This document shows, piece after piece, positions 1 to 64,000 of a DNA stretch of 64,000 nucleotides. How positions within the stretch are numbered: position 1 is the stretch's first letter; each line of letters opens with the position of its first letter. The stretch is taken from positions 186,001 through 250,000 of IMG/VR virus record IMGVR_UViG_3300037110_000087; one strand, 5' to 3'. A program made the translations under genes and the position numbers. The notes beneath the pieces are model-generated. The model worked only from the letters and a program-made list of their open reading frames with translations. It had not been told where the DNA came from and ran no database searches.

Positions 1-1228
1 CACAGCTCTTGCAGACTCCTCTGTCTCTCTTGTATACGGCCTTTCTGGCAAAACTGGGGAACATAGCAATCTTGTAGTCTGTCTCACATTCTTTGGAACA
101 ATAAACACTTCTGCGCTTCACTGTTATTGTCACTTTACATGCTTTGCAAATTTTGTTCTCGGATTTGGGTTCGCAAGCCTTGCAATACCATCTGCGATGA
201 TTCCATATGACCCTTCCTAACACAGTAAACTGGTGTCCATTTTTGCATTCGGTAAGAAACTCTGATTGGCCGTCTTTCCATGTTCCCGATATAAGCTTTC
301 CACCACAAGAGTTAATGTGCAATTCCAATTTGTCACGGTTGCTTGTAGTTCTGCTGGCTACCTGCATACCACAATCAAAACACCATCGGCCTTTCTTCAG
401 ATTGGCATAGGTACCGTTCCATTTATGGCCTTGGCCACACTGGAATGTGTATTTCCCATGATGTCCGAGATAAACACTGGATAGACATTCACCACCATAT
501 CGTCTTGCTAGTTCTTTGATCTCTATCATTTTGTCTTTGAATGTAGCACTAGCGAATTCTTCCACATTGTTGATCCTAAATGAGTCAGGGAGCAAGTTGT
601 TGATGAACTTTGGCAAATCGTTTATTTTGATGTTGTAAGGGATTACCAAGAGTTTCACATTATGATTGTCGCATTGTTTCTGTTTAAGTTCATCATAGTT
701 TGGATTCTCCCCCAGCCAAGTCGGTTTGTAATGTTGTTCTCCATTATGTTCGAAGGCTAATTTAAGTTCATCATTGAAACCATCAAGTTCTAATGAGTTG
801 CCCTTCGGAGAAACAAGCCAATCGGGTCTGATTTTCGAAAAAGACTTTCCGGTGATATGTTCCAACACTGACCTACAAAGTTCTTCTCGCACATAATACA
901 TCTTTGAGCATACAGTGCACCAACTATGGCCGGATACAACATTTGTATACGACGATTTCCATTGATGACCCAGATGACATTCCCAATCAAGAATGCTTTT
1001 TTCATTTTCGTAGTCTATGGATAAGCATTTGCCATTCTTTTGTTTCGCGAATGCTTGAGCGTTGGCCAAACTTTCTGTTTTTCGTATCCCCTTGCGCTCC
1101 TCTTTGCGCTTCGCAACAAGGTCCTGCCAATCCTTTTCTCTGAAATTCCTTCCGCAGTCCAAACATTTGAGTCTATGAACACCATTTCCAATTGCTCTCG
1201 TGCTCTTACAATCAGGACATTCTTCCAT
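1..1228 (-). CDS. Zn-ribbon-repeat nuclease with PD-(D/E)xK-type domain and start of an HNH-like domain; runs off window edge
   Basis: Not in ORF track (no stop inside window). Manual translation from ATG 1228: MEECPDCKS..., repeated C-xx-GH-x-W/F...W-C-xx-C units, RPDWLVSPKGNSLELDGFNDELKLAFEHNGEQHY, ends AVYKRDRGVCKSC. Confidence 0.75.
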   Translation of the reverse strand, partial: MEECPDCKSTRAIGNGVHRLKCLDCGRNFREKDWQDLVAKRKEERKGIRKTESLANAQAFAKQKNGKCLSIDYENEKSILDWECHLGHQWKSSYTNVVSGHSWCTVCSKMYYVREELCRSVLEHITGKSFSKIRPDWLVSPKGNSLELDGFNDELKLAFEHNGEQHYKPTWLGENPNYDELKQKQCDNHNVKLLVIPYNIKINDLPKFINNLLPDSFRINNVEEFASATFKDKMIEIKELARRYGGECLSSVYLGHHGKYTFQCGQGHKWNGTYANLKKGRWCFDCGMQVASRTTSNRDKLELHINSCGGKLISGTWKDGQSEFLTECKNGHQFTVLGRVIWNHRRWYCKACEPKSENKICKACKVTITVKRRSVYCSKECETDYKIAMFPSFARKAVYKRDRGVCKSC

Positions 1229-1313
1229 ATTTATACCTCTAGTTCATTTTATCATATTGACCATAATCCCTGTCGTGAGTGGTGGAGGGTTAAAGGATAT
1301 TTGGAGTAACCAA

Positions 1314-2054
1314 ATGTCGAAGAAGATCATGGTGGAAGTGTATAAAGACCACCCCGATGCGATCATGCCAAAGAAGGGTCGTACTGAAGGGATGTATGTG
1401 GATGCTTGCTATGATTTATTCACTCATGAGAACATCTGGATCCCGGCCCATTCTCAGGTGATGGTTGATACTGGCCTCAAGATACTGATCCCTACTGGCT
1501 ATTGGATCAAGTTCCATGAGCGCGGTGGTCTGGCTAGCAAGGCAATTAGTGTGGGTGCTGGGATCATTGATAACAATTATACTGGCAATTTCATAGTGAT
1601 TCTGCGCAACAACGATCCTGATGAAGATTTCAGTATCGCAGCGGGTAAGGCTATCGCCCAGTTTTCGCTAGAGAAGATCCGAGAAGTGAACTTTGTAGAA
1701 ATCAGCAAGGATATGCTTAACAGGATTAGTGAAGCTCGTAAGGAACGGGGTGAGAATGGATTTGGGTCATCTGACCGGATCGAATGCAAGGTTGTAGAAA
1801 AGCCTAGTGGGTACACGACTGATCACCATCCTGAGGAATGGGGTCCATCCAGTGATCGACATTTAACCTGTTCTTGTGGTGATACTGACCCAGATCACAT
1901 TCTACAAGTCCTGGGAGTACCAAAGGAACTCATTGAGGGTGGTAAACTATATGAACCAATCAATGGTGGACCACTTCCATTAGAAGCTCCGGAACAGATA
2001 AAAGAGATCTTCCATCATGGTAGTAGAATTGGTGGAACCCAGTACTACGCTTGA
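1314..2054 (+). CDS. dut: Trimeric dUTPase with C-terminal extension
   Basis: ACYDL, ERGGLA, GIIDNNYTG, AIAQ, RGENGFGSS motifs; ATG 1314 after GGAG. Confidence 0.9.
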   Translation: MSKKIMVEVYKDHPDAIMPKKGRTEGMYVDACYDLFTHENIWIPAHSQVMVDTGLKILIPTGYWIKFHERGGLASKAISVGAGIIDNNYTGNFIVILRNNDPDEDFSIAAGKAIAQFSLEKIREVNFVEISKDMLNRISEARKERGENGFGSSDRIECKVVEKPSGYTTDHHPEEWGPSSDRHLTCSCGDTDPDHILQVLGVPKELIEGGKLYEPINGGPLPLEAPEQIKEIFHHGSRIGGTQYYA

Positions 2055-2736
2055 TGATCGGAGTAGTCTATCACATTCCTCATAATTCCTCTATCATCCC
2101 ACCAGAGATAGAGGACTACTTCATTGCGAATATAAAAGAAGAAATAAACAAAGCTACGGATTTTTTCACCTTGGAACTCTTTATCAACAAGGTAACGAAT
2201 CTGGTTTTGGCTCCCTACAGTCTTGTGGTTGTGAACGTCCAAAGAAATATATATCAAGCGATTAGGGAAACTGCCCTCCGTAGGAAACTTTCTAGTGACG
2301 AGAGGGATCATTTGATCAAGGCTTATTACGAGCCACACCACAGATTGTTCAATGAGACAGTCAGCAAGGTTCTAGAAAAGAATGATCATTGTTTGATACT
2401 TGATTGTCACAGCTTTGAACCGAGAATCTCTGAAAGGATGGACATCTGTATTGGAACTAGCCGCTCTTATACCCCTAATAAGATCAGGGATGAGTTTGTT
2501 AGTTCTTTTCAGTCTATGGGTTTCAATGTTGAAATAAATAATCCTTATACCAGTCCCATAGTACCCAAGGAATATTTTGATAGCCCAAGAGTCTGGTCCA
2601 TCATGAAGTGAATCGCAAGATTTATCTTAGTAATGAGAAAGAGAAACTAGGTTCCTTCCAGAGCACTGCTGATAGAATTCAAAAGGCGATTGGATCTGCT
2701 CTGGTGGTTCTAGGAGCTAATGATAATCTTGTATAA
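2051..2736 (+). pseudogene. N-formylglutamate amidohydrolase-like, frameshifted near 2605 and apparently internally deleted
   Basis: HIPH, YYEPHH, LDCHSF, DICIGT, NNPY motifs; ORF stops at 2611 but EVNRKIYL continues in another frame to TAA 2736. Confidence 0.7.
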
Positions 2737-2738
2737 CA

Positions 2739-2754
2739 GGGGCCTTTCGGCCCC
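2739..2754. terminator. GC-rich hairpin
   Basis: GGGGCC-TTTC-GGCCCC. Confidence 0.55.
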
Positions 2755-2785
2755 CAAAAAGTATATAATGGAGAAAGGGAGGAAC

Positions 2786-3265
2786 ATGAAGCTCATTCTA
2801 ACAGCAAGAGTCAAAATGGCGACCTCTAAACTTTCTGATGAAGAGAGAAGAATAGCTTTGCAAAGACTCAGTGAATTATCTCCTCATAAAATCATTAACC
2901 GATATAATATGGATACATCTCCGCTCTATTCTGATAAAAGCGATATCGTCAACCCTGAAGACATATTTTCCAACAAGACAGTTTCAGCCTTCCCACGAAC
3001 TGATACCGAATTTTATTCCCATGCGACTGTTTCCGTGGTACATCTGATCTCACTTCAAGATTTTATTCCACGGAAAGGGATTGAGCATTATATTAATGAT
3101 CTCAGGACCGATGAACTTCCTTATGTAGTAGAACTTCCAGATGGACGACTTCTGATTGCTAGTGGGACCACACGATTGGCTGCACAAGTTTTAGCTGGTA
3201 GAAAATCAGTAGAGGTAATGTTGAGTGTTCTCGTCAATGGGAAACAGAAGAAGCCTAAGAGGTAA
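2786..3265 (+). CDS. ParB/Srx-like domain protein with Ala7 leader (MKLILTA)
   Basis: LPYVVELPDGRLLIASGTTRLAA resembles the ParB N-terminal G-x-x-R motif; SD GGAGG before ATG 2786. Confidence 0.55.
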   Translation: MKLILTARVKMATSKLSDEERRIALQRLSELSPHKIINRYNMDTSPLYSDKSDIVNPEDIFSNKTVSAFPRTDTEFYSHATVSVVHLISLQDFIPRKGIEHYINDLRTDELPYVVELPDGRLLIASGTTRLAAQVLAGRKSVEVMLSVLVNGKQKKPKR

Positions 3266-3269
3266 TAGC

Positions 3270-3578
3270 ATGTTGAAGTTCCGGGAGACAGCGTGGCTTC
3301 TGACTCTAAGAGAGTTCTTCAAGCATCTGTCCCCCGAAGATCAGCAGGATATTCTAAGAAAAGCTCCTGCCGATTGTGATGCCCTTGCTAACTTTGGCAT
3401 GGGGAAGATTGACACTGTGATCTTAAAATTGGTAGAGGTAAAAGCTTATGAATTGGAGGTAAAAGCTAAAGGGCAAGAATTGTCCTGCCAGGATAAAATA
3501 GATATATACGAGCAACCGATGATTTGGGGATCATTGGTCCAGGAACTGGCAGAGATAGAGAAGGAAGACACGAACTAG
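3270..3578 (+). CDS. hypothetical protein
   Basis: ORF with SD GAGG, directly after previous gene. Confidence 0.6.
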   Translation: MLKFRETAWLLTLREFFKHLSPEDQQDILRKAPADCDALANFGMGKIDTVILKLVEVKAYELEVKAKGQELSCQDKIDIYEQPMIWGSLVQELAEIEKEDTN

Positions 3579-3645
3579 ATAGTTGTGTCAAGTAGGATCG
3601 CGTTATTAATACAACAACACACATATCCTCGATGTAGGGAGTATA

Positions 3646-4812
3646 ATGTCTGAAAAGCGAAAGAGGGAGCAGAGTAGAGCTTCCAAAGAGTCAGAGACTA
3701 AAGAACCACAAATTTCTTTGTTGTCGGAACGAGCTAAAAAATATGATCCGGATGCAACCGTAGAGGATCTTATAGCGGATTTACGTAATGTACAGGAACG
3801 GTTCCCTGATATTTTCATCAGCAGGAACAAGTACCGCAAAGAGGGTGAGTATAGTGACTCTACCTGGGATTGCCGATTTGGTACCTTCAAAGAGTTCCGG
3901 AGACAGGCTGGCCTGGAGCTACATAGAGGTGCAACCAAGATCGAGATTGATACCGCTCTTCATGCTGCCAGGGATCGTTATCGTGGCTTTTTCGAAATTG
4001 AAGTAGCACCTTACGTAGGAAAATATGAGAAGACAGATAATTCAAAGGGCCTCAAGACAATTCTGATAGGATCAGACTTCCATGATAGAGAGTCTGATCC
4101 CTTCGTGTTATCGGTATTCATTGATACCGCACGTAGAGTTCAACCAGATGTGATCTGCCTTGCGGGTGACATCTTTGACCTCTACGAATTTTCCCGTTTT
4201 GACAAAGACCCAAGGCAAACTGACATTAGGGGCAGGTTTGACTTTGTAAGAGAAGAAATCTTTAGACCCCTCCGTGAAGCATGCCCAAGGGCACAGATTG
4301 ATTTTCTCATGGGCAACCATGATTATCGATTGATTAGACATATGGCGGATCGCACTCCTTACCTACGTTGCCTAATGGATCTGATGGGGATCTCCCTTTC
4401 CCAGGTGTTCGGTCTGGATAAGTTCCAGATCAATCTGGTCACCAGGGCAGATCTTTCTGCTCATACCCCTGCAGAATTCAAGGCAGAAATCAGAAAAAAC
4501 TATAAGGTCTATTATAAATGTTTTGTAGTAGACCACTATGGAGACAATGGATTCCAACTATGTGGGGCCAGTGGTCATACTCATAAACCAAGGCTGACTA
4601 CTAATGTCAATGAACTCATTGGCAATAGCTTCTGGATCACATTGGGTTGCATTTGCAATATCGATCTCGAGTATGTGGAAGGGTTGAACAAATATCAAAA
4701 CGGATTTGCAATGGTTCATATTGATCCGGAGACGAAAGAGTGTATTCCAGAGCCAATCATTTGCACAGCGAATCGTGCACTAGTTGGTGGCAAATTCTAT
4801 TCTAGATTATGA
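3646..4812 (+). CDS. Calcineurin-like metallophosphoesterase with N-terminal helical domain
   Basis: SDFH, AGDIFD, GNHD, GHTH motifs. Confidence 0.8.
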   Translation: MSEKRKREQSRASKESETKEPQISLLSERAKKYDPDATVEDLIADLRNVQERFPDIFISRNKYRKEGEYSDSTWDCRFGTFKEFRRQAGLELHRGATKIEIDTALHAARDRYRGFFEIEVAPYVGKYEKTDNSKGLKTILIGSDFHDRESDPFVLSVFIDTARRVQPDVICLAGDIFDLYEFSRFDKDPRQTDIRGRFDFVREEIFRPLREACPRAQIDFLMGNHDYRLIRHMADRTPYLRCLMDLMGISLSQVFGLDKFQINLVTRADLSAHTPAEFKAEIRKNYKVYYKCFVVDHYGDNGFQLCGASGHTHKPRLTTNVNELIGNSFWITLGCICNIDLEYVEGLNKYQNGFAMVHIDPETKECIPEPIICTANRALVGGKFYSRL

Positions 4813-4858
4813 TAATTGCGCCTCAGGCGATAAGCTGTTAAAATAATGAAGGTGCCCT

Positions 4859-5656
4859 ATGGATTTGATCTGCTCTGATCTCCACGCAAACATTCACGCT
4901 CTGAACCGGCTTAATCGCTATATCGGTGCGATAAAACCCTCGAAAATCGTCATCTTAGGCGATATTGTTGGCTATGGCGCATTCCCCAACGAAGCTTGTG
5001 ACTGGATTGGTGATCTTCAGTCCAGTTGCTATCTTACCTATGTTATCCATGGCAATCATGACTATGCGGTCAGAGATCTCGGTTATATACGCCATTTTAA
5101 TGATCGTGCAGCGCAAGCAGCACAATGGACAATCGATCAGCTGACTCCACGTAATAAGGAGTGGTTGGCTACTCTGCCACCACAGATAACCGATGAATCC
5201 GTTGAATATGTTCATGGTTCACCAACAGGTTTTGACGATTATATCCTTAATGGCTGGGATGTTCATAACGCCTTCGCGAAGATGACGGGAAAGATCTGTT
5301 TCTTCGGTCATACCCACCTTCCCATAATTATCTCTGCGCTTCCTGACGCTTCCGGTCGAGTGACTGATTTTGAAGTGGTGGAAACTGCTGCATCCAGTGG
5401 TGATATGTCAATGTATGGGCACATCAACAAGTGGTATCTGCTCGACTCTACCAAGAAATATCTGATTAACCCAGGATCTGTGGGCCAGCCACGAGATAGA
5501 AATTCTCGGTTGTCCTTCTGCCTGTTTGATCCGGATGCCTATGCAGTAAAATTTGTCAGACTGAATTATGATTGGGAAGCTGCAAAAGATGCCATCTACG
5601 CTACTGACGGTGGCCTACCCACCAGCTTAGGTGACCGGCTTCTAGAAGGCCGATAG
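4859..5656 (+). CDS. Metallophosphoesterase (YfcE/PPP-like)
   Basis: SDLHAN, GDIVGYG, GNHD, HGSP, GHTH, NPGSVGQPRD. Confidence 0.88.
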   Translation: MDLICSDLHANIHALNRLNRYIGAIKPSKIVILGDIVGYGAFPNEACDWIGDLQSSCYLTYVIHGNHDYAVRDLGYIRHFNDRAAQAAQWTIDQLTPRNKEWLATLPPQITDESVEYVHGSPTGFDDYILNGWDVHNAFAKMTGKICFFGHTHLPIIISALPDASGRVTDFEVVETAASSGDMSMYGHINKWYLLDSTKKYLINPGSVGQPRDRNSRLSFCLFDPDAYAVKFVRLNYDWEAAKDAIYATDGGLPTSLGDRLLEGR

Positions 5657-5712
5657 AACGCTCAGACCAGAAAATAGGTTAAAATAGAGGTAAGATCTCT
5701 ATGTGAGCCTAA

Positions 5713-8241
5713 ATGGAAATTGTAGCTGTCTCTGGAAAATTGGCAAGGAAGATTCTGCTAGATGTGAAGGGACTTCTATCTGAGGTCCCTTCACATGTGT
5801 CTATAGACACTCTCGATTATCAAACTCTCTCACATAAGATCAGAGCATTTATCATCTCAGACATCTATGAATATATGGGCACAGTAAAAATCTCCAAGTC
5901 CAGCAAATTTCATATTGGACCGGGTGGTGGCAAGGGTGAGAGCTGGTGTCATTACCAACCAAAATCGGATACCTTTGAATTCTTGACCGATCTCAATTCA
6001 CAAGCAACCAAAGAGGAATTTCTTTCTACATTGTTCCACGAGCTTGTCCATCTTGAGCAGTCTGCTAGGACCGTGAAGACCAATGAAGAGAAGTTCAAAA
6101 ATTTGAAACCGGCTGCAAAGTGGTTTGATGTGGGCGCTTGGCCCCTGGGTATCGGAGATTCTGTTCTGCACAAGACCAATGATCCCTATCTGGAAGATCC
6201 CCATGAGATCGAAGCCTATGCGGTGGAGCTGGCCGGTCTGATTGAAGATAGATACGATAGATCACAGATCAAAGAGCTAATCAACAAAATTTCCACTGAC
6301 CCAGAGAATCTCGATGAGCTGATCTATAGACATTTTGATGATGTAGTTATCAAGTATATCAGGAAAGTGACCGGAAAGTCGAAACAAAGATTTCTGAAGA
6401 TTTTATACCAGTGCTTATCCGAGTCGCTATTCGAGAAGACAGGATCTTCAGAAAATCTTATGAGTTGGTTTGGCGACAGTAAGATCGTGGATGGGGAAGG
6501 GAAACCTCTGAAGCTATATCATGGCAGTCGCTATACTTTTGATGGCAATTCGTTTAAGAAAGGTAAATATGGATATATTTACCTTACTCCAGAATCCTCA
6601 TATGCAGACTCTTATACTGATGATACGCCAGCATATCCACGAGGAGGGGTTTTCCCTCTCTATGTTAAGGCTATAAAGCCACTTGATCTCAGACCACTTT
6701 CTGATACTTATATTCCGTTGGAGAAATTCTTGGAGTTCGTAAACAGCAGGGGTGTTGATACAACACAAACCAACGAAAATGAGTATCAGGCCCTAGACTA
6801 CTTAACATGGAAATCAAAGGAATGTAGTCGTCTTCCAGCATGGTCATGGGTCAAGACGGAGGAGTTCAGGAAGCGGGTGATCGAAGCGGGTTATGATGCT
6901 ATCTGGCAGGTAGAAGGACTTAAGTATGATACACTAGCAGTATTTAGTCCAAAGCAATTGAAATCGGCTCTTGGGAATAATGGTGAATACGCGGAAGACG
7001 AGAACATCATAGCATCCACAAAGATAGCCACTGGGATTAAGCCACCAATCTGGATCAACGAACTTTGGGAATATGTTCGTAGATATACATTCAGACAGAT
7101 CACTGACATCTCACCTAATGTATGGAATGCCAAGGGTGGATATTTTTCGATTCCAGTCTCGAATTTTCTAACGGAGAAGGGTTTTAAGAACTCTGGCATC
7201 AACTTTAAATGGTTTTCGAAAGAGAGAAACCCAGAAGCCAAACAATGTAGCGGACATGCCTGTCGTTATTCTATAGATGGTGCTCCCTCAGGCTATTTCA
7301 TGGTAGTTATTCCTGATGCGGAGATGAACAATATTATAGCGGGTGAAAAAAAATTAGACCCCTATATATGGAACCGTGATGGTAAAGAAATAGTGACGGA
7401 GCGGAAAAGAGATCTTACCTATAGGGAACTGGATAAATATAAGACTGTCTTCGTTCATGAGTTTACGCATATGATGGACGAATCGGTTCATCACAAGAAC
7501 AAAAGATTACGATATCCCACTGATGCTGACTGGGAGAAGGACTGGGAGAAGTCTAATTTTCAACACAAGAAATTTCCCACAGAATGGAGAGCGCATCTCG
7601 GTGAGATCCGACAAGAACTAATTGATTCTAAAGCAGTAGAGGAATGGAATCAGGAATACTATTCTACAGTGATGGAGTTCCTGGACGAGCAATCCCCCAC
7701 TTGGAATAGAATCAAGAAATATCTACCTGCAAAAGGAAGACGTTACATCCTGCAAGCGATTGGTCATGATCTCATTGAAGCTCTTCCTGAAAAAGATAAA
7801 CCTTACAGGCGAAGAACTCTTGAAGAGAACCAACGTCAACGTGACGAATGGAAACGGAGAGAGGAAGCACCTTATCCACCTCGGTTTGAGAGTATCGAGA
7901 GAGTGAGAGCTTTATACGCGAAGGCTAAGCAGGATTTAGGGGAGCGCTCTCCAGAAGCCAAATTCCTTGAGGAGCGGCTTAAAACCTGGGATAAGGATCA
8001 GGAAGTTGAGAGTAGGGGTGAGTATGGCCCCATGCATATAGACAACTTCTCTGAATCCTACCTGGGGAATGAATGGAAGGATCTCGATCCAATGATTAAA
8101 GACTGGCTGAAGAAGGCTAACAAATCTCTCTTCCGAACACCCGCACCATCCGCGTATCCAGGGCATAAGTATGTTTGGAGAGATGAATCTCCTTGGATAC
8201 TTGGATTCGAAGATCCTATCGGAGAACCCTCTAAAGTTTAA
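5713..8241 (+). CDS. Polyvalent protein: zincin metallopeptidase - ADP-ribosyltransferase-like (ART-PolyVal type) - second zincin
   Basis: HELVH...DPHEIEA; WFGDSKIVDGEGKPLKLYHGS...YLT...GYDAI...AVFSPKQLKSA; HEFTH...PTEWRA. Confidence 0.75.
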   Translation: MEIVAVSGKLARKILLDVKGLLSEVPSHVSIDTLDYQTLSHKIRAFIISDIYEYMGTVKISKSSKFHIGPGGGKGESWCHYQPKSDTFEFLTDLNSQATKEEFLSTLFHELVHLEQSARTVKTNEEKFKNLKPAAKWFDVGAWPLGIGDSVLHKTNDPYLEDPHEIEAYAVELAGLIEDRYDRSQIKELINKISTDPENLDELIYRHFDDVVIKYIRKVTGKSKQRFLKILYQCLSESLFEKTGSSENLMSWFGDSKIVDGEGKPLKLYHGSRYTFDGNSFKKGKYGYIYLTPESSYADSYTDDTPAYPRGGVFPLYVKAIKPLDLRPLSDTYIPLEKFLEFVNSRGVDTTQTNENEYQALDYLTWKSKECSRLPAWSWVKTEEFRKRVIEAGYDAIWQVEGLKYDTLAVFSPKQLKSALGNNGEYAEDENIIASTKIATGIKPPIWINELWEYVRRYTFRQITDISPNVWNAKGGYFSIPVSNFLTEKGFKNSGINFKWFSKERNPEAKQCSGHACRYSIDGAPSGYFMVVIPDAEMNNIIAGEKKLDPYIWNRDGKEIVTERKRDLTYRELDKYKTVFVHEFTHMMDESVHHKNKRLRYPTDADWEKDWEKSNFQHKKFPTEWRAHLGEIRQELIDSKAVEEWNQEYYSTVMEFLDEQSPTWNRIKKYLPAKGRRYILQAIGHDLIEALPEKDKPYRRRTLEENQRQRDEWKRREEAPYPPRFESIERVRALYAKAKQDLGERSPEAKFLEERLKTWDKDQEVESRGEYGPMHIDNFSESYLGNEWKDLDPMIKDWLKKANKSLFRTPAPSAYPGHKYVWRDESPWILGFEDPIGEPSKV

Positions 8242-8692
8242 AGAAGGGATTGGCAGCAGCTTGATCAGCTAATTCATCAAGAGAGTAGACAATCTCAAGA
8301 TCTGGTTTAGCTAGAGACATTTGTATCTCAATATCTCGTTTACGCTGATACTCAGGCTCGATGCCAACCAGTAGAATTTTATCAGTGCTCCGATGCGCCC
8401 CTAATTCAAACAAGGTAATCGGGCAGAGAGTCTCCTTAGGGAACCAGAAGATGATTGCCTTAGCTTCCTGCATTGCCGCATATTCCCATTTGATTTGCTC
8501 TTCTGCTATCTTCCAGTCACCAATTCTAAAGGTAGGACGACGAGGATTAAGGAACTGCATGTCTTTAATTCCCTTAGCTCCTAGTAGTGTGATCAGTTGG
8601 CTTTGCCAATCAGGACAACCACTTATTCCTCCGGCTAAAAAACACGTAGTAGAGATTCCCTTGAAATAGGATCCTGGGGCCTTGATAATCAT
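8231..8692 (-). CDS. Nucleoside 2-deoxyribosyltransferase-like protein
   Basis: FLAGGISGCPDWQ, NPRR, QIKWE, PITLFELG. Confidence 0.8.
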   Translation of the reverse strand: MIIKAPGSYFKGISTTCFLAGGISGCPDWQSQLITLLGAKGIKDMQFLNPRRPTFRIGDWKIAEEQIKWEYAAMQEAKAIIFWFPKETLCPITLFELGAHRSTDKILLVGIEPEYQRKRDIEIQMSLAKPDLEIVYSLDELADQAAANPFFKL

Positions 8693-8774
8693 TGTTTCTT
8701 CCAAATTTTATCCCCAGGAGCGGGTACACGAGGTAATCCTGTCGGATGATAGGGTGAAGGTCTGGGTTTCATAG

Positions 8775-9869
8775 TTATCCTTCGATATCGAATTTGTTGA
8801 GATAGATTGGAGATCTCTGTTTGATAATTAACCTTCCAATCTCCTCATGACGCATCTCTTCCATTGGGGTGATGACGATCCCCTCTCGATATGGAGCATT
8901 ATTGATCAGAGAAGGTCCATTGCTGGCTTCCTTGATTGTCTTGCCATCTAACCATTCGTCCAGGTAAACGTCTTCTGCGATCACTGGGACAGAACATTCT
9001 GGTGATAGAAGTGGATCAATCAGTCTATGACTGAGGAATCGTCCATTGGTCCGAATATCAAATAGAGCGTAAGCCAAGCGCTGGAGCTTATAGACGTTCT
9101 TCTGAATATTGGGTCCATAAATCTCTCCATAGAAGACCACTGGCCCTGGGAATAACATGCGGCCAGCCACAAGATCTTCGTACAGTTTCTTCAAATGAGA
9201 GTCGAAGTACTGACGGGCGATTCTCCACATAAAATGTTCTTTATCGGGCTTTTCCACGATCCACTTTCCATGACTGCAGACACCAGTCAGCACACCATCA
9301 GTGATCTCTATTGGATTATTAGATCCCTCTACCTTCTCAGCGATTCTGACCTTGATCCGATTATCAATCAGGTACTGACCCACGGTGGTGTAACGATCAG
9401 CACCCTCGATGTCATAATAGGGGATATGATCAGGTAAAGGGTAGAGGATTGCATCTCCACTCATAGTCGGCTCAGGATCGTGTTTAATCACACCAAGCAA
9501 TCCACTCAGATCATCACCCTTTGTGAATTGATAATCTGCCTCAATGATCCCGATTTCATAGAGATATGAAGCGATCTCTTGTAGAGAGATAACTAAACCT
9601 TGACTGATACTACCCCTGAGGGTAACGGTCTTCACCCGATTCTTCTTAGCACCGGCAAGTTTACCTACCATGTCAATATATTCAATCAAAGGATCCGGTA
9701 AGAGTGAATCAATCGGGAAGTAACAAGCAAGCTTGCCTTCCTCAATATAGCCCTTCCCACTGACAGCAGTGAAGTCCATCCCAGCAATGGAGATAAGCTC
9801 AAGCCGATCCGCATTTGGATGCGGAGATACACGATCGATAAGTACTACTTCAACTTTGAATGTGGCCAT
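8775..9869 (-). CDS. ATP-dependent RNA ligase, DRB0094 family (N-terminal OB domain)
   Basis: HPNADRLE, YFPIDS, LRGSISQGL, EKVEGSN, YGEIYG, ALFDI, REGIVI. Confidence 0.88.
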   Translation of the reverse strand: MATFKVEVVLIDRVSPHPNADRLELISIAGMDFTAVSGKGYIEEGKLACYFPIDSLLPDPLIEYIDMVGKLAGAKKNRVKTVTLRGSISQGLVISLQEIASYLYEIGIIEADYQFTKGDDLSGLLGVIKHDPEPTMSGDAILYPLPDHIPYYDIEGADRYTTVGQYLIDNRIKVRIAEKVEGSNNPIEITDGVLTGVCSHGKWIVEKPDKEHFMWRIARQYFDSHLKKLYEDLVAGRMLFPGPVVFYGEIYGPNIQKNVYKLQRLAYALFDIRTNGRFLSHRLIDPLLSPECSVPVIAEDVYLDEWLDGKTIKEASNGPSLINNAPYREGIVITPMEEMRHEEIGRLIIKQRSPIYLNKFDIEG

Positions 9870-9878
9870 TATTCGCCT

Positions 9879-10175
9879 CTATTTATTTGGAAGGGTAAAG
9901 TCTTTAATGGGATAACTGTAAGTTGATGAATCTTTCGGATCAAACCATTTTTGCTGTGCTGCTGCGAGAGCCTGTTCAAGATTGTGAATCTTCTGATGCA
10001 GAGCGCAGAAGCGGATGAACTTCCCATTATCATAAATACAAGCTGGACAGGGCTTAGCCAGTAGATCTGGACTATTGCTCGTGAAATAGGTTTCCCAATC
10101 TTCTAAGGTTGGCTTCCACTTCTTTTTCCAGCATTTTGCAGGGACATTTTCCCAGGGTTCGACATTATCGCTCAT
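9879..10175 (-). CDS. hypothetical protein
   Basis: ORF in operon, ATGA overlap with upstream gene. Confidence 0.6.
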   Translation of the reverse strand: MSDNVEPWENVPAKCWKKKWKPTLEDWETYFTSNSPDLLAKPCPACIYDNGKFIRFCALHQKIHNLEQALAAAQQKWFDPKDSSTYSYPIKDFTLPNK

Positions 10176-10960
10176 AAAATACCTAACTCCCTCAAAAATC
10201 TCATTGACTCATGTTCATAATCGAGAGCATTGCGCAGTTGCTGCTTGGCCCTCCCGATATCATGGCAGGATTCTACTGCATTAACCCTATTCTTCCAATA
10301 ATTAACGGATTCTGTTAGAGCAATCTCAAACTCAACCGAAGACATTTTCGTGTCGGTTCCACCGGAAAGCCCAATATGATTCGCAATCAAGGTATCGGGA
10401 TGCATCGGCTCATCCTCGATCAGTTTGGGCAGCATGGTGATGATCTCCCAATCTGCTTCAGCGGATGCTTCATTCTTCTCCATCAATGTCTGATGGGAAT
10501 AGAGAACTACATCCATGAATAGAGCCTGAGGTAGAGTTTCCACCAGAGCATGAATGACTTTTCTGGGTTCTTCACCAAGAACTCTGGGTTTGTAATCAGC
10601 AAACAATAGGGTGTCTTTGGTAATTTCCACGTGCTGGACCGAATAGCCAGCGGGATCAATTGGAACAAGAATGACCCCTTTCCTATACCCTGGCTTCTGC
10701 TTATTGAAATTCGCCTTGATCTCTTTTAATACTCGATCACATTCTTCTCTGCTAATTCCAATGGTTCGATGGAAATAACTACTAAAGGCAATGTTAGGCT
10801 CCTCCACTGGTAATCCAGCAAGGATCATTGCATGCTTGGCTATTTCCATTATGCTGACTTGATCGGTACTAAGAGCAACCATTTGATTAGGGAGATATCC
10901 AAACGCACTGAGGACATTTCGTTCATAAAAACTAAATTCTTCGAACATCTTCTCGTTCAT
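10172..10960 (-). CDS. DUF3228-like protein
   Basis: GYRKGVILVP, LYSHQTL, ADWEII, EPMHPDTLIANHIGLSGGT, ESVNYW. Confidence 0.55.
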   Translation of the reverse strand: MNEKMFEEFSFYERNVLSAFGYLPNQMVALSTDQVSIMEIAKHAMILAGLPVEEPNIAFSSYFHRTIGISREECDRVLKEIKANFNKQKPGYRKGVILVPIDPAGYSVQHVEITKDTLLFADYKPRVLGEEPRKVIHALVETLPQALFMDVVLYSHQTLMEKNEASAEADWEIITMLPKLIEDEPMHPDTLIANHIGLSGGTDTKMSSVEFEIALTESVNYWKNRVNAVESCHDIGRAKQQLRNALDYEHESMRFLRELGIL

Positions 10961-10982
10961 AGAATACTCCCGTATATATAAC

Positions 10983-11009
10983 AAGGCCCTGATTAATAAT
11001 CAGGGCCTT
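10983..11009 (-). terminator. hairpin terminator
   Basis: AAGGCCCTGATT-AAT-AATCAGGGCCTT. Confidence 0.6.
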
Positions 11010-11012
11010 TGA

Positions 11013-11360
11013 TTAGAAATATCGGCTTGAACTCCGCTCTGACTTCCCATTCCAGCAGGAGACTCCTCGCCTCACTTGGGTCCAACCCCATTCGTGATTA
11101 CAATCACCACATCGCACTACAGTCCCACATGGGGTTCCGGATGAAGTCTGATTATGAAGTTCGTAAGTCTTGAAATTGATGGATTGGCAGTTAGGACAGC
11201 ATACCAAAGGTTCAGCATTACGCCGAATATACTCCCAGCGGGTCATGAGGACATCAGGACCTGATTCCCAGGCTTGGCACATGGAACACATTCGTTCCGA
11301 CCAGGGTTTCCAAGTTTTGAGATGACAGAAATGAACTGTGATAATCTCTTCGGGATCCAT
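11013..11360 (-). CDS. Cys-rich Zn-binding hypothetical protein
   Basis: CSMC, CPNC, CGDC. Confidence 0.55.
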   Translation of the reverse strand: MDPEEIITVHFCHLKTWKPWSERMCSMCQAWESGPDVLMTRWEYIRRNAEPLVCCPNCQSINFKTYELHNQTSSGTPCGTVVRCGDCNHEWGWTQVRRGVSCWNGKSERSSSRYF

Positions 11361-11364
11361 GGTT

Positions 11365-11847
11365 TCACCCACAGTAACCGTTGAAGTCAAAAGCCTTCCC
11401 TCTGCGTTCTGCATCAATTCGCAGAGAAAGGGCAACCATTTTTCCGTCGAGGTTAAGCAGCTTATCGAAATGCTGACAGATGAGCAGATTGGGCCAAGCG
11501 TAGCTGCGAACCCTTAGTACCTTCGCCCATGCCTCTTCCACAGAAAGTCCTTGGTGACAAAGGACTCCCCAGGCGGTAGCAGTGCTTCGGCTGACACCCG
11601 CGAAACAATGAACTAGCAGATGAGATCGCTGATGAACCTTGCAGGTTTTCACATGCTCGATCACAGACTTCATTTGCCAGAAATTGGGGCCATAAGGGTA
11701 GGTAGGATCGTCTACGTCTTCACACTGAATGAGAAGATGCTTAGGGCCAACTACCTCAATATTCGAAGGGGAATCGTCCAAGCTAATAATACAATCAGCC
11801 CAGTTGTAGTGCTTGGGTGCACTGGACTTATCGCAGATGATCAGCAT
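11365..11847 (-). CDS. Cys-based protein tyrosine/dual-specificity phosphatase
   Basis: HCFAGVSRS (CX5R) active site, WPN motif. Confidence 0.88.
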   Translation of the reverse strand: MLIICDKSSAPKHYNWADCIISLDDSPSNIEVVGPKHLLIQCEDVDDPTYPYGPNFWQMKSVIEHVKTCKVHQRSHLLVHCFAGVSRSTATAWGVLCHQGLSVEEAWAKVLRVRSYAWPNLLICQHFDKLLNLDGKMVALSLRIDAERRGKAFDFNGYCG

Positions 11848-11857
11848 TTCAAGGTCC

Positions 11858-12145
11858 TTAGGAATTCAATAAGGCGGTGATAGCTTCGGTGTAATACCAG
11901 AGAGCGACAATTCGCTCTGGAGCGTTGTCAGGAACATCCCTAACGTTCATATCATCAAGCTGGTCCTTGGCAAACTTGCCAATCTTTAACAATGCATCCC
12001 AACAGTGATCACGGTCATGTTCCAGGAGTCTCAGAGCCTTTCGAGAAATGATAGCTAGGGTATTAGGGTCCACCCAATCAGTCTGATAATTACGCAGAGC
12101 CGTCTTCAAGCTTTCTATAGCGGTTTCCTTATCTACCTCTAGCAT
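11858..12145 (-). CDS. hypothetical protein
   Basis: SD GGAGG before ATG 12145, downstream of sigma70 promoter. Confidence 0.6.
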   Translation of the reverse strand: MLEVDKETAIESLKTALRNYQTDWVDPNTLAIISRKALRLLEHDRDHCWDALLKIGKFAKDQLDDMNVRDVPDNAPERIVALWYYTEAITALLNS

Positions 12146-12180
12146 AACTTCCTCCGTGGGGAGGCATAATAGCTTTCTCA

Positions 12181-12209
12181 ATTATACCAAAATTCGAACT
12201 CTTTGTCAA
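12181..12209 (-). promoter_or_regulatory. sigma70 consensus promoter
   Basis: TTGACA-N17-TATAAT. Confidence 0.85.
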
Positions 12210-12225
12210 TTCCTCAATCTGCATC

Positions 12226-12951
12226 CTAACCTCCGATCAGAACCTTAAAGAAGCGGTAGATCTTGTACTGCGTGTAGAGCCGGAAAAAGGAAATTGGCTT
12301 ATGCCAGATATCCCAGCCCACATTCATCATTCTGCCATTGAATTTCCAGTAATTATGAATATGACCATGCATCAGTGGACCACCTTCGTCCGTGGGCCGG
12401 GCCTCTGGAAAACGATCGCCCTCTTGGTCAGGATGATCACCGGCATAGGGGAAATGACTGATCTTGACTCTCACCCACATCCATAGGTATTTAACCTCGA
12501 TATGGTCTTCGCCTTCTCCGATCCAATGAATTCCCGCATCCTTATATTTCTGGATCCATTCTTCCCGCTTTTCAGGCTTCTTGGTCTGCATATAGGAAGG
12601 ACGATCATGGTTGCCCAGGAGTAGATAAATGGTTCCATTTAGCAGTTTGACATATTCCAGACTATCAGCCATCTGACCCATAGCCAGATCACCCAGAACA
12701 ATCACCTTGTCCTCTGGATTGACCACTTTGTTCCAGGCATCAACCATATCCCGATTCATCTTTGCGATGTCCTCGGGAGTAGGAGAAGGGGGTTCTTTCT
12801 TTTCCAGTTTCGCCTTGCGAACAAGCTGGAGATCCTTATCAGTAGGGCATCTACCATTGAAATAAGGACGCTTGCAGTAGAAGATAATATTCTTATGTCC
12901 GAAATGTAAATCGGAAGTGAAGTAGGTTTTTTGGAGAGAAGTCAGGTGCAT
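12226..12951 (-). CDS. Metallophosphoesterase (phage calcineurin-like family)
   Basis: SDLHFGH, LGDL, GNHD, SHFP, HGHIH, NVGWD. Confidence 0.88.
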   Translation of the reverse strand: MHLTSLQKTYFTSDLHFGHKNIIFYCKRPYFNGRCPTDKDLQLVRKAKLEKKEPPSPTPEDIAKMNRDMVDAWNKVVNPEDKVIVLGDLAMGQMADSLEYVKLLNGTIYLLLGNHDRPSYMQTKKPEKREEWIQKYKDAGIHWIGEGEDHIEVKYLWMWVRVKISHFPYAGDHPDQEGDRFPEARPTDEGGPLMHGHIHNYWKFNGRMMNVGWDIWHKPISFFRLYTQYKIYRFFKVLIGG

Positions 12952-13092
12952 TTCGCCTCAGAGTTGAAAGTCATTAAAGTCGTCCCAATTGGTTAACTTT
13001 GACCACACTTTGATAATGATTATTACAAGGAGGACGATTACTGCGATTCCACTACCAAAACCCAGCCAGAACATCATCACATTTCCCCTATT

Positions 13093-13470
13093 TTACTCAA
13101 TTTTAACAGGGATGAAACGCGCTTCCTCTGGCGACCATTTGGCTTTCTGGAGAAGCCGATTGAGATCTTCCTTGGCTTCCGGATCATCTTTTCCGCAGAC
13201 TATCCAGCCCTTGCCTGGGGTGAACTTGGCGAACCACCCGAATTCCCGACATTCCACGACTCCTGGCCATTCTCCGGTCCAGAGGATCTTGGGCCATTTC
13301 TCGAATTCCTCGTCGGGACAACCACAGGAAATGGCTTGTCTGCCGCAGTTGGGACAGCGCTCGACATCACATCCTGGAATATGTTCCTCTCCCGGCTTCA
13401 CCGCACAATCAGGGCAGAGTTTCCCAGCCACGACACCAGCACCGATGGCCTTGATCTTCGCGTATGGCAT
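13093..13470 (-). CDS. Cys-rich hypothetical protein
   Basis: CPDC...HIPGCDVERCPNC...SCGC; SD AGGAGG. Confidence 0.7.
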   Translation of the reverse strand: MPYAKIKAIGAGVVAGKLCPDCAVKPGEEHIPGCDVERCPNCGRQAISCGCPDEEFEKWPKILWTGEWPGVVECREFGWFAKFTPGKGWIVCGKDDPEAKEDLNRLLQKAKWSPEEARFIPVKIE

Positions 13471-13479
13471 GGGATCCTC

Positions 13480-13779
13480 CTAAAAGATGACGAGGGGCAG
13501 CGAATTTCGGATGAATTCGCGGAAAGCTGTATCACTGAGCTTCTGGTTGTCCACATTGGCCATGATGGTGCGAAGGAAATTCTCAGCGGGGACAATTGGG
13601 GTTGGAATGGGGCCTAAGCGAATGGGGCCGATCGGGCGTTTGCCTGTACCACCACAATCCAGACATTTACGATCTCGTCCGTCGATGGAAGGTTCACCGT
13701 TGGCCTTGAAATGGCCGTAGCCCTTACAGGATCGACAATCCGGTGCAATAGCGATGTAGTCAACGCGTCTGTTGGTCAT
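13480..13779 (-). CDS. Small DnaJ-type Zn-finger protein
   Basis: CRSCKGYG and CLDCGGTG (CxxCxGxG twice). Confidence 0.6.
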   Translation of the reverse strand: MTNRRVDYIAIAPDCRSCKGYGHFKANGEPSIDGRDRKCLDCGGTGKRPIGPIRLGPIPTPIVPAENFLRTIMANVDNQKLSDTAFREFIRNSLPLVIF

Positions 13780-13782
13780 ACC

Positions 13783-14085
13783 TTACTCCAGAGTAACGAT
13801 GACCTTGGATTTGATGATCACCTTCTTGCCGTTTCTGAGAGCAACAAAGCTCTCGTCATGATCGTCGGTCAGCCGCTGGATCTCCTCAATCCAATCGGGT
13901 TCATCCTCCAGACAATACCATTCGTAGCTGAAGGTGGGTTCGTCACGATCGGGATAGCCATGGCCAGGATTGGTTCTCGACCGTTCATCGCCGGGAATGT
14001 GAATGGTAGAGAACCTGATGATGGCAAGGTGAGCCTCAGTAGGGAAGTCCTTGGGGTTATGGGCGAAATGACCGAATCTGGTCAT
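13783..14085 (-). CDS. hypothetical protein
   Basis: ORF in tight operon. Confidence 0.65.
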   Translation of the reverse strand: MTRFGHFAHNPKDFPTEAHLAIIRFSTIHIPGDERSRTNPGHGYPDRDEPTFSYEWYCLEDEPDWIEEIQRLTDDHDESFVALRNGKKVIIKSKVIVTLE

Positions 14086-14258
14086 ACCTCACCAAGGAAG
14101 AACTTGGTCACAGATTTGTGGAAATAGCGTAGCTTGTTGTCCTTGTGTTGACGCCTCGGGAGGACCCTGATCCTCTGTTCCTCTTCTCCCTGCCGCAGCG
14201 GCCTCTGTTTCTTACGTCTATCCTCGTTCTTTGCCCATAAGGACTTGATATCAAACAT
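14082..14258 (-). CDS. small basic hypothetical protein (58 aa)
   Basis: Below track cutoff; SD AGGAGG, ATGA overlap with next gene; MFDIKSLWAKNEDRRK... Confidence 0.55.
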   Translation of the reverse strand: MFDIKSLWAKNEDRRKKQRPLRQGEEEQRIRVLPRRQHKDNKLRYFHKSVTKFFLGEV

Positions 14259-14266
14259 GGCTCCTC

Positions 14267-14419
14267 CTACGCAGCCTCTGTCTTCAAATTGTCAATGAAT
14301 CGCTCCCCATCCTCTCTGGCGTGGGCGCTATTCGGGAAGACTTCTTCTTTGGGTTTCCCCTTATCCTTGTAACGGACGATCCAAACGTTCCTACCAGGGT
14401 GAAAGATCAGTTCAGGCAT
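14267..14419 (-). CDS. small hypothetical protein (50 aa)
   Basis: MPELIFHPGRNVWIVRYKD...; fills operon gap. Confidence 0.5.
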   Translation of the reverse strand: MPELIFHPGRNVWIVRYKDKGKPKEEVFPNSAHAREDGERFIDNLKTEAA

Positions 14420-14435
14420 GATAAATTCCAAAGAA

Positions 14436-14454
14436 AAGGCCCTTACGGGGCCTT
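14436..14454 (-). terminator. Rho-independent terminator
   Basis: AAGGCCC-loop-GGGCCTT followed by T-rich tract on minus strand. Confidence 0.6.
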
Positions 14455-14628
14455 GAGGCCGAACAGCTTCGTTAGATGCTGAATGATAGCCTGGGCCTGT
14501 TCCTTATCAACCCAGGTAACGACACACTTGTGATCTTTCAGGTAGGGACCATGCACTTCGATCTGAACATCGCCGTAGCGATCAAGGGCATCCTCGATCG
14601 TAAGGTGGTTGTGTTCCCCGGTGATCAT
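14443..14628 (-). CDS. hypothetical protein
   Basis: ORF coupled to upstream stop. Confidence 0.55.
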   Translation of the reverse strand: MITGEHNHLTIEDALDRYGDVQIEVHGPYLKDHKCVVTWVDKEQAQAIIQHLTKLFGLKAP

Positions 14629-15143
14629 TATATCCCCTTGGCCTCACGCTTGGCCTGACCGCGAAGACGGTTGTTGAGGGTCATCTTCTGTCGCCCATGA
14701 TCCAGGTGTTTGTATTTCTCTCGGAGTTCCTGCTCCGGAACACCCAGTTTGAGCGCGGCCAGGGCGTAGGTGTCGCTCAGGTCGCCGGGGAGTTCGACGA
14801 CCACGACATCATCATCGTCGTCAACGATGATGCTCGTGCTGGCGTGGGGTTCGACGGTGAGCGGCAGGATTTGAGTTTCCTCAGTGACCCCCTTATAATC
14901 CTGATTCTGCACCATGGCTTCGGCAGCAGCCTGGGTGCTGCAGGTCCCGATCAGCACCCACTTCTTGAAGCGATTCCACACGATGGAGGGGTCTTCGGGG
15001 TCCTGGCCCTCTTTCAGAGGCTTGACCGGCTTGCGAAGGCGCATATAACCGATGACAGCCAGAGTGTGGCCAACGTAATCATGGGAAGTCCGCTGCAGAG
15101 GGGTTCCATCGGGAGCGATGACACGGTAGATGACTTTGGCCAT
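14628..15143 (-). CDS. hypothetical early protein
   Basis: GC-rich codons, SD AGGAG, directly after sigma70 promoter; C-terminal KYKHLDHGRQKMTLNNRLRG. Confidence 0.7.
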   Translation of the reverse strand: MAKVIYRVIAPDGTPLQRTSHDYVGHTLAVIGYMRLRKPVKPLKEGQDPEDPSIVWNRFKKWVLIGTCSTQAAAEAMVQNQDYKGVTEETQILPLTVEPHASTSIIVDDDDDVVVVELPGDLSDTYALAALKLGVPEQELREKYKHLDHGRQKMTLNNRLRGQAKREAKGI

Positions 15144-15177
15144 TGGAGTTCTCCTACAGGCTTTTAACCCGACTTCC

Positions 15178-15207
15178 ATTATATCATGCGAAAGTATTCC
15201 GTGTCAA
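15178..15207 (-). promoter_or_regulatory. sigma70 promoter
   Basis: TTGACA-N18-TATAAT. Confidence 0.75.
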
Positions 15208-15834
15208 TTTCTCCCAGGATTCATAAAACTTATCATTAATCATTAATTCATCGTCATAAAAGGCATGAAACCATAGGTATTGCCGACTCTTGTAGCCCAA
15301 GCTGATTGAGATATCCCCGATATCGACAATCACCCCGAAGCCATCCAGGGGTGAATAATGGAGCAGAATGGCATCTTCCTGGGCCTGGAAGGGGTCTCTC
15401 TCCACTCTCTTGAGGATTCTGGATATCAGAGTGAGTTGGTTCAGGTGGGGCATCTTCGGAAACTTTGGATGGGCATTCTGACAAAGTTCCAGGAAGGCCC
15501 CTTTATCCATGGAGTTGAGGAAATCCATCTGGAGTGCAATCTGGGAATCTTCTTCCCAATTCCGGGACCTTACCGTGAGGAACCATTTATTAAGATTCCA
15601 CAGGTAGTCTTTCTGGAGCCGCTGGAAATAGCTAGAGGAAGATTCCTCGGCTTTTCTGGCAAGACCGAGTTCCTTTTGAACACTCCTCAACAGGGTATCC
15701 CCAAGACATCCCGCCCATCCGTTAAAAAGCGGAAGGATGGAGGGTTCTGCCTTGAATAGATTTGTTCCCTGTGGAATCTCAAAGGTTATTAGCCTTTGGC
15801 CTAACGAGTTGGTGGTTTTCTCCACGATCAACAT
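15184..15834 (-). CDS. hypothetical protein
   Basis: long ORF. Confidence 0.6.
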   Translation of the reverse strand: MLIVEKTTNSLGQRLITFEIPQGTNLFKAEPSILPLFNGWAGCLGDTLLRSVQKELGLARKAEESSSSYFQRLQKDYLWNLNKWFLTVRSRNWEEDSQIALQMDFLNSMDKGAFLELCQNAHPKFPKMPHLNQLTLISRILKRVERDPFQAQEDAILLHYSPLDGFGVIVDIGDISISLGYKSRQYLWFHAFYDDELMINDKFYESWEKLTRNTFA

Positions 15835-15852
15835 AGCTAGCCCCCATTTTAC

Positions 15853-15881
15853 AGTGTAGCGCAAGGGGAGCTAGCTGTCAA
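15853..15881 (-). promoter_or_regulatory. sigma70-like promoter
   Basis: TTGACA-N17-TACACT. Confidence 0.6.
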
Positions 15882-15887
15882 TTTTAT

Positions 15888-16298
15888 CTAGGGCAGGAGA
15901 GCGACTCCCCCGGTGACGAGAGCCTGTTCCTGAGAAAGGACGGCCATGGCACGAAGGATTACATCGGCCTTGCCCTGGTGTAATACAAAGGATGAGGCGT
16001 TATTTCGATCGTAACCCCCAGGGTAATCCAATCGAGCAATATGTTTCATTTCGAGAATTTCACTAACTGGTTTATCAAAACCTTCGATAGCGACTCTCTG
16101 CTCTACAGTGAAGGTCTTATCCGGATCAGTGACGACGAAGTGAAGCTCAATACCTACGAGAGCCTCAACCTTAAAGCTCATATTTTCGACTTTGACTCTA
16201 GCGTTTTCCAGAAATTCCTGAAATGAAAATTCGACTACACCCTCGGCTGAGTCTACGATGAAGTTCTGTTCGAAGGGAATAGCACGTGGTTGCTGCAT
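15888..16298 (-). CDS. hypothetical protein
   Basis: ORF. Confidence 0.6.
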   Translation of the reverse strand: MQQPRAIPFEQNFIVDSAEGVVEFSFQEFLENARVKVENMSFKVEALVGIELHFVVTDPDKTFTVEQRVAIEGFDKPVSEILEMKHIARLDYPGGYDRNNASSFVLHQGKADVILRAMAVLSQEQALVTGGVALLP

Positions 16299-16431
16299 TA
16301 AAACATTCCCAAGATCTTATCAAGTAACTGTCTGGCCCGATCTTCCTGTTCATTTGCTGGAAGATAACCAATAAGACTGATAGCTGCCTCTATGTATGCC
16401 ACTTTCTGTTCTTCTGACATGTTTGCTCCTA

Positions 16432-16641
16432 TTACTCGTCCGCGACGAGTTCAAATGTTTCCACTCTTGTAACCTCTTCCTCAAGAGGATCATGATAATT
16501 GACAACATTGAATAGATCGACATCATCGTCTGCGTCAATCTGTTCCTTGTACCCTTCGTACTTTTCTCTTGTCATCCTGATCGTTTGGTCGAATTCGACC
16601 CTAGCCCGACAGACAATGTGAACGGTTACCATTTCGCTCAT
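16432..16641 (-). CDS. hypothetical protein
   Basis: SD AGGAG. Confidence 0.6.
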   Translation of the reverse strand: MSEMVTVHIVCRARVEFDQTIRMTREKYEGYKEQIDADDDVDLFNVVNYHDPLEEEVTRVETFELVADE

Positions 16642-16649
16642 GGTTTCTC

Positions 16650-16967
16650 CTATTTAAGAATCGGGAACAGGTTGAGATCCCTCAGGTCCTTTACGGTCAG
16701 CCTTTGATAGTCGACATAGAGCCGAGAAATTTCCTCCAACAAGTTCACTCTGGCCATCTCCACCTTGGTTCCATAGCTTTCAGTTACTGCATCAGACTTA
16801 GCATGACTGACAATACTGAAAATCTTCCCAAGGTCTGCGGCTTTGAAACTATCAAGATTGTCCTGGACCTCTCGGAACCATTTATCGGATGCCAAAGGTA
16901 GATCACCAGTGGCAATAAGGATATCTAGGTCGGTTTGATTTCGAATTGTGTTGAGAAGGCTTGGCAT
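16650..16967 (-). CDS. hypothetical protein
   Basis: ORF directly after SbcD-like gene; start uncertain. Confidence 0.5.
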   Translation of the reverse strand: MPSLLNTIRNQTDLDILIATGDLPLASDKWFREVQDNLDSFKAADLGKIFSIVSHAKSDAVTESYGTKVEMARVNLLEEISRLYVDYQRLTVKDLRDLNLFPILK

Positions 16968-16968
16968 A

Positions 16969-17985
16969 CTAATTAGCATGATTTTTGATAATCTCCTGGG
17001 CTTCTTTAACAGCCATTTCGATGATTTCTGGTTCAAGTTTATTACGTTCCAGTACAGTGTTTAGACCTGATAGTGGATCACCAAAGTCAATCTGATTGTC
17101 GACCACAATCTCTTCCGCTGTGGTATCCTGCTTCTCTTCAAGCAGCTGGATACTAATTACGTTCGTAGGATAAGCATAATCAAGGAACTTGCTAATGGTC
17201 TGGACCCGATAAAGGACCGCAGGGTTGAAGTCCGGGAGCTTGTCATAAATCTTCTCAGTCTTTAGTGGGATTGCGGAGATTAACGGAACTTGCTCTCTTT
17301 GTCTGGTGTCGGTGTCGTAGATCTCAAATCCCTTCTGTCCACCCTCACCAAAATTAAGTTGGCAAATGCTACCAGGATAGAAGGCATTACTACCAATAGC
17401 CTGTCTCAGATGAATATCACCTAAGAACCATTGTTTGATCCGATCGGCTCGATAATTGAACTCCCAGCCTTTCATGGCCTGAGAGTGATTATCATAAAAG
17501 CAACCCTTGGCTGCATAATGGGCTACTACGTGATCGATCTCAGGATCAGTATCTAGGGTTTCACTGATTCTCCCAGTGAACATATGAGATGCCCATAATA
17601 CTCTACCGAAACATTCATTGGTCGCTTCAAGATCTAAGTGCCATTTGATGTTGGAATGGGTGCAGAACGCTCTGGCTGGGTGAAGACAGGTAATATGAGC
17701 GTCAATATCTTCATGATTTCCACTAATAATATTGACCTGAGCCTGTTCTGCAAGTGTGAGCAAGAACCAAGCCAACAAATTGTATTCCTTACTGGTGGGC
17801 TTGTTTTTGTCCAGTAGATCACCACCAAGAATTACGTAAGTAATATTGCTGGTAATGATCTTATCAATAATTTCTTGGAGGACTTTTTTATGTCTCTGAA
17901 GGTAAAATGGACTCTCTGCTTCAAGATCACTATACCATTGACGACCACTTCCGATATGAATATCTGCGATGAAAGCTAATTTCAT
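16969..17985 (-). CDS. SbcD/Mre11 (T4 gp47-like) nuclease subunit
   Basis: ADIHIG, GGDLLD, SGNHE, VAH, LGDIH, YPGSICQLNFGE. Confidence 0.85.
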   Translation of the reverse strand: MKLAFIADIHIGSGRQWYSDLEAESPFYLQRHKKVLQEIIDKIITSNITYVILGGDLLDKNKPTSKEYNLLAWFLLTLAEQAQVNIISGNHEDIDAHITCLHPARAFCTHSNIKWHLDLEATNECFGRVLWASHMFTGRISETLDTDPEIDHVVAHYAAKGCFYDNHSQAMKGWEFNYRADRIKQWFLGDIHLRQAIGSNAFYPGSICQLNFGEGGQKGFEIYDTDTRQREQVPLISAIPLKTEKIYDKLPDFNPAVLYRVQTISKFLDYAYPTNVISIQLLEEKQDTTAEEIVVDNQIDFGDPLSGLNTVLERNKLEPEIIEMAVKEAQEIIKNHAN

Positions 17986-18230
17986 TTACCCTTCCCTTTT
18001 ACAGCCTCAACTACTCTTTTAATATCCTCAATTGGGATAGATCCTTTGCAGGGTGGTTCCATCACCACACGATCCTTGCAGGAGAGTTCAACGAAAAGCT
18101 CAAATTCCTCGCCATTCAGATCAGTGATATAGGCATGTCCCTTGTCCTTCTCATCCTTAAAGAAGAATTTGATACCACATTTTTCTCTATTCTGATATAC
18201 GAGGTCAAAAACCTTCTGAGCCAGACTCAT
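17982..18230 (-). CDS. hypothetical protein
   Basis: ORF from MSLAQKV, overlaps neighbours. Confidence 0.55.
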   Translation of the reverse strand: MSLAQKVFDLVYQNREKCGIKFFFKDEKDKGHAYITDLNGEEFELFVELSCKDRVVMEPPCKGSIPIEDIKRVVEAVKGKGK

Positions 18231-18693
18231 AAACCATCCTTTGATAGGTGTCCCATAGATTAACAATAGGGATCTTACCTGTAGCGTATCTGATGCAATT
18301 ACCAGTCCCACCAGAACTCCCATCCCATAAGGCTACTAACTGTTCAGCGTTGTCTACCATAAATTCATTCCTGATCTGCATAGCCCTGGGACTATATTCT
18401 TCGCAACAATAGTGCACATACTTAGCCCCACTGAGAAGCCAATTCCAGCGATTTTGAGATTGTTTGGGCCACTGACTGGCTTGGGAAGGACACGGCACTG
18501 CTGCAGTAAAAGGAATCCTTAAAATATCAGCAGCCTCTGCAACAGCCATATCCCAACCAAGAGCCATACCGGTGATGATCTCATCTGGTCGATTCTTGGA
18601 GAAGTAAATGATAGCCGTTTTTGTCAGTCGTGTATCAACTTCTCTCCCATATCCTAGTTTAGACCCTCTATGTCCTGTAACAGCGGTTATCAT
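18205..18693 (-). CDS. SLOG family (YspA/DUF1273-like) protein
   Basis: AVTGHR, TGMALGWD, RNEFMVD, WDGSSGGTGNC. Confidence 0.85.
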   Translation of the reverse strand: MITAVTGHRGSKLGYGREVDTRLTKTAIIYFSKNRPDEIITGMALGWDMAVAEAADILRIPFTAAVPCPSQASQWPKQSQNRWNWLLSGAKYVHYCCEEYSPRAMQIRNEFMVDNAEQLVALWDGSSGGTGNCIRYATGKIPIVNLWDTYQRMVYESGSEGF

Positions 18694-18694
18694 A

Positions 18695-19414
18695 TCAATA
18701 TCCTTGTTCCTTATGATAATTATCATGACATTTCTTACACCAAGTAACGCCGTCTTCAAGTTTGTGTTCCTGGACGATAGCATTAATGAAGTTTTCTATA
18801 TCAGTCTCGGGAATTTTGGTCCTGACAAGTCCAACAATACTCGCGAACCTCCGGAGATGATGGACTACGAGTTTTACCACACTTCCACATTCCTGGCACT
18901 TAAAATTATCTCTTTTCATTATCGGATACACAAAGTAATGGTTAATTCTTTCTCTCGAAAGTTTTCTCCAACCTGTAATCCCACCTTTCCAACTTCTATG
19001 TTTAGATCCCTGTGCCCAAGGATGTGGTCTTCCAAGAAGTCCCTCAGATGGAGTCCTAACAGTGATCTTACATTGTACAAGACCTGTGAGAACTGTCCGA
19101 ACAGATAGACCAAGATAACTAGCGATCTCTGTAGTTGATTTCCCCTCTATAGTATACAATTGATGCATTAAAATTGGATTTCTTACTTGTTTTCTTGGAT
19201 TCATTGGATCAAGTTGGTTGATGACATTGTGAGAAGAATTTTCTTGTCCACTTCTTGAGGCTGAGTACATTTTGGTTTTTCTCTGTCCCAATATATATCC
19301 AACGCCGGTTTTGCTTATTCCTACAATATCAGCAGTTTTGCGGATGCTTTTGACCAAGAGATAAACTCTCTCAACTTCATTCCATTTTTCTACAGGTATT
19401 GGCTTTGCCATCAT
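18695..19414 (-). CDS. HNH endonuclease with N-terminal HTH domains
   Basis: RDNFKCQEC, VHH, TWCKKCH; WKGG motif. Confidence 0.8.
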   Translation of the reverse strand: MMAKPIPVEKWNEVERVYLLVKSIRKTADIVGISKTGVGYILGQRKTKMYSASRSGQENSSHNVINQLDPMNPRKQVRNPILMHQLYTIEGKSTTEIASYLGLSVRTVLTGLVQCKITVRTPSEGLLGRPHPWAQGSKHRSWKGGITGWRKLSRERINHYFVYPIMKRDNFKCQECGSVVKLVVHHLRRFASIVGLVRTKIPETDIENFINAIVQEHKLEDGVTWCKKCHDNYHKEQGY

Positions 19415-19944
19415 TGACCAAACCAGTCAACGTCATCATGACCTTCTGGCTTATAGCCCTCCTCGAAGGGTTGCGGCTTTTCGAGTATCGCCACAATCTC
19501 GGCATCTGTCATTTGTATACCATTCTGGTATAGTTGATTGAAGGCGTTTAATTTTTCTGGAATAAGCAGGAGTTCGGATAATCGTTTTATACTCTCTGTA
19601 GGAACTGGCGGATCGAATAAATTGTAACCAACATCCTTTTGGACTATTTCTTGACAGTTAACGGGTTCTTCCGAGCTATAGAGATCGAACCAATCAACCT
19701 TGGCTAATATCGCGGCAACATCAGCAGGAATTGGCTTTTGTGATGCCACGAAATCGTCGACAAATTTGCCAAAAAGCGCATCAATTGTCTCTTCTGAACT
19801 CTTTGGTATTTCGGTCCATTCAACCGGTGTCTTGGGACGAATGTAGTCGTCAATTCGATGCCAAGCCGCAAGTGCTTCCTTATCATCGTGACCGATAGAC
19901 GCTAAAAGGAAATCCAGATCATCATGTATATTATGTTCGTCCAT
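19411..19944 (-). CDS. hypothetical acidic protein
   Basis: ORF. Confidence 0.55.
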   Translation of the reverse strand: MDEHNIHDDLDFLLASIGHDDKEALAAWHRIDDYIRPKTPVEWTEIPKSSEETIDALFGKFVDDFVASQKPIPADVAAILAKVDWFDLYSSEEPVNCQEIVQKDVGYNLFDPPVPTESIKRLSELLLIPEKLNAFNQLYQNGIQMTDAEIVAILEKPQPFEEGYKPEGHDDVDWFGQ

Positions 19945-19945
19945 G

Positions 19946-20188
19946 TTAAAACCTATAAATAAAAGTGGCAACACCTGGGACTTCATATTTTCTGAGCTTC
20001 TTGTGATCCTCATCCACGAGTTTCAATACTTTAGATTTAATGGACTCTGAATCTTCATCCAGATCTACTTCGATCTCAAATTTGAAATGCCTAGTGTAAT
20101 TAGAAGATGGTCCAATCCTTATACTTACTGAGACATTAGCTGGAATTACTTCCATTACTGGATAGGAGCCTTCAGCTTTTATTTTCAT
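19946..20188 (-). CDS. hypothetical protein
   Basis: ORF, overlap-coupled. Confidence 0.55.
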   Translation of the reverse strand: MKIKAEGSYPVMEVIPANVSVSIRIGPSSNYTRHFKFEIEVDLDEDSESIKSKVLKLVDEDHKKLRKYEVPGVATFIYRF

Positions 20189-20430
20189 TTCTTCTTCTTA
20201 AAACAATCTTCAACGCATTGTCTGGTCGCAGCCATGCCAGTGATATAGGTATTCCAGCACCTTGAAAAAACTGGATCTTCCAGCCTCACATCAACACATC
20301 TAGTAATCGCGTCCCTGATTACTTCCGGAACTTGGCTCCCGTCTTCAACACTTAACATGAATGCTTCGTGTAAGACTGCGGCCTCTTTCAATAAATCTGT
20401 TTCATAAGTTAAACTAATTATCCCACTCAC
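20185..20430 (-). CDS. hypothetical protein
   Basis: GTG start with SD GAGG; TG-T-TATACT extended -10 upstream (~20461-20469). Confidence 0.55.
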   Translation of the reverse strand: MSGIISLTYETDLLKEAAVLHEAFMLSVEDGSQVPEVIRDAITRCVDVRLEDPVFSRCWNTYITGMAATRQCVEDCFKKKK

Positions 20431-20483
20431 TGCAACCTCATAAGTTTTTGGTTCTTATGTAGTATAACAGTCAGTGGAATTTG

Positions 20484-20726
20484 TTAAACATAACTGAGTG
20501 GAATGGTTCGCACGAAATATTTGAGCTTAACCCCAGGATCGTCCAGGGTAAGAATGTAACCACCCTCTAATAAACCAACTATTCCGTATCTGGATCCATC
20601 CTCTTCAATAGAAACCAATTTCTTGAAATCAACTGCGTAGGGATATTTCCTACGATAGAGAATCTCTGTCCCCTCATCAGCCTGAGATAACTGCTTCTTG
20701 AGCTTCATGATTTCATCGGCGTTCAT
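20484..20726 (-). CDS. hypothetical protein
   Basis: ORF. Confidence 0.55.
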   Translation of the reverse strand: MNADEIMKLKKQLSQADEGTEILYRRKYPYAVDFKKLVSIEEDGSRYGIVGLLEGGYILTLDDPGVKLKYFVRTIPLSYV

Positions 20727-20760
20727 GATTTCATCGTGATCCTGTAAAGTTCAACTGTCT

Positions 20761-20952
20761 TTATACCCTTACCTCATACTGCTTATGAGTATTGCGGCAG
20801 ATCGCGTCATAGACCATCACATGGTCGTCCTTGCGCTCTCGTTTGAGCAGAAGTAGACCAGCGATCTGATGGAACAACATGGGTTGTTTGCAACAAGGAC
20901 AAGAGATTGTCCCGGCCTTGAGGGTCTGATCCGGGAAAATAATGAACATCAT
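20761..20952 (-). CDS. small Cys-containing hypothetical protein
   Basis: SD GGAG, CPCC. Confidence 0.5.
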   Translation of the reverse strand: MMFIIFPDQTLKAGTISCPCCKQPMLFHQIAGLLLLKRERKDDHVMVYDAICRNTHKQYEVRV

Positions 20953-21121
20953 TGCTCCCTGGGATCAATAGTCTGAATAGTGGTCCAGATACCATTCTGC
21001 TTGGATTGAATTTCGAAACGGGAATTGAGCACCCTCTTTCCATCCCGTATGGCGATATCAGCGGATTCATAAAATCCCTGAGCGGTACCATTACACAAGA
21101 GTCTGAAAAGATCGTCGGTAT

Positions 21122-22639
21122 TCATTGTTGCTCCTGAATGAACTGGAAACAGGCTTCCTCTTTCTGCCGCTGGACTTCCTGAGGGATTCCCGTTATGGGT
21201 AGATTAACAGGTCGAAAGTTATTCAGAAATGCCATCAAATTAAAGAAGACGACAACCGACTCAATTGCTCCCACACTGTAGAGATCGATGGCCTGAGCCA
21301 ACCCATCGAAATCCTCTTCGACATAGTTTCTGAACCGCTTGGAGAAGTTGACCAGATCTTTAACATCCCTCGATTCCCAGTTCTTGATGAAGGGAGGGAG
21401 TTCATGGGTCCACATCCAGTCCAGTTGCTGCTTTTTGGTAGCCCCCCACAGATCCACGTTTTTGGGTGTCCACGCTTTTTCCAGGAACAAAATCGTATAC
21501 ATGGTCCTGATGTTAGCCTTAATGTGATCCAGGGTATAGGCGACACGTGCAGTAATGAAGGGCATGACCTCATGTGCTGGGTCAATCTCAGCCATGGTTC
21601 GGAAGAACTGGCTAGGATGATTGGAAACGAATGCCTTCTCCATTTCCATCTTCACCCGGCTTGGAGGAACATGATTAACGAGTTCGAACCCCCTGATCAT
21701 GAATTCCAGGGATTCCTTCGAGACTGTCCACCGGGGTCCCAGCTGAGCAGAGAATCGAGCAGCGCGGAGGACTCTGAGGGGATCCTCCCAAAAGGCATCG
21801 CTGACATGCCTCAGGATCTTGCTCGACAGATCAGACAAGGCCCAGGGGTGATAGGAAATGATGTTTCCAGCGCTGGTAATCGAGATCGTGTTGACGGTCA
21901 GATCCCTACGCATCGCATCATCTTCGAAGGATTTACAGGGAACTGCTTCAAAATCACTGTGCTTGTTGCCGGTCTTCCGTTCGGTTCTGCAACACGCGAT
22001 CTCATGTGATTCCCCATCCGTCTTGAAGAGGTAGACAGGAAACTTGGCATCGATGCGGGTCAGACCCATGGCTTCAAGAGTATCTGGATCGGCGTTGGTC
22101 ACGATATCCTTGTCATGAGGAATACGGACTTGGCCCAGGTGGGATAAGAGAGTATCACGGACGAAACCACCGATCAAGCGGAACTCAGGCTCTTCCAGCC
22201 CGGTCCGTGCTGCAAGACCCTCCAGATCCCGTAGCAACTGCACTTCCGGCATCGCGTAGAAATCTTTGTCTGAGAAGCCCCTGATCATTTTTTCTTCCTT
22301 CCGTTTCGCCTTCATGCGCTCCTTGTATTCCCGCAACTTCTTTTCACCCTTATCGAGTGGTCGATCTTTCAGCCAATAACAGGATCTCCTAGAAGAGTAG
22401 GGGATACCGGAGGATTTCTTGCGCACATGTTCCCTGGTTGCCAATTCAACCCTAAGTTGCATCTCTGGCTTATTGGGTTCCCTGGCTTCTCTCGTGTCCC
22501 TGTCCCAGTCGGAATAATGAAACCGGAACTTCCGCAGAAGGTTCAGCAACCGTTTGGTGTCCATCTGCTTGAGATCCAGATACTGATGCAGGTCAGTGGT
22601 CTTCAAGCATGGGATGGGGCCTGGAAGGAACTGACTCAT
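21122..22639 (-). CDS. cca: CCA-adding tRNA nucleotidyltransferase (class II), possibly with N-terminal fused domain; alternative start 22288
   Basis: GGFVRD, DKD, RTE, DAMRRDLTVN, EDPLRVLRAARF. Confidence 0.85.
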   Translation of the reverse strand: MSQFLPGPIPCLKTTDLHQYLDLKQMDTKRLLNLLRKFRFHYSDWDRDTREAREPNKPEMQLRVELATREHVRKKSSGIPYSSRRSCYWLKDRPLDKGEKKLREYKERMKAKRKEEKMIRGFSDKDFYAMPEVQLLRDLEGLAARTGLEEPEFRLIGGFVRDTLLSHLGQVRIPHDKDIVTNADPDTLEAMGLTRIDAKFPVYLFKTDGESHEIACCRTERKTGNKHSDFEAVPCKSFEDDAMRRDLTVNTISITSAGNIISYHPWALSDLSSKILRHVSDAFWEDPLRVLRAARFSAQLGPRWTVSKESLEFMIRGFELVNHVPPSRVKMEMEKAFVSNHPSQFFRTMAEIDPAHEVMPFITARVAYTLDHIKANIRTMYTILFLEKAWTPKNVDLWGATKKQQLDWMWTHELPPFIKNWESRDVKDLVNFSKRFRNYVEEDFDGLAQAIDLYSVGAIESVVVFFNLMAFLNNFRPVNLPITGIPQEVQRQKEEACFQFIQEQQ

Positions 22640-22686
22640 TTGGATTTCTCCTGGATGCCCTAGTGTAACACACGATCTTAGTCGTG

Positions 22687-22968
22687 TCAATGATTCCTGA
22701 GGGCCTGAATAGCAATCCTGGCATCTTGAATGGTGGACCATCCTTGGAATCCACACTGTTTACAGTGGACATAAAAATGTTCGTGGTCATTGGCCCCATC
22801 CCCGGTGGAATCCTGGGCCGAACGATAGAGGAGAGTATCAGGCTGACTACCACACTTAGGACAGGCTAATTCCTGAGTCTGATTGAGAGTAAACTGTTTG
22901 GTCTTGTCCACTGGATCAGGGGAGCAAGCCAACATGCCTAGGAGGGCCAACGCGAAGAATTTTTTCAC
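22687..22968 (-). CDS. Putative lipoprotein with Zn-ribbon
   Basis: MKKFFALALLGMLAC lipobox; CPKCG...CKQCG. Confidence 0.6.
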   Translation of the reverse strand: MKKFFALALLGMLACSPDPVDKTKQFTLNQTQELACPKCGSQPDTLLYRSAQDSTGDGANDHEHFYVHCKQCGFQGWSTIQDARIAIQALRNH

Positions 22969-23090
22969 AATTTCTCCTATTGATCTGGTGTATTACAAGA
23001 TTCAATCCAACTACGAAAGAACCAAATGAGCCATCCCACACCCAATATCGCTGCGATTAGCATCCGTAAGTTATCGGTCATGACTTCTTC

Positions 23091-23390
23091 CTATCGATAC
23101 ATATGGTTGTCAATATGACCGCTTTTCTCGGTCCCGAATTGTTTGTTGTAGAAATTAATGATCCAATTATATAGCCCGATTCTATACAGCCAGCAGAAAA
23201 AGGTCCCTATCATACAACAGACACACATAAGGAGGGAGAAACCTCCTAGGACGGTCATACAAGCTGCATCAGTTGAGTTATCCGGATGGGATCCCCAGCC
23301 TTCAGGCGTTAGATATTTACCCAGGAAGGCAGACAACATCCCAGCCAGGAGCCATATCATTAGGTATTCTATAAAATAGAGGATTATCAT
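23091..23390 (-). CDS. membrane protein
   Basis: two hydrophobic segments. Confidence 0.5.
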   Translation of the reverse strand: MIILYFIEYLMIWLLAGMLSAFLGKYLTPEGWGSHPDNSTDAACMTVLGGFSLLMCVCCMIGTFFCWLYRIGLYNWIINFYNKQFGTEKSGHIDNHMYR

Positions 23391-23617
23391 GCTAGATGAC
23401 TCGCAATGATCCAGACCAGACTGATGACGAAACATGATCCAGGGACCAGAATCGGGAAAGATGTTTTGATCCCCTTCAATTCGTCCAGCGCACGTTCCAG
23501 CGCACCAGCCTTACTGAAATAACGGATGCTGGCAATGATCCTAAGCAACGTAAATCCACCACTACTGATGCAAAGAATCCAAGCCATGATGTTGATGAAG
23601 ATCTGGAGGGCATGCAT
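23387..23617 (-). CDS. membrane protein
   Basis: two hydrophobic segments. Confidence 0.55.
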   Translation of the reverse strand: MHALQIFINIMAWILCISSGGFTLLRIIASIRYFSKAGALERALDELKGIKTSFPILVPGSCFVISLVWIIASHLA

Positions 23618-23623
23618 ACAATC

Positions 23624-24229
23624 CTAACCGAAGAGAATGACGCAGATGGGGATAATAAGAGAAGCAATACCAGCGGCCACAAAAAGGAAGCCAATCACTG
23701 TTGCTCCTTCACTAGCTTCTTCGAAGGCTTGGCCGACATTTTTGTAGGTAGTCATGCTCTTGGTGAAGCCTATCGCTCTCATAATCGGATTGGGATGGAC
23801 GATGCATTCGGAGGTCTTGACTAGGTAAAGCTTCCGGAAGAGCTTCAACCAGATTAAAGGAGCAAAGATAAAGATTAGCAATCCCATTGCCTTGGCCCAG
23901 AAGAAATGAACCAGGACGATCGTTAGAAGGACTTTACCAGAGAAGGAATTGAGAACTTTATCAGCAGCGATTCCGGTCTTCTCCGCGAATATTGGAATCA
24001 GATCAGCAACCTGCTTGCCCACTCCTAGCCACTCTCCCACCTTCTGAGGATTGGAGATACCCGGAATGGCGGAAGTGGCATTAAGCTTCTCCTGAACAAT
24101 CTTGGCCACTTCGATCTGTTGTTCCTTTGGAAGCTTGGAGAGGTCTGGATGAGCCAATTCCTGCGCGAGGGCAAAGGCAGGAGAAAGGCAGAGGAAGAGG
24201 CCCAGGATGAACAGAATACGTTTGAGCAT
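23624..24229 (-). CDS. membrane protein with signal peptide
   Basis: MLKRILFILGLFLCLSPAFA plus C-terminal TM helices. Confidence 0.65.
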   Translation of the reverse strand: MLKRILFILGLFLCLSPAFALAQELAHPDLSKLPKEQQIEVAKIVQEKLNATSAIPGISNPQKVGEWLGVGKQVADLIPIFAEKTGIAADKVLNSFSGKVLLTIVLVHFFWAKAMGLLIFIFAPLIWLKLFRKLYLVKTSECIVHPNPIMRAIGFTKSMTTYKNVGQAFEEASEGATVIGFLFVAAGIASLIIPICVILFG

Positions 24230-24240
24230 TTCGGTTCCTT

Positions 24241-24744
24241 TCAAGAAAGACCGATTTCGGAGAGGGGGATGTCACCAATGATAGTGGTGACGACAGGTGG
24301 TACATAAACTGAAGTGAATGGTGGTACAACCACTGAGTAAACATGACCGAATTCGAGGTCACAGGAAGTCGCCATCCTCCAAATCACATCTTCGCCAGCT
24401 CCATGAGTATTGCGACCAATCAGACGATCATCATAGGGCAGTGCGTGAATCTCGACTTCGTAACCATGTTTCTTGGCCAAATCCACATAGAATTTGCGAT
24501 CCCGCTGTTTGATATTGGTGTTGTCCACCACCACGATAGGATAATCATGTTCCACTGCCCAAGCTGCTGCATCCTGACAGCAATTATGACAGTAGCCAAG
24601 CCGATTGGGGTTGAATTCATAGTTTCCTGCGTCATCGACCATATAATGATCGGCTGAGCAGATGAACGGGAAATGGAAATGGTTCTGAATGTAAGTGGAT
24701 TTCCCACTACCGGGGACACCGACCATCAGGATGAGTTTACCCAC
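24241..24744 (-). CDS. P-loop kinase (AAA_33, polynucleotide kinase-like)
   Basis: GVPGSGKST, SADHY, VVDNTN, RNTHG. Confidence 0.85.
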   Translation of the reverse strand: MGKLILMVGVPGSGKSTYIQNHFHFPFICSADHYMVDDAGNYEFNPNRLGYCHNCCQDAAAWAVEHDYPIVVVDNTNIKQRDRKFYVDLAKKHGYEVEIHALPYDDRLIGRNTHGAGEDVIWRMATSCDLEFGHVYSVVVPPFTSVYVPPVVTTIIGDIPLSEIGLS

Positions 24745-24747
24745 AGA

Positions 24748-24790
24748 ATTGCCTCCAATTCTCTAACTAACTGAGAATTGGAGGCAATTG
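24748..24790 (-). promoter_or_regulatory. long hairpin sequestering the SD of the kinase gene
   Basis: AATTGCCTCCAATTCTC / GAGAATTGGAGGCAATT inverted repeat containing GGAGG. Confidence 0.55.
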
Positions 24791-24988
24791 TTAGACGGTG
24801 GCCTTCCGGTCCGTCGCCCTGCGCCCTTGAGCCACTATGAACGAGGGAAGACGACAGGGATTCGGCTCCGGAACGGGAGGAGCCGCTACCATATGGAATC
24901 CACAGACATCACAGCGAAGCAGCCCAGGTTCCGCAGCCCAATTAGAGGCCACTTCCATGGAGAACGAGCCACATTTGTCGCATCTCAT
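24791..24988 (-). CDS. small Zn-ribbon protein
   Basis: CDKC...CDVC; SD AGGAG. Confidence 0.6.
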   Translation of the reverse strand: MRCDKCGSFSMEVASNWAAEPGLLRCDVCGFHMVAAPPVPEPNPCRLPSFIVAQGRRATDRKATV

Positions 24989-25021
24989 GATTTCTCCTGT
25001 AGATGGTTTTGGGTCCGTTCA

Positions 25022-25050
25022 AGTATAACGCAGGAGAAGGCTCCTGTCAA
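25022..25050 (-). promoter_or_regulatory. sigma70 promoter
   Basis: TTGACA-N17-TATACT. Confidence 0.75.
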
Positions 25051-25051
25051 T

Positions 25052-25510
25052 CTACTCCTCAGCCCATCCAGTGGACAGAGGTTCCCAATATTCCTGACCG
25101 AAGAATAGCTGGTGGCCAAGCAAATTGTCACGGAAATCTCTAACCCATTCCACACCCTTGTGCTTCTTCATCCCGGTAGCCAAGGTGACATGAGGTAAGT
25201 AGGAGGTAAAAGAATCAACTCCACCGCGATCAATCCAAGCGTTGTGTAATGCCTCGATTCCAGTGCTTTTAATCTTCGCAACTAAATAACCAAGCCGGTC
25301 ATGACCATCCCAGTATTGCAAACTGATGATTTGACCACGGTAGCACATGGCGGGACGAATATAGATAGAAGGATTCGGCACAGTCACTTTGCTGTAAAGA
25401 AGAGTAATATGGAGCGATTTGGGCAAGTGAATCGGTGTGCCCACTAGCTTCTGTCTGAGTAATTTCTCAGATTCCTGTCTCACCTTCAGTGCAACAAATG
25501 TCCCTGCCAT
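25052..25510 (-). CDS. 2H phosphoesterase (Acb1/T4 57B-like)
   Basis: two HxT motifs: LHITLLYSK and YLPHVTL. Confidence 0.75.
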   Translation of the reverse strand: MAGTFVALKVRQESEKLLRQKLVGTPIHLPKSLHITLLYSKVTVPNPSIYIRPAMCYRGQIISLQYWDGHDRLGYLVAKIKSTGIEALHNAWIDRGGVDSFTSYLPHVTLATGMKKHKGVEWVRDFRDNLLGHQLFFGQEYWEPLSTGWAEE

Positions 25511-25983
25511 TATGATTCCTTTTCTACTTTAGCCCTACCACCTGCGTCATACTTCTTAGTGATTTCTTCACCCTTTTTGATATCTTTGATGGTTTTGACT
25601 TCCACAAAGTCCTTGCCAATGACCTGCTTGGCATTTGGATGGTCGTCGTGGTTGAGCATTACAAAATAGCTAAGGCCGATTGGATTCTTGCCCTTAAACA
25701 GTTTAACTTGACTGAGCTTTTCCTTCTCACTCTTAGCGAACGGGTAATTGACTGGACCAAAAGGCATTGCATGGGTATCATACCATTTGAAACCATATAG
25801 ATCCACGAGCTTGGAATCCTTCATCAGCTTCCAGTCCTCGTCGGAGATCATGGACACCTTATCATGACAAATCACTGTACCCGAAGGGATGTCCTTGGCA
25901 GCAAATAAACCATTGCCCTTACCGGGAGAGACTTTCACACAGACTAGGCCCTTGTCTACTTCAGCGATCAAATGCAGTTTCAT
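25510..25983 (-). CDS. SET-domain lysine methyltransferase with Ala7 leader (MKLHLIA)
   Basis: KGNGLFAAKDIPSG, LNHDDHPNA, DIKKGEEITKKYD; ATGA overlap with holA-like stop. Confidence 0.85.
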   Translation of the reverse strand: MKLHLIAEVDKGLVCVKVSPGKGNGLFAAKDIPSGTVICHDKVSMISDEDWKLMKDSKLVDLYGFKWYDTHAMPFGPVNYPFAKSEKEKLSQVKLFKGKNPIGLSYFVMLNHDDHPNAKQVIGKDFVEVKTIKDIKKGEEITKKYDAGGRAKVEKES

Positions 25984-26879
25984 AGTCCCAGCCACAACAT
26001 GATTTCTTGTTTAAAGATTTCAGACTTAGTGAGATCACCCACATTTTTGAGTCTTATTTCCATTGTAACAAGACAATTGAGCAGAGTGTGCACGGTGTCG
26101 ATTTTGACCGCAGCAGCCTGCTCAAAAACTTTCTTGGCCCGGAAAGGGTGCATCTTGTTTAGTTCCGCGTATTGATCAGAGGTCATTTTCTTAGCTCGTG
26201 CGTCCATTACATTCATCAGATCGCAGAGCATTTTTTCCAAGCCAAGGCATAGAGTAATTGGTTCATGTTCCTCAGTTAAGATGAACATGGCCTGGAGGGT
26301 TGCTCTGGAATTCCTTGCTAACAGGGCATTGAATAAGTCCCAAATTTGAGCCTTATACCCGATTACTGTTCTGACTATCGCCAGAGTCACTCGATTCTCA
26401 TTGGCCTGTAGACCCACTGCATACGCAGAATTCCATAACCCTATTGGATCCTGGATCTTCCCAGTGGCATCCCGGTGACTATCTACCAACATCTTCCAGG
26501 CATCTGGTTCGAATCTAATACCCTTCTCTTCTAATCGTTTGGTCGCTACCGTCAGGATCTCGAATTCAGAAGGTCCAATCCAATCTTCAGCAGCCTTGCA
26601 TTGTTTGCTGTCGGTGACCATCACGAAGGGGCAGGATAGTTTCCGCTTCTCCGCTGCCTTCCATACCGTTGCCTCATAAGAGGTCCAATACAGGGCTTTA
26701 GAAAATAAATTTCCTCTGGAGCAAGCTTCCAGAAGCTCTTCAGACGGAATTTCCACCACCTTATAGCCAAGAGTATTTAAATACTCTTTGAATAACTTGA
26801 TATGGTAGGAATTATCGAATCTCAGGCAGAAATTCTTTACCTTGTTCCTCAGATAGACTGAGAAGGTATTAGCGTCCAC
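25980..26879 (-). CDS. DNA polymerase III delta (HolA)-like clamp loader subunit
   Basis: NLFS, IWDLFNALL, EPITL, MHPFRAKK, MEIRLK pattern of HolA. Confidence 0.65.
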   Translation of the reverse strand: MDANTFSVYLRNKVKNFCLRFDNSYHIKLFKEYLNTLGYKVVEIPSEELLEACSRGNLFSKALYWTSYEATVWKAAEKRKLSCPFVMVTDSKQCKAAEDWIGPSEFEILTVATKRLEEKGIRFEPDAWKMLVDSHRDATGKIQDPIGLWNSAYAVGLQANENRVTLAIVRTVIGYKAQIWDLFNALLARNSRATLQAMFILTEEHEPITLCLGLEKMLCDLMNVMDARAKKMTSDQYAELNKMHPFRAKKVFEQAAAVKIDTVHTLLNCLVTMEIRLKNVGDLTKSEIFKQEIMLWLGL

Positions 26880-27006
26880 GGCTTATTACCACCATCAAAG
26901 CAGCGAACAACACAAATATAAGAAGCATGATACAAGGATAAATATCACACCAGTAATTTCTGGATGTTACTTTGGACATAATTCCTCTAATCCAGGATAT
27001 CATACT

Positions 27007-27579
27007 CTAATCCGCGCCCTGATGAAGATCTCCAGTATGTCTGGCTTCACTGATAGCCCGAAGTGCGGAGCTACTGATATGAGCTAAATTACGATTAGTA
27101 ATGAAGAAAGCTGTCGGGATATTCAATCCCAAGTCCTCATTCCAGTATTGCTGATTCATCTCATACTGAAGATCATCACCATTACGAAGACCACGAATGA
27201 CCGCCGAAATCCCATGATTCTCGGTGAATGGATAGTAAGAAATACTACTAATATAGTCTACCAACAAACCCCAGAACTCCACGACTGTGATACGATACAT
27301 TAAGTCTTCTCTAGTGAACTGGTCACCACAGATAATGGGACTCTGATCTCCGGTTTTTCTTTTTTCGGGATTAATCCCTTGGGCTACAATAACCTTATCA
27401 AAGACTTTGAGAGCCTTAGCCAAAATGTCTGCATGACCAGCATGCCAGGGATTGAAGGTACCAGGATATAAGCCAATCTTAGGATTGCCAACTTTGGTGA
27501 TCCATCTTGCTGGAGGCAAGCCTTCAAATTGTAGCATTCCGTCCACGATAACAAATGCGGTCATAATGATTCCATCCAT
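27007..27579 (-). CDS. coaD: Phosphopantetheine adenylyltransferase (CoaD)-like
   Basis: YPGTFNPWHAGH, NPEK, IRGLR...YE, HISSS. Confidence 0.8.
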   Translation of the reverse strand: MDGIIMTAFVIVDGMLQFEGLPPARWITKVGNPKIGLYPGTFNPWHAGHADILAKALKVFDKVIVAQGINPEKRKTGDQSPIICGDQFTREDLMYRITVVEFWGLLVDYISSISYYPFTENHGISAVIRGLRNGDDLQYEMNQQYWNEDLGLNIPTAFFITNRNLAHISSSALRAISEARHTGDLHQGAD

Positions 27580-27737
27580 TTCTTGGCGACGTAAAGTGAG
27601 ACAAAAGTCTTGGATTCAGCTTTTAATTCCGGCTTCGGGTGCGTCACCCAGCCATCCTTCCAGTATTCAATCCACCCAAGTTGAAAGTGGATATGACGGG
27701 TGGGACTTGCTTCAATCCATTCCTCTGTAAGTAGCAT
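27561..27737 (-). CDS. small hypothetical protein
   Basis: ORF between radical SAM and coaD; start uncertain. Confidence 0.4.
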   Translation of the reverse strand: MLLTEEWIEASPTRHIHFQLGWIEYWKDGWVTHPKPELKAESKTFVSLYVAKKWMESL

Positions 27738-27747
27738 GGGTTCCTTT

Positions 27748-28635
27748 CTAGAAAAGATAAGATCCCAAATCATCCCACTTTGTGTAAAGTTTGCAATTGG
27801 GCTGGAGAATCAGATACTTGACGGTCTGTTGGTTAGGGTCAGTGCTCATACAGTCATCATCCACGACCACAGACATTCCATCCACTGAATACCGAATACC
27901 ACCGAAGGGGAGTTTCTCAAGAGGACGTCCGTGGGCCTTGATGTAGTTATTCAGGTCAAACGCCCAGTAAGGATTCACGCTATGAGTGTTGATCCATTCA
28001 TTGATCTCCTGATGCTCCGCACCTTCACTTTGTGAAGTATAGAGCATGCGGAAGGTAATTTGGTCGGCTCCCAATTCTTTGGCCCGAATGAAGATCTCTT
28101 CAGCCGAATGATAATCATAGTCATCAGTCATATTCAGGGAAAGGCGTAAGCCGAACGAATACTTCTTGATCAGCCCACATACCTTGTCAATGTCAACGAC
28201 TAGCTTGTCTGAAGTCTGGTTATATTCGGCATTCTTGGCAGAACTGAAGATAGAGGACAAACTGAGGCTAATGATACTGACGCGGATAGTGTTTCGTAGC
28301 CAACGGAGGATCTCAATATCATCCAGGGTAATACCACTGGTCTGAATTTCAATCCAACGGAAGGGATCACTCAGCTGATGATTATACATGGCAAAGTCGT
28401 TTAGGAAATCTTTGTTCATCAATGGCTCACCATTGCCAGTAAGCATCACCGTATTGCAGCCATTATCCCTAGCGAAGGCCAAGCGGTCTTCGAAGTCCCT
28501 AATCCACAAGTCCCTAAAGGCGAGTTCCTTCTGGATTTTGTCGGGATGAGGACTGGGATGGAGCTTCGACACGCAGAATTTGCAGTGATTAGGACACCCA
28601 GCAGGGACCACAATGGACAAGGATTGGATTTGCAT
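27748..28635 (-). CDS. Radical SAM protein
   Basis: CPNHCKFC (CX3CX2C), TGNGEPL, QTSG. Confidence 0.85.
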   Translation of the reverse strand: MQIQSLSIVVPAGCPNHCKFCVSKLHPSPHPDKIQKELAFRDLWIRDFEDRLAFARDNGCNTVMLTGNGEPLMNKDFLNDFAMYNHQLSDPFRWIEIQTSGITLDDIEILRWLRNTIRVSIISLSLSSIFSSAKNAEYNQTSDKLVVDIDKVCGLIKKYSFGLRLSLNMTDDYDYHSAEEIFIRAKELGADQITFRMLYTSQSEGAEHQEINEWINTHSVNPYWAFDLNNYIKAHGRPLEKLPFGGIRYSVDGMSVVVDDDCMSTDPNQQTVKYLILQPNCKLYTKWDDLGSYLF

Positions 28636-28680
28636 AAGCACTCCTATTCTATTAACCGATGAAAGCTTAAACAAAGATTC

Positions 28681-28696
28681 GGGGCCTTTCGGCCCC
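28681..28696 (-). terminator. hairpin (GAAA loop on minus strand)
   Basis: GGGGCC-TTTC-GGCCCC, identical to 2739-2754. Confidence 0.55.
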
Positions 28697-28719
28697 AGGG
28701 AATCCAGATTTAGATGAGT

Positions 28720-28980
28720 TTATTCCTCGTCTGAAATCTCTTGAATCGCTTTCCATGAATTGTAATATTTCATATAGAATGCATTGTCTGGCATTGACGG
28801 TTCCAGACGCTCAAGAACATCAGCATAAGCCCGATGGTTCAAGCGTCCCATTTCTTCTCCATGTTCTTTGAAATGTTTAGAACAGAAGATGCCGTCCATG
28901 TAAAGATCACGACAGTCTTCACAGATTGGGGGATCTCCTGGCTGAGGATCCCCCCAGACTGGTTCATACTGATCTGACAT
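28720..28980 (-). CDS. hypothetical protein (Cys/His Zn motif)
   Basis: CEDC...CSKH; SD GGAGG. Confidence 0.6.
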   Translation of the reverse strand: MSDQYEPVWGDPQPGDPPICEDCRDLYMDGIFCSKHFKEHGEEMGRLNHRAYADVLERLEPSMPDNAFYMKYYNSWKAIQEISDEE

Positions 28981-29013
28981 ATATACCTCCGAAAGTTAGT
29001 GAACCGATGGTTC

Positions 29014-29214
29014 CTACAGGTGAACCTTGCAGTGAAGAATCTTGTACTGATGTTGGAGAACAACCTTCTCCTCTGGAGTGACAGATATGGTTGGGTCCAA
29101 TCCCTGGATCCACATTCTGATCGCGAACTCCAAAGATTTTTTAGACGGATAGGCTTTGAGTTCGTCATCCGTCAGTTTCAGCACTTCCGCTTTGGTCAGC
29201 ACTTCTGTTTGCAT
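29014..29214 (-). CDS. hypothetical protein
   Basis: SD GGAGG. Confidence 0.55.
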   Translation of the reverse strand: MQTEVLTKAEVLKLTDDELKAYPSKKSLEFAIRMWIQGLDPTISVTPEEKVVLQHQYKILHCKVHL

Positions 29215-29228
29215 AAACCCTCCAGGGC

Positions 29229-29420
29229 TCAACGCAGCAGAACCACAGTGGCCTTGCTGCCTTGTCCAATAGATATCATGTTGTTGCCGTCCTGCTTCTC
29301 GACAGCGAGCGCAAGAAGCCCTAGTGCCCGGCGAATCACTTCATTCCTCGATGTGGCACCGAGTGCCTTCTTGAGCTTGTCGAGTTCGGCTATGTTTACT
29401 TCAATCGTGGTGGCAGCCAT
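29229..29420 (-). CDS. Ribbon-helix-helix (CopG-like) regulator
   Basis: TTIEVN...LDKLKKALGATSRNEVIRRAL; SD GAGGAGG. Confidence 0.65.
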   Translation of the reverse strand: MAATTIEVNIAELDKLKKALGATSRNEVIRRALGLLALAVEKQDGNNMISIGQGSKATVVLLR

Positions 29421-29512
29421 GACATCCTCCTCTGTGGCAGCTTCCTGCCTGAAATCAGGGGGAGCAGGATTGAACCCATGCACCCCCTGTAGGGATCCAC
29501 CGCATGCATTGT

Positions 29513-29782
29513 TCATTTCAACCCCACAAGAAAAGGAGCGATCTTCTCTGCCCTCTTGAGGTATGTGGCTCCGATGGCCTCCTGGGCTTTGTCCCTTTCT
29601 TTTTCAAGGGCCTTCAACTCCTTGTGAATCTGCTGCCCTTCTTCGTCAGGTAGGAGGATGATTGGCTTGAATTGCATCCCAGTGTATCCTTCAACGCAGA
29701 CGAATCCACCGGGATGGATGTCCCCTTCCACCTTGCCACCTAAGACCCCGAAATGCATATCATACCTCCAGAACGCGTACAT
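29513..29782 (-). CDS. hypothetical protein
   Basis: ORF in operon. Confidence 0.6.
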   Translation of the reverse strand: MYAFWRYDMHFGVLGGKVEGDIHPGGFVCVEGYTGMQFKPIILLPDEEGQQIHKELKALEKERDKAQEAIGATYLKRAEKIAPFLVGLK

Positions 29783-29996
29783 CTTCCCTCCTCAGAGTTT
29801 TTAACTCGATTTTCAGTTTTTCGGAACATTCAGGGCAGATGCCATGGGAGACCTTGATATTTGGGTCTTGTTCGAAGAATTCTTCGAGTGATATCCAGTT
29901 ACCCTCAATATTTATCCTGCGACACCAAGCACAAACTCGGAAGAATTGCTTGAGATACCTCAGTTTAAGGAATATCCGGCGCTTGAGAGTTTTCAT
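29760..29996 (-). CDS. standalone CxxC...SHGICPEC domain
   Basis: VCAWCRRI...W...VSHGICPEC. Confidence 0.65.
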   Translation of the reverse strand: MKTLKRRIFLKLRYLKQFFRVCAWCRRINIEGNWISLEEFFEQDPNIKVSHGICPECSEKLKIELKTLRREDVRVLEV

Positions 29997-30019
29997 ATCC
30001 CACTCATTAAGGGACTAAA

Positions 30020-30050
30020 CAGATGCCGGGAGGTTTGCTCCCGGCATCTG
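30020..30050 (-). terminator. terminator after ligA
   Basis: CAGATGCCGGGAG / CTCCCGGCATCTG stem. Confidence 0.65.
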
Positions 30051-30057
30051 GTGTGGA

Positions 30058-32121
30058 CTACATCCCCAACATCTTGAAGAAGTCGGCTTCGGACACGATC
30101 TTGATCCCTGCGGCCTTGGCTTTCTTCATCTTGCCGCTGGTGGAGTCCATTTCGGCGGTGACCAGCATGGTGACGCTGGGCCGGAAGTCTTCTTCGATCC
30201 TGGCACCCTGCTTGGCCGCGAGATCCTGCATCCGCTTGCGGGTGAAACGCTCACCCTTGTCGTCGCAGCGTTCGATCTTGCCGGTGAACAGGAGGGTATC
30301 TCCCATCAGCACCATTTCGCCCTTGACCTGACTGCGTGGATCACCGTTACCGAAACCGGGCATGGGAGCCTCCTTGAGTTGGTTGAAGAGTGGATGGAAA
30401 TCGACGGTGGGAGGGAGTTCTTTTTCGTTGATCTTGATGGCTTCGAGCAGCGCTTCGATCATGGGCCGCGCCCTCTGGATGCCCTTCACGATAGTGTAGG
30501 CTTTCTTATCCTTGTAGCCGCCGACACTCAGCAGATAGGTAGCAGTCAGGCTGAACCAGCCATCGATGGTGTCGATGCCGGTCTTCTCCATGATGATCTC
30601 GCATTCCCTGCGGCCTAGAAACTTGATGCAGACCGAACCCATGAGATCGTTGAGATCGCAGTTCCTTGATTTGTTGATCTCACCGATGATACGATGAGCG
30701 TTCGCGGTTCCCAGCACCCCATTGCCCACCCTCACACGCTCCAGGGTGCTGTAGGTCAACTTGTAGAGATCCTGGGGCTGGGTCACAGTGCCGTTGTCGT
30801 AGAGAGCCTGGAGCAGGACGTCACCGATGAACAGGATGTTGCGCTTGGTGATCCACTGTTTGACCACCTGTATGCCCCGACCTTCGCAGGACTCGTTGAT
30901 GCATTTGGTCGAAGCACCATCCACGACCAGTGGTTCGTCACAGAAGGGACAGGTGCTGGGAGCCACGATCAGTTCACCGATGCGCTCTTTGGTCTGGTGG
31001 TCGTAGCGGGGGAAGACTTCCTTGATGTGGGGAATCACACCACCGGCCCGTTCGATGACCACCTTGTCACCGATACAGACACCACCCAGTTCCATGAGGT
31101 AGGGGAAGTTGTTGGCCAGGACGGACTTGCAGGTCACACCCTGGATGTCCACCGGATTGTATTTGAGGGTGGGGATGATGGCCCCAGTGCTGCCGATGGT
31201 GAGTTCCACACCAATGATGGTGGATTCGGCGGTGTCATTGGCGAACTTGATGGCCTTCTGCCCCTTCGGGCAGTTGTCGCTGCTCATGCCCAGGGTCTTC
31301 TGCGCTTGGACGCTGTTCATCTTGACCACGGTGCCATCGGCTTCGTAGTCGAACTCGTCCCGGTTGGTGACGAAGTAGGTCTTGAAGGCATTCTGGATGC
31401 CAACAGCGTCCTGGCAGAAGATGGACTCGACAGGCCGGAATCCCAGGTTCCGCATGAACTCGATGCGCATCTGCTCCGTGGGATAGACCCAGCGGCCATC
31501 CAGGGGGTCCAGCGGCTCATATTCGAAGACGATGAGATCCAGGTGACGGGCGAGGTTGGTTCCCTTCTGGTCGCGGACGACCGCCACCGAATTGCGGCAG
31601 GTCTTGTGACCCAGCGGCTGGAAGAACTCCGTATACTTGGTCTTGCTTAGCAGCAGTTCACCCCTCACATCGCCAGTGAAGGGAACTGGAAGCCGCTTAG
31701 GGATCGAGGGGATGTTCACGGCATTGAATAGCACGGACTCCCCGACCTCACCATCACCCCTGGTAGCCGCTTCGGTCAAGCAGCCATCGGTGTATTGGAG
31801 GACGAGGGTCATGCCATCGAGCTTCCATTCCTGGAGGTAGCCATCGGTGGGCCGGATGTTGTCCTTGACCCAGTTCTTGATCTCGTCAGGCGACTTGAGT
31901 TTGTCTTGGCTCCCGGCGACGATCCGGTGGGTGACCTTCCTGGCATCCACCGGGACCTTGGCCCCGACCTTCCTGGAATAGGGGTGATTGGGTTCCAGGG
32001 CGCAGAACCGCTCTGCCATCCGGTCATATTCGTTGTCGGACAGGATGGGCTTGACCCGCACATAGTAGTCGTGGTCTGCCTGGAGCAGCTTCGGGAGGAG
32101 GGCTTCGGCCTCTTTGTTCAT
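30058..32121 (-). CDS. ligA: NAD-dependent DNA ligase
   Basis: YY...SDNEYD, KLDG, TRGDG, VRGE, DGTVVK, RAGGVIP, CPFC Zn finger, HhH, C-terminal BRCT. Confidence 0.95.
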   Translation of the reverse strand: MNKEAEALLPKLLQADHDYYVRVKPILSDNEYDRMAERFCALEPNHPYSRKVGAKVPVDARKVTHRIVAGSQDKLKSPDEIKNWVKDNIRPTDGYLQEWKLDGMTLVLQYTDGCLTEAATRGDGEVGESVLFNAVNIPSIPKRLPVPFTGDVRGELLLSKTKYTEFFQPLGHKTCRNSVAVVRDQKGTNLARHLDLIVFEYEPLDPLDGRWVYPTEQMRIEFMRNLGFRPVESIFCQDAVGIQNAFKTYFVTNRDEFDYEADGTVVKMNSVQAQKTLGMSSDNCPKGQKAIKFANDTAESTIIGVELTIGSTGAIIPTLKYNPVDIQGVTCKSVLANNFPYLMELGGVCIGDKVVIERAGGVIPHIKEVFPRYDHQTKERIGELIVAPSTCPFCDEPLVVDGASTKCINESCEGRGIQVVKQWITKRNILFIGDVLLQALYDNGTVTQPQDLYKLTYSTLERVRVGNGVLGTANAHRIIGEINKSRNCDLNDLMGSVCIKFLGRRECEIIMEKTGIDTIDGWFSLTATYLLSVGGYKDKKAYTIVKGIQRARPMIEALLEAIKINEKELPPTVDFHPLFNQLKEAPMPGFGNGDPRSQVKGEMVLMGDTLLFTGKIERCDDKGERFTRKRMQDLAAKQGARIEEDFRPSVTMLVTAEMDSTSGKMKKAKAAGIKIVSEADFFKMLGM

Positions 32122-32141
32122 GGATCTCTCCTATCTGAACG

Positions 32142-32171
32142 ATTATACCACGGAGGGGGTATTTCTGTCAA
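32142..32171 (-). promoter_or_regulatory. sigma70 promoter for ligA
   Basis: TTGACA-N18-TATAAT. Confidence 0.75.
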
Positions 32172-32214
32172 GTATTTCGCACTAGAACAGGACACCCGCA
32201 TCATGAAATTCCTT

Positions 32215-32481
32215 TCACATGAGCAGAATGATCATCCCCGAGCCGTTCCCCGGCCCCGGCCCTTCCTTCGGCCCCTGGCCCGAAACCGCCTTGGCGTAAT
32301 CGTTGACCCGATCGATCAGAGGCAGGTAGTGGTAGGTGCCGTTCTCGTCCTTCAGGCCACCATCGGGAGAGTAGTGCTTCCAGGGAACCCCCTTGGAGTC
32401 GAGGAACTCGTGGAGTTCCTGAGCTTCCCCGGCATAGAATCCGAGTGGCATATCAGTTGGACGTCCGAATTGCTGTCCCAT
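32215..32481 (-). CDS. hypothetical early protein
   Basis: SD AAGGAG; GC-rich. Confidence 0.65.
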   Translation of the reverse strand: MGQQFGRPTDMPLGFYAGEAQELHEFLDSKGVPWKHYSPDGGLKDENGTYHYLPLIDRVNDYAKAVSGQGPKEGPGPGNGSGMIILLM

Positions 32482-32502
32482 TGGATTTCTCCTTAACCGC
32501 TA

Positions 32503-32531
32503 ATTATAACACCAAACAATTTAATTGTCAA
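32503..32531 (-). promoter_or_regulatory. sigma70 promoter with extended -10
   Basis: TTGACA-N17-TATAAT, TGT before -10. Confidence 0.85.
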
Positions 32532-32540
32532 GGTACGAGT

Positions 32541-32918
32541 TTAATTAGGCTTTCTGCTAAATCTGGCTACTTGTGTAATCTGTATAAACTGGTCAGGATG
32601 AGCCAGAACATCAGCCGCATCCCTAGCCACATTGGGGTTATATTGTTCAAATGAACCACCATGCCCAATGGTCAAATGACATTCAGTCTTCCCCATACAC
32701 AGTGTAATCAGATTCTTGGGATCTAATTCCATTGAAGGTTGATCATGGAAAGGCATTTTATGATGAACCTGGAGAAAGATGGTTCCACCGCAAGCAGCAC
32801 ACTTAGGCTGAGTTATCAAGAAAGCCTTTCTCACTCCGGACCACTTGCTACTGCGTGTTACTACCTTGATAATGTGTTCTCTAATGAGAGAATGTACTAC
32901 TCTTAAAATGTGTCCCAT
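32541..32918 (-). CDS. HNH endonuclease
   Basis: CAACG...VHH...NLITLC...CHLTIGH. Confidence 0.85.
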   Translation of the reverse strand: MGHILRVVHSLIREHIIKVVTRSSKWSGVRKAFLITQPKCAACGGTIFLQVHHKMPFHDQPSMELDPKNLITLCMGKTECHLTIGHGGSFEQYNPNVARDAADVLAHPDQFIQITQVARFSRKPN

Positions 32919-34502
32919 TTATTTTCCTTGATTCTTCCTTAGTGTAACAGGATCAGCCGTATAATAATCAATAAATTCCAAACCAAATGAATTACAATAG
33001 GTTGTAGCCATTTCGGTACTGGCGAATCGCATCATTGGTTCAAGCTCACGCCATCTACTCCGTCTAATAGTCATGGCATAATCAAATCCATTATTAGCAA
33101 AGAATCGGGCCGGAACCGCCCGGCAGGTGATCCATTTTACTTCAGTGAGTGCTTCTTCTACCTCTGTCTCTGGCTTCTTTAGGCCAAGTGCAGCTAGAAT
33201 CATCCCTTCAAATTCTGGATCAGCTTTGGGCCTACCATAACTTACCCCTTCTTGAGTGACCTCAGCATCTTCATCAGCCAATGGCCACCAATTAGATATA
33301 ACTTGAATAACGCTTACATGAGTAAACTGATGTTTGAGGAGCAATTCTCTGAAGATCTCCCGCCAGTTGGCTGGATGACCTAGGGATACTATTCTTGAGA
33401 AACGATTAGCAGGTAATTCAGATAAATTTTCAACTGTGAAATTATCACCGAGATATTCATCCACGACTCTCTTCGCATATCCAGGCTCTTGCTCTTTCAA
33501 CATCTCCACTTGCCAGATATCAAGATCGCCACCATGGACATGAGGGAAGGCTTCCCTATAGGGCAAAGTCGAAGTCAAGATCGCCATCAGATATAATTCT
33601 TCTTCGCCCAACTGCTGCAGCCAGCTGGAAAGTGACTTACCCGCGAATTCGGTGATTTCATAGAACATCATCGCCATGACACCGAGTTTGTCAGTATAAG
33701 CGAAATATCTATCCAATTTGACTGTTGACGGTGTAGCGAACTCGTCCAGGAAAAAATTAATATGTTCCTTGTTTAGTAGTTCCTCCATGATTTCTTTTAG
33801 ACCTTCAGCAGAATGCCCACTACCTGAAGAAGACATCATTACGCCTATTGGGGGTAATAACTGTCCAAGGCGATGATCATCACACCATCTAGTCAGGGTA
33901 TCCGCTCCTCCAAAGAATTCCTCATCTGTCACATCTTTCAATTGGCCTGTTGGCGCATGAAATTGAGCATAATTCCTACCATTCTTGCGGATCACATAAA
34001 GAGGACCCTGTTCCAGAAGCCCCGGAGCGTGTTCCTCTTGGGTCGTACACCAATTAGTCCCTGAGCCTAAGGCTCTCGCTGCTGGGAAAGTTGTGGCCTT
34101 ATAGACCGTCCAAATACCTTCCTCAAGCACGATCTCAGATCCTTCTGCCACATCCTGTTTAATTTTGTCTCGGACTTCCTGTTTCTTACTTGGGCCAAGC
34201 AGACCTTGATATCCCTGGAGCAAAGTGAATAGTTTCCCAGGTGTGTAGTCAAGAATATTCTTGGAATCAATGAATAAGGGCTTGTTCTTGACTGTATCAA
34301 AGTCCTTCAGTTGCTGCTTGATTTTATCGAAGTCAGACTCCAATATACGCCCAGCGGCGAATTCTCTGCACAACCACGCGATGTAGCTTGATTGCGGATT
34401 GTCAAGAGCAATGAGCTTGTCCATAGTCTCTAGATCAAGGTCGAACTTCTTCATAAAGAAATCCTTCTTGGGTTGGTTAATGGCGAAATACAGAGTTATC
34501 AT
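32919..34502 (-). CDS. GTxWCT-domain paralogue 4 (leader MITLYFA)
   Basis: shared N-terminal module YxxWLC...FDxxKxKPxFxDSKNI...GSGTNWCT. Confidence 0.8.
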   Translation of the reverse strand: MITLYFAINQPKKDFFMKKFDLDLETMDKLIALDNPQSSYIAWLCREFAAGRILESDFDKIKQQLKDFDTVKNKPLFIDSKNILDYTPGKLFTLLQGYQGLLGPSKKQEVRDKIKQDVAEGSEIVLEEGIWTVYKATTFPAARALGSGTNWCTTQEEHAPGLLEQGPLYVIRKNGRNYAQFHAPTGQLKDVTDEEFFGGADTLTRWCDDHRLGQLLPPIGVMMSSSGSGHSAEGLKEIMEELLNKEHINFFLDEFATPSTVKLDRYFAYTDKLGVMAMMFYEITEFAGKSLSSWLQQLGEEELYLMAILTSTLPYREAFPHVHGGDLDIWQVEMLKEQEPGYAKRVVDEYLGDNFTVENLSELPANRFSRIVSLGHPANWREIFRELLLKHQFTHVSVIQVISNWWPLADEDAEVTQEGVSYGRPKADPEFEGMILAALGLKKPETEVEEALTEVKWITCRAVPARFFANNGFDYAMTIRRSRWRELEPMMRFASTEMATTYCNSFGLEFIDYYTADPVTLRKNQGK

Positions 34503-34509
34503 GTCGTTC

Positions 34510-35877
34510 CTAATTATAGTCGCACCAATCAGTCATTACCTGGGCTTTGATGGGATCAACCACCCCTAGAGTTCGTAACTGTTCGTTTCTGAGCCACTCC
34601 GGATTGGATTCCATCGCTTCCATTTCTTCCAGGCTCCAACCTTCCTTGGGATCGACCTTGGTTGACTTTGGAGGAATATCGTCCTCTCTGACTACTATGC
34701 CCAGATATTCTAAGCAAGTTGCAAAATCCTCGTTGACGGATTCTATCTCGTCTGCCTTGGCAACCCAATCATTAACATAATTAACAGCGAACTTGGTAAG
34801 AGGATCGACCCTTTCCGGATTGGCCTCCATATCTACTTCCCGTTCCTCCGGAATACGAACGTAATATTTTACTGCTGTCATAGGGTCGGAGTGAATGAAG
34901 TTCAGAAGTCGAGTCAGCTGGCGTCCCGGTTTTCCTACAAAGACGGCCATTAATTCAAGGGCTGCTTCACTATCATGAGTTTCCTCGATTCTGTCTATGA
35001 GTTTATCAAAGATTTTCTTATTGAATTCCAGTCTGCCAAAAGTGGATTCATCTTGTTCCCAATCCAAATATTCCTGGTAGTAATCGAGGATCATCAAAGG
35101 ATTTTTTGGCAGAAGGCGTTGTACTCGCTCCATGAAGACCCATTGATCATCGTCGGAGTCGAAATAATCCACCTGCCCGATGTCGATAGGGAGCTTTTCT
35201 ATCCGCTTGAGGATTTTCAGATAGCCCAAACCCGAAGAATCTGGAGCAATGAACATGAATTTGATATCACCTGCTGACTCGTCGGCTGGGTTCATATATT
35301 GCATTTCTTTGCCCAAATGAAACTGGTATATTGGCTTCCCTTCGTATGCCTCTGCATCGGGGCCACCATACGCGATATAAACGGGTCCCTGCGCCAAGTA
35401 TTCTGTGGCGAAAGACCGCTGAGTGGTGCACCAGTGGGTTCCAGATCCCATGGTTACAACATCCTCGGGTCTGATGCATTTATACCAAGTGATTTCTCTA
35501 TCTTGATAAATAATTGTGGCTTGAGTCTTTTTCTCTCTCTTCTGCTGTTCGGTTGGTTTGCTGATCTCTGACTCTTTGTAAGTATCCAGGACTTTGTAGA
35601 GATCGTTAATTTTCTTGTATGAATCGATGTTTTTAGAGTCTTTGAACAACGGTTTATTTTTGATTTTATCAAATTTGGCGAGACTGTCCCTGATGATCTT
35701 GGTATCCTGAGGCAATCGTATGAAATCGACCTGACGACAAAGATAATCAAGGTAGGAACTATTAGGAGTGGAATCACATGCATCGAGAAGATCCACTAGC
35801 TTGGGATCCAGTTGGTATTTATTAATAACGAATTCCTTCTTATCCGGATTGGCAACGGCGAAATGTAATGTGATCAT
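34510..35877 (-). CDS. GTxWCT-domain paralogue 3 (leader MITLHFA)
   Basis: DSTPNSSYLDYLC, RLPQDT, TEQQKREKK, GSGTHWCT. Confidence 0.8.
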   Translation of the reverse strand: MITLHFAVANPDKKEFVINKYQLDPKLVDLLDACDSTPNSSYLDYLCRQVDFIRLPQDTKIIRDSLAKFDKIKNKPLFKDSKNIDSYKKINDLYKVLDTYKESEISKPTEQQKREKKTQATIIYQDREITWYKCIRPEDVVTMGSGTHWCTTQRSFATEYLAQGPVYIAYGGPDAEAYEGKPIYQFHLGKEMQYMNPADESAGDIKFMFIAPDSSGLGYLKILKRIEKLPIDIGQVDYFDSDDDQWVFMERVQRLLPKNPLMILDYYQEYLDWEQDESTFGRLEFNKKIFDKLIDRIEETHDSEAALELMAVFVGKPGRQLTRLLNFIHSDPMTAVKYYVRIPEEREVDMEANPERVDPLTKFAVNYVNDWVAKADEIESVNEDFATCLEYLGIVVREDDIPPKSTKVDPKEGWSLEEMEAMESNPEWLRNEQLRTLGVVDPIKAQVMTDWCDYN

Positions 35878-37163
35878 TATTGTCCCATCCTTCTGAAAGC
35901 TGATGAAGCCATCTCAGGATTCAGGATAAGCCCATCTGGAGCCTCTCCAAAATCCATGAAACAGCAGCAGCAATAAAAATCATCGTCATAAGGCCAATCA
36001 TGCACGGCCATGCTCTCGTATTTCTTTGTGTACTCGTTAATTATCCCAGCAGCTGCTTCTCGGAGACGTTTAATGGATTCTTTTGGTATATCGTCTTCGT
36101 CAGACTCGCTCCGTATGTAATATCTAATAGAGGCCATGTCGTCAGATTTTATCAGAGCGTAGAGTCTGGTATACTGAGCGTCATCGAATTCCATGTGTGG
36201 ACCATGGAAAGTCAGCAGTTCCACGGCTTCATCTGTATTGTTGGTTTCCTCGATTTTACGGAGTAGCATTTCTGGCATACCATCAAGAAGCGTGTCAGGT
36301 ATACTGTCAAGAAAATCTTCTAATTCTTCAATCCCGCCAAGCTGAACACATTCCCAGAAGACCGAAATCATCAAGGGATTCTGAGGTAGTAGATTATAAA
36401 TCCCCTCCCATTGTTCAACCGTGGGATCAAGGGATTCACCCTGTTTATAATAGGTTCCATCAGAAGGAAGGAGCATTGATAAATTCTCTGCCTTCATAAG
36501 CAGGCCAACTGGCTGCCTGAATGAATGAACTAAATCGGCCATCATCAACCTGATACCACGGGCTAGTGGAACATCTTCTGCATTCATGATCTGCAGATAT
36601 TTGCCCAAATGCAACTGGATCGTTGGCTTACCGGCTTTATTTAGATAGCAAATGTAAATAGGATTCTCTTTGAGATATTGATTGGCGACCTTCTTGTTTG
36701 GGACGGTACACCATTTTGTCCCAGATCCCATGACAGCAGCTTGTTCTGGTGTCTCGATCTTGTACCAAGTCATGATCGAATCTTTATAAACAACCTGAGC
36801 ACCGCACTTCATCTCTCTTTTCTGCTGTTCCGTTGAATCGGCCACTCCAGTTTCTTCGTAGGATTTGAGTGTCTTGTAGAGGTCCCCCAATTTCTTGTAG
36901 TGATAAATATCCTTGGAATCCTTGAACTTCGGTTTTTTCTTGTAAGAATCAAAGAGGGCGAGGGCTTCAAGAATGATCCCGGTGTCCTGGGGCAGACGCA
37001 TGTTCTTCTGCGAATACTGACCGCATAACCAATCTACGAAATCTTTTTTCGGAGTCGGGTCACAAGCATCAATCAGATGCAGATCCCTCTCCGTCAAACT
37101 ATACTTCCCTTTCAGGAATTCTGTTTTCTCCGGTTTGATCACAGCGAAGTGGAGGGTGATCAT
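35877..37163 (-). CDS. GTxWCT-domain paralogue 2 (leader MITLHFA)
   Basis: DPTPKKDFVDWLC, RLPQDT, TEQQKREMK, GSGTKWCT. Confidence 0.8.
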   Translation of the reverse strand: MITLHFAVIKPEKTEFLKGKYSLTERDLHLIDACDPTPKKDFVDWLCGQYSQKNMRLPQDTGIILEALALFDSYKKKPKFKDSKDIYHYKKLGDLYKTLKSYEETGVADSTEQQKREMKCGAQVVYKDSIMTWYKIETPEQAAVMGSGTKWCTVPNKKVANQYLKENPIYICYLNKAGKPTIQLHLGKYLQIMNAEDVPLARGIRLMMADLVHSFRQPVGLLMKAENLSMLLPSDGTYYKQGESLDPTVEQWEGIYNLLPQNPLMISVFWECVQLGGIEELEDFLDSIPDTLLDGMPEMLLRKIEETNNTDEAVELLTFHGPHMEFDDAQYTRLYALIKSDDMASIRYYIRSESDEDDIPKESIKRLREAAAGIINEYTKKYESMAVHDWPYDDDFYCCCCFMDFGEAPDGLILNPEMASSAFRRMGQ

Positions 37164-38858
37164 CTAGACCATTCCTTGGAAGCAAGCATCCGCGAACTCT
37201 GGGTCGTCAAGACCAAATTTAGCTAGCTTTGCCATTTTCTGGTCCTCGTTCATTTCTACATTGAAGAAGGCGGGAAGATCCATGATGTATCCATAAGCAT
37301 AACGATACTCATTATCCCAAGGAGGACCACCATCCTCATTAACTGGAGCCACATTCTGTAAGGCTTTATACTTTTTAGTATAGTCATTGACCGTCTGGAT
37401 GGCGTATTGCTTGATCGGCCATTTCATATCTCGTGGGATTTCCTGATCCAGGTTGATGCTATACAAAAGAGTTGCGTAACAATCAGCATAAATCAATCCC
37501 ATCAATCTTGATTGCTGGTCTTTTGTGAATCTTTCCCAGAGCGATCGTTCACCTTCATTATAATCATCAACTAACAGGTGAACAACACCCTCGTAATCTT
37601 CTCTTTTCTCGTAGTCCGCTACGAGAACCTCGAGTAGTTCGTCAGAAAATCCGCCCACTGGTACTGCCTCTTCTGGGACTTCCCCTCTACCACAAGCGAT
37701 ATTGAATTTACCGACCATATGCAGATTCTGGGGCAACAGATCGTAGATTTTCTTCCATTGGTCTACAGAAGGGTAAGGGACTTCCCCTCTTCGTTTCACC
37801 GCGTATTCTTCAATTGGTTCTAGAAAAATTGGCAAGTGTTCTACATCTTTGAGTATTTCAATGGCTTCCTTGAGTTTGCTATCACTAGTACAGAAAGGTT
37901 CCTTCAGATCAGCCAACATAAAGCAGATTCCTCTCACCGCCAATTCATCGAGAGGGTTCATAATCTGAAGGTGTTTGCCTAGGTGAAGCTGTAGGACCGG
38001 TTTGCCTTCAACATAACAAATATAAATGGGATTCTGCCCGACATACTCATTTGCGGTGCCTAGCTGGGTTGTGCACCATTTTGTACCCGAACCTAAGACG
38101 ACCGCTTGACTGCCAGTAACACATTTGTACCATGTCATTTGTCCATCTTTGTACACTACCTTGGCATTACTCTTCTTTTCTCTTTTCTGCTGTTCGGTGG
38201 AGTCCGTTGTTATCCCGGTATTCTCGTAGGATTCGAGGGCCTTGAATAACTCACCCTTAGTCTTGTATGAATCGAGGTTCTTTGAATGGTTGAACTTTGG
38301 CTTGTCTTTGATCTGATCAAACGAATCTAGAGCATCACGCATGATTTTGGTATCCTGCGGAAGGATTAATTCATCAAATCTACGGCACAACCAATCCAAA
38401 TACCGAGCGTTGGGAGTTGGATCACACTTCTCCAGAAGATCCAGATCCTTCTCTTCTAGGCTATACTTCCTGAGCAAAGCCGCTCTTTTCTCAGGTGTCG
38501 CATCAGCTCTTATCGCAAAAGATAGCTTGACTCTTGACATATACTGAGGAGTGTTGATCCAATCTACGACAGGCGACAGATGAATGTTATGAAGCGGTTC
38601 TCTCTTTTCGTGTTCAACCGTGGGCTTACCATCCAGGTTGAGATAAAATGCCACTTCACCGTTGTAAGAACCAAATGTCAGGCTGGGGTTAATTCCATAA
38701 GACAAGAATAACTTGGCTAGCTCATTCTGCTTGAATTTCAACCTGAGCAGATCATCACCAGTAGCCACGAAGTCTACACCACCTAGATCAGACACTAGTA
38801 CATCACAACCACATTGTATGAAGATGCTCTTGATTATGATGACGAAGTTCGATGGCAT
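37164..38858 (-). CDS. GTxWCT-domain paralogue 1 with extra N-terminal domain (internal VKLSFA motif; possible start 38540)
   Basis: DPTPNARYLDWLC, LPQDT, TEQQKREKK, GSGTKWCT. Confidence 0.8.
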   Translation of the reverse strand: MPSNFVIIIKSIFIQCGCDVLVSDLGGVDFVATGDDLLRLKFKQNELAKLFLSYGINPSLTFGSYNGEVAFYLNLDGKPTVEHEKREPLHNIHLSPVVDWINTPQYMSRVKLSFAIRADATPEKRAALLRKYSLEEKDLDLLEKCDPTPNARYLDWLCRRFDELILPQDTKIMRDALDSFDQIKDKPKFNHSKNLDSYKTKGELFKALESYENTGITTDSTEQQKREKKSNAKVVYKDGQMTWYKCVTGSQAVVLGSGTKWCTTQLGTANEYVGQNPIYICYVEGKPVLQLHLGKHLQIMNPLDELAVRGICFMLADLKEPFCTSDSKLKEAIEILKDVEHLPIFLEPIEEYAVKRRGEVPYPSVDQWKKIYDLLPQNLHMVGKFNIACGRGEVPEEAVPVGGFSDELLEVLVADYEKREDYEGVVHLLVDDYNEGERSLWERFTKDQQSRLMGLIYADCYATLLYSINLDQEIPRDMKWPIKQYAIQTVNDYTKKYKALQNVAPVNEDGGPPWDNEYRYAYGYIMDLPAFFNVEMNEDQKMAKLAKFGLDDPEFADACFQGMV

Positions 38859-38960
38859 GGACAGTCCTTCTTTTCGTAGTCTAACTTTCCTCCATTATAC
38901 AATGACGTAGAAAAGATCGCGGGAGAATAATTGGGTTATAATAGAAGGGAAGAGGATTCT

Positions 38961-39278
38961 ATGGTAAAGTTCAATTTTGCAAAGAAAGCCAAAGCCAGTG
39001 TGGATGCCCATGGTGTTGCGGAGTTCTTGAACCAGTTGTTGAGTCTGGATGCCTCTGCTGTCAACAGTCTAGTCAAGAGTCGTGTACCCTGCAACGAGGC
39101 GTTGATGCAGGACCCGTTCGTACAGATCTCGGAAGGGAAAGAATTCGGAGTACTAGGGCTGATCAACGGAATCCTACTCAAAGCAGAAGAATCAAGAATC
39201 GTTGGAATTTGGGAGAACGACAAACTAATTCGCTTCCAAATTCGAGAAGAAGTCAAACAAGAAGACGAGAAGAAATAG
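38961..39278 (+). CDS. hypothetical protein with Ala7 leader (MVKFNFA)
   Basis: SD GAGG; RVPCNEAL, GVLGLINGIL. Confidence 0.7.
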   Translation: MVKFNFAKKAKASVDAHGVAEFLNQLLSLDASAVNSLVKSRVPCNEALMQDPFVQISEGKEFGVLGLINGILLKAEESRIVGIWENDKLIRFQIREEVKQEDEKK

Positions 39279-39280
39279 TC

Positions 39281-39307
39281 ATCGGGCCTCCAATTTGGAG
39301 GCCCGAT
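39281..39307. terminator. hairpin between convergent genes
   Basis: ATCGGGCCTCCA / TGGAGGCCCGAT. Confidence 0.6.
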
Positions 39308-39313
39308 CTGTAT

Positions 39314-40333
39314 CTAGTTGATCAGAACAGTGACAATCAAACTGTCGAACAGGTGCATCACCTGCTTGGCCTGGGCATCAGTCAATTTCGGACTGAAGAT
39401 CGTGTCGGTCATGTGCTTGATGATGGCTTGCTTGATCGGTGAGGGGTCCACGATCTCTGAATAAGAAGAGGGGGCAGGCTTGGGTGCGGGTGCCGGTTTT
39501 GGTGCCGCATGAACGGGTGCCGCAGGGACAGCCTTGACTGGAGGAGCAGGTGCCTCGGGCAACATCGTTCCTGCTAAAATCTCCACTGGGGGAGCGGCCT
39601 TGACCGGAGCAGGGGCAGGAATAGCGGCCTTGGCCGGAGCAGGAAGCACCGGAGCGGGGGCATTAGGCAACTTGTGACCATTGCCGTTACCATTGCCCTT
39701 GTTGTCCGCTCTCTTTTCCTTGTTTGCCTTGCCAGTGAGATTGCCGGTCACACCAGCCGCCCTACGGATCAGTTCTTGATCGGAAGCGACTGGAATGGAT
39801 TCGTCGATCGGCAATTTGATGGCCTGGAAGAAATTCGTCCGTTCCGAGATAGAAAATTTCCTCCGTTCCCATTCAGCGGGGCTGAGGATATTGCTCTTCG
39901 CTCCCATTGCTTTGGACAGTTTCTCTTGGGAAAGCCCCGAAGCGATTCGATAATCCCTGAGTTTATCGCCCCATTTGGCTGTTTCGATTGAAGTCATATC
40001 GACCACCTTTCGTTGATGTGGAATGATTTGATTTCCCAATTCCGATCTTTTCATCGCCGGACCAAGGCTGTGTTGTTTTCCATCTGCTGATTCGTTGGGG
40101 ATTCCCCTAACTATCTCAGCCAACTCAGTCTCACTGAAACCCCGCTTCTTGAGAAATCCAAGGATCTCCTTAGCATTCTCCCCAGCGTATTCTTGAGTGA
40201 CATTGACACGAAATTTGTTGATGAAAGTCTTGGTCGTGAGAAATAACGGAATGGAGGGTTTGACCTTCTGGTATCGAAGTGGATGATCCAGGGCCAAGAA
40301 CTGTTGCATTTTGACCATGACTCCCTCATACAT
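39314..40333 (-). CDS. XRE-family HTH protein with Pro/Ala-rich linker
   Basis: LRDYRIASGLSQEKLSKAMG; PAPA-rich segment. Confidence 0.65.
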   Translation of the reverse strand: MYEGVMVKMQQFLALDHPLRYQKVKPSIPLFLTTKTFINKFRVNVTQEYAGENAKEILGFLKKRGFSETELAEIVRGIPNESADGKQHSLGPAMKRSELGNQIIPHQRKVVDMTSIETAKWGDKLRDYRIASGLSQEKLSKAMGAKSNILSPAEWERRKFSISERTNFFQAIKLPIDESIPVASDQELIRRAAGVTGNLTGKANKEKRADNKGNGNGNGHKLPNAPAPVLPAPAKAAIPAPAPVKAAPPVEILAGTMLPEAPAPPVKAVPAAPVHAAPKPAPAPKPAPSSYSEIVDPSPIKQAIIKHMTDTIFSPKLTDAQAKQVMHLFDSLIVTVLIN

Positions 40334-40389
40334 TTCGAGGGCCGAATGGCCCTCGAATGAATCTCTTCACGGTATGTTCCAATGGCGGG

Positions 40390-40800
40390 TTAACGCTTTG
40401 CCGCCTCGGCCTGTTCAGCAGCGTCGTGGGCGTTGAGCTTGGGCTTTGCAGTCGAGCGCTTGATCTTCGCAGCCTTTTCGGCCATGTCGTGGGCGTTGAG
40501 CTTGGTGGAACCGGCCCCGGCCCCCACGGGTTCCATCAGCCTCCACCCTGCGGCGGTCAGCTGGAGGAACCGGGTGGTACCCTTCTTCACCCTGGCGATG
40601 AGGCCCAGCTTGTACAGCGGGGTCATCACGCCAGCGGCAGAGGCCAGTTCGATCTTCGCGGCCTTCGCGACGTCAGCCGGGGTGATGCTGGAAGTCGACG
40701 GCGCACCCACCTTCTTGACCAGATTCGCCAGAACGACCAGGAACCTCTTGCTGTTGGCGGTGGCCTCGATCGCGACATCCTTGCGGAATTTGTAAGCCAT
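40390..40800 (-). CDS. basic winged-helix DNA-binding protein
   Basis: TPADVAKAAKI...LYKLGLIARV...LQLTAAG; SD GGAG. Confidence 0.65.
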   Translation of the reverse strand: MAYKFRKDVAIEATANSKRFLVVLANLVKKVGAPSTSSITPADVAKAAKIELASAAGVMTPLYKLGLIARVKKGTTRFLQLTAAGWRLMEPVGAGAGSTKLNAHDMAEKAAKIKRSTAKPKLNAHDAAEQAEAAKR

Positions 40801-40880
40801 TTTCTTCTCCCTTTTCAGGTGATAGATTTGGTTGCTACCGGGATTTCACCCGGAGAATGGGACTATTTGCCCCAACCATA

Positions 40881-40909
40881 ATTTTAAACTACCCAAAGAG
40901 GCTTGTCAA
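40881..40909 (-). promoter_or_regulatory. sigma70 promoter
   Basis: TTGACA-N17-TAAAAT. Confidence 0.7.
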
Positions 40910-40941
40910 TCCCTTCTCAATCCCTTCTCATTTGTAGACAA

Positions 40942-41306
40942 TTAGGGAAGTGTTATCTCCCAATACTTCTGCCAGCACCATACCAATAAGTTTGTATCAG
41001 CGATGGACCCTCTCAGATGGATTGTGGTGTCCACGACGATCCAGGAAGACACTCCTATCATCCAAGGATTCCGCAGGGGGAACAGATAATAACTAATACA
41101 GGATCCTGACATAGTGATGCCGCAGTAGAGCAGTGCAGCCAAAGAGAACCCAAATATTTTATCACAGAGATCTCGTTCAGTTGCAGTTGAAAAATATACA
41201 ACAATCAAACCATAGACTATAAACCAATTGAACCAAATATTACCGCCGACGAGCCAACTTAGGAGAAGAGACACCAGAGGCCAGAGGATTGGACCGAATT
41301 TGGACA
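40942..41306 (-). CDS. multi-pass membrane protein
   Basis: from MSKFGPIL, about four hydrophobic segments. Confidence 0.5.
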
Positions 41307-41531
41307 TACTACCCCTAGATTTTACTTCCTTTAGGAAATCTGGTATCTTACCTGATGGACAGCTCCCGTTGGGTCTTAGTATCCTTCGACAGACTGGAGG
41401 AGGCAGAACAACCAGTATACCACCCACGAGGGGTTCTGTCAATATAACCTGCAGCCATTTGGTCAAGGGGAATCTTGTGCTAGAGAGAATCCCGTGTTAA
41501 ACTCGTTACGGTCTTCTTAGGAGAGAGAGAA

Positions 41532-42116
41532 ATGAAACCAAGATTCGCGGTGATCTCTTACCTTCCCTTTTTTAGAGGAAAGACTCCAGAAGATGCTGCT
41601 GAATACATGAACGTTCTCCCTCACGAAATTGGCTCTGCCAGCGGTTGCATCTGGACAATGGAAGAAAAGACTGGTGAGATTACAGCCATTCTCATCCTGA
41701 ACCTCGCTGAAGGATTACATGAGCATCTGCTGGAATGGAGTGAAGGACACGTGGAGGCCCGGTGGAGATTCGGGACTCATGACTTCCCTGATGGTCGATA
41801 TGGATTTCTCCTGGCTCCAAACATCGAACAGTCCATTCTCAGAGCCAAGATCAACATTAGTCTGCAGACCGGTCAGGTGATTCCAGACGATCACACCAGC
41901 GAAGTAGTATTCCGTCCGTTCAGTTTCATCAGCCTCTCGACCTCTCCGGTCTACAATCAAATCAAGGACAAGATCGGCAACAACCTCAAGATCTACTTCC
42001 TGGATCAGGCTGATTTCGATGATCATGGGTTCAGGATTGAAGATCTGTTCCTGATCGGCATAATCGAACGAACGGACATGTTTACCGGCTATCTGGAAGG
42101 TCTGATCGAACCTTAG
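41532..42116 (+). CDS. hypothetical protein
   Basis: ORF with purine-rich SD. Confidence 0.65.
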   Translation: MKPRFAVISYLPFFRGKTPEDAAEYMNVLPHEIGSASGCIWTMEEKTGEITAILILNLAEGLHEHLLEWSEGHVEARWRFGTHDFPDGRYGFLLAPNIEQSILRAKINISLQTGQVIPDDHTSEVVFRPFSFISLSTSPVYNQIKDKIGNNLKIYFLDQADFDDHGFRIEDLFLIGIIERTDMFTGYLEGLIEP

Positions 42117-42700
42117 CGCTTCGACTTTCCCTTGATGCCCATGCCTTTTAAGAAATCGTCGTCGCTCTGAATCAACTTCTTGTGGACCAGGAAGAGATAG
42201 GTGTAAAGCTGGTATGCCTCCATTCCCTGCCACTCCTCTGGAAGCGCGTCAAAACTATTGTCTGGAAGGGTTTCACCATAGGCGTTGCATTCTTCCTGAG
42301 TGAATCCAGCCGCTTCTCTTTTCTTGTCCCATTCCTCAGCTAACTCATCCAGTCCATAAGGATCGGGATATTGTTCAAAATAGTCATATTCATTAAGGAT
42401 TTGAACCTTATAAACTTTTTCAAGTTTAGCTACAATAGATGCAACCCATTCAGGATGAGACATGTTCTGTCCCCAAGCAGAAAAACTACTGACAGTTCCA
42501 TCACTACTGGGATAAGCCCAAAGCCAGCCTTTTCCATTTGTAAGGCCCAAAGCCCCGTTTTCCTCTTTGCCCACCCAAATTCTATGTTTCTCTCTGGTTA
42601 ACTGTCGGAGACTATCGAAGGGGATTTTTCCCTCGTCATCAGGAATCAACATATAGGCAGTGTCTGCCGTTTTAACGAATGCTTTAAGATATAGTTTCAT
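42113..42700 (-). CDS. hypothetical protein with Ala7 leader (MKLYLKAFVKTA)
   Basis: ATG 42700 after GGAG; overlaps end of upstream gene. Confidence 0.65.
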   Translation of the reverse strand: MKLYLKAFVKTADTAYMLIPDDEGKIPFDSLRQLTREKHRIWVGKEENGALGLTNGKGWLWAYPSSDGTVSSFSAWGQNMSHPEWVASIVAKLEKVYKVQILNEYDYFEQYPDPYGLDELAEEWDKKREAAGFTQEECNAYGETLPDNSFDALPEEWQGMEAYQLYTYLFLVHKKLIQSDDDFLKGMGIKGKSKR

Positions 42701-43952
42701 TCTTCTCTCCGACACATTCAGGCCCAAACTTCTCAATGGCTTTTTTGAAATATTCCACCAGGGCCGGTGGGGTGGAGTCTTCTTGATATGATTTGCGTCC
42801 ATCGCTTATCACAGCATTACCAAGAACCAGCATCACACCATTTCGGAACTTCTTTTGATAATACTCACGTTCCATAAGCTGGTCGAACGCCTTGCCATAG
42901 ACTGGATCAATATCGGTCAGCATTGATGAACATCCTGGGTTCTCGCATCCAAACAAATCAGAGTAATCAGAATAGCCGTTCACTATGGGTCTATGATATT
43001 CATGACAGAAGCCACAATAAGCATCGTTGCAGAAACCACTGGTGTACCTGGGTTCGGTGCCATTCAACCACTTGACGAAATGCCAGGGTGCACGGAGACT
43101 ATTGCACCAGACTTGGCTCATACCACAACGACATACATACAAGATGCCATAAGGGTACTGATGGTTCGTATTGATTACTGGCTTCTCATCAGGAAGAAGA
43201 TAGCCATAGCAATGAGCACATCTCATCGAGTGTTCGTTTTTGAATTTGGCTGTCCTTAGAGAGGCATTCCTGGTTTGCAGTGGATGGATTTGCTCAGGGT
43301 AGAAAGCAATCCAGGCTTCTTCTCTATACTGTGCGCTATCATACCCTTCCGCTTTCAGCCCTGCCACTAAATTAATAAAGTTGGGATCACTCGGGCTGAT
43401 GTGAAGAGCACGAAGGTCTGCTGGATTTTCCACGGAAAGTCTTGCGGAGATAATCCTACCATTCGGTTGATCTTTAATTAGATCCCTACAGTAATTAATA
43501 TCTCGGTGGAACATTGCTGGGGTTCGGAAAGTCTCTAATTCTTTTGTAGTGCCATGGTAGACCACATCTGGGACTTTGAGACTTGCATTAATTCTAATCT
43601 GTAAGGGATGAATTTCAGTGACCATCGCTCTTACATTATCAACGTGATTTCTGACTAATGACTCAATCCGGTGTAACCCATCCCAGACATAATAATCATC
43701 TTTGTACTTGACAATCTCAGGCAAGTTGTGAAACTTCGTTACCTGTCTAAGTAATTCTACTTTCTTATCCTCTATCTTAGATTGGACGCTCTTTAACTCT
43801 TGGATGGGCAGGGTCTTCTTATAGGTAACTGAAGAATGATTCTTCAACGCCTTGGCAATTTCTTCCTCCAAACGACGCGAAGCTACCGGGAGAGTTGTTT
43901 CCGTATCCCAGTAAGCTTTTCTTTTTACCCTAGCAATTAAATATAATATCAT
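42684..43952 (-). CDS. Polyvalent protein: ParB-like - ART-like - Cys-rich domain; Ala7 leader (MILYLIA)
   Basis: VWDGLHRI; VVYHGT...LKAEGYDSAQY..EAWIAFYPEQI; multiple CxxC; repeated junction IHPLQxR(I)NASL. Confidence 0.7.
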   Translation of the reverse strand: MILYLIARVKRKAYWDTETTLPVASRRLEEEIAKALKNHSSVTYKKTLPIQELKSVQSKIEDKKVELLRQVTKFHNLPEIVKYKDDYYVWDGLHRIESLVRNHVDNVRAMVTEIHPLQIRINASLKVPDVVYHGTTKELETFRTPAMFHRDINYCRDLIKDQPNGRIISARLSVENPADLRALHISPSDPNFINLVAGLKAEGYDSAQYREEAWIAFYPEQIHPLQTRNASLRTAKFKNEHSMRCAHCYGYLLPDEKPVINTNHQYPYGILYVCRCGMSQVWCNSLRAPWHFVKWLNGTEPRYTSGFCNDAYCGFCHEYHRPIVNGYSDYSDLFGCENPGCSSMLTDIDPVYGKAFDQLMEREYYQKKFRNGVMLVLGNAVISDGRKSYQEDSTPPALVEYFKKAIEKFGPECVGEKNETIS

Positions 43953-43971
43953 AGTATAGTCGCGATAATTA

Positions 43972-44430
43972 TCATTTTCTTGTCACCAAATCCCAGACTC
44001 TGATTATCTTGTCGCCTCTCCGTATAGCTGCACAGACTCGATGGCAACCGAACCAGATTTCTCCATCTACCATAACACTTGGATTAGCTGTTGATCCTGG
44101 CAGACGAGAATAATCCTCAATCTTTTGAAAGTCCATTCCACAGAAAACATCAGGATTAGACTTGTTAAAATCCCATACATCAAGGAGGCTGTCGGGATCT
44201 TTAATAGCATCCCAATGAGGAAGATGCTGTTTGGCTAAGAATTCTGGTGTGAGTTCAACGGTTCGCGGAGTCCAATACCTCATGTGAATATTAGCGAATT
44301 CCCAACGATCGCTTAAAGAGCCATCAGGACGCTCCTCTTCGATTTCCCGCTGAAGCACTGGAGGGAATCTACGCATAATTTCCCTCCAGGTAGGAGGCTC
44401 TTCAATTGTGGCTTTCAGCATCAGTCTCAT
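43972..44430 (-). CDS. ParB/Srx-like protein with Ala7 leader (MRLMLKA)
   Basis: PSVMVDGEIWFGCHRVCAA; TG-C-TATAAT immediately upstream. Confidence 0.55.
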   Translation of the reverse strand: MRLMLKATIEEPPTWREIMRRFPPVLQREIEEERPDGSLSDRWEFANIHMRYWTPRTVELTPEFLAKQHLPHWDAIKDPDSLLDVWDFNKSNPDVFCGMDFQKIEDYSRLPGSTANPSVMVDGEIWFGCHRVCAAIRRGDKIIRVWDLVTRK

Positions 44431-44447
44431 GGTTCCATTATAGCATT

Positions 44448-44467
44448 GGACCCCCTTTCGGGGGTCC
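44448..44467 (-). terminator. hairpin after nrdJ
   Basis: GGACCCCC-TTTC-GGGGGTCC. Confidence 0.6.
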
Positions 44468-44482
44468 CTTGTTTTTAGTCAG

Positions 44483-47035
44483 CTAAGAGCATTTGCTCCA
44501 ACCACAACCAGATCCCTTTATACCCTCAGGACCACCACAACCAACGCAACCATCGACGTAAACGATCTTGCTGCCACACTCAGGGCAAAGCTTGGTGCCC
44601 AGCAGTTCCGGCTTGGTGATGTATTTCTTCAATACCCGTGCTATTGCTGCAGAGTATTCAACCAGACTACCACTATTCTCCTGAAGATCCTTGACAATGA
44701 ATTCTACAGGGATCCCATGTCTTAATTCTCTGCAAATCGAGCGGGTGAGTTGTCTCTGATTCTCTTCATCGTAGATTTCTTGAAGATCAGAAATGTTCTC
44801 AATACCATTACCTTTGATCTTCACCGCCAAGCTATAACGTTTCTTTGAGTTGCGCTTGATCTCAGCATGCTCTACTTCATTGGGACTGGGTAACTCGATA
44901 TTCTGTCCCGCGAAGATCTCGTAGGGCTTTCCCTTTAGTAGACCGACTACCACACCCCACAATTGGCCTTTCACTCTCACTTGATAGACATCACCGGGAA
45001 GAGTGGTGGGCCGTTTCGGTGAAATATTGTGAACGATCTCGGTGGGCCGTTCGTCCTTCTTGACAGTCTCAGTGGAGGACGAAACTAAAACTCCATCACG
45101 TGATCCATCTACGTAGACGGTCAGCCCCTTCAATCCCAGCTTCCAGCCCAGCATGTAGACTTCCTGGACCTGTTCCACTGTCGATCCCTTGGGCATATTG
45201 ATGGTCTTAGAAATTGAATGATCAATATGTCGCTGGATTGCAGCCTGGAGTTCCACACCTTTGAGATAATCAATCTCAGCAGAGGTCACGAAATAATCAG
45301 GTAGGACCTTTTTCAGTTCGGCATTAGCTTCTGCAATTGACATATTATCAAAACAGGCAGGAAGAACCATGTCATTAGCAGTGAGATACTGCAGGACCAC
45401 TGGGGAGATGACCTTGAATTTGGTCCATTTGTCGCCCATGGCATCAGTTCGATCAACTCTCGCACCAACTTCATTGACATTGATTTTGCGGAAACGTTCA
45501 AAAATCCAATCAAAGAAGGGTTCAATACCTGAAGCAGTCTGAGAAGCTAAAGCGACCGTTCCTGTTGGAGCATTGGTCAGATTAGCAATATTTCTACGAC
45601 CAAAAAGTCTGATCTTCTCCTGAAGCCAATGAGGAAGCCGTTTGATAAAGGGACATTTAATATCAGTTTCCCAACTCCAACCTTTGAAAGCCCCACGTTC
45701 ATCGGCTAGTTCAGCACTGGCTTCATAACTAGCAACCTTTTGAATACCATAGAGCTTATCACAGAAGGCAATAGCTTCATCAGAATCATAGCGAATACCA
45801 AGAGCGATGAGAACATCTGCTAGGGCATGTGTGCCCATCCCAGTTCTACGTCCATTCTTCCCAGCATCGTAGATCTTAGACCAGAGAGCTATCTCATCCG
45901 TGTCATCGGTGATATCACGGATCTTGCTAACTGCTTCAAGCTCAAGTTCCACCAAATCATCAGATAAACGCTGGACGAACTTGATATCCTGGTAGAATTG
46001 ATCAAAATCAAACTCAGAGAACTGAGTAAATGCCTTCTTGACCCAGCCCATGAGATTGTTGGAAATTAAACGACAGGAGTCATACATCGAAAGAAAGATC
46101 TCACTACATGGGTTAGTGGAAACACATTCAAACCCCTTGTAGTAATGAGCAGGAAGCTCCCGGCAAGCTGTATCCCAGAACAGAATTCCGGGTTCAGCAG
46201 TCTTGTTAGCAGAGGTCACAATCAGGGTCCAAAGATCCCTAGCCTTGATCTCTCTGGTGATTTCTGCCTCTTCAATCGGTACATCACAGGGCCATTGCAG
46301 CATGAACTGAGCATCAGCTTCTACCGCCATCATAAAATCATCACATACTTGAACCGAGACATTAGCCCCAGTCACCTTAGTGAGATCATGCTTCATGGTC
46401 ACAAAGTTCTCGATATCTGGGTGTCTGATATCAAGTGAGATCATTGTAGCTCCAACTCGCCCACCTTGACCAATCATTCTAGTAATATGAGAGATGAAGT
46501 CAGAGAAGCAAGGGACACCACTACTGATACGAGCGGCATTGTTGACTGGTGCTCCCATTGGTCGGAGAGTAGAAAGACTCACCCCGCAGCCACCACGCCT
46601 CTTGAAAATGGAAGCCATTTCATTACCAGTTCTAAAGATCCCAGTAATGGAATCCTTCGGTGATGGGACCACGAAACAGTTAGACAATGATTGAAGCTGG
46701 TAAGGGTTGCCCATGGCAGACATTGGTGAACCCTGAGGGACTACCTTCTTAAATCGGTCCAGGAGATCACGGACACGATTGTAAAACTTCTCCTCATCAG
46801 TCCAAGGACTGAGTTTCATCTCGATCCTAGTGAATTCTCTAGCTAAACGATCATGCATATCTGCAGGAGTTTTTTCTAGGTACTGGCCTTGTTTATTCTT
46901 TAAAAGGTATTTCTTTGCTACTGTAGTTGCTGCTAACTCGTCACCGCCAAAGTATTTAATAGATTCAAATTCTACCTCTTCTTTCGTGAATATAGACAAA
47001 CTTCCCGCCGGGACAAGACTCCCAGTACTATTCAT
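44483..47035 (-). CDS. nrdJ: Class II (adenosylcobalamin-dependent) ribonucleotide reductase
   Basis: SLSNCFV, RRGGCG, TGANVSV, AEPG, TNPCSE, APTGT, ISKTIN, KGLTVY, C-terminal CPEC...WSKC. Confidence 0.92.
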   Translation of the reverse strand: MNSTGSLVPAGSLSIFTKEEVEFESIKYFGGDELAATTVAKKYLLKNKQGQYLEKTPADMHDRLAREFTRIEMKLSPWTDEEKFYNRVRDLLDRFKKVVPQGSPMSAMGNPYQLQSLSNCFVVPSPKDSITGIFRTGNEMASIFKRRGGCGVSLSTLRPMGAPVNNAARISSGVPCFSDFISHITRMIGQGGRVGATMISLDIRHPDIENFVTMKHDLTKVTGANVSVQVCDDFMMAVEADAQFMLQWPCDVPIEEAEITREIKARDLWTLIVTSANKTAEPGILFWDTACRELPAHYYKGFECVSTNPCSEIFLSMYDSCRLISNNLMGWVKKAFTQFSEFDFDQFYQDIKFVQRLSDDLVELELEAVSKIRDITDDTDEIALWSKIYDAGKNGRRTGMGTHALADVLIALGIRYDSDEAIAFCDKLYGIQKVASYEASAELADERGAFKGWSWETDIKCPFIKRLPHWLQEKIRLFGRRNIANLTNAPTGTVALASQTASGIEPFFDWIFERFRKINVNEVGARVDRTDAMGDKWTKFKVISPVVLQYLTANDMVLPACFDNMSIAEANAELKKVLPDYFVTSAEIDYLKGVELQAAIQRHIDHSISKTINMPKGSTVEQVQEVYMLGWKLGLKGLTVYVDGSRDGVLVSSSTETVKKDERPTEIVHNISPKRPTTLPGDVYQVRVKGQLWGVVVGLLKGKPYEIFAGQNIELPSPNEVEHAEIKRNSKKRYSLAVKIKGNGIENISDLQEIYDEENQRQLTRSICRELRHGIPVEFIVKDLQENSGSLVEYSAAIARVLKKYITKPELLGTKLCPECGSKIVYVDGCVGCGGPEGIKGSGCGWSKCS

Positions 47036-47106
47036 GCAAAACTCCTATTAAATTCAGATGCAATGCTCCGAGTTCCTGAATGCATCTTTTGCTATCGTGC
47101 CTAACT

Positions 47107-47117
47107 AGTATAACACC
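47107..47117 (-). promoter_or_regulatory. extended -10 promoter for nrdJ
   Basis: TG-T-TATACT. Confidence 0.45.
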
Positions 47118-47152
47118 CATATCCAAAGACCTGCCTGTGGCATATCTCTTGC

Positions 47153-47968
47153 CTATTTTTGCCTTCGTAGGTATTCTTCTTCTAAATCCCAACAGGGCAT
47201 ACTTCGGCGCGATCTTTCTATGCCCATGACTACCAAAGAGGATTTTTTTCTAATTCCCTCATTATCGGATAAATCTTGATATCTGGTTGTTATTCCTTTG
47301 ATCATTTTCTTTTGATTCGATTCATCCAAGCTGGCAAACAATAAAGAGTATTCTCTATCAACTAAAATGGACTCAATCACCTGTTTTACAGATCTAATTG
47401 GCTCGTTTGTTTCAACAAAAAGCGGATCTACCTTTTCAAAACAAATTTGACCTAAATGGCCTCTTACCTCAGAATCTTGATTAAAATAACTAATCATTTT
47501 ATCAGAGGTTTCTTTATTTTCCGCCTTTTCTTGCCTTTTTACATCCCTTTTACTTTTCGGAGAGTCCACCAGATGAGTCAGTTCGTGGACAATGACCGGC
47601 ATCAACCATTCTTTAATTAGCGAAGGTCTGCCCAAAGAAAAATAAAACATACCAATATGGTCAAGATTAAACCTGAAACTGATAGTTCCATCAGATTTGT
47701 TGGTCATCCCTTCAAAAGGCGAACCACCGGACGTATTTTTTCCCCCTACCAATTCACAGATCAAAGTTATTACTAAGTTCACTAGATCATGTTTGTAATC
47801 CATTAATTCAATTGATAGATCTAGGGTGTTTAACACTCCCGGTTTAGAAATCAAATTGATATTAGGAATACCAGAAACTAACTCTTTGAGAGCACTTAGA
47901 AGTCTGGCTTCCTTTTCGGCATCCAAACCCAAATCAATTGGACGAGTGGCTGTGATTCTTAGCTTCAT
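47153..47968 (-). CDS. Zincin metallopeptidase with Ala7 leader (MKLRITA)
   Basis: IVHELTH...YFNQDSEVRGHLGQI, similar to both zincin domains of 5713-8241. Confidence 0.7.
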   Translation of the reverse strand: MKLRITATRPIDLGLDAEKEARLLSALKELVSGIPNINLISKPGVLNTLDLSIELMDYKHDLVNLVITLICELVGGKNTSGGSPFEGMTNKSDGTISFRFNLDHIGMFYFSLGRPSLIKEWLMPVIVHELTHLVDSPKSKRDVKRQEKAENKETSDKMISYFNQDSEVRGHLGQICFEKVDPLFVETNEPIRSVKQVIESILVDREYSLLFASLDESNQKKMIKGITTRYQDLSDNEGIRKKSSLVVMGIERSRRSMPCWDLEEEYLRRQK

Positions 47969-48600
47969 TTAATGCACAGAACAGCTTTTTTGTTGGCAGC
48001 CGCTAATTCATCACTGGCATTAGCGTTCCATCGATAAGGACACATTTTATAAGTTCTTGCATAAATCCAAAATTTCTTCACATGCTCAAGTAGTTCAGGG
48101 AATTCCTGGAGACAGAAACGTTCAGACTCAGCAATCAGGATATCCTGAATCCCAACATCAGGGCCACCCTCGACCAGATAGAAGAAAGTGGCATCTACAC
48201 GGTCCGAGAGTTTAACGAGAGCCTTTACCCGACCACCGAATAGTGGCTCCCCCTCATCCAATCCTCTCCGCCTCCAGAAATCGTTCTCAAGCTCCCCAAT
48301 AATATGACCTGCGCCCTTTTGATTCAGGGCCACTTTGACATTGGTAGGAATATCACCAGTTGCTTCGATCTCAGGCAGATCGTGAGTCAGGCAGAATTGA
48401 TAGCCCTCAGCCAATTCTTGCACATTAAACCGATCAGCGAGTCGTGCTTCCAGGAAAGAAAAGATCAGGCCAATCTGTCCAAGGTGTTCTGAAAGGGATT
48501 GTTTACGTGGCATTCTAACCAAGTGCCAGCGAGTCAAACCATTAACATCTGCAATATCACCAACACTTACTTCTTTGAAAGGATCAAATCGTCTTTCCAC
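47965..48600 (-). CDS. datZ: HD-domain dNTP hydrolase, DatZ-like dATPase
   Basis: RWHLV...QSLSEH, THDLPEIEATGDIPT, VKLSD; YfbR/DatZ pattern, 1.3 kb from purZ. Confidence 0.72.
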   Translation of the reverse strand: MERRFDPFKEVSVGDIADVNGLTRWHLVRMPRKQSLSEHLGQIGLIFSFLEARLADRFNVQELAEGYQFCLTHDLPEIEATGDIPTNVKVALNQKGAGHIIGELENDFWRRRGLDEGEPLFGGRVKALVKLSDRVDATFFYLVEGGPDVGIQDILIAESERFCLQEFPELLEHVKKFWIYARTYKMCPYRWNANASDELAAANKKAVLCIK

Positions 48601-48691
48601 TATGGACTCCCTGGATATTGTTTGTACTTAGTTAACCTAGAAATCGTTATCGTAACGTGATGGGTTCGTATATAATTAACAGGTAAGGATT

Positions 48692-48709
48692 GGGCCTCTT
48701 TCGAGGCCC
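48692..48709 (-). terminator. hairpin after glycosyltransferase
   Basis: GGGCCTC-TTTC-GAGGCCC. Confidence 0.55.
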
Positions 48710-48714
48710 TTTCT

Positions 48715-49815
48715 TTAATGGTAGAGATCTTCAATCTCCTTTAACCATTGATGTAATGAGTGCTTGCTGTAATTGTCCAAACTTCTCTGGCAAATCACTT
48801 GATGTATTGCTAGTTTTCTCATCCACCAAACGCGCAACATCTTCCTGATGATATCTCGACTATCCGTGGGATCAGCTTGAGTATGCCGAGGTGACCAGAG
48901 GACTTCTTTCGAAGTAACAATTGGGAGGCCCACATGGGTCATATCAGCGCCTACGATATTGAAAGTCTCTGAGAAACTAACTTGGAGTCCGATATCCATG
49001 GTCTTCAGTACTTCTAAAAATTGTTCGTGGGGGTACCAACCATGCTCTACTAGTTCATGACCTGAGAGTTTGGAGAACAACATCCGCAAATTCTTAAGGA
49101 TCTCCTTGCTACCTGCTCCCTCGATTCGTCCACCATTAATATGGAACCTGAGTTTCTTGCCTTTGAGTTCAGCAAACTTAAGGGCAGCGATCGCTTGCAT
49201 TAGATGGTTCTTCAGAGGTCTAATAGCTCCGAAGCAAGCAGCATCAAGATATTCATCCTCGACTTTTTCGGCCCCACGCTTCTTGTGGTCATGAGCATAA
49301 ATATTGGGAAAGAAAACTACCCGGTCCTTTCTCTCAGGGAAAGCCGAATTAACCATAATGGTCATGTCGCGGAGAGAACGGTAGGAATTCGCTGATACGA
49401 AGACATTTGGGTGTCTAAGATACTCAATGGTCCAGTCCATTACCACCCCTTCCTGGGCAGCAAACGGAATCTCTGAGTGATTCCTGATAATCCACTTCAC
49501 TTTAGGATGGAGCGGAAGTAAATCAAGGAATTTACTAGGCACTACCCAATAAGCCTCAATAATGACAATATCAGGTCTGAATAGAGTCACTTCACGGTCA
49601 ATGAAACTATTGTCCTGCACATGAACCAGTTTGGCATCAACCTTCCCGGTTCCCTTGAGAGCTTCACAGACGAATCTAGCACTATTGAACAAGCCAGAAC
49701 TCATCTCTTCGCCTTTGCCTTTATTGGGAGGAATGTCAGAGTATGGCCCCCAGGTATTTTCTCGATGCTTCAATACGAACAGAACTTTAGGGTTCCGTTT
49801 CATCTCTTGATCCAT
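48715..49815 (-). CDS. GT-B fold (GT4-like) glycosyltransferase
   Basis: FGAIRPLKN, HGWYPH, QVSFSETFNIVGAD...GLPIV. Confidence 0.8.
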   Translation of the reverse strand: MDQEMKRNPKVLFVLKHRENTWGPYSDIPPNKGKGEEMSSGLFNSARFVCEALKGTGKVDAKLVHVQDNSFIDREVTLFRPDIVIIEAYWVVPSKFLDLLPLHPKVKWIIRNHSEIPFAAQEGVVMDWTIEYLRHPNVFVSANSYRSLRDMTIMVNSAFPERKDRVVFFPNIYAHDHKKRGAEKVEDEYLDAACFGAIRPLKNHLMQAIAALKFAELKGKKLRFHINGGRIEGAGSKEILKNLRMLFSKLSGHELVEHGWYPHEQFLEVLKTMDIGLQVSFSETFNIVGADMTHVGLPIVTSKEVLWSPRHTQADPTDSRDIIRKMLRVWWMRKLAIHQVICQRSLDNYSKHSLHQWLKEIEDLYH

Positions 49816-49883
49816 TATACTCACCCCTACCAATAGGATATCATCCTATTGGTAGTAACCTCTGTGGTTACGGGGTATACAGC

Positions 49884-49908
49884 AAAGCCCGGAGATCCTC
49901 CGGGCTTT
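49884..49908 (-). terminator. terminator after purZ
   Basis: AAAGCCCGGAG / CTCCGGGCTTT. Confidence 0.65.
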
Positions 49909-49922
49909 TACTGCTTGAATTA

Positions 49923-51254
49923 TTAGATCAGTTCAATCAGTTCCGATCTCTTTGCTCCAGTGCCAAGATAAGCAATCTTGGCTCTCTGATGAACACCCTG
50001 ATAGAACTGGGTGTCATTGACCCATTTGACGAATTCGTGGACATTTGGGTACTCCCTCAGGTCGTCCATGGTCATCGGACCCTTCACCCCTGCGATATTA
50101 GCATCCAGATAATTCAGGAAGTTGATCGTGATATGAGTGGGCATGCAGCTCATGGTCGAGGTTCGCAGCTGAATGGCAGAGCGGGTGAATACCCGACGAA
50201 TGCGCTTAGTCAGGCTGGTCTTCTCCTTGACTGCGTTGCCAGTCATCCGTGAAACCTCTTCCCATGAGATTTCCTGCTGATCAGGGTAGCAACCACCGGA
50301 ACTGCCTAGGTTGATGACACCATTGAAGATTTTATCATCGATCGTCCAACCCACGAACTTCTCTGCCTCATTCTTGATTTCCTGTGCGGTTACGGTGATA
50401 TTGAGAGCACCATTCCCGGCCCACACTAACGTGGTCGGATCGTAGCCCTTCTCAGATCCGTCCGCGAATTTGAAGACGATACTGCCACCACTGTTCGAAC
50501 CATCACCCACCCGGATTGGGAAAGTGCGTAGGTTGAGAATCACTGAACCCAACAACTGATAGGGAACGAAGGACATCCCAGCGAATGCGGAAGGATTGAT
50601 ATTACGTGAAGTACAGGCTGGATAGAACTTACCTACTTCAGTAGTAGACTTTGGATCATCAAAGATCAGGTCCATAGAGAGATCAAATCCCTGAGCAGTT
50701 TCCAGAAGGCCGGTCTGACCCTGCTGCAACCATTCGACTACTAATCTCTGCACATTGGCGATATAGGGACGAAGCTCAGGGACCTGATCAGCAGTGCGTG
50801 TCATCTTATGTCGCATGACTTTGTGTCCCTTGGCCGCGCCTACGCCAGACATAGTAGAACCAATACATCCAAGGTTCTCCTCTTCCCATTTGATCTGTTC
50901 AGCAGTGATGACCGGCATGTTGGGATGGATGAAGAGTCGCCCTGGTTCCATCTTCCAATCTTCAATTTCCTTGAGCATCTGTGGCAGCTGAACTGCAGCA
51001 TCCGCACCCATTACAACCTTGGTGCTGCAGCAAGAAACAGCAGAGGGGAGTGCATTAAACTTGTAGGTATCGAAGCCATTGACTGGTTCATCAAATACGG
51101 TAATATGGGATGCGTTGTGTGAATTATGCGAGATTGCGAAGTCAAGATTTTCAACACTGGCTAGATAGTCAGAGAACTTGCCTTTGCCTCCGCTTCCCCA
51201 TGATCCGGAATCAATGGGTCCAACTGCTAGCTTGCCAGAGTGCAAAATGCTCAT
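49923..51254 (-). CDS. purZ: PurZ, N6-succino-2-amino-dAMP synthase (PurA paralogue)
   Basis: WGSGGKGK (Ser replaces PurA catalytic Asp), NASH, GSTMSGVG, ETAQG, YPACTSR, RTFPIRVG, YPDQQEISWE, TKRIRRVF, NFLNY. Confidence 0.85.
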   Translation of the reverse strand: MSILHSGKLAVGPIDSGSWGSGGKGKFSDYLASVENLDFAISHNSHNASHITVFDEPVNGFDTYKFNALPSAVSCCSTKVVMGADAAVQLPQMLKEIEDWKMEPGRLFIHPNMPVITAEQIKWEEENLGCIGSTMSGVGAAKGHKVMRHKMTRTADQVPELRPYIANVQRLVVEWLQQGQTGLLETAQGFDLSMDLIFDDPKSTTEVGKFYPACTSRNINPSAFAGMSFVPYQLLGSVILNLRTFPIRVGDGSNSGGSIVFKFADGSEKGYDPTTLVWAGNGALNITVTAQEIKNEAEKFVGWTIDDKIFNGVINLGSSGGCYPDQQEISWEEVSRMTGNAVKEKTSLTKRIRRVFTRSAIQLRTSTMSCMPTHITINFLNYLDANIAGVKGPMTMDDLREYPNVHEFVKWVNDTQFYQGVHQRAKIAYLGTGAKRSELIELI

Positions 51255-51353
51255 AAGCCCTTCTCCATTTCAATCTGTAAGTGATTGCCTATCTCTAACC
51301 CTTGTTCAACTGGCCTGTAATCACTTCTTTACTCAATTGACAAATAACAGATC

Positions 51354-51662
51354 TCAAACCAGATTCGATCTCTTCAATTGGGGTCTTTGGCACATATTGG
51401 TCCAAAAGCCTACCACGGTACCTTCCGCGCCTTTCACCAAGAAGTGCTTAGAGCGCATCCAGCCAGGGGCACTCTCTTGAGTAATATTTGGGGTCTTAGC
51501 AAGGGCTACCCGATCCCCTACCTTAAATGGAGCGAACCGCGACATCAGGAGGTCATAGCTAGCAACTAGCTGATCCAAATTCCATCCAATATCCCAGACA
51601 TTGAGTTTGGAAAATTCCTTGTATGCCTCGACAAGTTGTCTGACTTTTTCAACACTTGGCAT
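51354..51662 (-). CDS. hypothetical protein
   Basis: SD GGAGG. Confidence 0.6.
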   Translation of the reverse strand: MPSVEKVRQLVEAYKEFSKLNVWDIGWNLDQLVASYDLLMSRFAPFKVGDRVALAKTPNITQESAPGWMRSKHFLVKGAEGTVVGFWTNMCQRPQLKRSNLV

Positions 51663-51682
51663 TTCTACCTCCGGATATGACT

Positions 51683-51720
51683 AGCGGGTGTTAAGAGCAT
51701 CAACGATCTTAACACCCGCT
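51683..51720 (-). terminator. long hairpin
   Basis: AGCGGGTGTTAAGA / TCTTAACACCCGCT. Confidence 0.55.
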
Positions 51721-51726
51721 TGTTAG

Positions 51727-52770
51727 TTAGAAGACCTTGGCCCAATCCCTATCGAAACTGTCGCAGATCTTGTCCAGGGCTTTGTGCATGTAGACTGAAT
51801 CCTTATATTGCACACTGTCTACCATTAACGCAACCTCAATCTTTCTAGTATCACGACTGACCGAGAAGGTGAAAACATGAGGGCAAGTACAGGGGTCAAC
51901 TCGGGATTCCTTGACTTCGGGATTGTAACCATCATAACGACTCCTGAAAGCCACCTGCATCTCCTCAAGCATTGACTTGCCATGGAGAGTGACCGAAATG
52001 AGGAATTCCGGTTCGGTTTCCTTGGCAACCTGCGGCCTGAGTCTGAAAGAGAAGATACTAGGCATACCCGCATTACCGGCCCAGTGGGTGAAACCAAATA
52101 CTTGATTGCTCAAGGCTCCCTCGACAGTAGCTCCCTTTTCTTCCACTGGAACATAACCGAAGCTACTAGAAGCACTACACTGAAGGGTTCCATCAGTGAC
52201 AATAGAACTAGCACTGGTTGGAGTGCTCGTGTTTGCGGTGCTGCATGTGAACTGCATTCCTCTGAGGATATCTGAGGCTCCACCAGAAGCGCCAAGATTC
52301 ATACTCTGGGCCTCCACCCTACGGGAACCCAGCTTGAGTTCAGAACTGCACCAGGGATCCTTGCGATAGAAAGGTTCCCCCCATGTCTGAGCATATAGTT
52401 TATACTCCTTGCGCTCCCGGTGGACAGTGACAATAATATCACCATTGGAGGGATTGGTTGGATCAGCGACGGCATCATTATCCGCCTTGACGAACTTGAA
52501 TTTGCGATCAACATCGACAAATCGTTCGATATAATCGACATCACCCTTGTCTAGAATCAGTCCACCACCGCTGACATTAGCACCGTCGATGGAAATTTCC
52601 ACTCTGATACGGCAGTCATTCTGATTCTTGATCAGAAATTTATACTGGGTGTCGAAGGGGATGAACACTTCACAAGAGCGTCCACTTCTGTTCTTCCTTG
52701 GAGAGTACTCTCTCAAGGGCCGTTTCTGATCGTCGACAAGCGCGACAACTACGTTATCGTAATGCATCAT
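51727..52770 (-). CDS. hypothetical protein (beta-rich N-terminal domain)
   Basis: YKFLIKNQN..RIRVEISIDG, ERF...RKFKF, GATVEG; SD AGGAG. Confidence 0.7.
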   Translation of the reverse strand: MMHYDNVVVALVDDQKRPLREYSPRKNRSGRSCEVFIPFDTQYKFLIKNQNDCRIRVEISIDGANVSGGGLILDKGDVDYIERFVDVDRKFKFVKADNDAVADPTNPSNGDIIVTVHRERKEYKLYAQTWGEPFYRKDPWCSSELKLGSRRVEAQSMNLGASGGASDILRGMQFTCSTANTSTPTSASSIVTDGTLQCSASSSFGYVPVEEKGATVEGALSNQVFGFTHWAGNAGMPSIFSFRLRPQVAKETEPEFLISVTLHGKSMLEEMQVAFRSRYDGYNPEVKESRVDPCTCPHVFTFSVSRDTRKIEVALMVDSVQYKDSVYMHKALDKICDSFDRDWAKVF

Positions 52771-52867
52771 TTTCTACTCCTAATTTTAAAGTCGAGGGCT
52801 ACGACTAGTTGGTTAAAGCCCTGGGTGTTGATGCTTATTTAGTATAACATGTTCCAATTTCATTTAA

Positions 52868-53086
52868 TTAGAGAGGGTCAGTCAGCGCTAGCTTCTTCTC
52901 TATCTGTTTGATGCGCAAATACCGGCGCTCTTGGCGCTTTTCTGCTTCCGAGAATCCAGGGACGCCACAACACGGACAACATACTCCGCCGTCTTCCCAA
53001 AACTGCCGCTCTATTTCTCCAAGTCTAATATCCTCACGTTGTATCTTTGCTTTCAGGTTGGCTAGCTCTTCGCGTAATAAGCTCAT
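52868..53086 (-). CDS. small coiled-coil/Cys protein
   Basis: CCPCC. Confidence 0.55.
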   Translation of the reverse strand: MSLLREELANLKAKIQREDIRLGEIERQFWEDGGVCCPCCGVPGFSEAEKRQERRYLRIKQIEKKLALTDPL

Positions 53087-53182
53087 GTCACGCCGAAGTC
53101 CAAACGAGAACGAGAATTATTAGTATAATTGTCAATGCATCTTCTATTAATGAATGACCTGAATTTTTATAAGCTATGGTCA

Positions 53183-53914
53183 TCATATCAGCCCACCTAG
53201 TACATCATCTTCTGAATGGCCATCACGAGCAACAGCTTCACGAGCAGCAACAGGAATTTTAGCCAATTCCTCGGCAGTTAACATCCGCTCCCTGGTAATA
53301 CGTTTGAGATAAGTACCACGCTTGAAGAAGTCTGGATAATCATTCCAGTTGACTCCCTTAGCATGCAACATCTCGTGTTTTTCAGCACTGCCCTTTTTAT
53401 GGAGTTCCTTGTGGCTGTAGAATGCACCTGCGGCCATGGTGATGGAATTCTTGGTAGCATCCATTTCACGCCATTCGAGAACCTCGATAACAGTTTCAAT
53501 ATTGGGCACCTGCCAGACACGACAATCCAGGCATGGATATTTTCTAGCTTTCTCCGGAATTTCCCTTTCTAGATGTGCATTGAAAAACGCTGCGGCCAAG
53601 GATGGAAGAATGCTCGCGAGCTTGTGGATCCTTCCACCAAAAATCAACTCGTTCTTAGGTAGGAATACTAGAGTAATTTCGTCACTTTGTGTATAGCCTA
53701 AGTCCGCTTGGTTCTCGTCTATCAGATATTTGGTGGTTTCTATCATAAGTCTAGACAATCTCTCATCATAGGGTCTTTTTAATCCACGGGTGAAAGTATG
53801 CCAGGACTTCCCATCTAATCTCGCAATTATCGGCAAGCCTGGAATAAATAGTCGTCCAGCTTCGATCATTTCGAATTTCTTCATCCGATCGCCCAATTCA
53901 TCCGTGTAACCCAT
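53183..53914 (-). CDS. tRNA(His) guanylyltransferase Thg1-like (3'-5' polymerase)
   Basis: RLDGKSWHTFT, YTQSDEI, GRIHKL, DCRV, WREMDATKN, NWND. Confidence 0.9.
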   Translation of the reverse strand: MGYTDELGDRMKKFEMIEAGRLFIPGLPIIARLDGKSWHTFTRGLKRPYDERLSRLMIETTKYLIDENQADLGYTQSDEITLVFLPKNELIFGGRIHKLASILPSLAAAFFNAHLEREIPEKARKYPCLDCRVWQVPNIETVIEVLEWREMDATKNSITMAAGAFYSHKELHKKGSAEKHEMLHAKGVNWNDYPDFFKRGTYLKRITRERMLTAEELAKIPVAAREAVARDGHSEDDVLGGLI

Positions 53915-53916
53915 TT

Positions 53917-54690
53917 TTACCCCTCATATATTCCGCTTCTTATTACATGATAGCGAACTGAACTCGGACTGGTTCCGAATATTCTAGCTATCTCACTGCA
54001 GTTGTTTCCTTCTCTATAGAGTCTAACAAAATCTCCTTTGTTAGTAACATGGTTGGCTTGTTTGGTTATATCATGTTTGTATTCTTTGTACTTCCACTTG
54101 TAAGAATATTCTGGAACCGGACAATTTCCGATATAATCCAGAAATTCTTTTATACAAATATGTGGGATAATGGTCAAATACCCTTTATCCTTAGTGGAGC
54201 TGACTCTGGCTCTTCTTGCTCTGAATTGTGATAACTGAGGTAGAATGGTTTCATCAAGCTCGTCTTTGGTGAAACAGTTAGTTGCCAATTTAATATTCTG
54301 GCTACCCGCGTGAGTATCTAAATTACCATCTCCGATGTACCAAATAAGACAAGATAGCGAGGTTAATATAAGATCCTTCGGTATAATTTTGACATCGGGG
54401 TACCATTTATTCCTGATGGGGGCAAAAGTGATGTTCTGCTGGGTTTGGAATGAATATCTAGTATAAGTCTTGGTAGTTCTCCTATCATACACTAGTGTGG
54501 TCATGATTCCTGCGGGGGTGATTAAATTACTGAAGAATCTAGACACAAACTCGACATGAGATCTAATACTAGAAGAGTAGTGTAAAGAGGAACTCTCATT
54601 AGAGACTTTCTTAAGACATCCATCACCAAGAAGAGCGCCTTGGAGCGCCTCTAGTTGAATTGTGGTTAACTCTATTGGTTTATTTCTCAT
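53917..54690 (-). CDS. LAGLIDADG homing endonuclease (free-standing) with C-terminal HTH
   Basis: GALLGDG, WYIGDG, LATNCFT, YSYKW. Confidence 0.85.
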   Translation of the reverse strand: MRNKPIELTTIQLEALQGALLGDGCLKKVSNESSSLHYSSSIRSHVEFVSRFFSNLITPAGIMTTLVYDRRTTKTYTRYSFQTQQNITFAPIRNKWYPDVKIIPKDLILTSLSCLIWYIGDGNLDTHAGSQNIKLATNCFTKDELDETILPQLSQFRARRARVSSTKDKGYLTIIPHICIKEFLDYIGNCPVPEYSYKWKYKEYKHDITKQANHVTNKGDFVRLYREGNNCSEIARIFGTSPSSVRYHVIRSGIYEG

Positions 54691-54692
54691 AT

Positions 54693-54730
54693 TTTACTCC
54701 CCATTGTAGATTAACACAACGGGGAGTAAA
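54693..54730 (-). promoter_or_regulatory. hairpin sequestering the SD of the LAGLIDADG gene
   Basis: TTTACTCCCC / GGGGAGTAAA directly before ATG. Confidence 0.6.
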
Positions 54731-54758
54731 CCTGCCAAACATTATTCATCGAAATCAG

Positions 54759-54995
54759 TTATCCAATGACCTTGGTGTGAAACACGTGGTCTTTCAAATA
54801 ACAGAGGTCGTCCACCATGACCATGTTCTGTCCATTAGAATATTCGAAATGCAGATAGCCTTTCCAATGACTGCCATCGTCATGTCTTGCCAATCCCCGA
54901 TAAGAAGCCATTCGGAGAGTGTCATAGTTATCGCAGATGAGGTAGTTGTCTCCTTCGATCAGTTCTTCAGCCCTTGCCGGAATCAGGATTTTCAT
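54759..54995 (-). CDS. hypothetical protein
   Basis: from MKILIP, SD GGAG. Confidence 0.5.
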   Translation of the reverse strand: MKILIPARAEELIEGDNYLICDNYDTLRMASYRGLARHDDGSHWKGYLHFEYSNGQNMVMVDDLCYLKDHVFHTKVIG

Positions 54996-55464
54996 CGTCT
55001 CTCCAGAGAGTGTAGTCAGTAAGCGGAGGGAAACCAGGGAGATTGATCGCATACTTCGGATCAGTAGGCAAGATTGGAATCTTCTCTGTTTCTACCTTCT
55101 CATGTTCCGTTGGCAACCCAAATTTTTCCGCGATCTCTACGGCCAATGAGACTGTTGCAGCATCACCAACCACCGCATCCTTGGGATAGCCAAGTGAAGC
55201 CTCGAGAATCTGTTGGGTTTGCATCACTTCAAGCTCGTAGGTCGCATAGAGCTTCCGCATCCGACGATTCTCATCATCCACACCCTTGTAATACCAATGC
55301 TGCTGAGTCCCAGTGACTTCTAAGCCGCAGGCTGAACATTTGAACTTCGCATCTGCGTAAGGGACAACCGGACAGTCTGTTTCAGCCAGTAGAAAGACAT
55401 GAGGCATTCCCTTGCACAATGATTTACTTGATTGTTCGGTAGGTCTAAATGAATCGGTGTTCAT
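54967..55464 (-). CDS. hypothetical protein
   Basis: SD AAGGAG. Confidence 0.6.
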   Translation of the reverse strand: MNTDSFRPTEQSSKSLCKGMPHVFLLAETDCPVVPYADAKFKCSACGLEVTGTQQHWYYKGVDDENRRMRKLYATYELEVMQTQQILEASLGYPKDAVVGDAATVSLAVEIAEKFGLPTEHEKVETEKIPILPTDPKYAINLPGFPPLTDYTLWRDDENPDSGKG

Positions 55465-55508
55465 GTTGCTCCTTGTTTGCTACAGCATAAATTCTAACAA
55501 ATTCATCG

Positions 55509-55787
55509 TCAAGATTTAGACAAGGCCAAGGAGAATACAATATCGAGATAAGCGCTTTCAGGCATGCTCTCACAGCATTTGACAAAGTAATTGAACGAGA
55601 ACTCGTTCTGGATCATCAGAATCTCTTCGGCTGGATTCTCGGTAGTAGGGGTTTCGCCACCAATCCATCTTTCCATAACAATTCCAATCTGGCCTTCATC
55701 CATCTCATAGGTATAATCACCGAACTTGACTGATCCACCTTTAAATAAATACCTGAGAATATTTACGGAGCGCTTACCATCAGACAT
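55509..55787 (-). CDS. hypothetical protein
   Basis: overlap-coupled to mazZ. Confidence 0.6.
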   Translation of the reverse strand: MSDGKRSVNILRYLFKGGSVKFGDYTYEMDEGQIGIVMERWIGGETPTTENPAEEILMIQNEFSFNYFVKCCESMPESAYLDIVFSLALSKS

Positions 55788-56103
55788 GACTCATGACCCC
55801 CTTGCTATTGATCTTCCACTCCCTCTTCTCATTGATTTCAATCTTCTCAATCAATGCAAGACCAGAATCACCTCCGGTCTTGCCGACCTGATAAGCTAGG
55901 TCTAATACAAGGATGAAAAGGTCAGCATGTTCGTGAAGATCTCCGGGATCCTTCGTGATTTCAAGAATCTCCTCCCAGAATTTATCAAATACAGATTGGG
56001 GAGTGCGATGTGGATAAACCCGATCTGCCCAACCAGTTACTCTCGTCTGAATCAGATCGAAAGCACTTAAGATTATTTTCCGTTCCTCGTCCGTAAAAAT
56101 CAT
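55780..56103 (-). CDS. mazZ: MazZ / DUF550 dGTP(dATP) pyrophosphohydrolase
   Basis: W..xxYP.R.P....K..EEI.E.....D..E.AD..IL.LDLA...G....K..IN..R.W....G.M.H, the MazG-like all-alpha pattern of MazZ. Confidence 0.8.
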   Translation of the reverse strand: MIFTDEERKIILSAFDLIQTRVTGWADRVYPHRTPQSVFDKFWEEILEITKDPGDLHEHADLFILVLDLAYQVGKTGGDSGLALIEKIEINEKREWKINSKGVMSHV

Positions 56104-56570
56104 TAAGGCAGAGCCTGAATAACGATCTTGTTTGGACTACGATGGAGAGCATGGGCAGGAAGAACTTCTCCCTCAGGGGGTGGGGTGGAAGGAGCAGGGG
56201 CTTCTTCTTGAACAAAATTCTCCCGCCATTGATTTGCTTCCTCCCTTGCATTTTCCCGGCGTTCCCGAATCAAAGCCTTGAAGATATTCAGGTAAAGAAT
56301 CAGATCGTCGGCACGACCTTCGATATTCTCACTATATTCAAAGGTTTCATCAATGGCGACGTCGCCCACATAAGTGCTGATGGAATCGAAGTGCTTGGCA
56401 GCGTAGACGAACCAGATTTGCAAAGGATCGAGATTAATTCGTTCCGCATTGCGTTTGAAGTTGGCTAACTGATCCGATGATCCGGCGTATTCCCGGCCTT
56501 TGGTCTTGGTAAGGTCCATCATCTTCTGGTGGGTTTCTTCCAGCAGTTTGATAAAAGCTTCTTTATCCAA
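56103..56570 (-). CDS. Nucleotide-modification-associated domain 1 (Nmad1/DUF1599-like, MazG superfamily)
   Basis: KGREYA....LANF, K.FDSI, E.IEGRADDLILY. Confidence 0.65.
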   Translation of the reverse strand: MDKEAFIKLLEETHQKMMDLTKTKGREYAGSSDQLANFKRNAERINLDPLQIWFVYAAKHFDSISTYVGDVAIDETFEYSENIEGRADDLILYLNIFKALIRERRENAREEANQWRENFVQEEAPAPSTPPPEGEVLPAHALHRSPNKIVIQALP

Positions 56571-56580
56571 TTTATTGCTC

Positions 56581-56916
56581 CTATTTCTTGGCCTTTTTCT
56601 TGGTTTCCATCTTTGTCACATTAGTAGTGACTGGCTTCGTGATCTGCTGCTGCGCCCTGATACCTTCCAGTTGATGAGCAAATGCCTTGATGACAGCATC
56701 TACCACGCTTGTCCAGGTAGGAGTCTCTGGAGTAAGACCAGCGCGACAGACCACATTCTGATCTTCCATCTCAGGAAGAGCAACTTCAAAACGAATCAAC
56801 TGCTGTATGGTACCATCCTCTAACTGGCCGGGATGTTCAAGAGTGACCAGGGTATTGATCCATACTGGGTCAATTTTAGCCTGAAAGTATTCTCTGATTT
56901 CACTAATTGTTTCCAT
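56581..56916 (-). CDS. hypothetical protein
   Basis: ORF in operon. Confidence 0.6.
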   Translation of the reverse strand: METISEIREYFQAKIDPVWINTLVTLEHPGQLEDGTIQQLIRFEVALPEMEDQNVVCRAGLTPETPTWTSVVDAVIKAFAHQLEGIRAQQQITKPVTTNVTKMETKKKAKK

Positions 56917-57523
56917 TATTGCTCCATGGAAGAAAGACTACGAATTCTTCAGGACTCCGTAGTGGTTTGATTTCCGCACGAGATTTCATAATATCCGCGA
57001 GAGTAACCCATTGCCCCTGAGGGGCCATTGAGTAGTTTGGCCTTAAAAGATCCTGTTGTTCTCTCTGATGGGTTAACTTCGGTTCACCAGCCCAACCCGG
57101 AGATTTGATAATTGACCATCCCTGAGTCACGCCAAGGTCGCGCTGAAAGAGAGTCACATTCGCCGCATCACCAAATCCAGCCCAAGTAACTCTTGGATGG
57201 GGGTTTAAGGTCATGAGAGTTATGATTTGAGAGTTACGATGTTTGATCACATGAATATGATCACTGGTGAGTGGATAGATTACGCATTCCGCGTATTCTT
57301 TGACCCCATGATTTCCTTCCTTGATCTTGATGATCAGATCATTAGGTCTGTTCATGGCGTACATTACCAACATGGGAGCTTCCATGCGCTGATCGGCCTG
57401 ATCCTTGATCAGACAAATCTCAGCATTCGAATGCTTTGCCCACTGGGCAATGAATTTATCGACGAACTGATCCGCGAAACTATTCTCGCGATCCGGACCT
57501 ATGACTGCAATTAGTTTACCCAT
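56903..57523 (-). CDS. hypothetical protein
   Basis: SD GGGAG. Confidence 0.6.
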   Translation of the reverse strand: MGKLIAVIGPDRENSFADQFVDKFIAQWAKHSNAEICLIKDQADQRMEAPMLVMYAMNRPNDLIIKIKEGNHGVKEYAECVIYPLTSDHIHVIKHRNSQIITLMTLNPHPRVTWAGFGDAANVTLFQRDLGVTQGWSIIKSPGWAGEPKLTHQREQQDLLRPNYSMAPQGQWVTLADIMKSRAEIKPLRSPEEFVVFLPWSNNGNN

Positions 57524-57539
57524 GATATCTCCCTCTTCC

Positions 57540-58091
57540 CTAACCCTGTTCTACTTTAACCATGACTTTCGCTCTGGCTTTATCAATAATCTGTTGGAAC
57601 TTATCATAGAGATGTGCCCTTGGACTCATTGGTAATCTGACCAATATCAATCCAGCTTCTTCCACTGTTTTGTTACCCTTCTTTTGATTGTGGATCCGGC
57701 AGCATGCCACCAGATTCTTCCAAGTGGAGCTTCCTCCACGACTACTTGGGATCAGATGGTCCAGGGTATTCCCGGTTCGGGTACATTGTAATCCAGTGGT
57801 TTCATCAATATACTGACATTTATAATCATCTCTTCTCAAGATACTGCGTGATCCATCACCAAGAAGTTTAACTTCAGGGACCGCAGCGACCTGATGGTAG
57901 ACAATAATCTCAAATGGTTTGAGAATGTCTTCTAGTTTGTTTGAGGTAGAAAAGTCATAGGGATTTAAGATAACCGCTCTACCATTGATTATTGCCTTAA
58001 CACAATGATACCGGCCCAATTCACAGATAGGAAGGTAGTTTCGATCTAGAGCTATGATTGGGGATCGTTTATGAAATTTTCCCTTGTGCAT
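57540..58091 (-). CDS. HNH endonuclease
   Basis: RRDDYKCQY, TLDHLIPSSRGG, WKNLVACC..HNQKKG. Confidence 0.88.
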   Translation of the reverse strand: MHKGKFHKRSPIIALDRNYLPICELGRYHCVKAIINGRAVILNPYDFSTSNKLEDILKPFEIIVYHQVAAVPEVKLLGDGSRSILRRDDYKCQYIDETTGLQCTRTGNTLDHLIPSSRGGSSTWKNLVACCRIHNQKKGNKTVEEAGLILVRLPMSPRAHLYDKFQQIIDKARAKVMVKVEQG

Positions 58092-58144
58092 TTTAGCTTC
58101 TTAAAATATGCTACACTAGAATAACCATTATTGATTGTATACGC

Positions 58145-58174
58145 AAAGGCCCCAGCAGGGAAGCCAGGGCCTTT
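58145..58174 (-). terminator. hairpin terminator
   Basis: AAAGGCCC...GGGCCTTT. Confidence 0.45.
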
Positions 58175-58191
58175 ACGATGGGCGAACCGGA

Positions 58192-58806
58192 CTAAAAGTC
58201 TGAACAGTTGGCCTGAACACCCTCATAGAACTTCTGGAAGTCCTTGAAGGTCACTTCGATCGTACCAGACTCAATGCGACCATAACGACGATGGTCGATC
58301 CCCATGTAGGGGGCCACATCAGAGGCGCGAAGGCTTCTCTGAAGACGGATCACCGTCATCAGTTCATGGAGAGGACGATTGGCGTTTTCGAGGGCCTCCA
58401 CCATCTTATTGGCACGTTCGGGGGTAGTGGAGGAGATCCCATTGACGACACGACTGATGACATCGCGCTTGTTGCCCAGGAGCAAACTGGCGACACGGAC
58501 GTCAGCATTGGGATTCTGCTTGACAGCAGTACGGACGAGATCGACTGGATTTCTGTTGGTTCTGGCCATTTCAGGCTCCTTAGATGCGGCTTCTTCAGCA
58601 CATTGATTGTAAAGATGTTCGAGCATCGTTTCGAATTCCTCTTCCTTATGCTCCATGATCGAAGCGTCAGCGGAATTTAGAAGATCGAGACATTCTTGTG
58701 TAGTCAGGCCAAAAACGGCAGTCTGACCAATATTGAGGGAACGAGCAATTCGTTCGGCTTCAGCCAGATCGACTGGAACCACGAGGCAAATAACACATGA
58801 ATCCAT
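58192..58806 (-). CDS. XRE-family HTH regulator
   Basis: IRLQRSLRASDVAPYMGIDHRRYGRIESG. Confidence 0.7.
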   Translation of the reverse strand: MDSCVICLVVPVDLAEAERIARSLNIGQTAVFGLTTQECLDLLNSADASIMEHKEEEFETMLEHLYNQCAEEAASKEPEMARTNRNPVDLVRTAVKQNPNADVRVASLLLGNKRDVISRVVNGISSTTPERANKMVEALENANRPLHELMTVIRLQRSLRASDVAPYMGIDHRRYGRIESGTIEVTFKDFQKFYEGVQANCSDF

Positions 58807-58824
58807 ACAACCTCCTAGAAATTT

Positions 58825-59544
58825 CTAACCAGGGATAATTTCAAGGAACTTATCAAACAACATTGGGATCTTCGACTGGAGCTGTTTAAAGTATTCGTTA
58901 CTAACGACTCTCATATCAGGATGAGCAGTCTTAGGTAATCTAAGTCCAAAGAAATTTCTCAGACTGCGAATATTCATCGTTACCACGAATTCCGTCTTCA
59001 GCCCATTGGGAAGAATATCTCTGGCTTCTTGAGGAGTAAGGCCGTATTCACCTTCTTTATCCACCCAATCGCAGTAGGTCTGTAGACAACCCCACTGCTG
59101 CATATACCATTCGCGCTTGAATTTGTCAGATTTATCATTGATCCAAGCCGGGTAAACAATGGACCCAGCCTTCTTCAGATAGTTCACATAACGAGTGCTT
59201 TCCTGAGTATAAGCTGCGATCCGATGGCGAACCCATTCGTGACTGACCCCACGATTTGTGGTAACTAGTGCAGTAATACTGACATGTTCAAGAGTGGATT
59301 CATGTCCATTTGACAAGATAATATTAAGGATCTTCTCATAAGAAGTATCATTAATATTATCTTCGCTCTTATAGGCAACCCGGATGATACGTTCCAGTTT
59401 CTTTAGGATTTTGATCCCGTCGATTCGTTCACCCAAGAATTTGGTATCTACCTTGGGCAACACAATATCCGCATCACCATCAAAAACTCCGGAACGCTTG
59501 TCTCTCCGTAAACTTTCCTTCAAGTCATTCAAGTCAACTAGCAT
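58825..59544 (-). CDS. thyX: Flavin-dependent thymidylate synthase
   Basis: GHESTLEH, RGVSHEWVRHR, QESTRY, ARDILP, AHPDMR. Confidence 0.95.
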   Translation of the reverse strand: MLVDLNDLKESLRRDKRSGVFDGDADIVLPKVDTKFLGERIDGIKILKKLERIIRVAYKSEDNINDTSYEKILNIILSNGHESTLEHVSITALVTTNRGVSHEWVRHRIAAYTQESTRYVNYLKKAGSIVYPAWINDKSDKFKREWYMQQWGCLQTYCDWVDKEGEYGLTPQEARDILPNGLKTEFVVTMNIRSLRNFFGLRLPKTAHPDMRVVSNEYFKQLQSKIPMLFDKFLEIIPG

Positions 59545-59562
59545 TTGTCTCCTAACTAGAAA

Positions 59563-59886
59563 TTAATAGAGTCCTTGAGTAATGGTATCGGGAGTCTTGG
59601 TGATTTGTGCCTTACCAGTGACAATACCATCTGTGGTATCAGCCAGCGCATATACTTCAACAGGTGCTTCTTCAAAGAAAAGAATCATCCCCGCCTTAAA
59701 CTGCCCATCGGAATTTTCATAGTTACCAACTACCTTGAGGGTCCTGAGAGTAAGACCCTCCTTGTTCTTGATTGAGAAGGTCACATCATTAACTCGTTCT
59801 GGATAACAAGCTGTCTCGTCACCATATTCAACCACCATGGAAAGATATCTATCAACCAACCTTGCAGAGCAACCAAGTTTAAGCAT
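59563..59886 (-). CDS. hypothetical protein
   Basis: SD GAGG before MLKLGC. Confidence 0.55.
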   Translation of the reverse strand: MLKLGCSARLVDRYLSMVVEYGDETACYPERVNDVTFSIKNKEGLTLRTLKVVGNYENSDGQFKAGMILFFEEAPVEVYALADTTDGIVTGKAQITKTPDTITQGLY

Positions 59887-59972
59887 AATTACCTCTATTC
59901 TATTGTACCAGCTCCTATAAGACGAGGGACCACCCTGGACAGTGATCCCTCTTCCCAATCAGTTCAAGTCAG

Positions 59973-62018
59973 TTATTCACTCTCGTTGATCGCGGCGAAC
60001 AAGGCTCCCTTAGCGATGGTATTAAGGGGATCATCAGCCATGACAATCTTGTTGCCGGTCAAGAAGGAAATCTCCCTGGTAGCAGCGATCTTCTGAAATA
60101 GTTCCTTGAATCCCTTGGGAATCGCAGTACCACCAGCGATAGCGATCACAGGGGTATCAATCTCAGGCTTCTCTTCCATCCCATTCCAGGCAGCCGCGAT
60201 CTGATCAAGCACGTAACCAATGAGATGCGTGTAATAGTGGACAACCGCTTCCTGAACGTTGTCCTTGGGGTTCAGGAGATCCGTAGTTTCCTTAGCGCTC
60301 ATAGCTTTGAGGACGCTCACATTTACGGCTCTGGCAACATTTTCATCAATGTAGTCACCGGAGGCCGCGATACTGAAGGATAGCTTTGGCATTTCTTTGC
60401 CGAAGACCGCACCACTGACATTCATCATACCCGCACCGCAGTTATGGACGCAGACACCAGGAAGAGAAAACGAAGGGTCATTCTCAACTGATAAATCATA
60501 TACCCATCCGGTGTATTCTTCTTGCTTTACAGACTTGATCTTATTAAGTCTGTAACCACCAATTCTCTTATGTAGCTCTGAACCAATCGGACTGTCCAGA
60601 AGTGACTGAAGCATCCGTTTATTCGATCCGGTTACAACTACCTCATATACGGTCTTTTTTCCAGAGATCTGTCTTCCCCTGATTAATCCATCATTCCTCG
60701 GTTTTCTAGATTTAAATCTAGAACTAATTCCCAGGATTCCCAAGGCTTGATGTAAGAAGACCGACAGATCAGAACTAGTGTTGGAAAACGAAATGGTTTC
60801 TTGCCCAAAACATCCATCGCTGTTCAACAGACCATTAACAATCCCAGTAAGAACAGGCAGACTGAGACTTTCGACCTTAAATGGAACCACTTTATTGCCA
60901 CTATGATAGCAGTGGTTCAAAAGCCAGCGTGAAAGACCCGCGTAACCCATAGTCAGTCGGATATTATTCCTGTTTCCTCTACTGATCTGAGAAATTTCTC
61001 TATCGAAAACAGAACAAGACATCTTGTAATCTTCCACAAGATCTTGTTCATTTGGACCAAGATCAAGAATTACTGAAGTTTCCCTGGTATCGATATGCCC
61101 ATCACCAAGGAAATATCCAAGAAATTTGCCCAGATTGTAAGACATTTCGAATGTCTTATTGAACTGCTTCCCATTACCAATTCTATCTTTAAAACTGATG
61201 AAATTCCTTTTCTGATTGTGATTGATTACTGGTTCGCCCACGACATCATCTTTTTTCAGGGAATCCACTCTTTTCCATTTCCAGGACCCACCTTCCAGGA
61301 CATCTACAAGATGATCTCCAGTCAGACAAAGTTCTCTACCAGCAATCTTTAGTTTGTAGATTAACTCAGACCGTCCGGTTCTTGTGGTCTTATACACCTG
61401 ATTCCAAGAACCATTTTTGCTAAGAACCAAGTCCCCTTCCTCAATGTCCTCAATGTCCTTAACGCCCCCATTGCAGAAGACTTCCTGACCAGGAAGAAGG
61501 CAGCTGATGCCAATGCCGGTTAGGTTCTCATCCAGTAGTTCACTATAGATGACGCAAAGACCCTCACGGAGCGCTACCGGTCTGTAACCAAGCTCAGTAA
61601 GCATTTTCTTGAAGACCGCTTCATGATAGACCGCATTGAATTCCGCATCCACCGGGTTAGCAGGGACACTGAAATAAAGCAGTTCATTCGGTTCCGCAGG
61701 ATCACCCAGGACCTGTTTGATGATAGCTAGCATGATAGGGGTAGCATTCGGGTCATGAGGATTCAATACGCCCTTAGCCATGGGCCGCTTTGGAGACTGA
61801 TTAAACGCCTTGGCCAACTGCATGGCCTCTTCACCCAGGGCGTAAATCTTTCCGTTCATCTGAACGTAAGGAACACCAGCCTTCTTGAGCATACTTAGCA
61901 CGAGTGGATTTCTATCCAATTCCACATACATATTACGAACACGGTTGAAGATGTATTCGTCGTCTTTCATGATTGCCCCGACGACACCGCCGGTACCAAT
62001 GTCAAGACCCTTTGCCAT
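59973..62018 (-). CDS. Actin-family ATPase (volactin/MamK-like) interrupted by an intein
   Basis: GLDIGTG, KRPMAKG, SVPA, REG, GIGIS|CGAG, GDYID, AGGT, AKGAL; spliced product 327 aa. Confidence 0.8.
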   Translation of the reverse strand: MAKGLDIGTGGVVGAIMKDDEYIFNRVRNMYVELDRNPLVLSMLKKAGVPYVQMNGKIYALGEEAMQLAKAFNQSPKRPMAKGVLNPHDPNATPIMLAIIKQVLGDPAEPNELLYFSVPANPVDAEFNAVYHEAVFKKMLTELGYRPVALREGLCVIYSELLDENLTGIGISCLLPGQEVFCNGGVKDIEDIEEGDLVLSKNGSWNQVYKTTRTGRSELIYKLKIAGRELCLTGDHLVDVLEGGSWKWKRVDSLKKDDVVGEPVINHNQKRNFISFKDRIGNGKQFNKTFEMSYNLGKFLGYFLGDGHIDTRETSVILDLGPNEQDLVEDYKMSCSVFDREISQISRGNRNNIRLTMGYAGLSRWLLNHCYHSGNKVVPFKVESLSLPVLTGIVNGLLNSDGCFGQETISFSNTSSDLSVFLHQALGILGISSRFKSRKPRNDGLIRGRQISGKKTVYEVVVTGSNKRMLQSLLDSPIGSELHKRIGGYRLNKIKSVKQEEYTGWVYDLSVENDPSFSLPGVCVHNCGAGMMNVSGAVFGKEMPKLSFSIAASGDYIDENVARAVNVSVLKAMSAKETTDLLNPKDNVQEAVVHYYTHLIGYVLDQIAAAWNGMEEKPEIDTPVIAIAGGTAIPKGFKELFQKIAATREISFLTGNKIVMADDPLNTIAKGALFAAINESE
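60441..61502 (-). mobile_element. Intein (354 aa) with LAGLIDADG homing endonuclease
   Basis: CLLPGQEV start, LTGDH block B, GYFLGDG and GLLNSDG, VYDLSV block F, VHN/C end. Confidence 0.93.
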
Positions 62019-62037
62019 TTAATTCTCCTCGAAAAAA

Positions 62038-62346
62038 TTAGAACTCGATTTCATGTCCACCGCAAACGCCACAGATAGAATCATCCCGGCCCATTTCGAA
62101 CCCATCTCCAGCGAAAGATCTCAGGGGAAGCCTGACCTCAAGGGTTCGCCCAGAAGTAATTTCGCCCAGCACTCCATCACCGAAGGTATCAGCGATTTCC
62201 TGGCATTTATCAGGATATTTCTTAAGCAAAGACATCCATGACAGCATGCTCATGGTTACAAATTCGACTCTGTAACCACCTCTATCGTAGGCATCCGCCT
62301 TAGCGATGATTTCATTGGGGCCATATTTTACTTCAAACTGATCCAT
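62038..62346 (-). CDS. hypothetical protein
   Basis: ORF in operon with actin gene. Confidence 0.6.
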   Translation of the reverse strand: MDQFEVKYGPNEIIAKADAYDRGGYRVEFVTMSMLSWMSLLKKYPDKCQEIADTFGDGVLGEITSGRTLEVRLPLRSFAGDGFEMGRDDSICGVCGGHEIEF

Positions 62347-62803
62347 TTGGTTCTCCTTTGGATTTTTTAAACTTAGCTTTGAGATCTGCTGCGGACATTC
62401 CCTTCTGTTTCGAACTGTCTACTTTAATATCACTCTCACTAACAGGTTCGAAACTCGGAACAAATACATCACCCGATGGTCCAGAAGGTTTAACCTCTGG
62501 TGTGGCTCCCACTACTACCACCTGCTGTGGCGGAGTGGCCTTAAGTGCACGAATCTCCTCCATCATTTTGGTCTGCATGATCAGCAGTTGTTCCATCATA
62601 TTATTATCAGCTGGGATCTCAGGAGCATCTGGAATAAAATCAAACCTATAGATATTATTTAGTTCCTGCCAACCTTTGGGCAAAGAATTAACCGCAACGA
62701 CAACAGAGTCACCAGGATTAAGATAACTGCTAGCGAACCAGCAAGCTATCCCGCCTCCCTTTTGCACCTGATGGCTTATATTGGTTACTCTTACTTGTGT
62801 CAT
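62333..62803 (-). CDS. hypothetical protein
   Basis: ORF. Confidence 0.65.
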   Translation of the reverse strand: MTQVRVTNISHQVQKGGGIACWFASSYLNPGDSVVVAVNSLPKGWQELNNIYRFDFIPDAPEIPADNNMMEQLLIMQTKMMEEIRALKATPPQQVVVVGATPEVKPSGPSGDVFVPSFEPVSESDIKVDSSKQKGMSAADLKAKFKKSKGEPNGSV

Positions 62804-62810
62804 TAAACTC

Positions 62811-63080
62811 TCAAAGTTTCCAGTTATCCCACACCGGGATAACCTCTTCTGCGATAAACGCAGTTTTTATTTTAAACTGGTCTTCAAGAATTTTTTGAAT
62901 CTGAGTAAAAACAAGGGTATCCTGGGCCTCTGATTTCGAGAAGTCAATTATTATCAGGTCTTCACAAATGACACAGAGGTCTTTTTTGAAATCAATTCGT
63001 ATCGGCCATGTTGCTAGACCCAGATTCAAGATCTCGTCCCGGTTGGAGTTCCTCTTGATTTTCTTGAACGCATTGATCAT
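62811..63080 (-). CDS. hypothetical protein
   Basis: ORF, SD GGAG. Confidence 0.5.
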   Translation of the reverse strand: MINAFKKIKRNSNRDEILNLGLATWPIRIDFKKDLCVICEDLIIIDFSKSEAQDTLVFTQIQKILEDQFKIKTAFIAEEVIPVWDNWKL

Positions 63081-63285
63081 CGGGGGTCTCCAATGTAACT
63101 ACTACCTGAGTTAATTCATTAATTATTGATGAAATTGCTTGAACCTGTTCTTGATCAGTTCTTGAATCTCGCTCAATCCAAATTTTAGAAAATTGTCTAA
63201 AGTTTTCAACCCCTCGTTCATCCAGTAGACAGGAGGCTCTAGCTGATTTTAATTCATTTTGAAAGGTAAAAACCAAACAATTCAT
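62992..63285 (-). CDS. hypothetical protein
   Basis: ORF; 89-nt overlap with downstream ORF. Confidence 0.4.
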   Translation of the reverse strand: MNCLVFTFQNELKSARASCLLDERGVENFRQFSKIWIERDSRTDQEQVQAISSIINELTQVVVTLETPDDQCVQENQEELQPGRDLESGSSNMADTN

Positions 63286-63300
63286 TAATCGAGTTCCCTA

Positions 63301-63552
63301 TTAATATTTATATGAGGCATAAGGGCCTGAAGTACAGAAATAGATACAAGTCTTCCCATCAGTCAGGAAGACCCGCGTCACATCCTCTTCTATCTCAATC
63401 TTAAAGACTTCCCAGGTCGAATCATCAAGAGGGACCAAAGTAAACATTGAGCGTCTATCACGGACAAGCCAAGCATCACCCCTCTCAGTCCTGAGAGCGC
63501 TGCCACCCATGTGCCAGCCATTTAGTGTGATCTTGGTTCCAACTTGAATCAC
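63301..63552 (-). CDS. hypothetical protein
   Basis: GTGA overlap. Confidence 0.55.
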   Translation of the reverse strand: MIQVGTKITLNGWHMGGSALRTERGDAWLVRDRRSMFTLVPLDDSTWEVFKIEIEEDVTRVFLTDGKTCIYFCTSGPYASYKY

Positions 63553-63761
63553 CCTCGCTCCAAGTAGAAATCCTCCTTGGTACGTGGGGTACCATCTGGA
63601 TAGGTGTCACCCAGGCTCTTACATCCAGCCGTTTCATTGGTAACCCAGTAACCACCAGAAGGGCGCTTCACCGCCAAAAATTCCTGAATGGTGTGTGCCG
63701 AGTTGAGTGTAAGCCCTGGGCAAAGCACCTGGAATAATATGGCTTTCGGGGTTTCCATCAT
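63549..63761 (-). CDS. hypothetical protein
   Basis: SD AAGGAG. Confidence 0.55.
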   Translation of the reverse strand: MMETPKAILFQVLCPGLTLNSAHTIQEFLAVKRPSGGYWVTNETAGCKSLGDTYPDGTPRTKEDFYLERG

Positions 63762-63775
63762 ATCTCCTTGCCAGA

Positions 63776-64000
63776 TTAGCTTACCATCCGAAGATTCTGG
63801 TTGTCAATTACCCAGTCAGTCCAGGCTTTATCCCAACCCTTGGAATCCATCCTTAGACGGTATTCTTTCAATTCAGCCACTTGATTGATGTGGATCTGGA
63901 CATTTTCTTTGTGCAGCTTCCATAATTCGAACTTCAGCCGCTCTCTCTGCGTGTCTTCACTTACTTTTCTGGAATCTATTTCGAGCCGTTCGAGGACTGC
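63776..64000 (-). CDS. 3' end of hypothetical protein entering from window edge
   Basis: open frame AVLERLEIDS...DNQNLRMVS*. Confidence 0.55.
   Translation of the reverse strand, partial: AVLERLEIDSRKVSEDTQRERLKFELWKLHKENVQIHINQVAELKEYRLRMDSKGWDKAWTDWVIDNQNLRMVS
63778..63807 (-). promoter_or_regulatory. possible sigma70 promoter
   Basis: TTGACA-N18-TAAGCT. Confidence 0.4.

What the first reader, a model, noticed from the sequence alone, without database searches (positions are those of the whole stretch)
42684..43952. Three-domain polyprotein with the same linker at both junctions
Seen: ParB-like domain, then EIHPLQIRINASLK, ART-like domain, then QIHPLQTRNASLRTA, then a Cys-rich domain. A conserved IHPLQ-x-R-(I)-NASL at both borders, resembling the Ala-ending leader, points to a cleavage site or a recombination joint for module insertion. 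Both neighbouring genes also carry the leader.
Basis: partly seen in the sequence, partly recalled or inferred. Interest (0 to 1): 0.62.

Follow-up and report, generated by a model that had tools for sequence, protein, structure and literature searches.

The report
Three fused phage effector cassettes
A 307-kb phage encodes one protein made of three enzyme-like modules that elsewhere occur as separate small genes, and the two look-alike joints between them appear to be internalised copies of the short N-terminal tag that about 30 genes of this phage carry; whether the joints are cut is untested.

Summary
Window 42684-43952 (-) is one 422-aa ORF with three modules: leader plus ParB/Srx-like (res 1-115), ART-PolyVal ADP-ribosyltransferase (127-222) and a Cys-rich module of unknown fold (236-417). 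The junctions carry EIHPLQIRINASLK and QIHPLQTRNASLRTA.

Each module has stand-alone homologues elsewhere, so the protein is a fusion. 'EI(H)' and 'QI' are the last residues of the upstream folds. The true joint is HPLQ-x-R-(x)-NASL-[KR].

The two copies differ at 8 of 10 shared codons, and no DNA repeat lies there. The similarity is therefore at peptide level, and a recent DNA recombination joint is not supported.

Scored against the genome-wide leader (MKLHLKAFVKKA, on about 30 genes including both neighbours), the two joints are the second and third best sites in the protein, after its own N-terminus. Joint 2 sits where solo C-module proteins have their leader-like N-terminal peptide.

Most likely this is a small polyvalent effector built from three leader-tagged cassettes, with internalised leaders as unstructured linkers. 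Cleavage is plausible: the phage has a ClpP-type head maturation protease, and close ART relatives sit beside prohead protease genes. It is untested, and the joint motif occurs nowhere else.

The parts
43914..43952 (-). N-terminal leader of P0001 (res 1-13, MILYLIARVKRKA), a diverged copy of the genome-wide leader
   Evidence: The leader PSSM scores it 14.3, the best site in the protein. The leader family is defined.
43608..43913 (-). ParB/Srx-like module (res 14-115), with DG-x-HR at res 91-95
   Evidence: Solo homologues are P0007 (E 1e-15), P0008 and P0009. In alignment A3, G92, H94 and R95 are invariant. A solo orthologue in L032 is 47% identical. Pfam and PDB hits are weak.
43575..43616 (-). 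Joint 1 as flagged (res 113-126, EIHPLQIRINASLK). EIH closes the ParB-like fold; PLQIRINASLK is the leader-like segment.
   Evidence: The gapped leader PSSM ranks it second in the protein (5.0, p per position 0.0014).
43287..43574 (-). ART-PolyVal module (res 127-222), with H133 in VVYHGT and E212 in EAWIAF
   Evidence: BLASTP to P0002 and P0003. Alignment A6. PF18760 gives 21.6 bits, below the cut-off.
43248..43292 (-). Joint 2 as flagged (res 221-235, QIHPLQTRNASLRTA). QI closes the ART fold; HPLQTRNASLRTA is the leader-like segment.
   Evidence: It aligns with the N-terminal peptides of the solo C-module proteins P0005 and P0006. The gapped PSSM ranks it third. It is predicted as coil at pLDDT about 25.
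42702..43247 (-). Cys-rich C-terminal module (res 236-417), fold unknown, probably metal-binding
   Evidence: Solo homologues are P0005 (47% identity, 195 aa) and P0006 (196 aa), plus a 209-aa ORF in L023. Nine Cys are invariant in P0001, P0005 and P0006, six of them also in the L023 homologue. No fold match was found.
42684..42701 (-). Five-residue tail (NETIS) plus stop, read from the leader codons of the next gene in another frame
   Evidence: Solo homologues end at ..GPECVGEK. The downstream ATG at 42700 overlaps this tail.
42113..42700 (-). Downstream leader-bearing gene (195 aa, MKLYLKAFVKTA), whose start overlaps the end of P0001
43972..44430 (-). Upstream leader-bearing gene (152 aa, MRLMLKATIEEP), a solo ParB-like paralogue
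   Evidence: In alignment A3 it shares G-x-HR and the same C-terminal strand.

Best explanation
P0001 is a small 'polyvalent' phage effector protein. It arose by in-frame fusion of three gene cassettes that elsewhere exist as separate small genes: a ParB/Srx-like module, an ART-PolyVal ADP-ribosyltransferase and a Cys-rich module.

In this phage lineage such cassettes each begin with a roughly 12-residue N-terminal leader (consensus MKLHLKA-[FT]-[VI]-KKA). The two look-alike joints are the leaders of cassettes 2 and 3, now internal. They have lost the Met and carry a one- or two-residue insertion: HPLQ-x-R-(x)-NASL-[KR].

Shown here: the joints lie outside the three folds, they are conserved as peptide rather than DNA, and each module occurs on its own elsewhere.

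Inferred: the joints act as flexible spacers and may still be read by whatever machinery reads the N-terminal leader. The leading guess for that machinery is virion targeting and/or trimming by the ClpP-type head maturation protease, as with the capsid targeting sequence of T4 internal proteins. If so, the protein could be delivered whole or cut into three effectors.
For: 1. Every module has solo homologues.
- N module: P0007, P0008 and P0009 (87-134 aa), which end 2-7 residues after the last strand. An orthologue in the leader-sharing relative L032 is 47% identical, stops at ..ATVFDLDLALSAK, and is followed by a tRNA and then another leader gene.
- ART module: P0002 to P0004.
- C module: P0005, P0006 and the L023 ORF.

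2. No homologue covers res 116-126. Res 224-235 are covered only by the N-terminal peptides of the solo C-module proteins.

3. Joint 2 is 13 residues long, the same length as the peptide that precedes the conserved KFK in solo P0005. It shares the core N/Q-[AS]-[SF]-[LI]-[RQ].

4. With a leader PSSM that allows a 0-2 residue insertion, the three best sites in P0001 are the true N-terminus, joint 1 and joint 2, at p per position of 1e-4, 0.0014 and 0.0021.

5. The leader is real and acts at protein level.
- About 30 ORF starts carry it, with varied synonymous codons.
- It is attached to unrelated folds: four ART-PolyVal proteins, NUDIX, SET and ParB-like.
- It is shared by the distant relative L032, where HTH and sigma-70 region 4 proteins carry it.

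6. The same genome holds a second fusion. The 402-aa ORF L007 has an intact internal leader, Met included.

7. The P0001 / downstream-gene junction (..GEK, then ATG in another frame) suggests that a single frameshift would fuse two cassettes.

8. The same architecture occurs with a different peptide in another phage. P0004 repeats its own 22-aa N-terminal peptide between its ART module and the next domain.

9. AlphaFold2 models joint 2 as coil at pLDDT about 25, and the C module core starts at about res 243.

10. Context for virion delivery:
- P0002 and P0004 lie directly upstream of Peptidase_S78_2 prohead protease genes, and P0002 is also next to a Mu F-like gene.
- G000 encodes a ClpP-type head maturation protease.
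- Several leader genes flank its head and tail genes.
- Polyvalent proteins combining ART and ParB domains are proposed to be injected and processed (PMC5512222).
Against: - The ungapped leader HMM does not pick up the joints. Their PSSM scores (5.0 and 3.9) are lower than those of 48 unrelated internal sites in the proteome. Leader-likeness therefore rests on position and rank, not on score.
- The self-similarity alone has p about 0.02.
- The two joints resemble each other more than either resembles the canonical leader. This calls for a shared origin (a different leader 'dialect', or a duplication) or a shared constraint, neither of which is shown.
- The alignment of joint 2 with solo N-termini is short and weak.
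- The gene sits beside ribonucleotide reductase, not in the head module. A sigma-70-like -10 box directly upstream of the operon hints at early expression, which fits virion packaging poorly.
- Structure models of the N and ART modules and of joint 1 are too poor (pLDDT below 40) to say anything.
Confidence: 0.62

Rival explanations
1. The joints are true proteolytic processing sites. The head maturation protease, or another protease that also trims the N-terminal leader, cuts at or near ..N-A|S-L.. and releases three separate effectors. This is compatible with the fusion origin, but it is a separate and stronger claim.
For: - The leader invariants L3, L5, A7 and a hydrophobic residue at position 9 alternate as in an extended protease substrate.
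- Joint 1 keeps I-x-I-x-A-x-L in the same register.
- G000 has a ClpP-type head maturation protease (PF00574 at 102 bits; phrog_94 at E 1e-25).
- The closest ART relatives are encoded next to prohead proteases.
- Polyvalent proteins are proposed to be processed into units (PMC5512222).
- T4 internal proteins share a capsid targeting sequence (PMC3012670).
- From my own knowledge: that sequence is removed by the prohead protease, and herpesvirus assemblin cuts [VLI]-x-A|S.
Against: - There are no cleavage data.
- The joint motif occurs nowhere else in the genome or in JGI metagenome contigs.
- Joint 2 lacks the hydrophobic residues at the two positions that are invariant Leu in the leader.
- No embedded MPTase, S77, S78, S21 or Prp peptidase was found.
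- The specificity of ClpP-type prohead proteases is unknown.
- The genomic position and the promoter-like sequence suggest early rather than late expression.
Confidence: 0.3
2. The joints are a recombination scar. The ART module was inserted into a two-module ParB-Cys protein by recombination between repeated sequences, leaving the same joint on both sides.
For: - A direct repeat flanks the middle module at peptide level.
- The leader is a repeated sequence at many gene starts that could, in principle, support cassette exchange.
- Hairpin-plus-promoter elements precede some leader genes. From my own knowledge, these recall the T4 promoter-early stem-loop cassettes.
Against: - Eight of the 10 shared residues use different codons, including TTA/CTG for Leu and AGT/TCT for Ser.
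- None of the 17 direct-repeat families in the region falls on the joints.
- No ParB-Cys two-module relative was found in 5.8 billion proteins. The N-module search of 1.8 billion representatives found only short solo proteins of 87-134 aa.
- The only close relative of the N module is solo.
Confidence: 0.08
3. The similarity is chance resemblance between two flexible linkers and has no shared origin or function.
For: The self-match reaches only p about 0.02. Part of the match (EI / QI) is explained by the unrelated ends of two folds. The motif is unique to this protein.
Against: - The match falls exactly at both module borders.
- The two joints are the two best internal leader-like sites among about 400 positions.
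- An analogous repeat of an N-terminal peptide occurs in P0004.
Confidence: 0.12
4. The joint peptides are integral structural elements of the folds, for example shared terminal strands.
For: 'EIH' and 'QI' do belong to the upstream folds. AlphaFold2 drew a low-confidence helix over res 219-231 in the full-length model.
Against: - Solo N-module proteins stop before PLQ...
- ART relatives have unrelated sequence both before the HGT strand and after Q-I.
- The domain-only model gives coil at pLDDT about 25.
Confidence: 0.04

Closest known systems
Polyvalent proteins of phages and conjugative elements (Iyer, Burroughs, Anand, de Souza, Aravind 2017; PMC5512222)
   Same: Several unrelated effector domains sit in one phage polypeptide. 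ART-PolyVal and ParB-type domains are among the hub domains of that class. Close ART relatives lie in head-morphogenesis modules.
   Different: - P0001 is very small: three modules in 422 aa.
- It has no MPTase or other embedded peptidase and no Mu F domain.
- The ParB-like module is not shown to belong to the DdrB-like family.
- The modules are joined by copies of a genome-wide N-terminal tag, a feature I did not find when searching that paper for 'linker' (0 occurrences) or for processing-related terms.
Capsid targeting sequence (CTS) of T4 internal proteins IPI-III and related polymorphic internal proteins
   Same: A short conserved N-terminal peptide is the only thing shared by a diverse set of small anti-host proteins (PMC3012670). 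From my own knowledge, T4 also packages an ADP-ribosyltransferase (Alt).
   Different: - There is no sequence similarity to the T4 CTS.
- No T4-type prohead protease (S77) or gp23 capsid protein was found.
- Neither packaging nor cleavage is shown.
- Here the tag also occurs inside proteins.
Prp (phage-related ribosomal protease) substrates: the L27 N-terminal extension and the phage 80alpha capsid and scaffold N-termini
   Same: An N-terminal M-(x)-K-L-x-L-..-KK peptide is removed from several proteins. The motif MLxx(D/N)LQ(F/L)F'A(S/H)KK (PMC9405229) looks superficially like MKLNLKAFVKQS.
   Different: The LQ-F-F|A core is absent. The residue at the would-be P1 position is variable in the leader. 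No Prp gene is present in the genome, and the host is unknown.
P0004, a metagenomic ART-PolyVal protein next to an S78 prohead protease
   Same: The architecture is the same: N-terminal peptide, ART module, a copy of the same peptide, then the next domain.
   Different: The repeated peptide is unrelated (ILK-x-FCPTGEGGGID-xx-CSP). The downstream domain and the phage are different.

Membership tests
ART-PolyVal (PF18760) | Significant match to the family model | tested here: inconclusive
   P0001 scores 21.6 bits, E 3.9e-4, below the 31.2-bit cut-off and over profile positions 6-66 only. The own-genome scan gives 15.8 bits.
ART-PolyVal (PF18760) | Clear homology to proteins that carry the domain | tested here: met
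   BLASTP E 6e-36 (54% identity over 99 aa) to P0002 and E 6e-30 to P0003. P0004 is 37% identical. All three are annotated PF18760.
ART-PolyVal (PF18760) | Active-site pattern: H in strand 1, Y in strand 2, D in strand 5 (PMC5512222) | tested here: inconclusive
   H133 (YHGT) is present. The strand-2 position reads M-F (F148) in P0001, P0002 and P0003, where other copies have an F-F or Y-L pair. The strand-5 acid is E212 (EAW), not D. Catalytic competence is not established.
ParB/Srx superfamily | Match to ParB or sulfiredoxin models, and the conserved DG-x-HR (GxxR) motif | tested here: inconclusive
   ParBc_2 gives E 0.1. The profile of A3 finds ParB 4umk (E 0.14) and sulfiredoxin 6ky4 (E 0.16) as the top two PDB hits. 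Homologue P0008 has a weak ParB_N hit. G92, H94 and R95 are invariant. All scores are sub-threshold.
Polyvalent proteins (Iyer et al. 2017) | Two or more unrelated effector domains in one polypeptide of a phage or conjugative element | tested here: met
   There are three modules, each with solo homologues. G000 is an IMG/VR virus record of 307 kb with tail fibre and head protease genes.
Polyvalent proteins (Iyer et al. 2017) | Delivery with the DNA and processing by an embedded peptidase (MPTase or assemblin-like) | not testable with these tools
   No peptidase domain is present in P0001. Packaging and injection need experiments.
T4-type capsid targeting sequence system | A conserved N-terminal peptide shared by otherwise unrelated small proteins | tested here: met
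   About 30 ORF starts carry it, attached to ART, NUDIX, SET, ParB-like and unknown folds.
T4-type capsid targeting sequence system | Removal by the prohead protease and presence inside the capsid | not testable with these tools
   Only context is available: a ClpP-type head maturation protease in the genome. S77 and gp23 are absent.
Prp cleavage substrates | Motif (D/N)LQ(F/L)F'A(S/H)KK and a Prp protease | tested here: not met
   The leader consensus lacks the LQ-F-F|A core (against PMC9405229). PF04327 has no match in the genome.

The most novel reading that the evidence does not exclude
The roughly 12-residue leader is a portable sorting-and-processing tag, for virion packaging or another compartment or partner, that works equally at an N-terminus and inside a chain. 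Cassettes could then fuse and split freely. P0001 would be a true polyprotein cut into a nuclease-like, an ADP-ribosylating and a metal-binding effector. Unrelated phages would use their own tag 'dialects' the same way: MKIYKIA in L023, ILKxFCPTGEGGGID in P0004 and AKFNPNH..GRF in L034.
Probability: 0.22. Interest if true: 0.72.

Novelty: new variant of a known kind. Interest (0 to 1): 0.5.

Why it matters
Multi-domain 'polyvalent' phage effectors are known, but how their modules are assembled and separated is mostly inferred. Here one protein can be read as three tagged cassettes caught in the fused state, with solo versions of every module available for comparison. A relative holds the first module unfused, and a second fused protein in the same genome still has an intact internal tag. 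If the tag proves to be a targeting or cleavage signal, it would give a simple sequence rule for finding the delivered effectors of an uncultured group of huge phages. It would also give a handle for loading foreign proteins, as the T4 capsid targeting sequence did.

Tried and rejected
- **Phage database.** tblastn of P0001 and blastn of neighbouring genes against the phage collection found nothing.
- **IMG/VR scans.** P0001 and a 564-aa neighbour gave no relatives. Two leader DNA patterns gave nothing or one chance hit, L022.
- **Paralogues.** phmmer of each module against the six-frame genome found none at E < 0.1.
- **Ungapped leader HMM.** It does not detect the joints.
- **Joint motif elsewhere.** It is unique in the genome. 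The JGI metagenome pattern scan returned three hits, all in tiny non-coding frames. Only the copy-2 spacing could be scanned. A first attempt was rejected for having too few specified bases and was corrected.
- **Protease and capsid families.** Prp, S77, S78, S21, gp23 and HK97-capsid families are absent. The major capsid protein was not identified.
- **Full-length structure.** The AlphaFold2 model was poor (pLDDT 48; joints and the N and ART modules below 40), so it cannot decide the status of joint 1.
- **Fold of the C module.** The VIA wide search (best Z 2.6) and the ESM Atlas gave nothing.
- **Prp idea.** I raised this from memory and rejected it after reading the motif.
- **Clamp-binding idea.** A beta-clamp-binding-motif reading of the leader (QLxLxF-like; my own knowledge) was considered but could not be tested.
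- **Genetic code.** No alternative code was applied. The TGA at codon 2 of the L032 homologue was left as a stop.
Full report
**What is there**

Window 42684-43952 (minus strand) is a single 422-aa ORF, P0001. The window is bases 186001-250000 of a 307,124-bp IMG/VR virus record. CheckV estimates it 98% complete, and its GC content is 45%. The record has tail-fibre genes and a ClpP-type head maturation protease. It has no close relative in the phage databases.

EIHPLQIRINASLK is res 113-126 and QIHPLQTRNASLRTA is res 221-235.

**The three modules**

- **Middle module (ART-PolyVal).** It is 54% identical over 99 residues to P0002 and 38% identical to P0003, both annotated PF18760. It keeps the family landmarks: P-x-x-[VL]-[YF]-HGT, NP, G-[YF]-D, and E-A-W-[IV]-A-F-x-P-x-Q-I. 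P0001's own Pfam score is below the cut-off. The strand-2 Tyr appears to be replaced, so activity is not assured.
- **N-terminal module (ParB/Srx-like).** The evidence is several weak but concordant hits.
  - Pfam ParBc_2 gives E 0.1.
  - ParB and sulfiredoxin are the two best PDB matches of the family profile.
  - One homologue has a weak ParB_N hit.
  - DG-x-HR is invariant.
- **C-terminal module (Cys-rich).** Nine Cys are invariant in P0001, P0005 and P0006, and six of them also in the L023 homologue. It has no Pfam family, no solved relative and no Atlas neighbour.

**Every module exists on its own elsewhere**

- **N module.** An exhaustive search of 1.8 billion representatives with res 1-126 found three small proteins of 87-134 aa. 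Each ends 2-7 residues after the last strand..A-x-V-x-E-[IL]-(H). One ends ..AYVYEIHNQI. The upstream neighbour in the window is a fourth, paralogous example.
- **A solo orthologue in a relative.** The contig that carries P0007 (L032, GC 44.5%) belongs to a phage with the same leader on at least four other genes. There the orthologue is 47% identical to P0001 res 5-114. It stops at ..ATVFDLDLALSAK and is followed by a tRNA-Leu gene and then another leader gene.
- **C module.** It occurs as stand-alone proteins of 195, 196 and 209 aa. These end at ..GPECVGEK, which corresponds to P0001 res 417.
- **The last five residues.** NETIS is simply the leader of the next gene read in another frame. That gene's ATG (window 42700) overlaps the end of P0001.

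**What the 'linker' really is**

Homologue boundaries show that 'EI(H)' closes the ParB-like fold and 'QI' closes the ART fold. The repeated unit proper is HPLQ-x-R-(x)-NASL-[KR]. No homologue of the flanking folds covers it.

At DNA level the copies are not alike. Of the ten residues they share, eight use different codons, including TTA/CTG for Leu and AGT/TCT for Ser. None of the 17 direct-repeat families in the region falls on them. The likeness is therefore a peptide-level property, and a recent DNA recombination joint can be set aside.

As a bare self-similarity the match is only marginal. The gapped score of 43 was reached in 8 of 400 shuffles, and the ungapped score of 34 in 52 of 300.

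**Relation to the leader**

About 30 ORFs of the genome start with M-[KR]-L-x-L-x-A-x-[VIL]-K-K-A. L3, L5 and A7 were fixed by the pattern used to collect these ORFs, and a hydrophobic residue at position 9 is nearly invariant. Synonymous codons vary freely, so selection acts on the peptide.

The leader precedes unrelated folds:
- ART-PolyVal in four proteins, out of seven ART-PolyVal matches in the genome;
- NUDIX;
- SET, where the leader is an 11-residue add-on before the domain;
- ParB-like modules.

Both neighbours of P0001 have it.

An ungapped leader model does not find the joints. Their scores are modest compared with random internal sites across the proteome. When a 0-2 residue insertion is allowed before the invariant Ala, the three best sites in P0001 are its own N-terminus, joint 1 (PLQIRINASLKVP) and joint 2 (PLQTRNASLRTAK). 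Their per-position p values are 1e-4, 0.0014 and 0.0021. By my estimate, the chance that the two best internal sites fall within ±2 residues of the two module borders is about 3e-4. The two joints are not independent, because they resemble each other.

Independently, joint 2 occupies the place and has the length (13 residues before the conserved KFK) of the N-terminal peptide of the solo C-module protein P0005, MRLPNQAFIQLTE. P0006 has ..KRLPLNSFIRLVE there. Both peptides are themselves leader-like.

A further relative, L023, has a solo C module and neighbours that all start M-[KR]-I-x-K-[IL]-A. This is another dialect of the tag.

**Supporting parallels**

- The same genome holds a second fused protein, L007 (402 aa). 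It carries a complete internal leader, Met and ribosome-binding site included.
- In an unrelated phage, P0004 repeats its own 22-residue N-terminal peptide between its ART domain and the next domain.
- In L034, two adjacent head-module genes share an AKFNPNH..G[KR]F peptide ahead of their effector domains.

A short lineage-specific peptide in front of each effector module, whether at an N-terminus or internal, thus seems to be a recurring design.

**How it most likely works**

- **Shown:** the protein is modular, each module occurs solo elsewhere, the joints lie outside the folds, they are conserved as peptide, and they are leader-like by rank.
- **Modelled only, from a shallow alignment:** joint 2 is coil.
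- **Inferred:** P0001 arose by in-frame fusion of three leader-tagged cassettes. The abutting, frame-shifted junction with the next gene suggests that one indel would be enough for such a fusion.
- **Further inference about function:** the joints may be flexible tethers, or they may still be recognised by whatever recognises the leader.

The leading candidate for the leader's role is virion targeting and/or trimming by the head maturation protease. The basis is analogy with the T4 capsid targeting sequence (PMC3012670) and with the proposal that polyvalent proteins are injected and processed (PMC5512222). Three context observations fit this:
- The two closest ART relatives sit directly upstream of prohead protease genes.
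- P0003 contains a Mu F-type motif (my reading).
- Leader genes flank the head and tail genes of G000.

Four observations argue against cleavage or packaging:
- P0001 lies next to ribonucleotide reductase, in an operon preceded by a hairpin and a consensus -10 box only 7 nt from the first ATG. This looks like early expression from a near-leaderless transcript.
- The full joint motif occurs nowhere else.
- Joint 2 lacks the two hydrophobic positions that are invariant in the leader.
- No cleavage evidence exists.

I put the fusion / internalised-leader reading at about 0.6, actual cleavage at about 0.3, and a DNA recombination scar below 0.1.

**Comparison with known systems**

The protein fits the definition of a polyvalent protein by architecture. 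It lacks the embedded peptidase and Mu F domains typical of that class.

The leader system works like the T4 internal-protein capsid targeting sequence in one tested respect: a shared N-terminal peptide on diverse small proteins. It is not homologous to it, and its defining functional features could not be tested.

The resemblance to Prp substrates, which I raised from memory, fails the motif test. No Prp gene is present.

**Limits**

- Structure predictions were poor because the alignments are very shallow.
- The major capsid protein was not identified.
- The host is unknown.
- Only one spacing of the joint motif could be scanned in the metagenome collection.

Noticed in passing
whole genome G000; in the window at 2786 (+), 25983 (-), 42700 (-), 43952 (-), 44430 (-) and 47968 (-): About 30 ORFs start with the same 12-residue leader, M-[KR]-L-x-L-x-A-x-[VIL]-K-K-A, encoded with varied codons. 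It is attached to ART-PolyVal, NUDIX, SET, ParB-like and unknown folds. The distant relative L032 shares it, on HTH_3 and sigma-70 region 4 proteins. This is probably the larger story behind the present finding.
   Followed up: partly
G000 118035-119243 (+) = L007, internal site at 118491: A 402-aa ORF starts with the leader. At residue 153 it has a second complete leader (MELHLVATIQKK) preceded by an AAGGAAGGA ribosome-binding site. It is either a two-cassette fusion or a lost stop codon with possible internal initiation.
   Followed up: partly
G000 98403-98811 (-) (L017 and a 44-aa ORF); also 99301-99534 (-): An ART-PolyVal gene with a leader appears split. Profile positions 1-70 lie in a 98-aa ORF and positions 101-134 in a separate 44-aa frame just downstream. 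It was described only, not joined. Another leader-variant ART lies next to it.
   Followed up: no
window 5713-8241 (+): An 842-aa ORF without the leader carries the best ART-PolyVal match in the genome (62.6 bits, at window 6490-6987). It is a larger polyvalent-type protein, and the rest of it was not analysed.
   Followed up: no
window 44431-44470 (-), window ~2740-2785 (+), G000 100401-100420 (-): GC-rich hairpins are followed by a consensus or extended -10 box that ends 7-20 nt before the ATG of leader genes. This implies very short or absent 5' UTRs. The arrangement recalls the promoter-early stem-loop cassettes of T4-type phages (my own knowledge).
   Followed up: partly
L032 2943-2984 and the whole locus: The solo ParB-like orthologue in the relative reads ATG-TGA-LILRAQVRKA, a stop at leader position 2, where Arg (AGA) or Lys is expected. 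It may be a nonsense mutation, an assembly error or recoding; no other code was applied. The 9.3-kb locus also holds 12 tRNA genes, none with a TCA anticodon.
   Followed up: partly
window 32919-37163 (-), G000 88509-90653 (-) and 158500-160737 (+): Five large ORFs (428-745 aa), three of them in tandem, look like paralogues from their shared N-termini (MITLHFAV.. / M[TS]FRFSA..). Those N-termini loosely follow the leader pattern. The three in the window have no PHROG hit; the other two were not scanned.
   Followed up: no
G000 168465-170867 (L029 8465-10867): An HNH endonuclease gene is followed by the ClpP-type head maturation protease. Next comes a 402-aa protein whose N-terminus (MGKLRLAFKTVVK) is leader-like with one residue missing. 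It is a candidate scaffold or capsid substrate.
   Followed up: partly
L038 (P0004) and L034 (P0002 and the upstream gene): Other phages place their own short peptides ahead of effector modules encoded next to S78 prohead proteases. P0004 has ILKxFCPTGEGGGIDxxCSP twice. Two adjacent genes in L034 each have AKFNPNH..G[KR]F.
   Followed up: partly
window 39314-40333 (-) and window 30001-32000: A 339-aa ORF has a long Ala/Pro-rich low-complexity tail and a weak hit to a transcriptional regulator family. Separately, a 2-kb stretch has 57.7% GC against a genome mean of 45%.
   Followed up: no

What the first reader, a model, noticed from the sequence alone, without database searches (positions are those of the whole stretch)
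47965..56103. Complete 2-aminoadenine (Z-genome) pathway, purZ + datZ + mazZ, in a jumbo-type phage
Seen: the PurA paralogue (49923-51254) has WGSGGKGK where PurA has WGDEGKGK, and ends its nucleotide pocket with NFLNY. An HD hydrolase lies 1.3 kb downstream (47965-48600) and a DUF550/MazG-like protein 4.5 kb upstream (55780-56103). Established: in S-2L, phiVC8 and SH-Ab 15497, PurZ (Asp to Ser) makes the dZMP precursor from dGMP, MazZ supplies dGMP and DatZ removes dATP. Asn rather than Asp in NFx[N/D]Y fits ATP-using PurZ rather than GTP-using PurZ0. Inference: this phage replaces A with Z. The Z phages I know are small sipho/podoviruses with a compact cluster, whereas here the genes are dispersed in separate transcription units of an apparently very large genome.
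Basis: partly seen in the sequence, partly recalled or inferred. Interest (0 to 1): 0.92.

Follow-up and report, generated by a model that had tools for sequence, protein, structure and literature searches.

The report
Z-base DNA pathway in jumbo phage
A 307-kb uncultured peat phage carries all three phage enzymes (PurZ, DatZ, MazZ) known to replace adenine by 2-aminoadenine in DNA, so it is probably the first jumbo-sized phage recognised with such a genome, though no chemistry has been done.

Summary
On the minus strand, three intact genes lie within 8.1 kb: a PurA-like synthetase (49923-51254), an HD hydrolase (47965-48600) and a DUF550 pyrophosphatase (55780-56103). Each finds the matching solved Z-pathway enzyme as its best PDB hit: phiVC8 PurZ, S-2L DatZ and S-2L MazZ. 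The catalytic residues and most of the specificity residues described for those enzymes are kept. On a tree the synthetase falls on the PurZ side of the PurZ/PurZ0 split (99/96), in a new long-form clade with a 60-residue insertion. The closest relatives of the HD protein among 1.84 billion representatives sit in compact PolA-PurZ-DUF550-HD clusters. The ORF coupled upstream of mazZ (56103-56570) is the split-off N-terminal domain of a MazZ fusion protein found in such clusters. The genome is one 307,124-bp record, 98% complete, with a jumbo-phage terminase and a family A polymerase unlike DpoZ. "Dispersed" is overstated. The genes are co-directional, span 2.6% of the genome, and are interspersed with homing endonucleases. 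PurZ also occurs in other 200-436 kb virus records. I found no paper that links PurZ to jumbo phages. There is no chemical evidence for Z. Verdict: a new member of a known kind, in a new genome-size class.

The parts
49923..51254 (-). purZ: N6-succino-2-amino-2'-deoxyadenylate synthase homologue (443 aa). This is a long form with a roughly 60-residue beta-rich insertion at residues 252-316.
   Evidence: PF00709 3.5e-17 and phrog_1211 'PurZ' 4.9e-35. The best PDB sequence hit is phiVC8 PurZ 6fm1 at 2.4e-30, against P. horikoshii PurA at 3e-12. The AF2 model has pLDDT 86.9, and its top Foldseek hit is 6fm1 (E 3.6e-24, TMt 0.81). Ser replaces PurA Asp13. T262, Y244, W252, P233 and the N-F-x-N-Y pocket are kept. 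The tree places it on the PurZ side of the split.
47965..48600 (-). datZ: HD-domain dATP triphosphohydrolase homologue (211 aa)
   Evidence: PF12917 9e-8 and phrog_7076 1e-11. The best PDB hit is S-2L DatZ, by sequence (4e-4) and by fold (8.6e-5, TMt 0.74). R19, W20, Q29, H34, H66, D67, E70, G74, K81, K116 and D119 are kept. I22 is Leu, as in the phiVC8 homologue, and P79 is Asn. The nearest relatives, at 8.7e-23 and 3e-20, lie in compact PolA-PurZ-DUF550-HD clusters.
55780..56103 (-). mazZ: stand-alone DUF550/MazZ-1-type (d)GTP pyrophosphohydrolase homologue (107 aa)
   Evidence: PF04447 6e-10. The only significant PDB hit is S-2L MazZ 7ody at 1.6e-6. Sixteen of 21 pocket residues are kept: metal ligands E34, E35, E38, E50 and D53, guanine N2 determinants I56 and D60, and R83, K76, N80, W85 and H95. 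The top 15 listed GenBank phage hits are Z phages, led by Acinetobacter phages Barton (42%) and SH-Ab 15497 (41%).
56103..56570 (-). orf155: uncharacterised protein translationally coupled to mazZ through a TAATG overlap. It is probably a fourth module component and is the split form of the N-terminal domain of MazZ fusion proteins.
   Evidence: phrog_6802 1.8e-17. It is 39% identical over 148 aligned residues (48% over the first ~100; E 2e-32) to the N-terminal part of a 317-aa protein in L078. The C-terminal half of that protein is a MazZ domain, and a DatZ homologue follows it. The same fusion occurs in L079, and a stand-alone copy sits next to purZ in L035. There is no Pfam or PDB match, and the Atlas gives only a DUF1599 hint.
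47153..47968 (-). ORF of 271 aa whose start overlaps the datZ stop by 4 nt. It contains an HExxH motif and its function is unknown.
   Evidence: It has no Pfam, PHROG or PDB match. Whether it belongs to the pathway has not been shown.
48715..49833 (-). ORF of 372 aa between datZ and purZ, with weak glycosyltransferase-like similarity.
   Evidence: PF13692 E 0.002, below the cut-off. There is no PDB hit. Whether it belongs to the pathway has not been shown.
49883..49905 (-). Stem-loop followed by TTTG, directly downstream of purZ (GCCCGGAG-GAT-CTCCGGGC). It is terminator-like.
   Evidence: The consensus scan overall gave no more sites than shuffled sequence.
48692..48709 (-). GC-rich stem-loop between the GT-like ORF and datZ.
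44483..47035 (-). Ribonucleotide reductase large subunit, in the same co-directional nucleotide-metabolism block.
   Evidence: PF02867 6.7e-91 and phrog_84.
58825..59541 (-). ThyX thymidylate synthase, in the same block.
   Evidence: PF02511 2.1e-42.
53917..54690 (-). Free-standing LAGLIDADG homing endonuclease between purZ and mazZ. Together with the HNH endonuclease at 57540-58091, it is a plausible cause of the loosening of the cluster.
   Evidence: PF03161 3.7e-16 and phrog_11023. HNH: PF14279 1.2e-9.

Best explanation
The window encodes a working 2-aminoadenine (Z) deoxynucleotide pathway of the PurZ/DatZ/MazZ-1 type in a 307-kb jumbo phage. The proposed steps are as follows, and all of them are inferred from homology.

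- MazZ hydrolyses dGTP to dGMP.
- PurZ condenses dGMP with aspartate, using ATP or dATP, to give N6-succino-2-amino-2'-deoxyadenylate.
- Host PurB, guanylate kinase and NDP kinase finish dZTP. The phage has no PurB and no guanylate kinase.
- DatZ destroys dATP, so the phage's own non-DpoZ family A polymerase has little but dZTP to put opposite T. This is the arrangement in cyanophage S-2L, whose polymerase does not discriminate.

The virion DNA is therefore predicted to be largely or wholly ZTGC. The ORF coupled to mazZ probably acts with it on the nucleotide pool.

Shown here: gene presence, residue conservation, fold, phylogeny and the context of relatives. Inferred: enzyme activities and DNA composition.
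For: - Family, PDB and fold searches all point to PurZ, DatZ and MazZ.
- PurZ has Ser at PurA Asp13, T262 and the ATP-type N-F-x-N-Y pocket.
- PurZ groups with the PurZ side rather than PurZ0+PurA at 99/96. Its own 18-row clade has 100/99 support.
- All 120 listed metagenomic homologues carry Ser at this position.
- DatZ keeps all metal and triphosphate ligands and W20.
- The nearest relatives of DatZ anywhere lie in canonical compact Z clusters.
- Weak tblastn hits of DatZ in GenBank phages are mostly in PurZ phages.
- MazZ keeps all five metal ligands plus I56, D60 and R83.
- MazZ is closest to the MazZ domains of Z phages, including the biochemically characterised SH-Ab 15497 protein.
- orf155 plus mazZ equals a fusion protein found next to DatZ in compact clusters.
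- The three genes are single-copy and lie within 8.1 kb (p = 0.002).
- The triad alone suffices to put Z into E. coli DNA (PMC8342488).
- The PurA domain is the domain most strongly associated with restriction-resistant dZ contigs in aquatic viromes (bioRxiv 10.1101/2025.10.22.683976).
Against: - There are no chemical or signal-level data on the DNA. Only assembled contigs were available.
- All three proteins are divergent. PurZ is about 24-33% identical to phiVC8, and DatZ about 24-31%.
- The DatZ match to the PDB (4e-4) is barely better than the match to YfbR (5.5e-4).
- The 2-amino-excluding residue I22 is Leu, which YfbR also has, and P79 is Asn.
- This PurZ clade is uncharacterised. It has a 60-residue insertion in the loop that faces the catalytic pocket.
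- F12 is Trp, as in PurA.
- The polymerase is not DpoZ-like: 22% identity over 207 residues.
- The closest PurZ relatives show no recognisable datZ or mazZ within 10 kb.
- The tree has no archaeal PurA in it.
Confidence: 0.8

Rival explanations
1. The genes are real homologues, but substitution is only partial or conditional. The pathway raises a dZTP pool that competes with dATP, because this DatZ (Leu22, Asn79) is a weaker or less specific dATPase and the polymerase has no Z preference. The DNA would then be a mixture of A and Z.
For: I22 is replaced by Leu and P79 by Asn. PolA is not DpoZ-like. Expressing the S-2L triad in E. coli gives only partial replacement (PMC8342488).
Against: The phiVC8 DatZ homologue also has Leu at position 22, and that phage has a Z genome. 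S-2L reaches full substitution with a non-selective polymerase (PMC8065100). All triphosphate and metal ligands are intact.
Confidence: 0.12
2. The genes are ordinary auxiliary nucleotide-metabolism genes with no Z. On this reading the PurA-like enzyme makes adenylosuccinate from IMP to boost AMP supply. The HD protein is a YfbR-like 5'-deoxynucleotidase, and the DUF550 protein is a house-cleaning or alarmone pyrophosphatase. They would sit together only because this is the phage's nucleotide-metabolism block.
For: The genes lie in a block with RNR and ThyX. The HD protein scores almost equally against YfbR. DUF550 also occurs in many non-Z phages. Huge phages are known to carry purine-metabolism genes.
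Against: The catalytic Asp13 of PurA is Ser, and the GTP-binding [ST]KxD motif is N-F-L-N-Y. PurZ structures are the best hits by sequence and by fold. The nearest relatives of the HD protein and of MazZ are those of Z clusters. MazZ keeps the guanine-N2 determinants I56 and D60. The orf155-MazZ fusion next to DatZ in relatives ties these genes to one module.
Confidence: 0.05
3. The PurZ-like enzyme makes 2-aminoadenine nucleotides for something other than bulk DNA replacement. Examples would be ribo-Z for RNA or a signalling or anti-defence nucleotide. The 60-residue insertion would alter sugar or substrate choice.
For: The insertion sits at the loop next to the substrate pocket. S-2L MazZ and PurZ show no strict 2'-OH discrimination (PMC8342488).
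Against: DatZ keeps W20, the residue that excludes ribonucleotides, and this only makes sense for the dNTP pool. No precedent is known to me.
Confidence: 0.03

Closest known systems
Z-cluster of cyanophage S-2L (datZ-mazZ-purZ; PDB 6ZPA, 7ODY, 7ODX; PMC8065100, PMC8342488)
   Same: It has the same three enzyme families. MazZ is the stand-alone MazZ-1/DUF550 type, as in S-2L. There is no DpoZ, so A exclusion would rest on dATP depletion. No phage PurB was found in this genome.
   Different: The S-2L genes are contiguous in a 45-kb siphovirus. Here they are spread over 8.1 kb with 11 other ORFs between them, in a 307-kb genome. PurZ is 84 residues longer (443 against 359 aa), has an insertion domain and lies in another clade. 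DatZ has Leu22 and Asn79. The replicative polymerase is a 979-aa PolA, not a PrimPol.
Vibrio phage phiVC8 PurZ (DgsS; PDB 6FM1) and its cluster with DpoZ
   Same: It is the best sequence and fold match to the window's PurZ. The HD homologue also has W-x-L at positions 20-22. The ATP-type N-F-x-N-Y pocket is shared.
   Different: phiVC8 is a 39-kb podovirus with DpoZ and MazZ-2. The window's polymerase shares only generic family A similarity with DpoZ, and its MazZ is of the MazZ-1 type.
Acinetobacter phage SH-Ab 15497 DUF5664-DUF550 dATP/dGTP pyrophosphohydrolase (Zhou et al. 2021, from my own knowledge; Pfam PF18909 + PF04447)
   Same: Its DUF550 domain is among the closest cultured-phage relatives of the window's MazZ, at 41% identity. 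It also pairs an N-terminal accessory domain with DUF550.
   Different: The window has no DUF5664. Instead, an unrelated phrog_6802 domain is encoded as a separate, translationally coupled ORF. In relatives L078 and L079 that domain is fused to MazZ.
PurZ0 systems of actinophages (PDB 7VF6; DutZ/DmtZ partners; PMC12884076)
   Same: PurZ0 has Ser at the PurA Asp13 position and the PurA fold.
   Different: PurZ0 has a GTP-type pocket (T-M-L-D-Q), and it branches with PurA on the far side of the 99/96 split in the unrooted tree. The window's protein has N-F-L-N-Y and lies in the PurZ clade. 7VF6 ranks only 15th by fold. The genome has no NDT/DmtZ.
Uncultured huge phages in IMG/VR with Ser-type PurZ (for example records of 436, 427, 377 and 363 kb with terminal repeats)
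   Same: They are jumbo-sized genomes with a Ser-type PurZ and a YfbR-like HD that are not adjacent.
   Different: They form a different PurZ clade with an NFVQY pocket. Their HD has Y/F20 and S/T22. They have no DUF550. Their genes are 100-230 kb apart rather than within 8 kb.

Membership tests
PurZ (2-aminoadenylosuccinate synthetase) | Adenylosuccinate-synthetase fold | tested here: met
   PF00709 above the cut-off. The AF2 model has pLDDT 86.9. Foldseek matches PurZ and PurA structures at E 1e-24 to 1e-13.
PurZ (2-aminoadenylosuccinate synthetase) | Catalytic Asp13 of PurA replaced by Ser in the P-loop | tested here: met
   WGSGGKGK against E. coli WGDEGKGK.
PurZ (2-aminoadenylosuccinate synthetase) | [quoted passage not shown] | tested here: inconclusive
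   S14 and T262 are kept. F12 is Trp, which PurA also has. Other clade members have H, A or F there.
PurZ (2-aminoadenylosuccinate synthetase) | ATP-type base pocket (phiVC8 F295, Y298; N-F-x-N/Q-Y) in place of the GTP-type [ST]KxD | tested here: met
   N-F-L-N-Y, against PurZ0 T-M-L-D-Q and PurA T-K-L-D-V.
PurZ (2-aminoadenylosuccinate synthetase) | Phylogenetic placement with PurZ rather than PurZ0 or PurA | tested here: met
   The split between (PurA + PurZ0) and the rest has 99/96 support, and the query lies in the rest. Caveat: no archaeal PurA sequence was available. As a substitute, phmmer gives phiVC8 PurZ 2.4e-30 against P. horikoshii PurA 3e-12.
PurZ (2-aminoadenylosuccinate synthetase) | Activity: dGMP + Asp + ATP gives dSMP | not testable with these tools
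   This needs an enzyme assay.
DatZ (dATP triphosphohydrolase) | HD metal site (H34, H66, D67, D119, E70) and triphosphate ligands (R19, K81, K116) | tested here: met
   All are kept.
DatZ (dATP triphosphohydrolase) | W20, which excludes ribonucleotides | tested here: met
   Trp is kept.
DatZ (dATP triphosphohydrolase) | I22, which excludes the 2-amino group of G and Z | tested here: inconclusive
   Leu is a conservative change and is also found in the phiVC8 homologue. E. coli YfbR has it too.
DatZ (dATP triphosphohydrolase) | P79 on the base-covering loop | tested here: not met
   It is Asn. PMC8065100 says this position is conserved or conservatively substituted in close homologues.
DatZ (dATP triphosphohydrolase) | Nearest relatives encoded next to purZ or mazZ | tested here: met
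   P0122 lies in a PolA-PurA-orf-DUF550-HD cluster, and P0123 and P0124 lie directly after MazZ fusion genes.
MazZ-1 / DUF550 (d)GTP pyrophosphohydrolase | Metal ligands E34, E35, E38, E50, D53 and R83 | tested here: met
   All are kept.
MazZ-1 / DUF550 (d)GTP pyrophosphohydrolase | [quoted passage not shown] | tested here: met
   Both are kept. N20, which is unique to S-2L, is Tyr, as in the Acinetobacter phage homologue.
Z-cluster as defined for S-2L-like phages | datZ, mazZ and purZ contiguous | tested here: not met
   Eleven other ORFs lie between them. They share a strand and span 8.1 kb.
DpoZ-containing Z phages | DpoZ-subfamily family A polymerase | tested here: not met
   The only DNA polymerase is a 979-aa PolA. 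Its nearest relatives are in SP-10 and the Erwinia jumbo phages. It is 22% identical to phiVC8 DpoZ over 207 residues. This is not required for a Z genome, because S-2L lacks DpoZ.
PurZ0 system | GTP-type pocket and DutZ/DmtZ partners | tested here: not met
   The pocket is N-F-L-N-Y, and there is no NDT domain in the genome.
Jumbo phage (over 200 kb, tailed) | Genome size and phage hallmark genes | tested here: met
   307,124 bp at 98% completeness. TerL is about 30% identical to those of PaBG and the Erwinia jumbo phages. Tail-fibre proteins are present.

The most novel reading that the evidence does not exclude
Adenine-free ZTGC DNA may not be confined to small sipho- and podoviruses. It may be used by several independent lineages of jumbo and huge phages of 200-436 kb. 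Their whole phage-encoded replication and repair machinery (PolA, NAD-dependent ligase, topoisomerase II, SbcCD) would then work on Z-DNA. Their pathway genes can be scattered over more than 100 kb and may include uncharacterised parts: the phrog_6802 domain, the PurZ insertion domain, Y20/S22-type DatZ, and an unknown dGMP supplier where DUF550 is absent.
Probability: 0.55. Interest if true: 0.75.

Novelty: new member of a known kind. Interest (0 to 1): 0.62.

Why it matters
If the DNA really is ZTGC, this would be by far the largest natural Z genome. Characterised Z phages are about 40-50 kb, and the largest PurZ-like-bearing GenBank phages I saw listed are 83 kb and 168 kb, neither shown to be Z. 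It would show that a complete, complex, phage-encoded replisome and packaging machine runs on 2-aminoadenine DNA. That is directly useful for building larger synthetic Z-DNA replicons.

It would also add a defence-evasion strategy to jumbo-phage biology. Discussion there is dominated by the phage nucleus, and a 2026 review of jumbo phages does not mention aminoadenine.

The new PurZ clade with its insertion domain, and the MazZ-associated phrog_6802 domain, are concrete enzymology targets.

Tried and rejected
- Near-identity DNA search against GenBank phages found no match.
- Word-indexed homologue searches for DatZ and MazZ returned only the query. The exhaustive search then solved this for DatZ.
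- I could not obtain archaeal PurA sequences for the tree. The genome-contig scan gave only three MAG contigs.
- I tested whether orf155 is DUF5664 or MazZ-2. BLASTP, Pfam and hhalign were all negative. A profile search against the PDB was also negative.
- I looked for phage-encoded PurB, guanylate kinase, NDT, IMPDH, DUF5664 and PolB in the genome. None was found.
- The promoter and terminator consensus scan found no more sites than shuffled sequence.
- I looked for datZ and mazZ near purZ in the closest PurZ relatives. None was recognisable within 10 kb, and their full records are not held, so co-occurrence across the clade is untested.
- I looked for raw or long reads that might betray a modified base. 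Only assembled contigs exist.
- The GT-like and HExxH ORFs gave no informative matches.
- I considered the PolA as a DpoZ and rejected it.

Full report
**Observation**

- The PurA paralogue lies at 49923-51254 (443 aa). It has WGSGGKGK and NFLNY.
- The HD protein lies at 47965-48600 (211 aa).
- The DUF550 protein lies at 55780-56103 (107 aa).

The stated spacings are correct: 1.3 kb and 4.5 kb. Pfam assigns PF00709, PF12917 (YfbR-like) and PF04447 (dATP/dGTP pyrophosphohydrolase), each above its curated cut-off. PHROGs assigns the first two to the 'PurZ' family (4.9e-35) and the 'dATP triphosphohydrolase' family (1.1e-11).

Against all PDB sequences the best hits are:
- phiVC8 PurZ at 2.4e-30, in two stretches separated by an insertion in the query;
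- S-2L DatZ at 4e-4, only marginally ahead of E. coli YfbR at 5.5e-4;
- S-2L MazZ at 1.6e-6.

**Genome**

The window is bases 186001-250000 of a single 307,124-bp IMG/VR virus record. CheckV estimates 98% completeness. No terminal repeat was found. GC content is 45%, and a simple caller finds about 423 ORFs.

- The large terminase subunit is about 30% identical to those of Pseudomonas phage PaBG and the 260-kb Erwinia phages.
- There are collagen-like tail-fibre proteins, topoisomerase II, an NAD-dependent ligase and SbcC.
- There is one family A DNA polymerase and no family B polymerase.

'Jumbo phage' is therefore correct. An independently assembled 106,975-bp contig from the probable source run (peat metagenome) reproduces 47900-53800 exactly. 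Identical short pieces occur in three other peat and freshwater runs. The arrangement is therefore not an assembly chimera.

**PurZ**

I aligned the protein with phiVC8, S-2L, Acinetobacter and Klebsiella PurZ, two actinophage PurZ0 and E. coli PurA. It has the following features.
- Ser stands at the PurA Asp13 position.
- It keeps T262, Y244, W252 and P233 (phiVC8 numbering). These are residues that the metaGPA preprint lists as discriminating PurZ from PurA.
- It has N-F-L-N-Y where PurZ0 has T-M-L-D-Q and PurA has T-K-L-D-V. This is the aromatic ATP-type pocket rather than the guanine-binding Asp.

The statement that PurZ0 uses GTP and PurZ uses ATP rests on my own knowledge of Tong et al. 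2023. PMC12884076 words it the other way round.

An AlphaFold model built on 26 homologues has pLDDT 86.9 and pTM 0.83. It matches phiVC8 PurZ best (E 3.6e-24, TM 0.81 on the target). P. horikoshii PurA and S-2L PurZ follow, and PurZ0 comes only at rank 15.

A careful maximum-likelihood tree of 91 sequences was rooted on E. coli PurA.
- It separates PurA + PurZ0 from everything else with 99/96 support.
- The query lies in an 18-sequence clade (100/99) of long forms (420-465 aa).
- That clade belongs to a larger clade (100/97) that includes the PurA-like gene of the cultured 168-kb Flavobacterium phage MaF61.
- The characterised PurZ enzymes form a separate clade (98/93).

No archaeal PurA could be included.

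The long forms carry a roughly 60-residue insertion (query residues 252-316). The model predicts it as a small beta-rich domain. It sits in the loop between the PIRVGD and GSSG-x-YPDQ motifs, which in phiVC8 is the disordered stretch facing the catalytic pocket. Its role is unknown.

**DatZ**

I mapped the protein onto the S-2L residues described in PMC8065100.
- It keeps R19, W20, Q29, H34, H66, D67, E70, G74, K81, K116 and D119.
- I22 is Leu. The phiVC8 homologue and E. coli YfbR both have Leu at this position.
- P79 is Asn.

Residues alone therefore do not separate a dATPase from a YfbR-like nucleotidase. Context does.
- In an exhaustive HMMER search of 1.84 billion representatives, the best relative (8.7e-23, 38% identity) is encoded in a compact PolA - PurA-like (360 aa) - ORF - DUF550 - HD cluster.
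- The next two relatives directly follow MazZ fusion genes.
- Of 51 weak tblastn hits in GenBank phages, most are in PurZ phages.
- The predicted fold matches DatZ first (8.6e-5), then OxsA and YfbR.

**MazZ**

Sixteen of the 21 pocket residues listed for S-2L MazZ are kept. They include:
- all five metal ligands (E34, E35, E38, E50, D53);
- the guanine-N2 determinants I56 and D60, which define MazZ-1;
- R83, K76, N80, W85 and H95.

The 15 best listed GenBank phage hits are all Z phages. They are led by Acinetobacter phages Barton (42%) and SH-Ab 15497 (41%), the second of which has a DUF550 protein that was characterised biochemically.

**A fourth component**

The 155-aa ORF at 56103-56570 ends in TAATG, which overlaps the mazZ start codon. 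A local tblastn and BLASTP gave these results.
- It is 39% identical over 148 aligned residues, and 48% over the first ~100, to the N-terminal part of a 317-aa protein (E 2e-32).
- The C-terminal half of that protein is a MazZ domain, and a close DatZ relative follows it (L078).
- The same fusion occurs in L079.
- A stand-alone copy follows purZ in L035.

The window therefore holds the split form of a MazZ fusion protein. The domain is phrog_6802. It has no Pfam or PDB match and is not detectably related to DUF5664. It was not found in the other 28 IMG/VR PurZ records.

**Arrangement**

All genes from 42684 to beyond the window end are on the minus strand. The stretch from the ribonucleotide reductase (44483-47035) to ThyX (58825-59541) is a nucleotide-metabolism block. 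A LAGLIDADG and an HNH homing endonuclease and a Thg1-like gene are interspersed in it.

The triad spans 8,139 bp, or 2.6% of the genome. The chance probability is 0.002 for three single-copy genes. It is a loosened cluster rather than a dispersed one.

Stem-loops follow purZ (49883-49905) and precede datZ (48692-48709). The consensus scan, however, found no more promoters or terminators than shuffled sequence. Separate transcription units are therefore possible but not shown.

**Mechanism**

The best-supported reading is the established pathway.
- MazZ supplies dGMP.
- PurZ makes the succinylated precursor with ATP or dATP.
- Host PurB, guanylate kinase and NDP kinase complete dZTP. None of PurB, guanylate kinase, NDT, IMPDH or DUF5664 is encoded by the phage.
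- DatZ removes dATP.

The polymerase shares only generic family A similarity with DpoZ. Exclusion of A would therefore depend on the nucleotide pool, as in S-2L (PMC8065100). All activities and the DNA composition are inferred.

**Wider distribution and novelty**

- All 120 listed metagenomic homologues of the PurZ have the Ser P-loop.
- Close relatives (52-57% identity) lie on contigs of 118, 324 and 377 kb.
- A scan of IMG/VR found 29 loci, ten of them on records of 197-436 kb. Four of these are complete with terminal repeats.
- All five complete records also have a YfbR-like HD gene. In the four huge ones it lies 100-230 kb from purZ.
- Those huge-phage HD proteins carry the Y/F20 and S/T22 combination. 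The metaGPA preprint found that combination enriched in experimentally dZ-enriched contigs.
- None of the 29 records has DUF550.

Among GenBank phages, every listed PurZ or PurZ0 carrier is 83 kb or smaller, apart from MaF61. I found no paper that combines PurZ, aminoadenine or diaminopurine with jumbo, huge, giant or mega phages in a relevant way. A 2026 review of jumbo phages does not mention the subject.

The pathway itself is known. What is new is the host genome class, a new PurZ clade with an insertion domain, and the MazZ-associated domain.

**Verdict**

- 'Dispersed' is overstated.
- Novelty: a new member of a known kind.
- Interest is moderate to high because of the size class and the testable enzymology.

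Noticed in passing
window 59973-62015 (-): An actin-like protein of the 'Volactin' family (PF25216, 3.5e-69) is interrupted by an intein that carries a LAGLIDADG domain.
   Followed up: no
window 53183-53914 (-) and 53917-54690 (-): A Thg1-like 3'-5' nucleotidyltransferase (phrog_4717, 6e-71) is followed 2 bp later by a free-standing LAGLIDADG homing endonuclease with an HTH tail. A related contig (L081) also has Thg1, NAD-dependent ligase and RNA ligase near its purZ.
   Followed up: partly
window 30058-32118 (-): The NAD-dependent DNA ligase gene has 57.8% GC against 45% for the genome, which suggests recent acquisition.
   Followed up: no
L038, L039, L050, L052 (IMG/VR records of 436, 427, 363 and 377 kb) with HD loci L068, L064, L067, L066: Complete huge phages carry a Ser-type PurZ with an NFVQY pocket and a YfbR-like HD with Y/F20 and S/T22, 100-230 kb apart. 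They have no DUF550. They are candidate Z-genome huge phages with an unknown dGMP supplier.
   Followed up: partly
L018 4150-5229 and L019 4142-5221 (JGI contigs of 365 and 324 kb): An IMPDH/GMP-reductase-like gene lies 6 kb from a purZ that is 52-53% identical to the window's. It sits beside a Macro-domain gene and a radical-SAM gene. It may adjust the guanine nucleotide supply.
   Followed up: no
L021 19914-21257 and 31598-32953 (Flavobacterium phage MaF61, PQ858689): This cultured 168-kb phage has a 447-aa Ser-type PurZ-like gene (NFVNY) and its own adenylosuccinate lyase. It has no DUF550 and only a sub-threshold HD match. The paper describing it does not discuss these genes.
   Followed up: partly
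window 42684-43949 (-): A 421-aa ORF has a weak, sub-threshold match to the ADP-ribosyltransferase domain of polyvalent proteins (PF18760, E 4e-4).
   Followed up: no
window 51684-51719 and 54693-54730 (-): Long perfect stem-loops lie in the intergenic regions upstream of ORF 51354-51662 and of the LAGLIDADG gene. A recurring TTATACTA-like motif occurs upstream of several genes in the block.
   Followed up: no
PMC12884076, section 24: The paper states that PurZ0 and PurZ prefer 'ATP and GTP, respectively'. This is the reverse of what I recall from the original PurZ0 description, and the reverse of what the pocket residues suggest.
   Followed up: no
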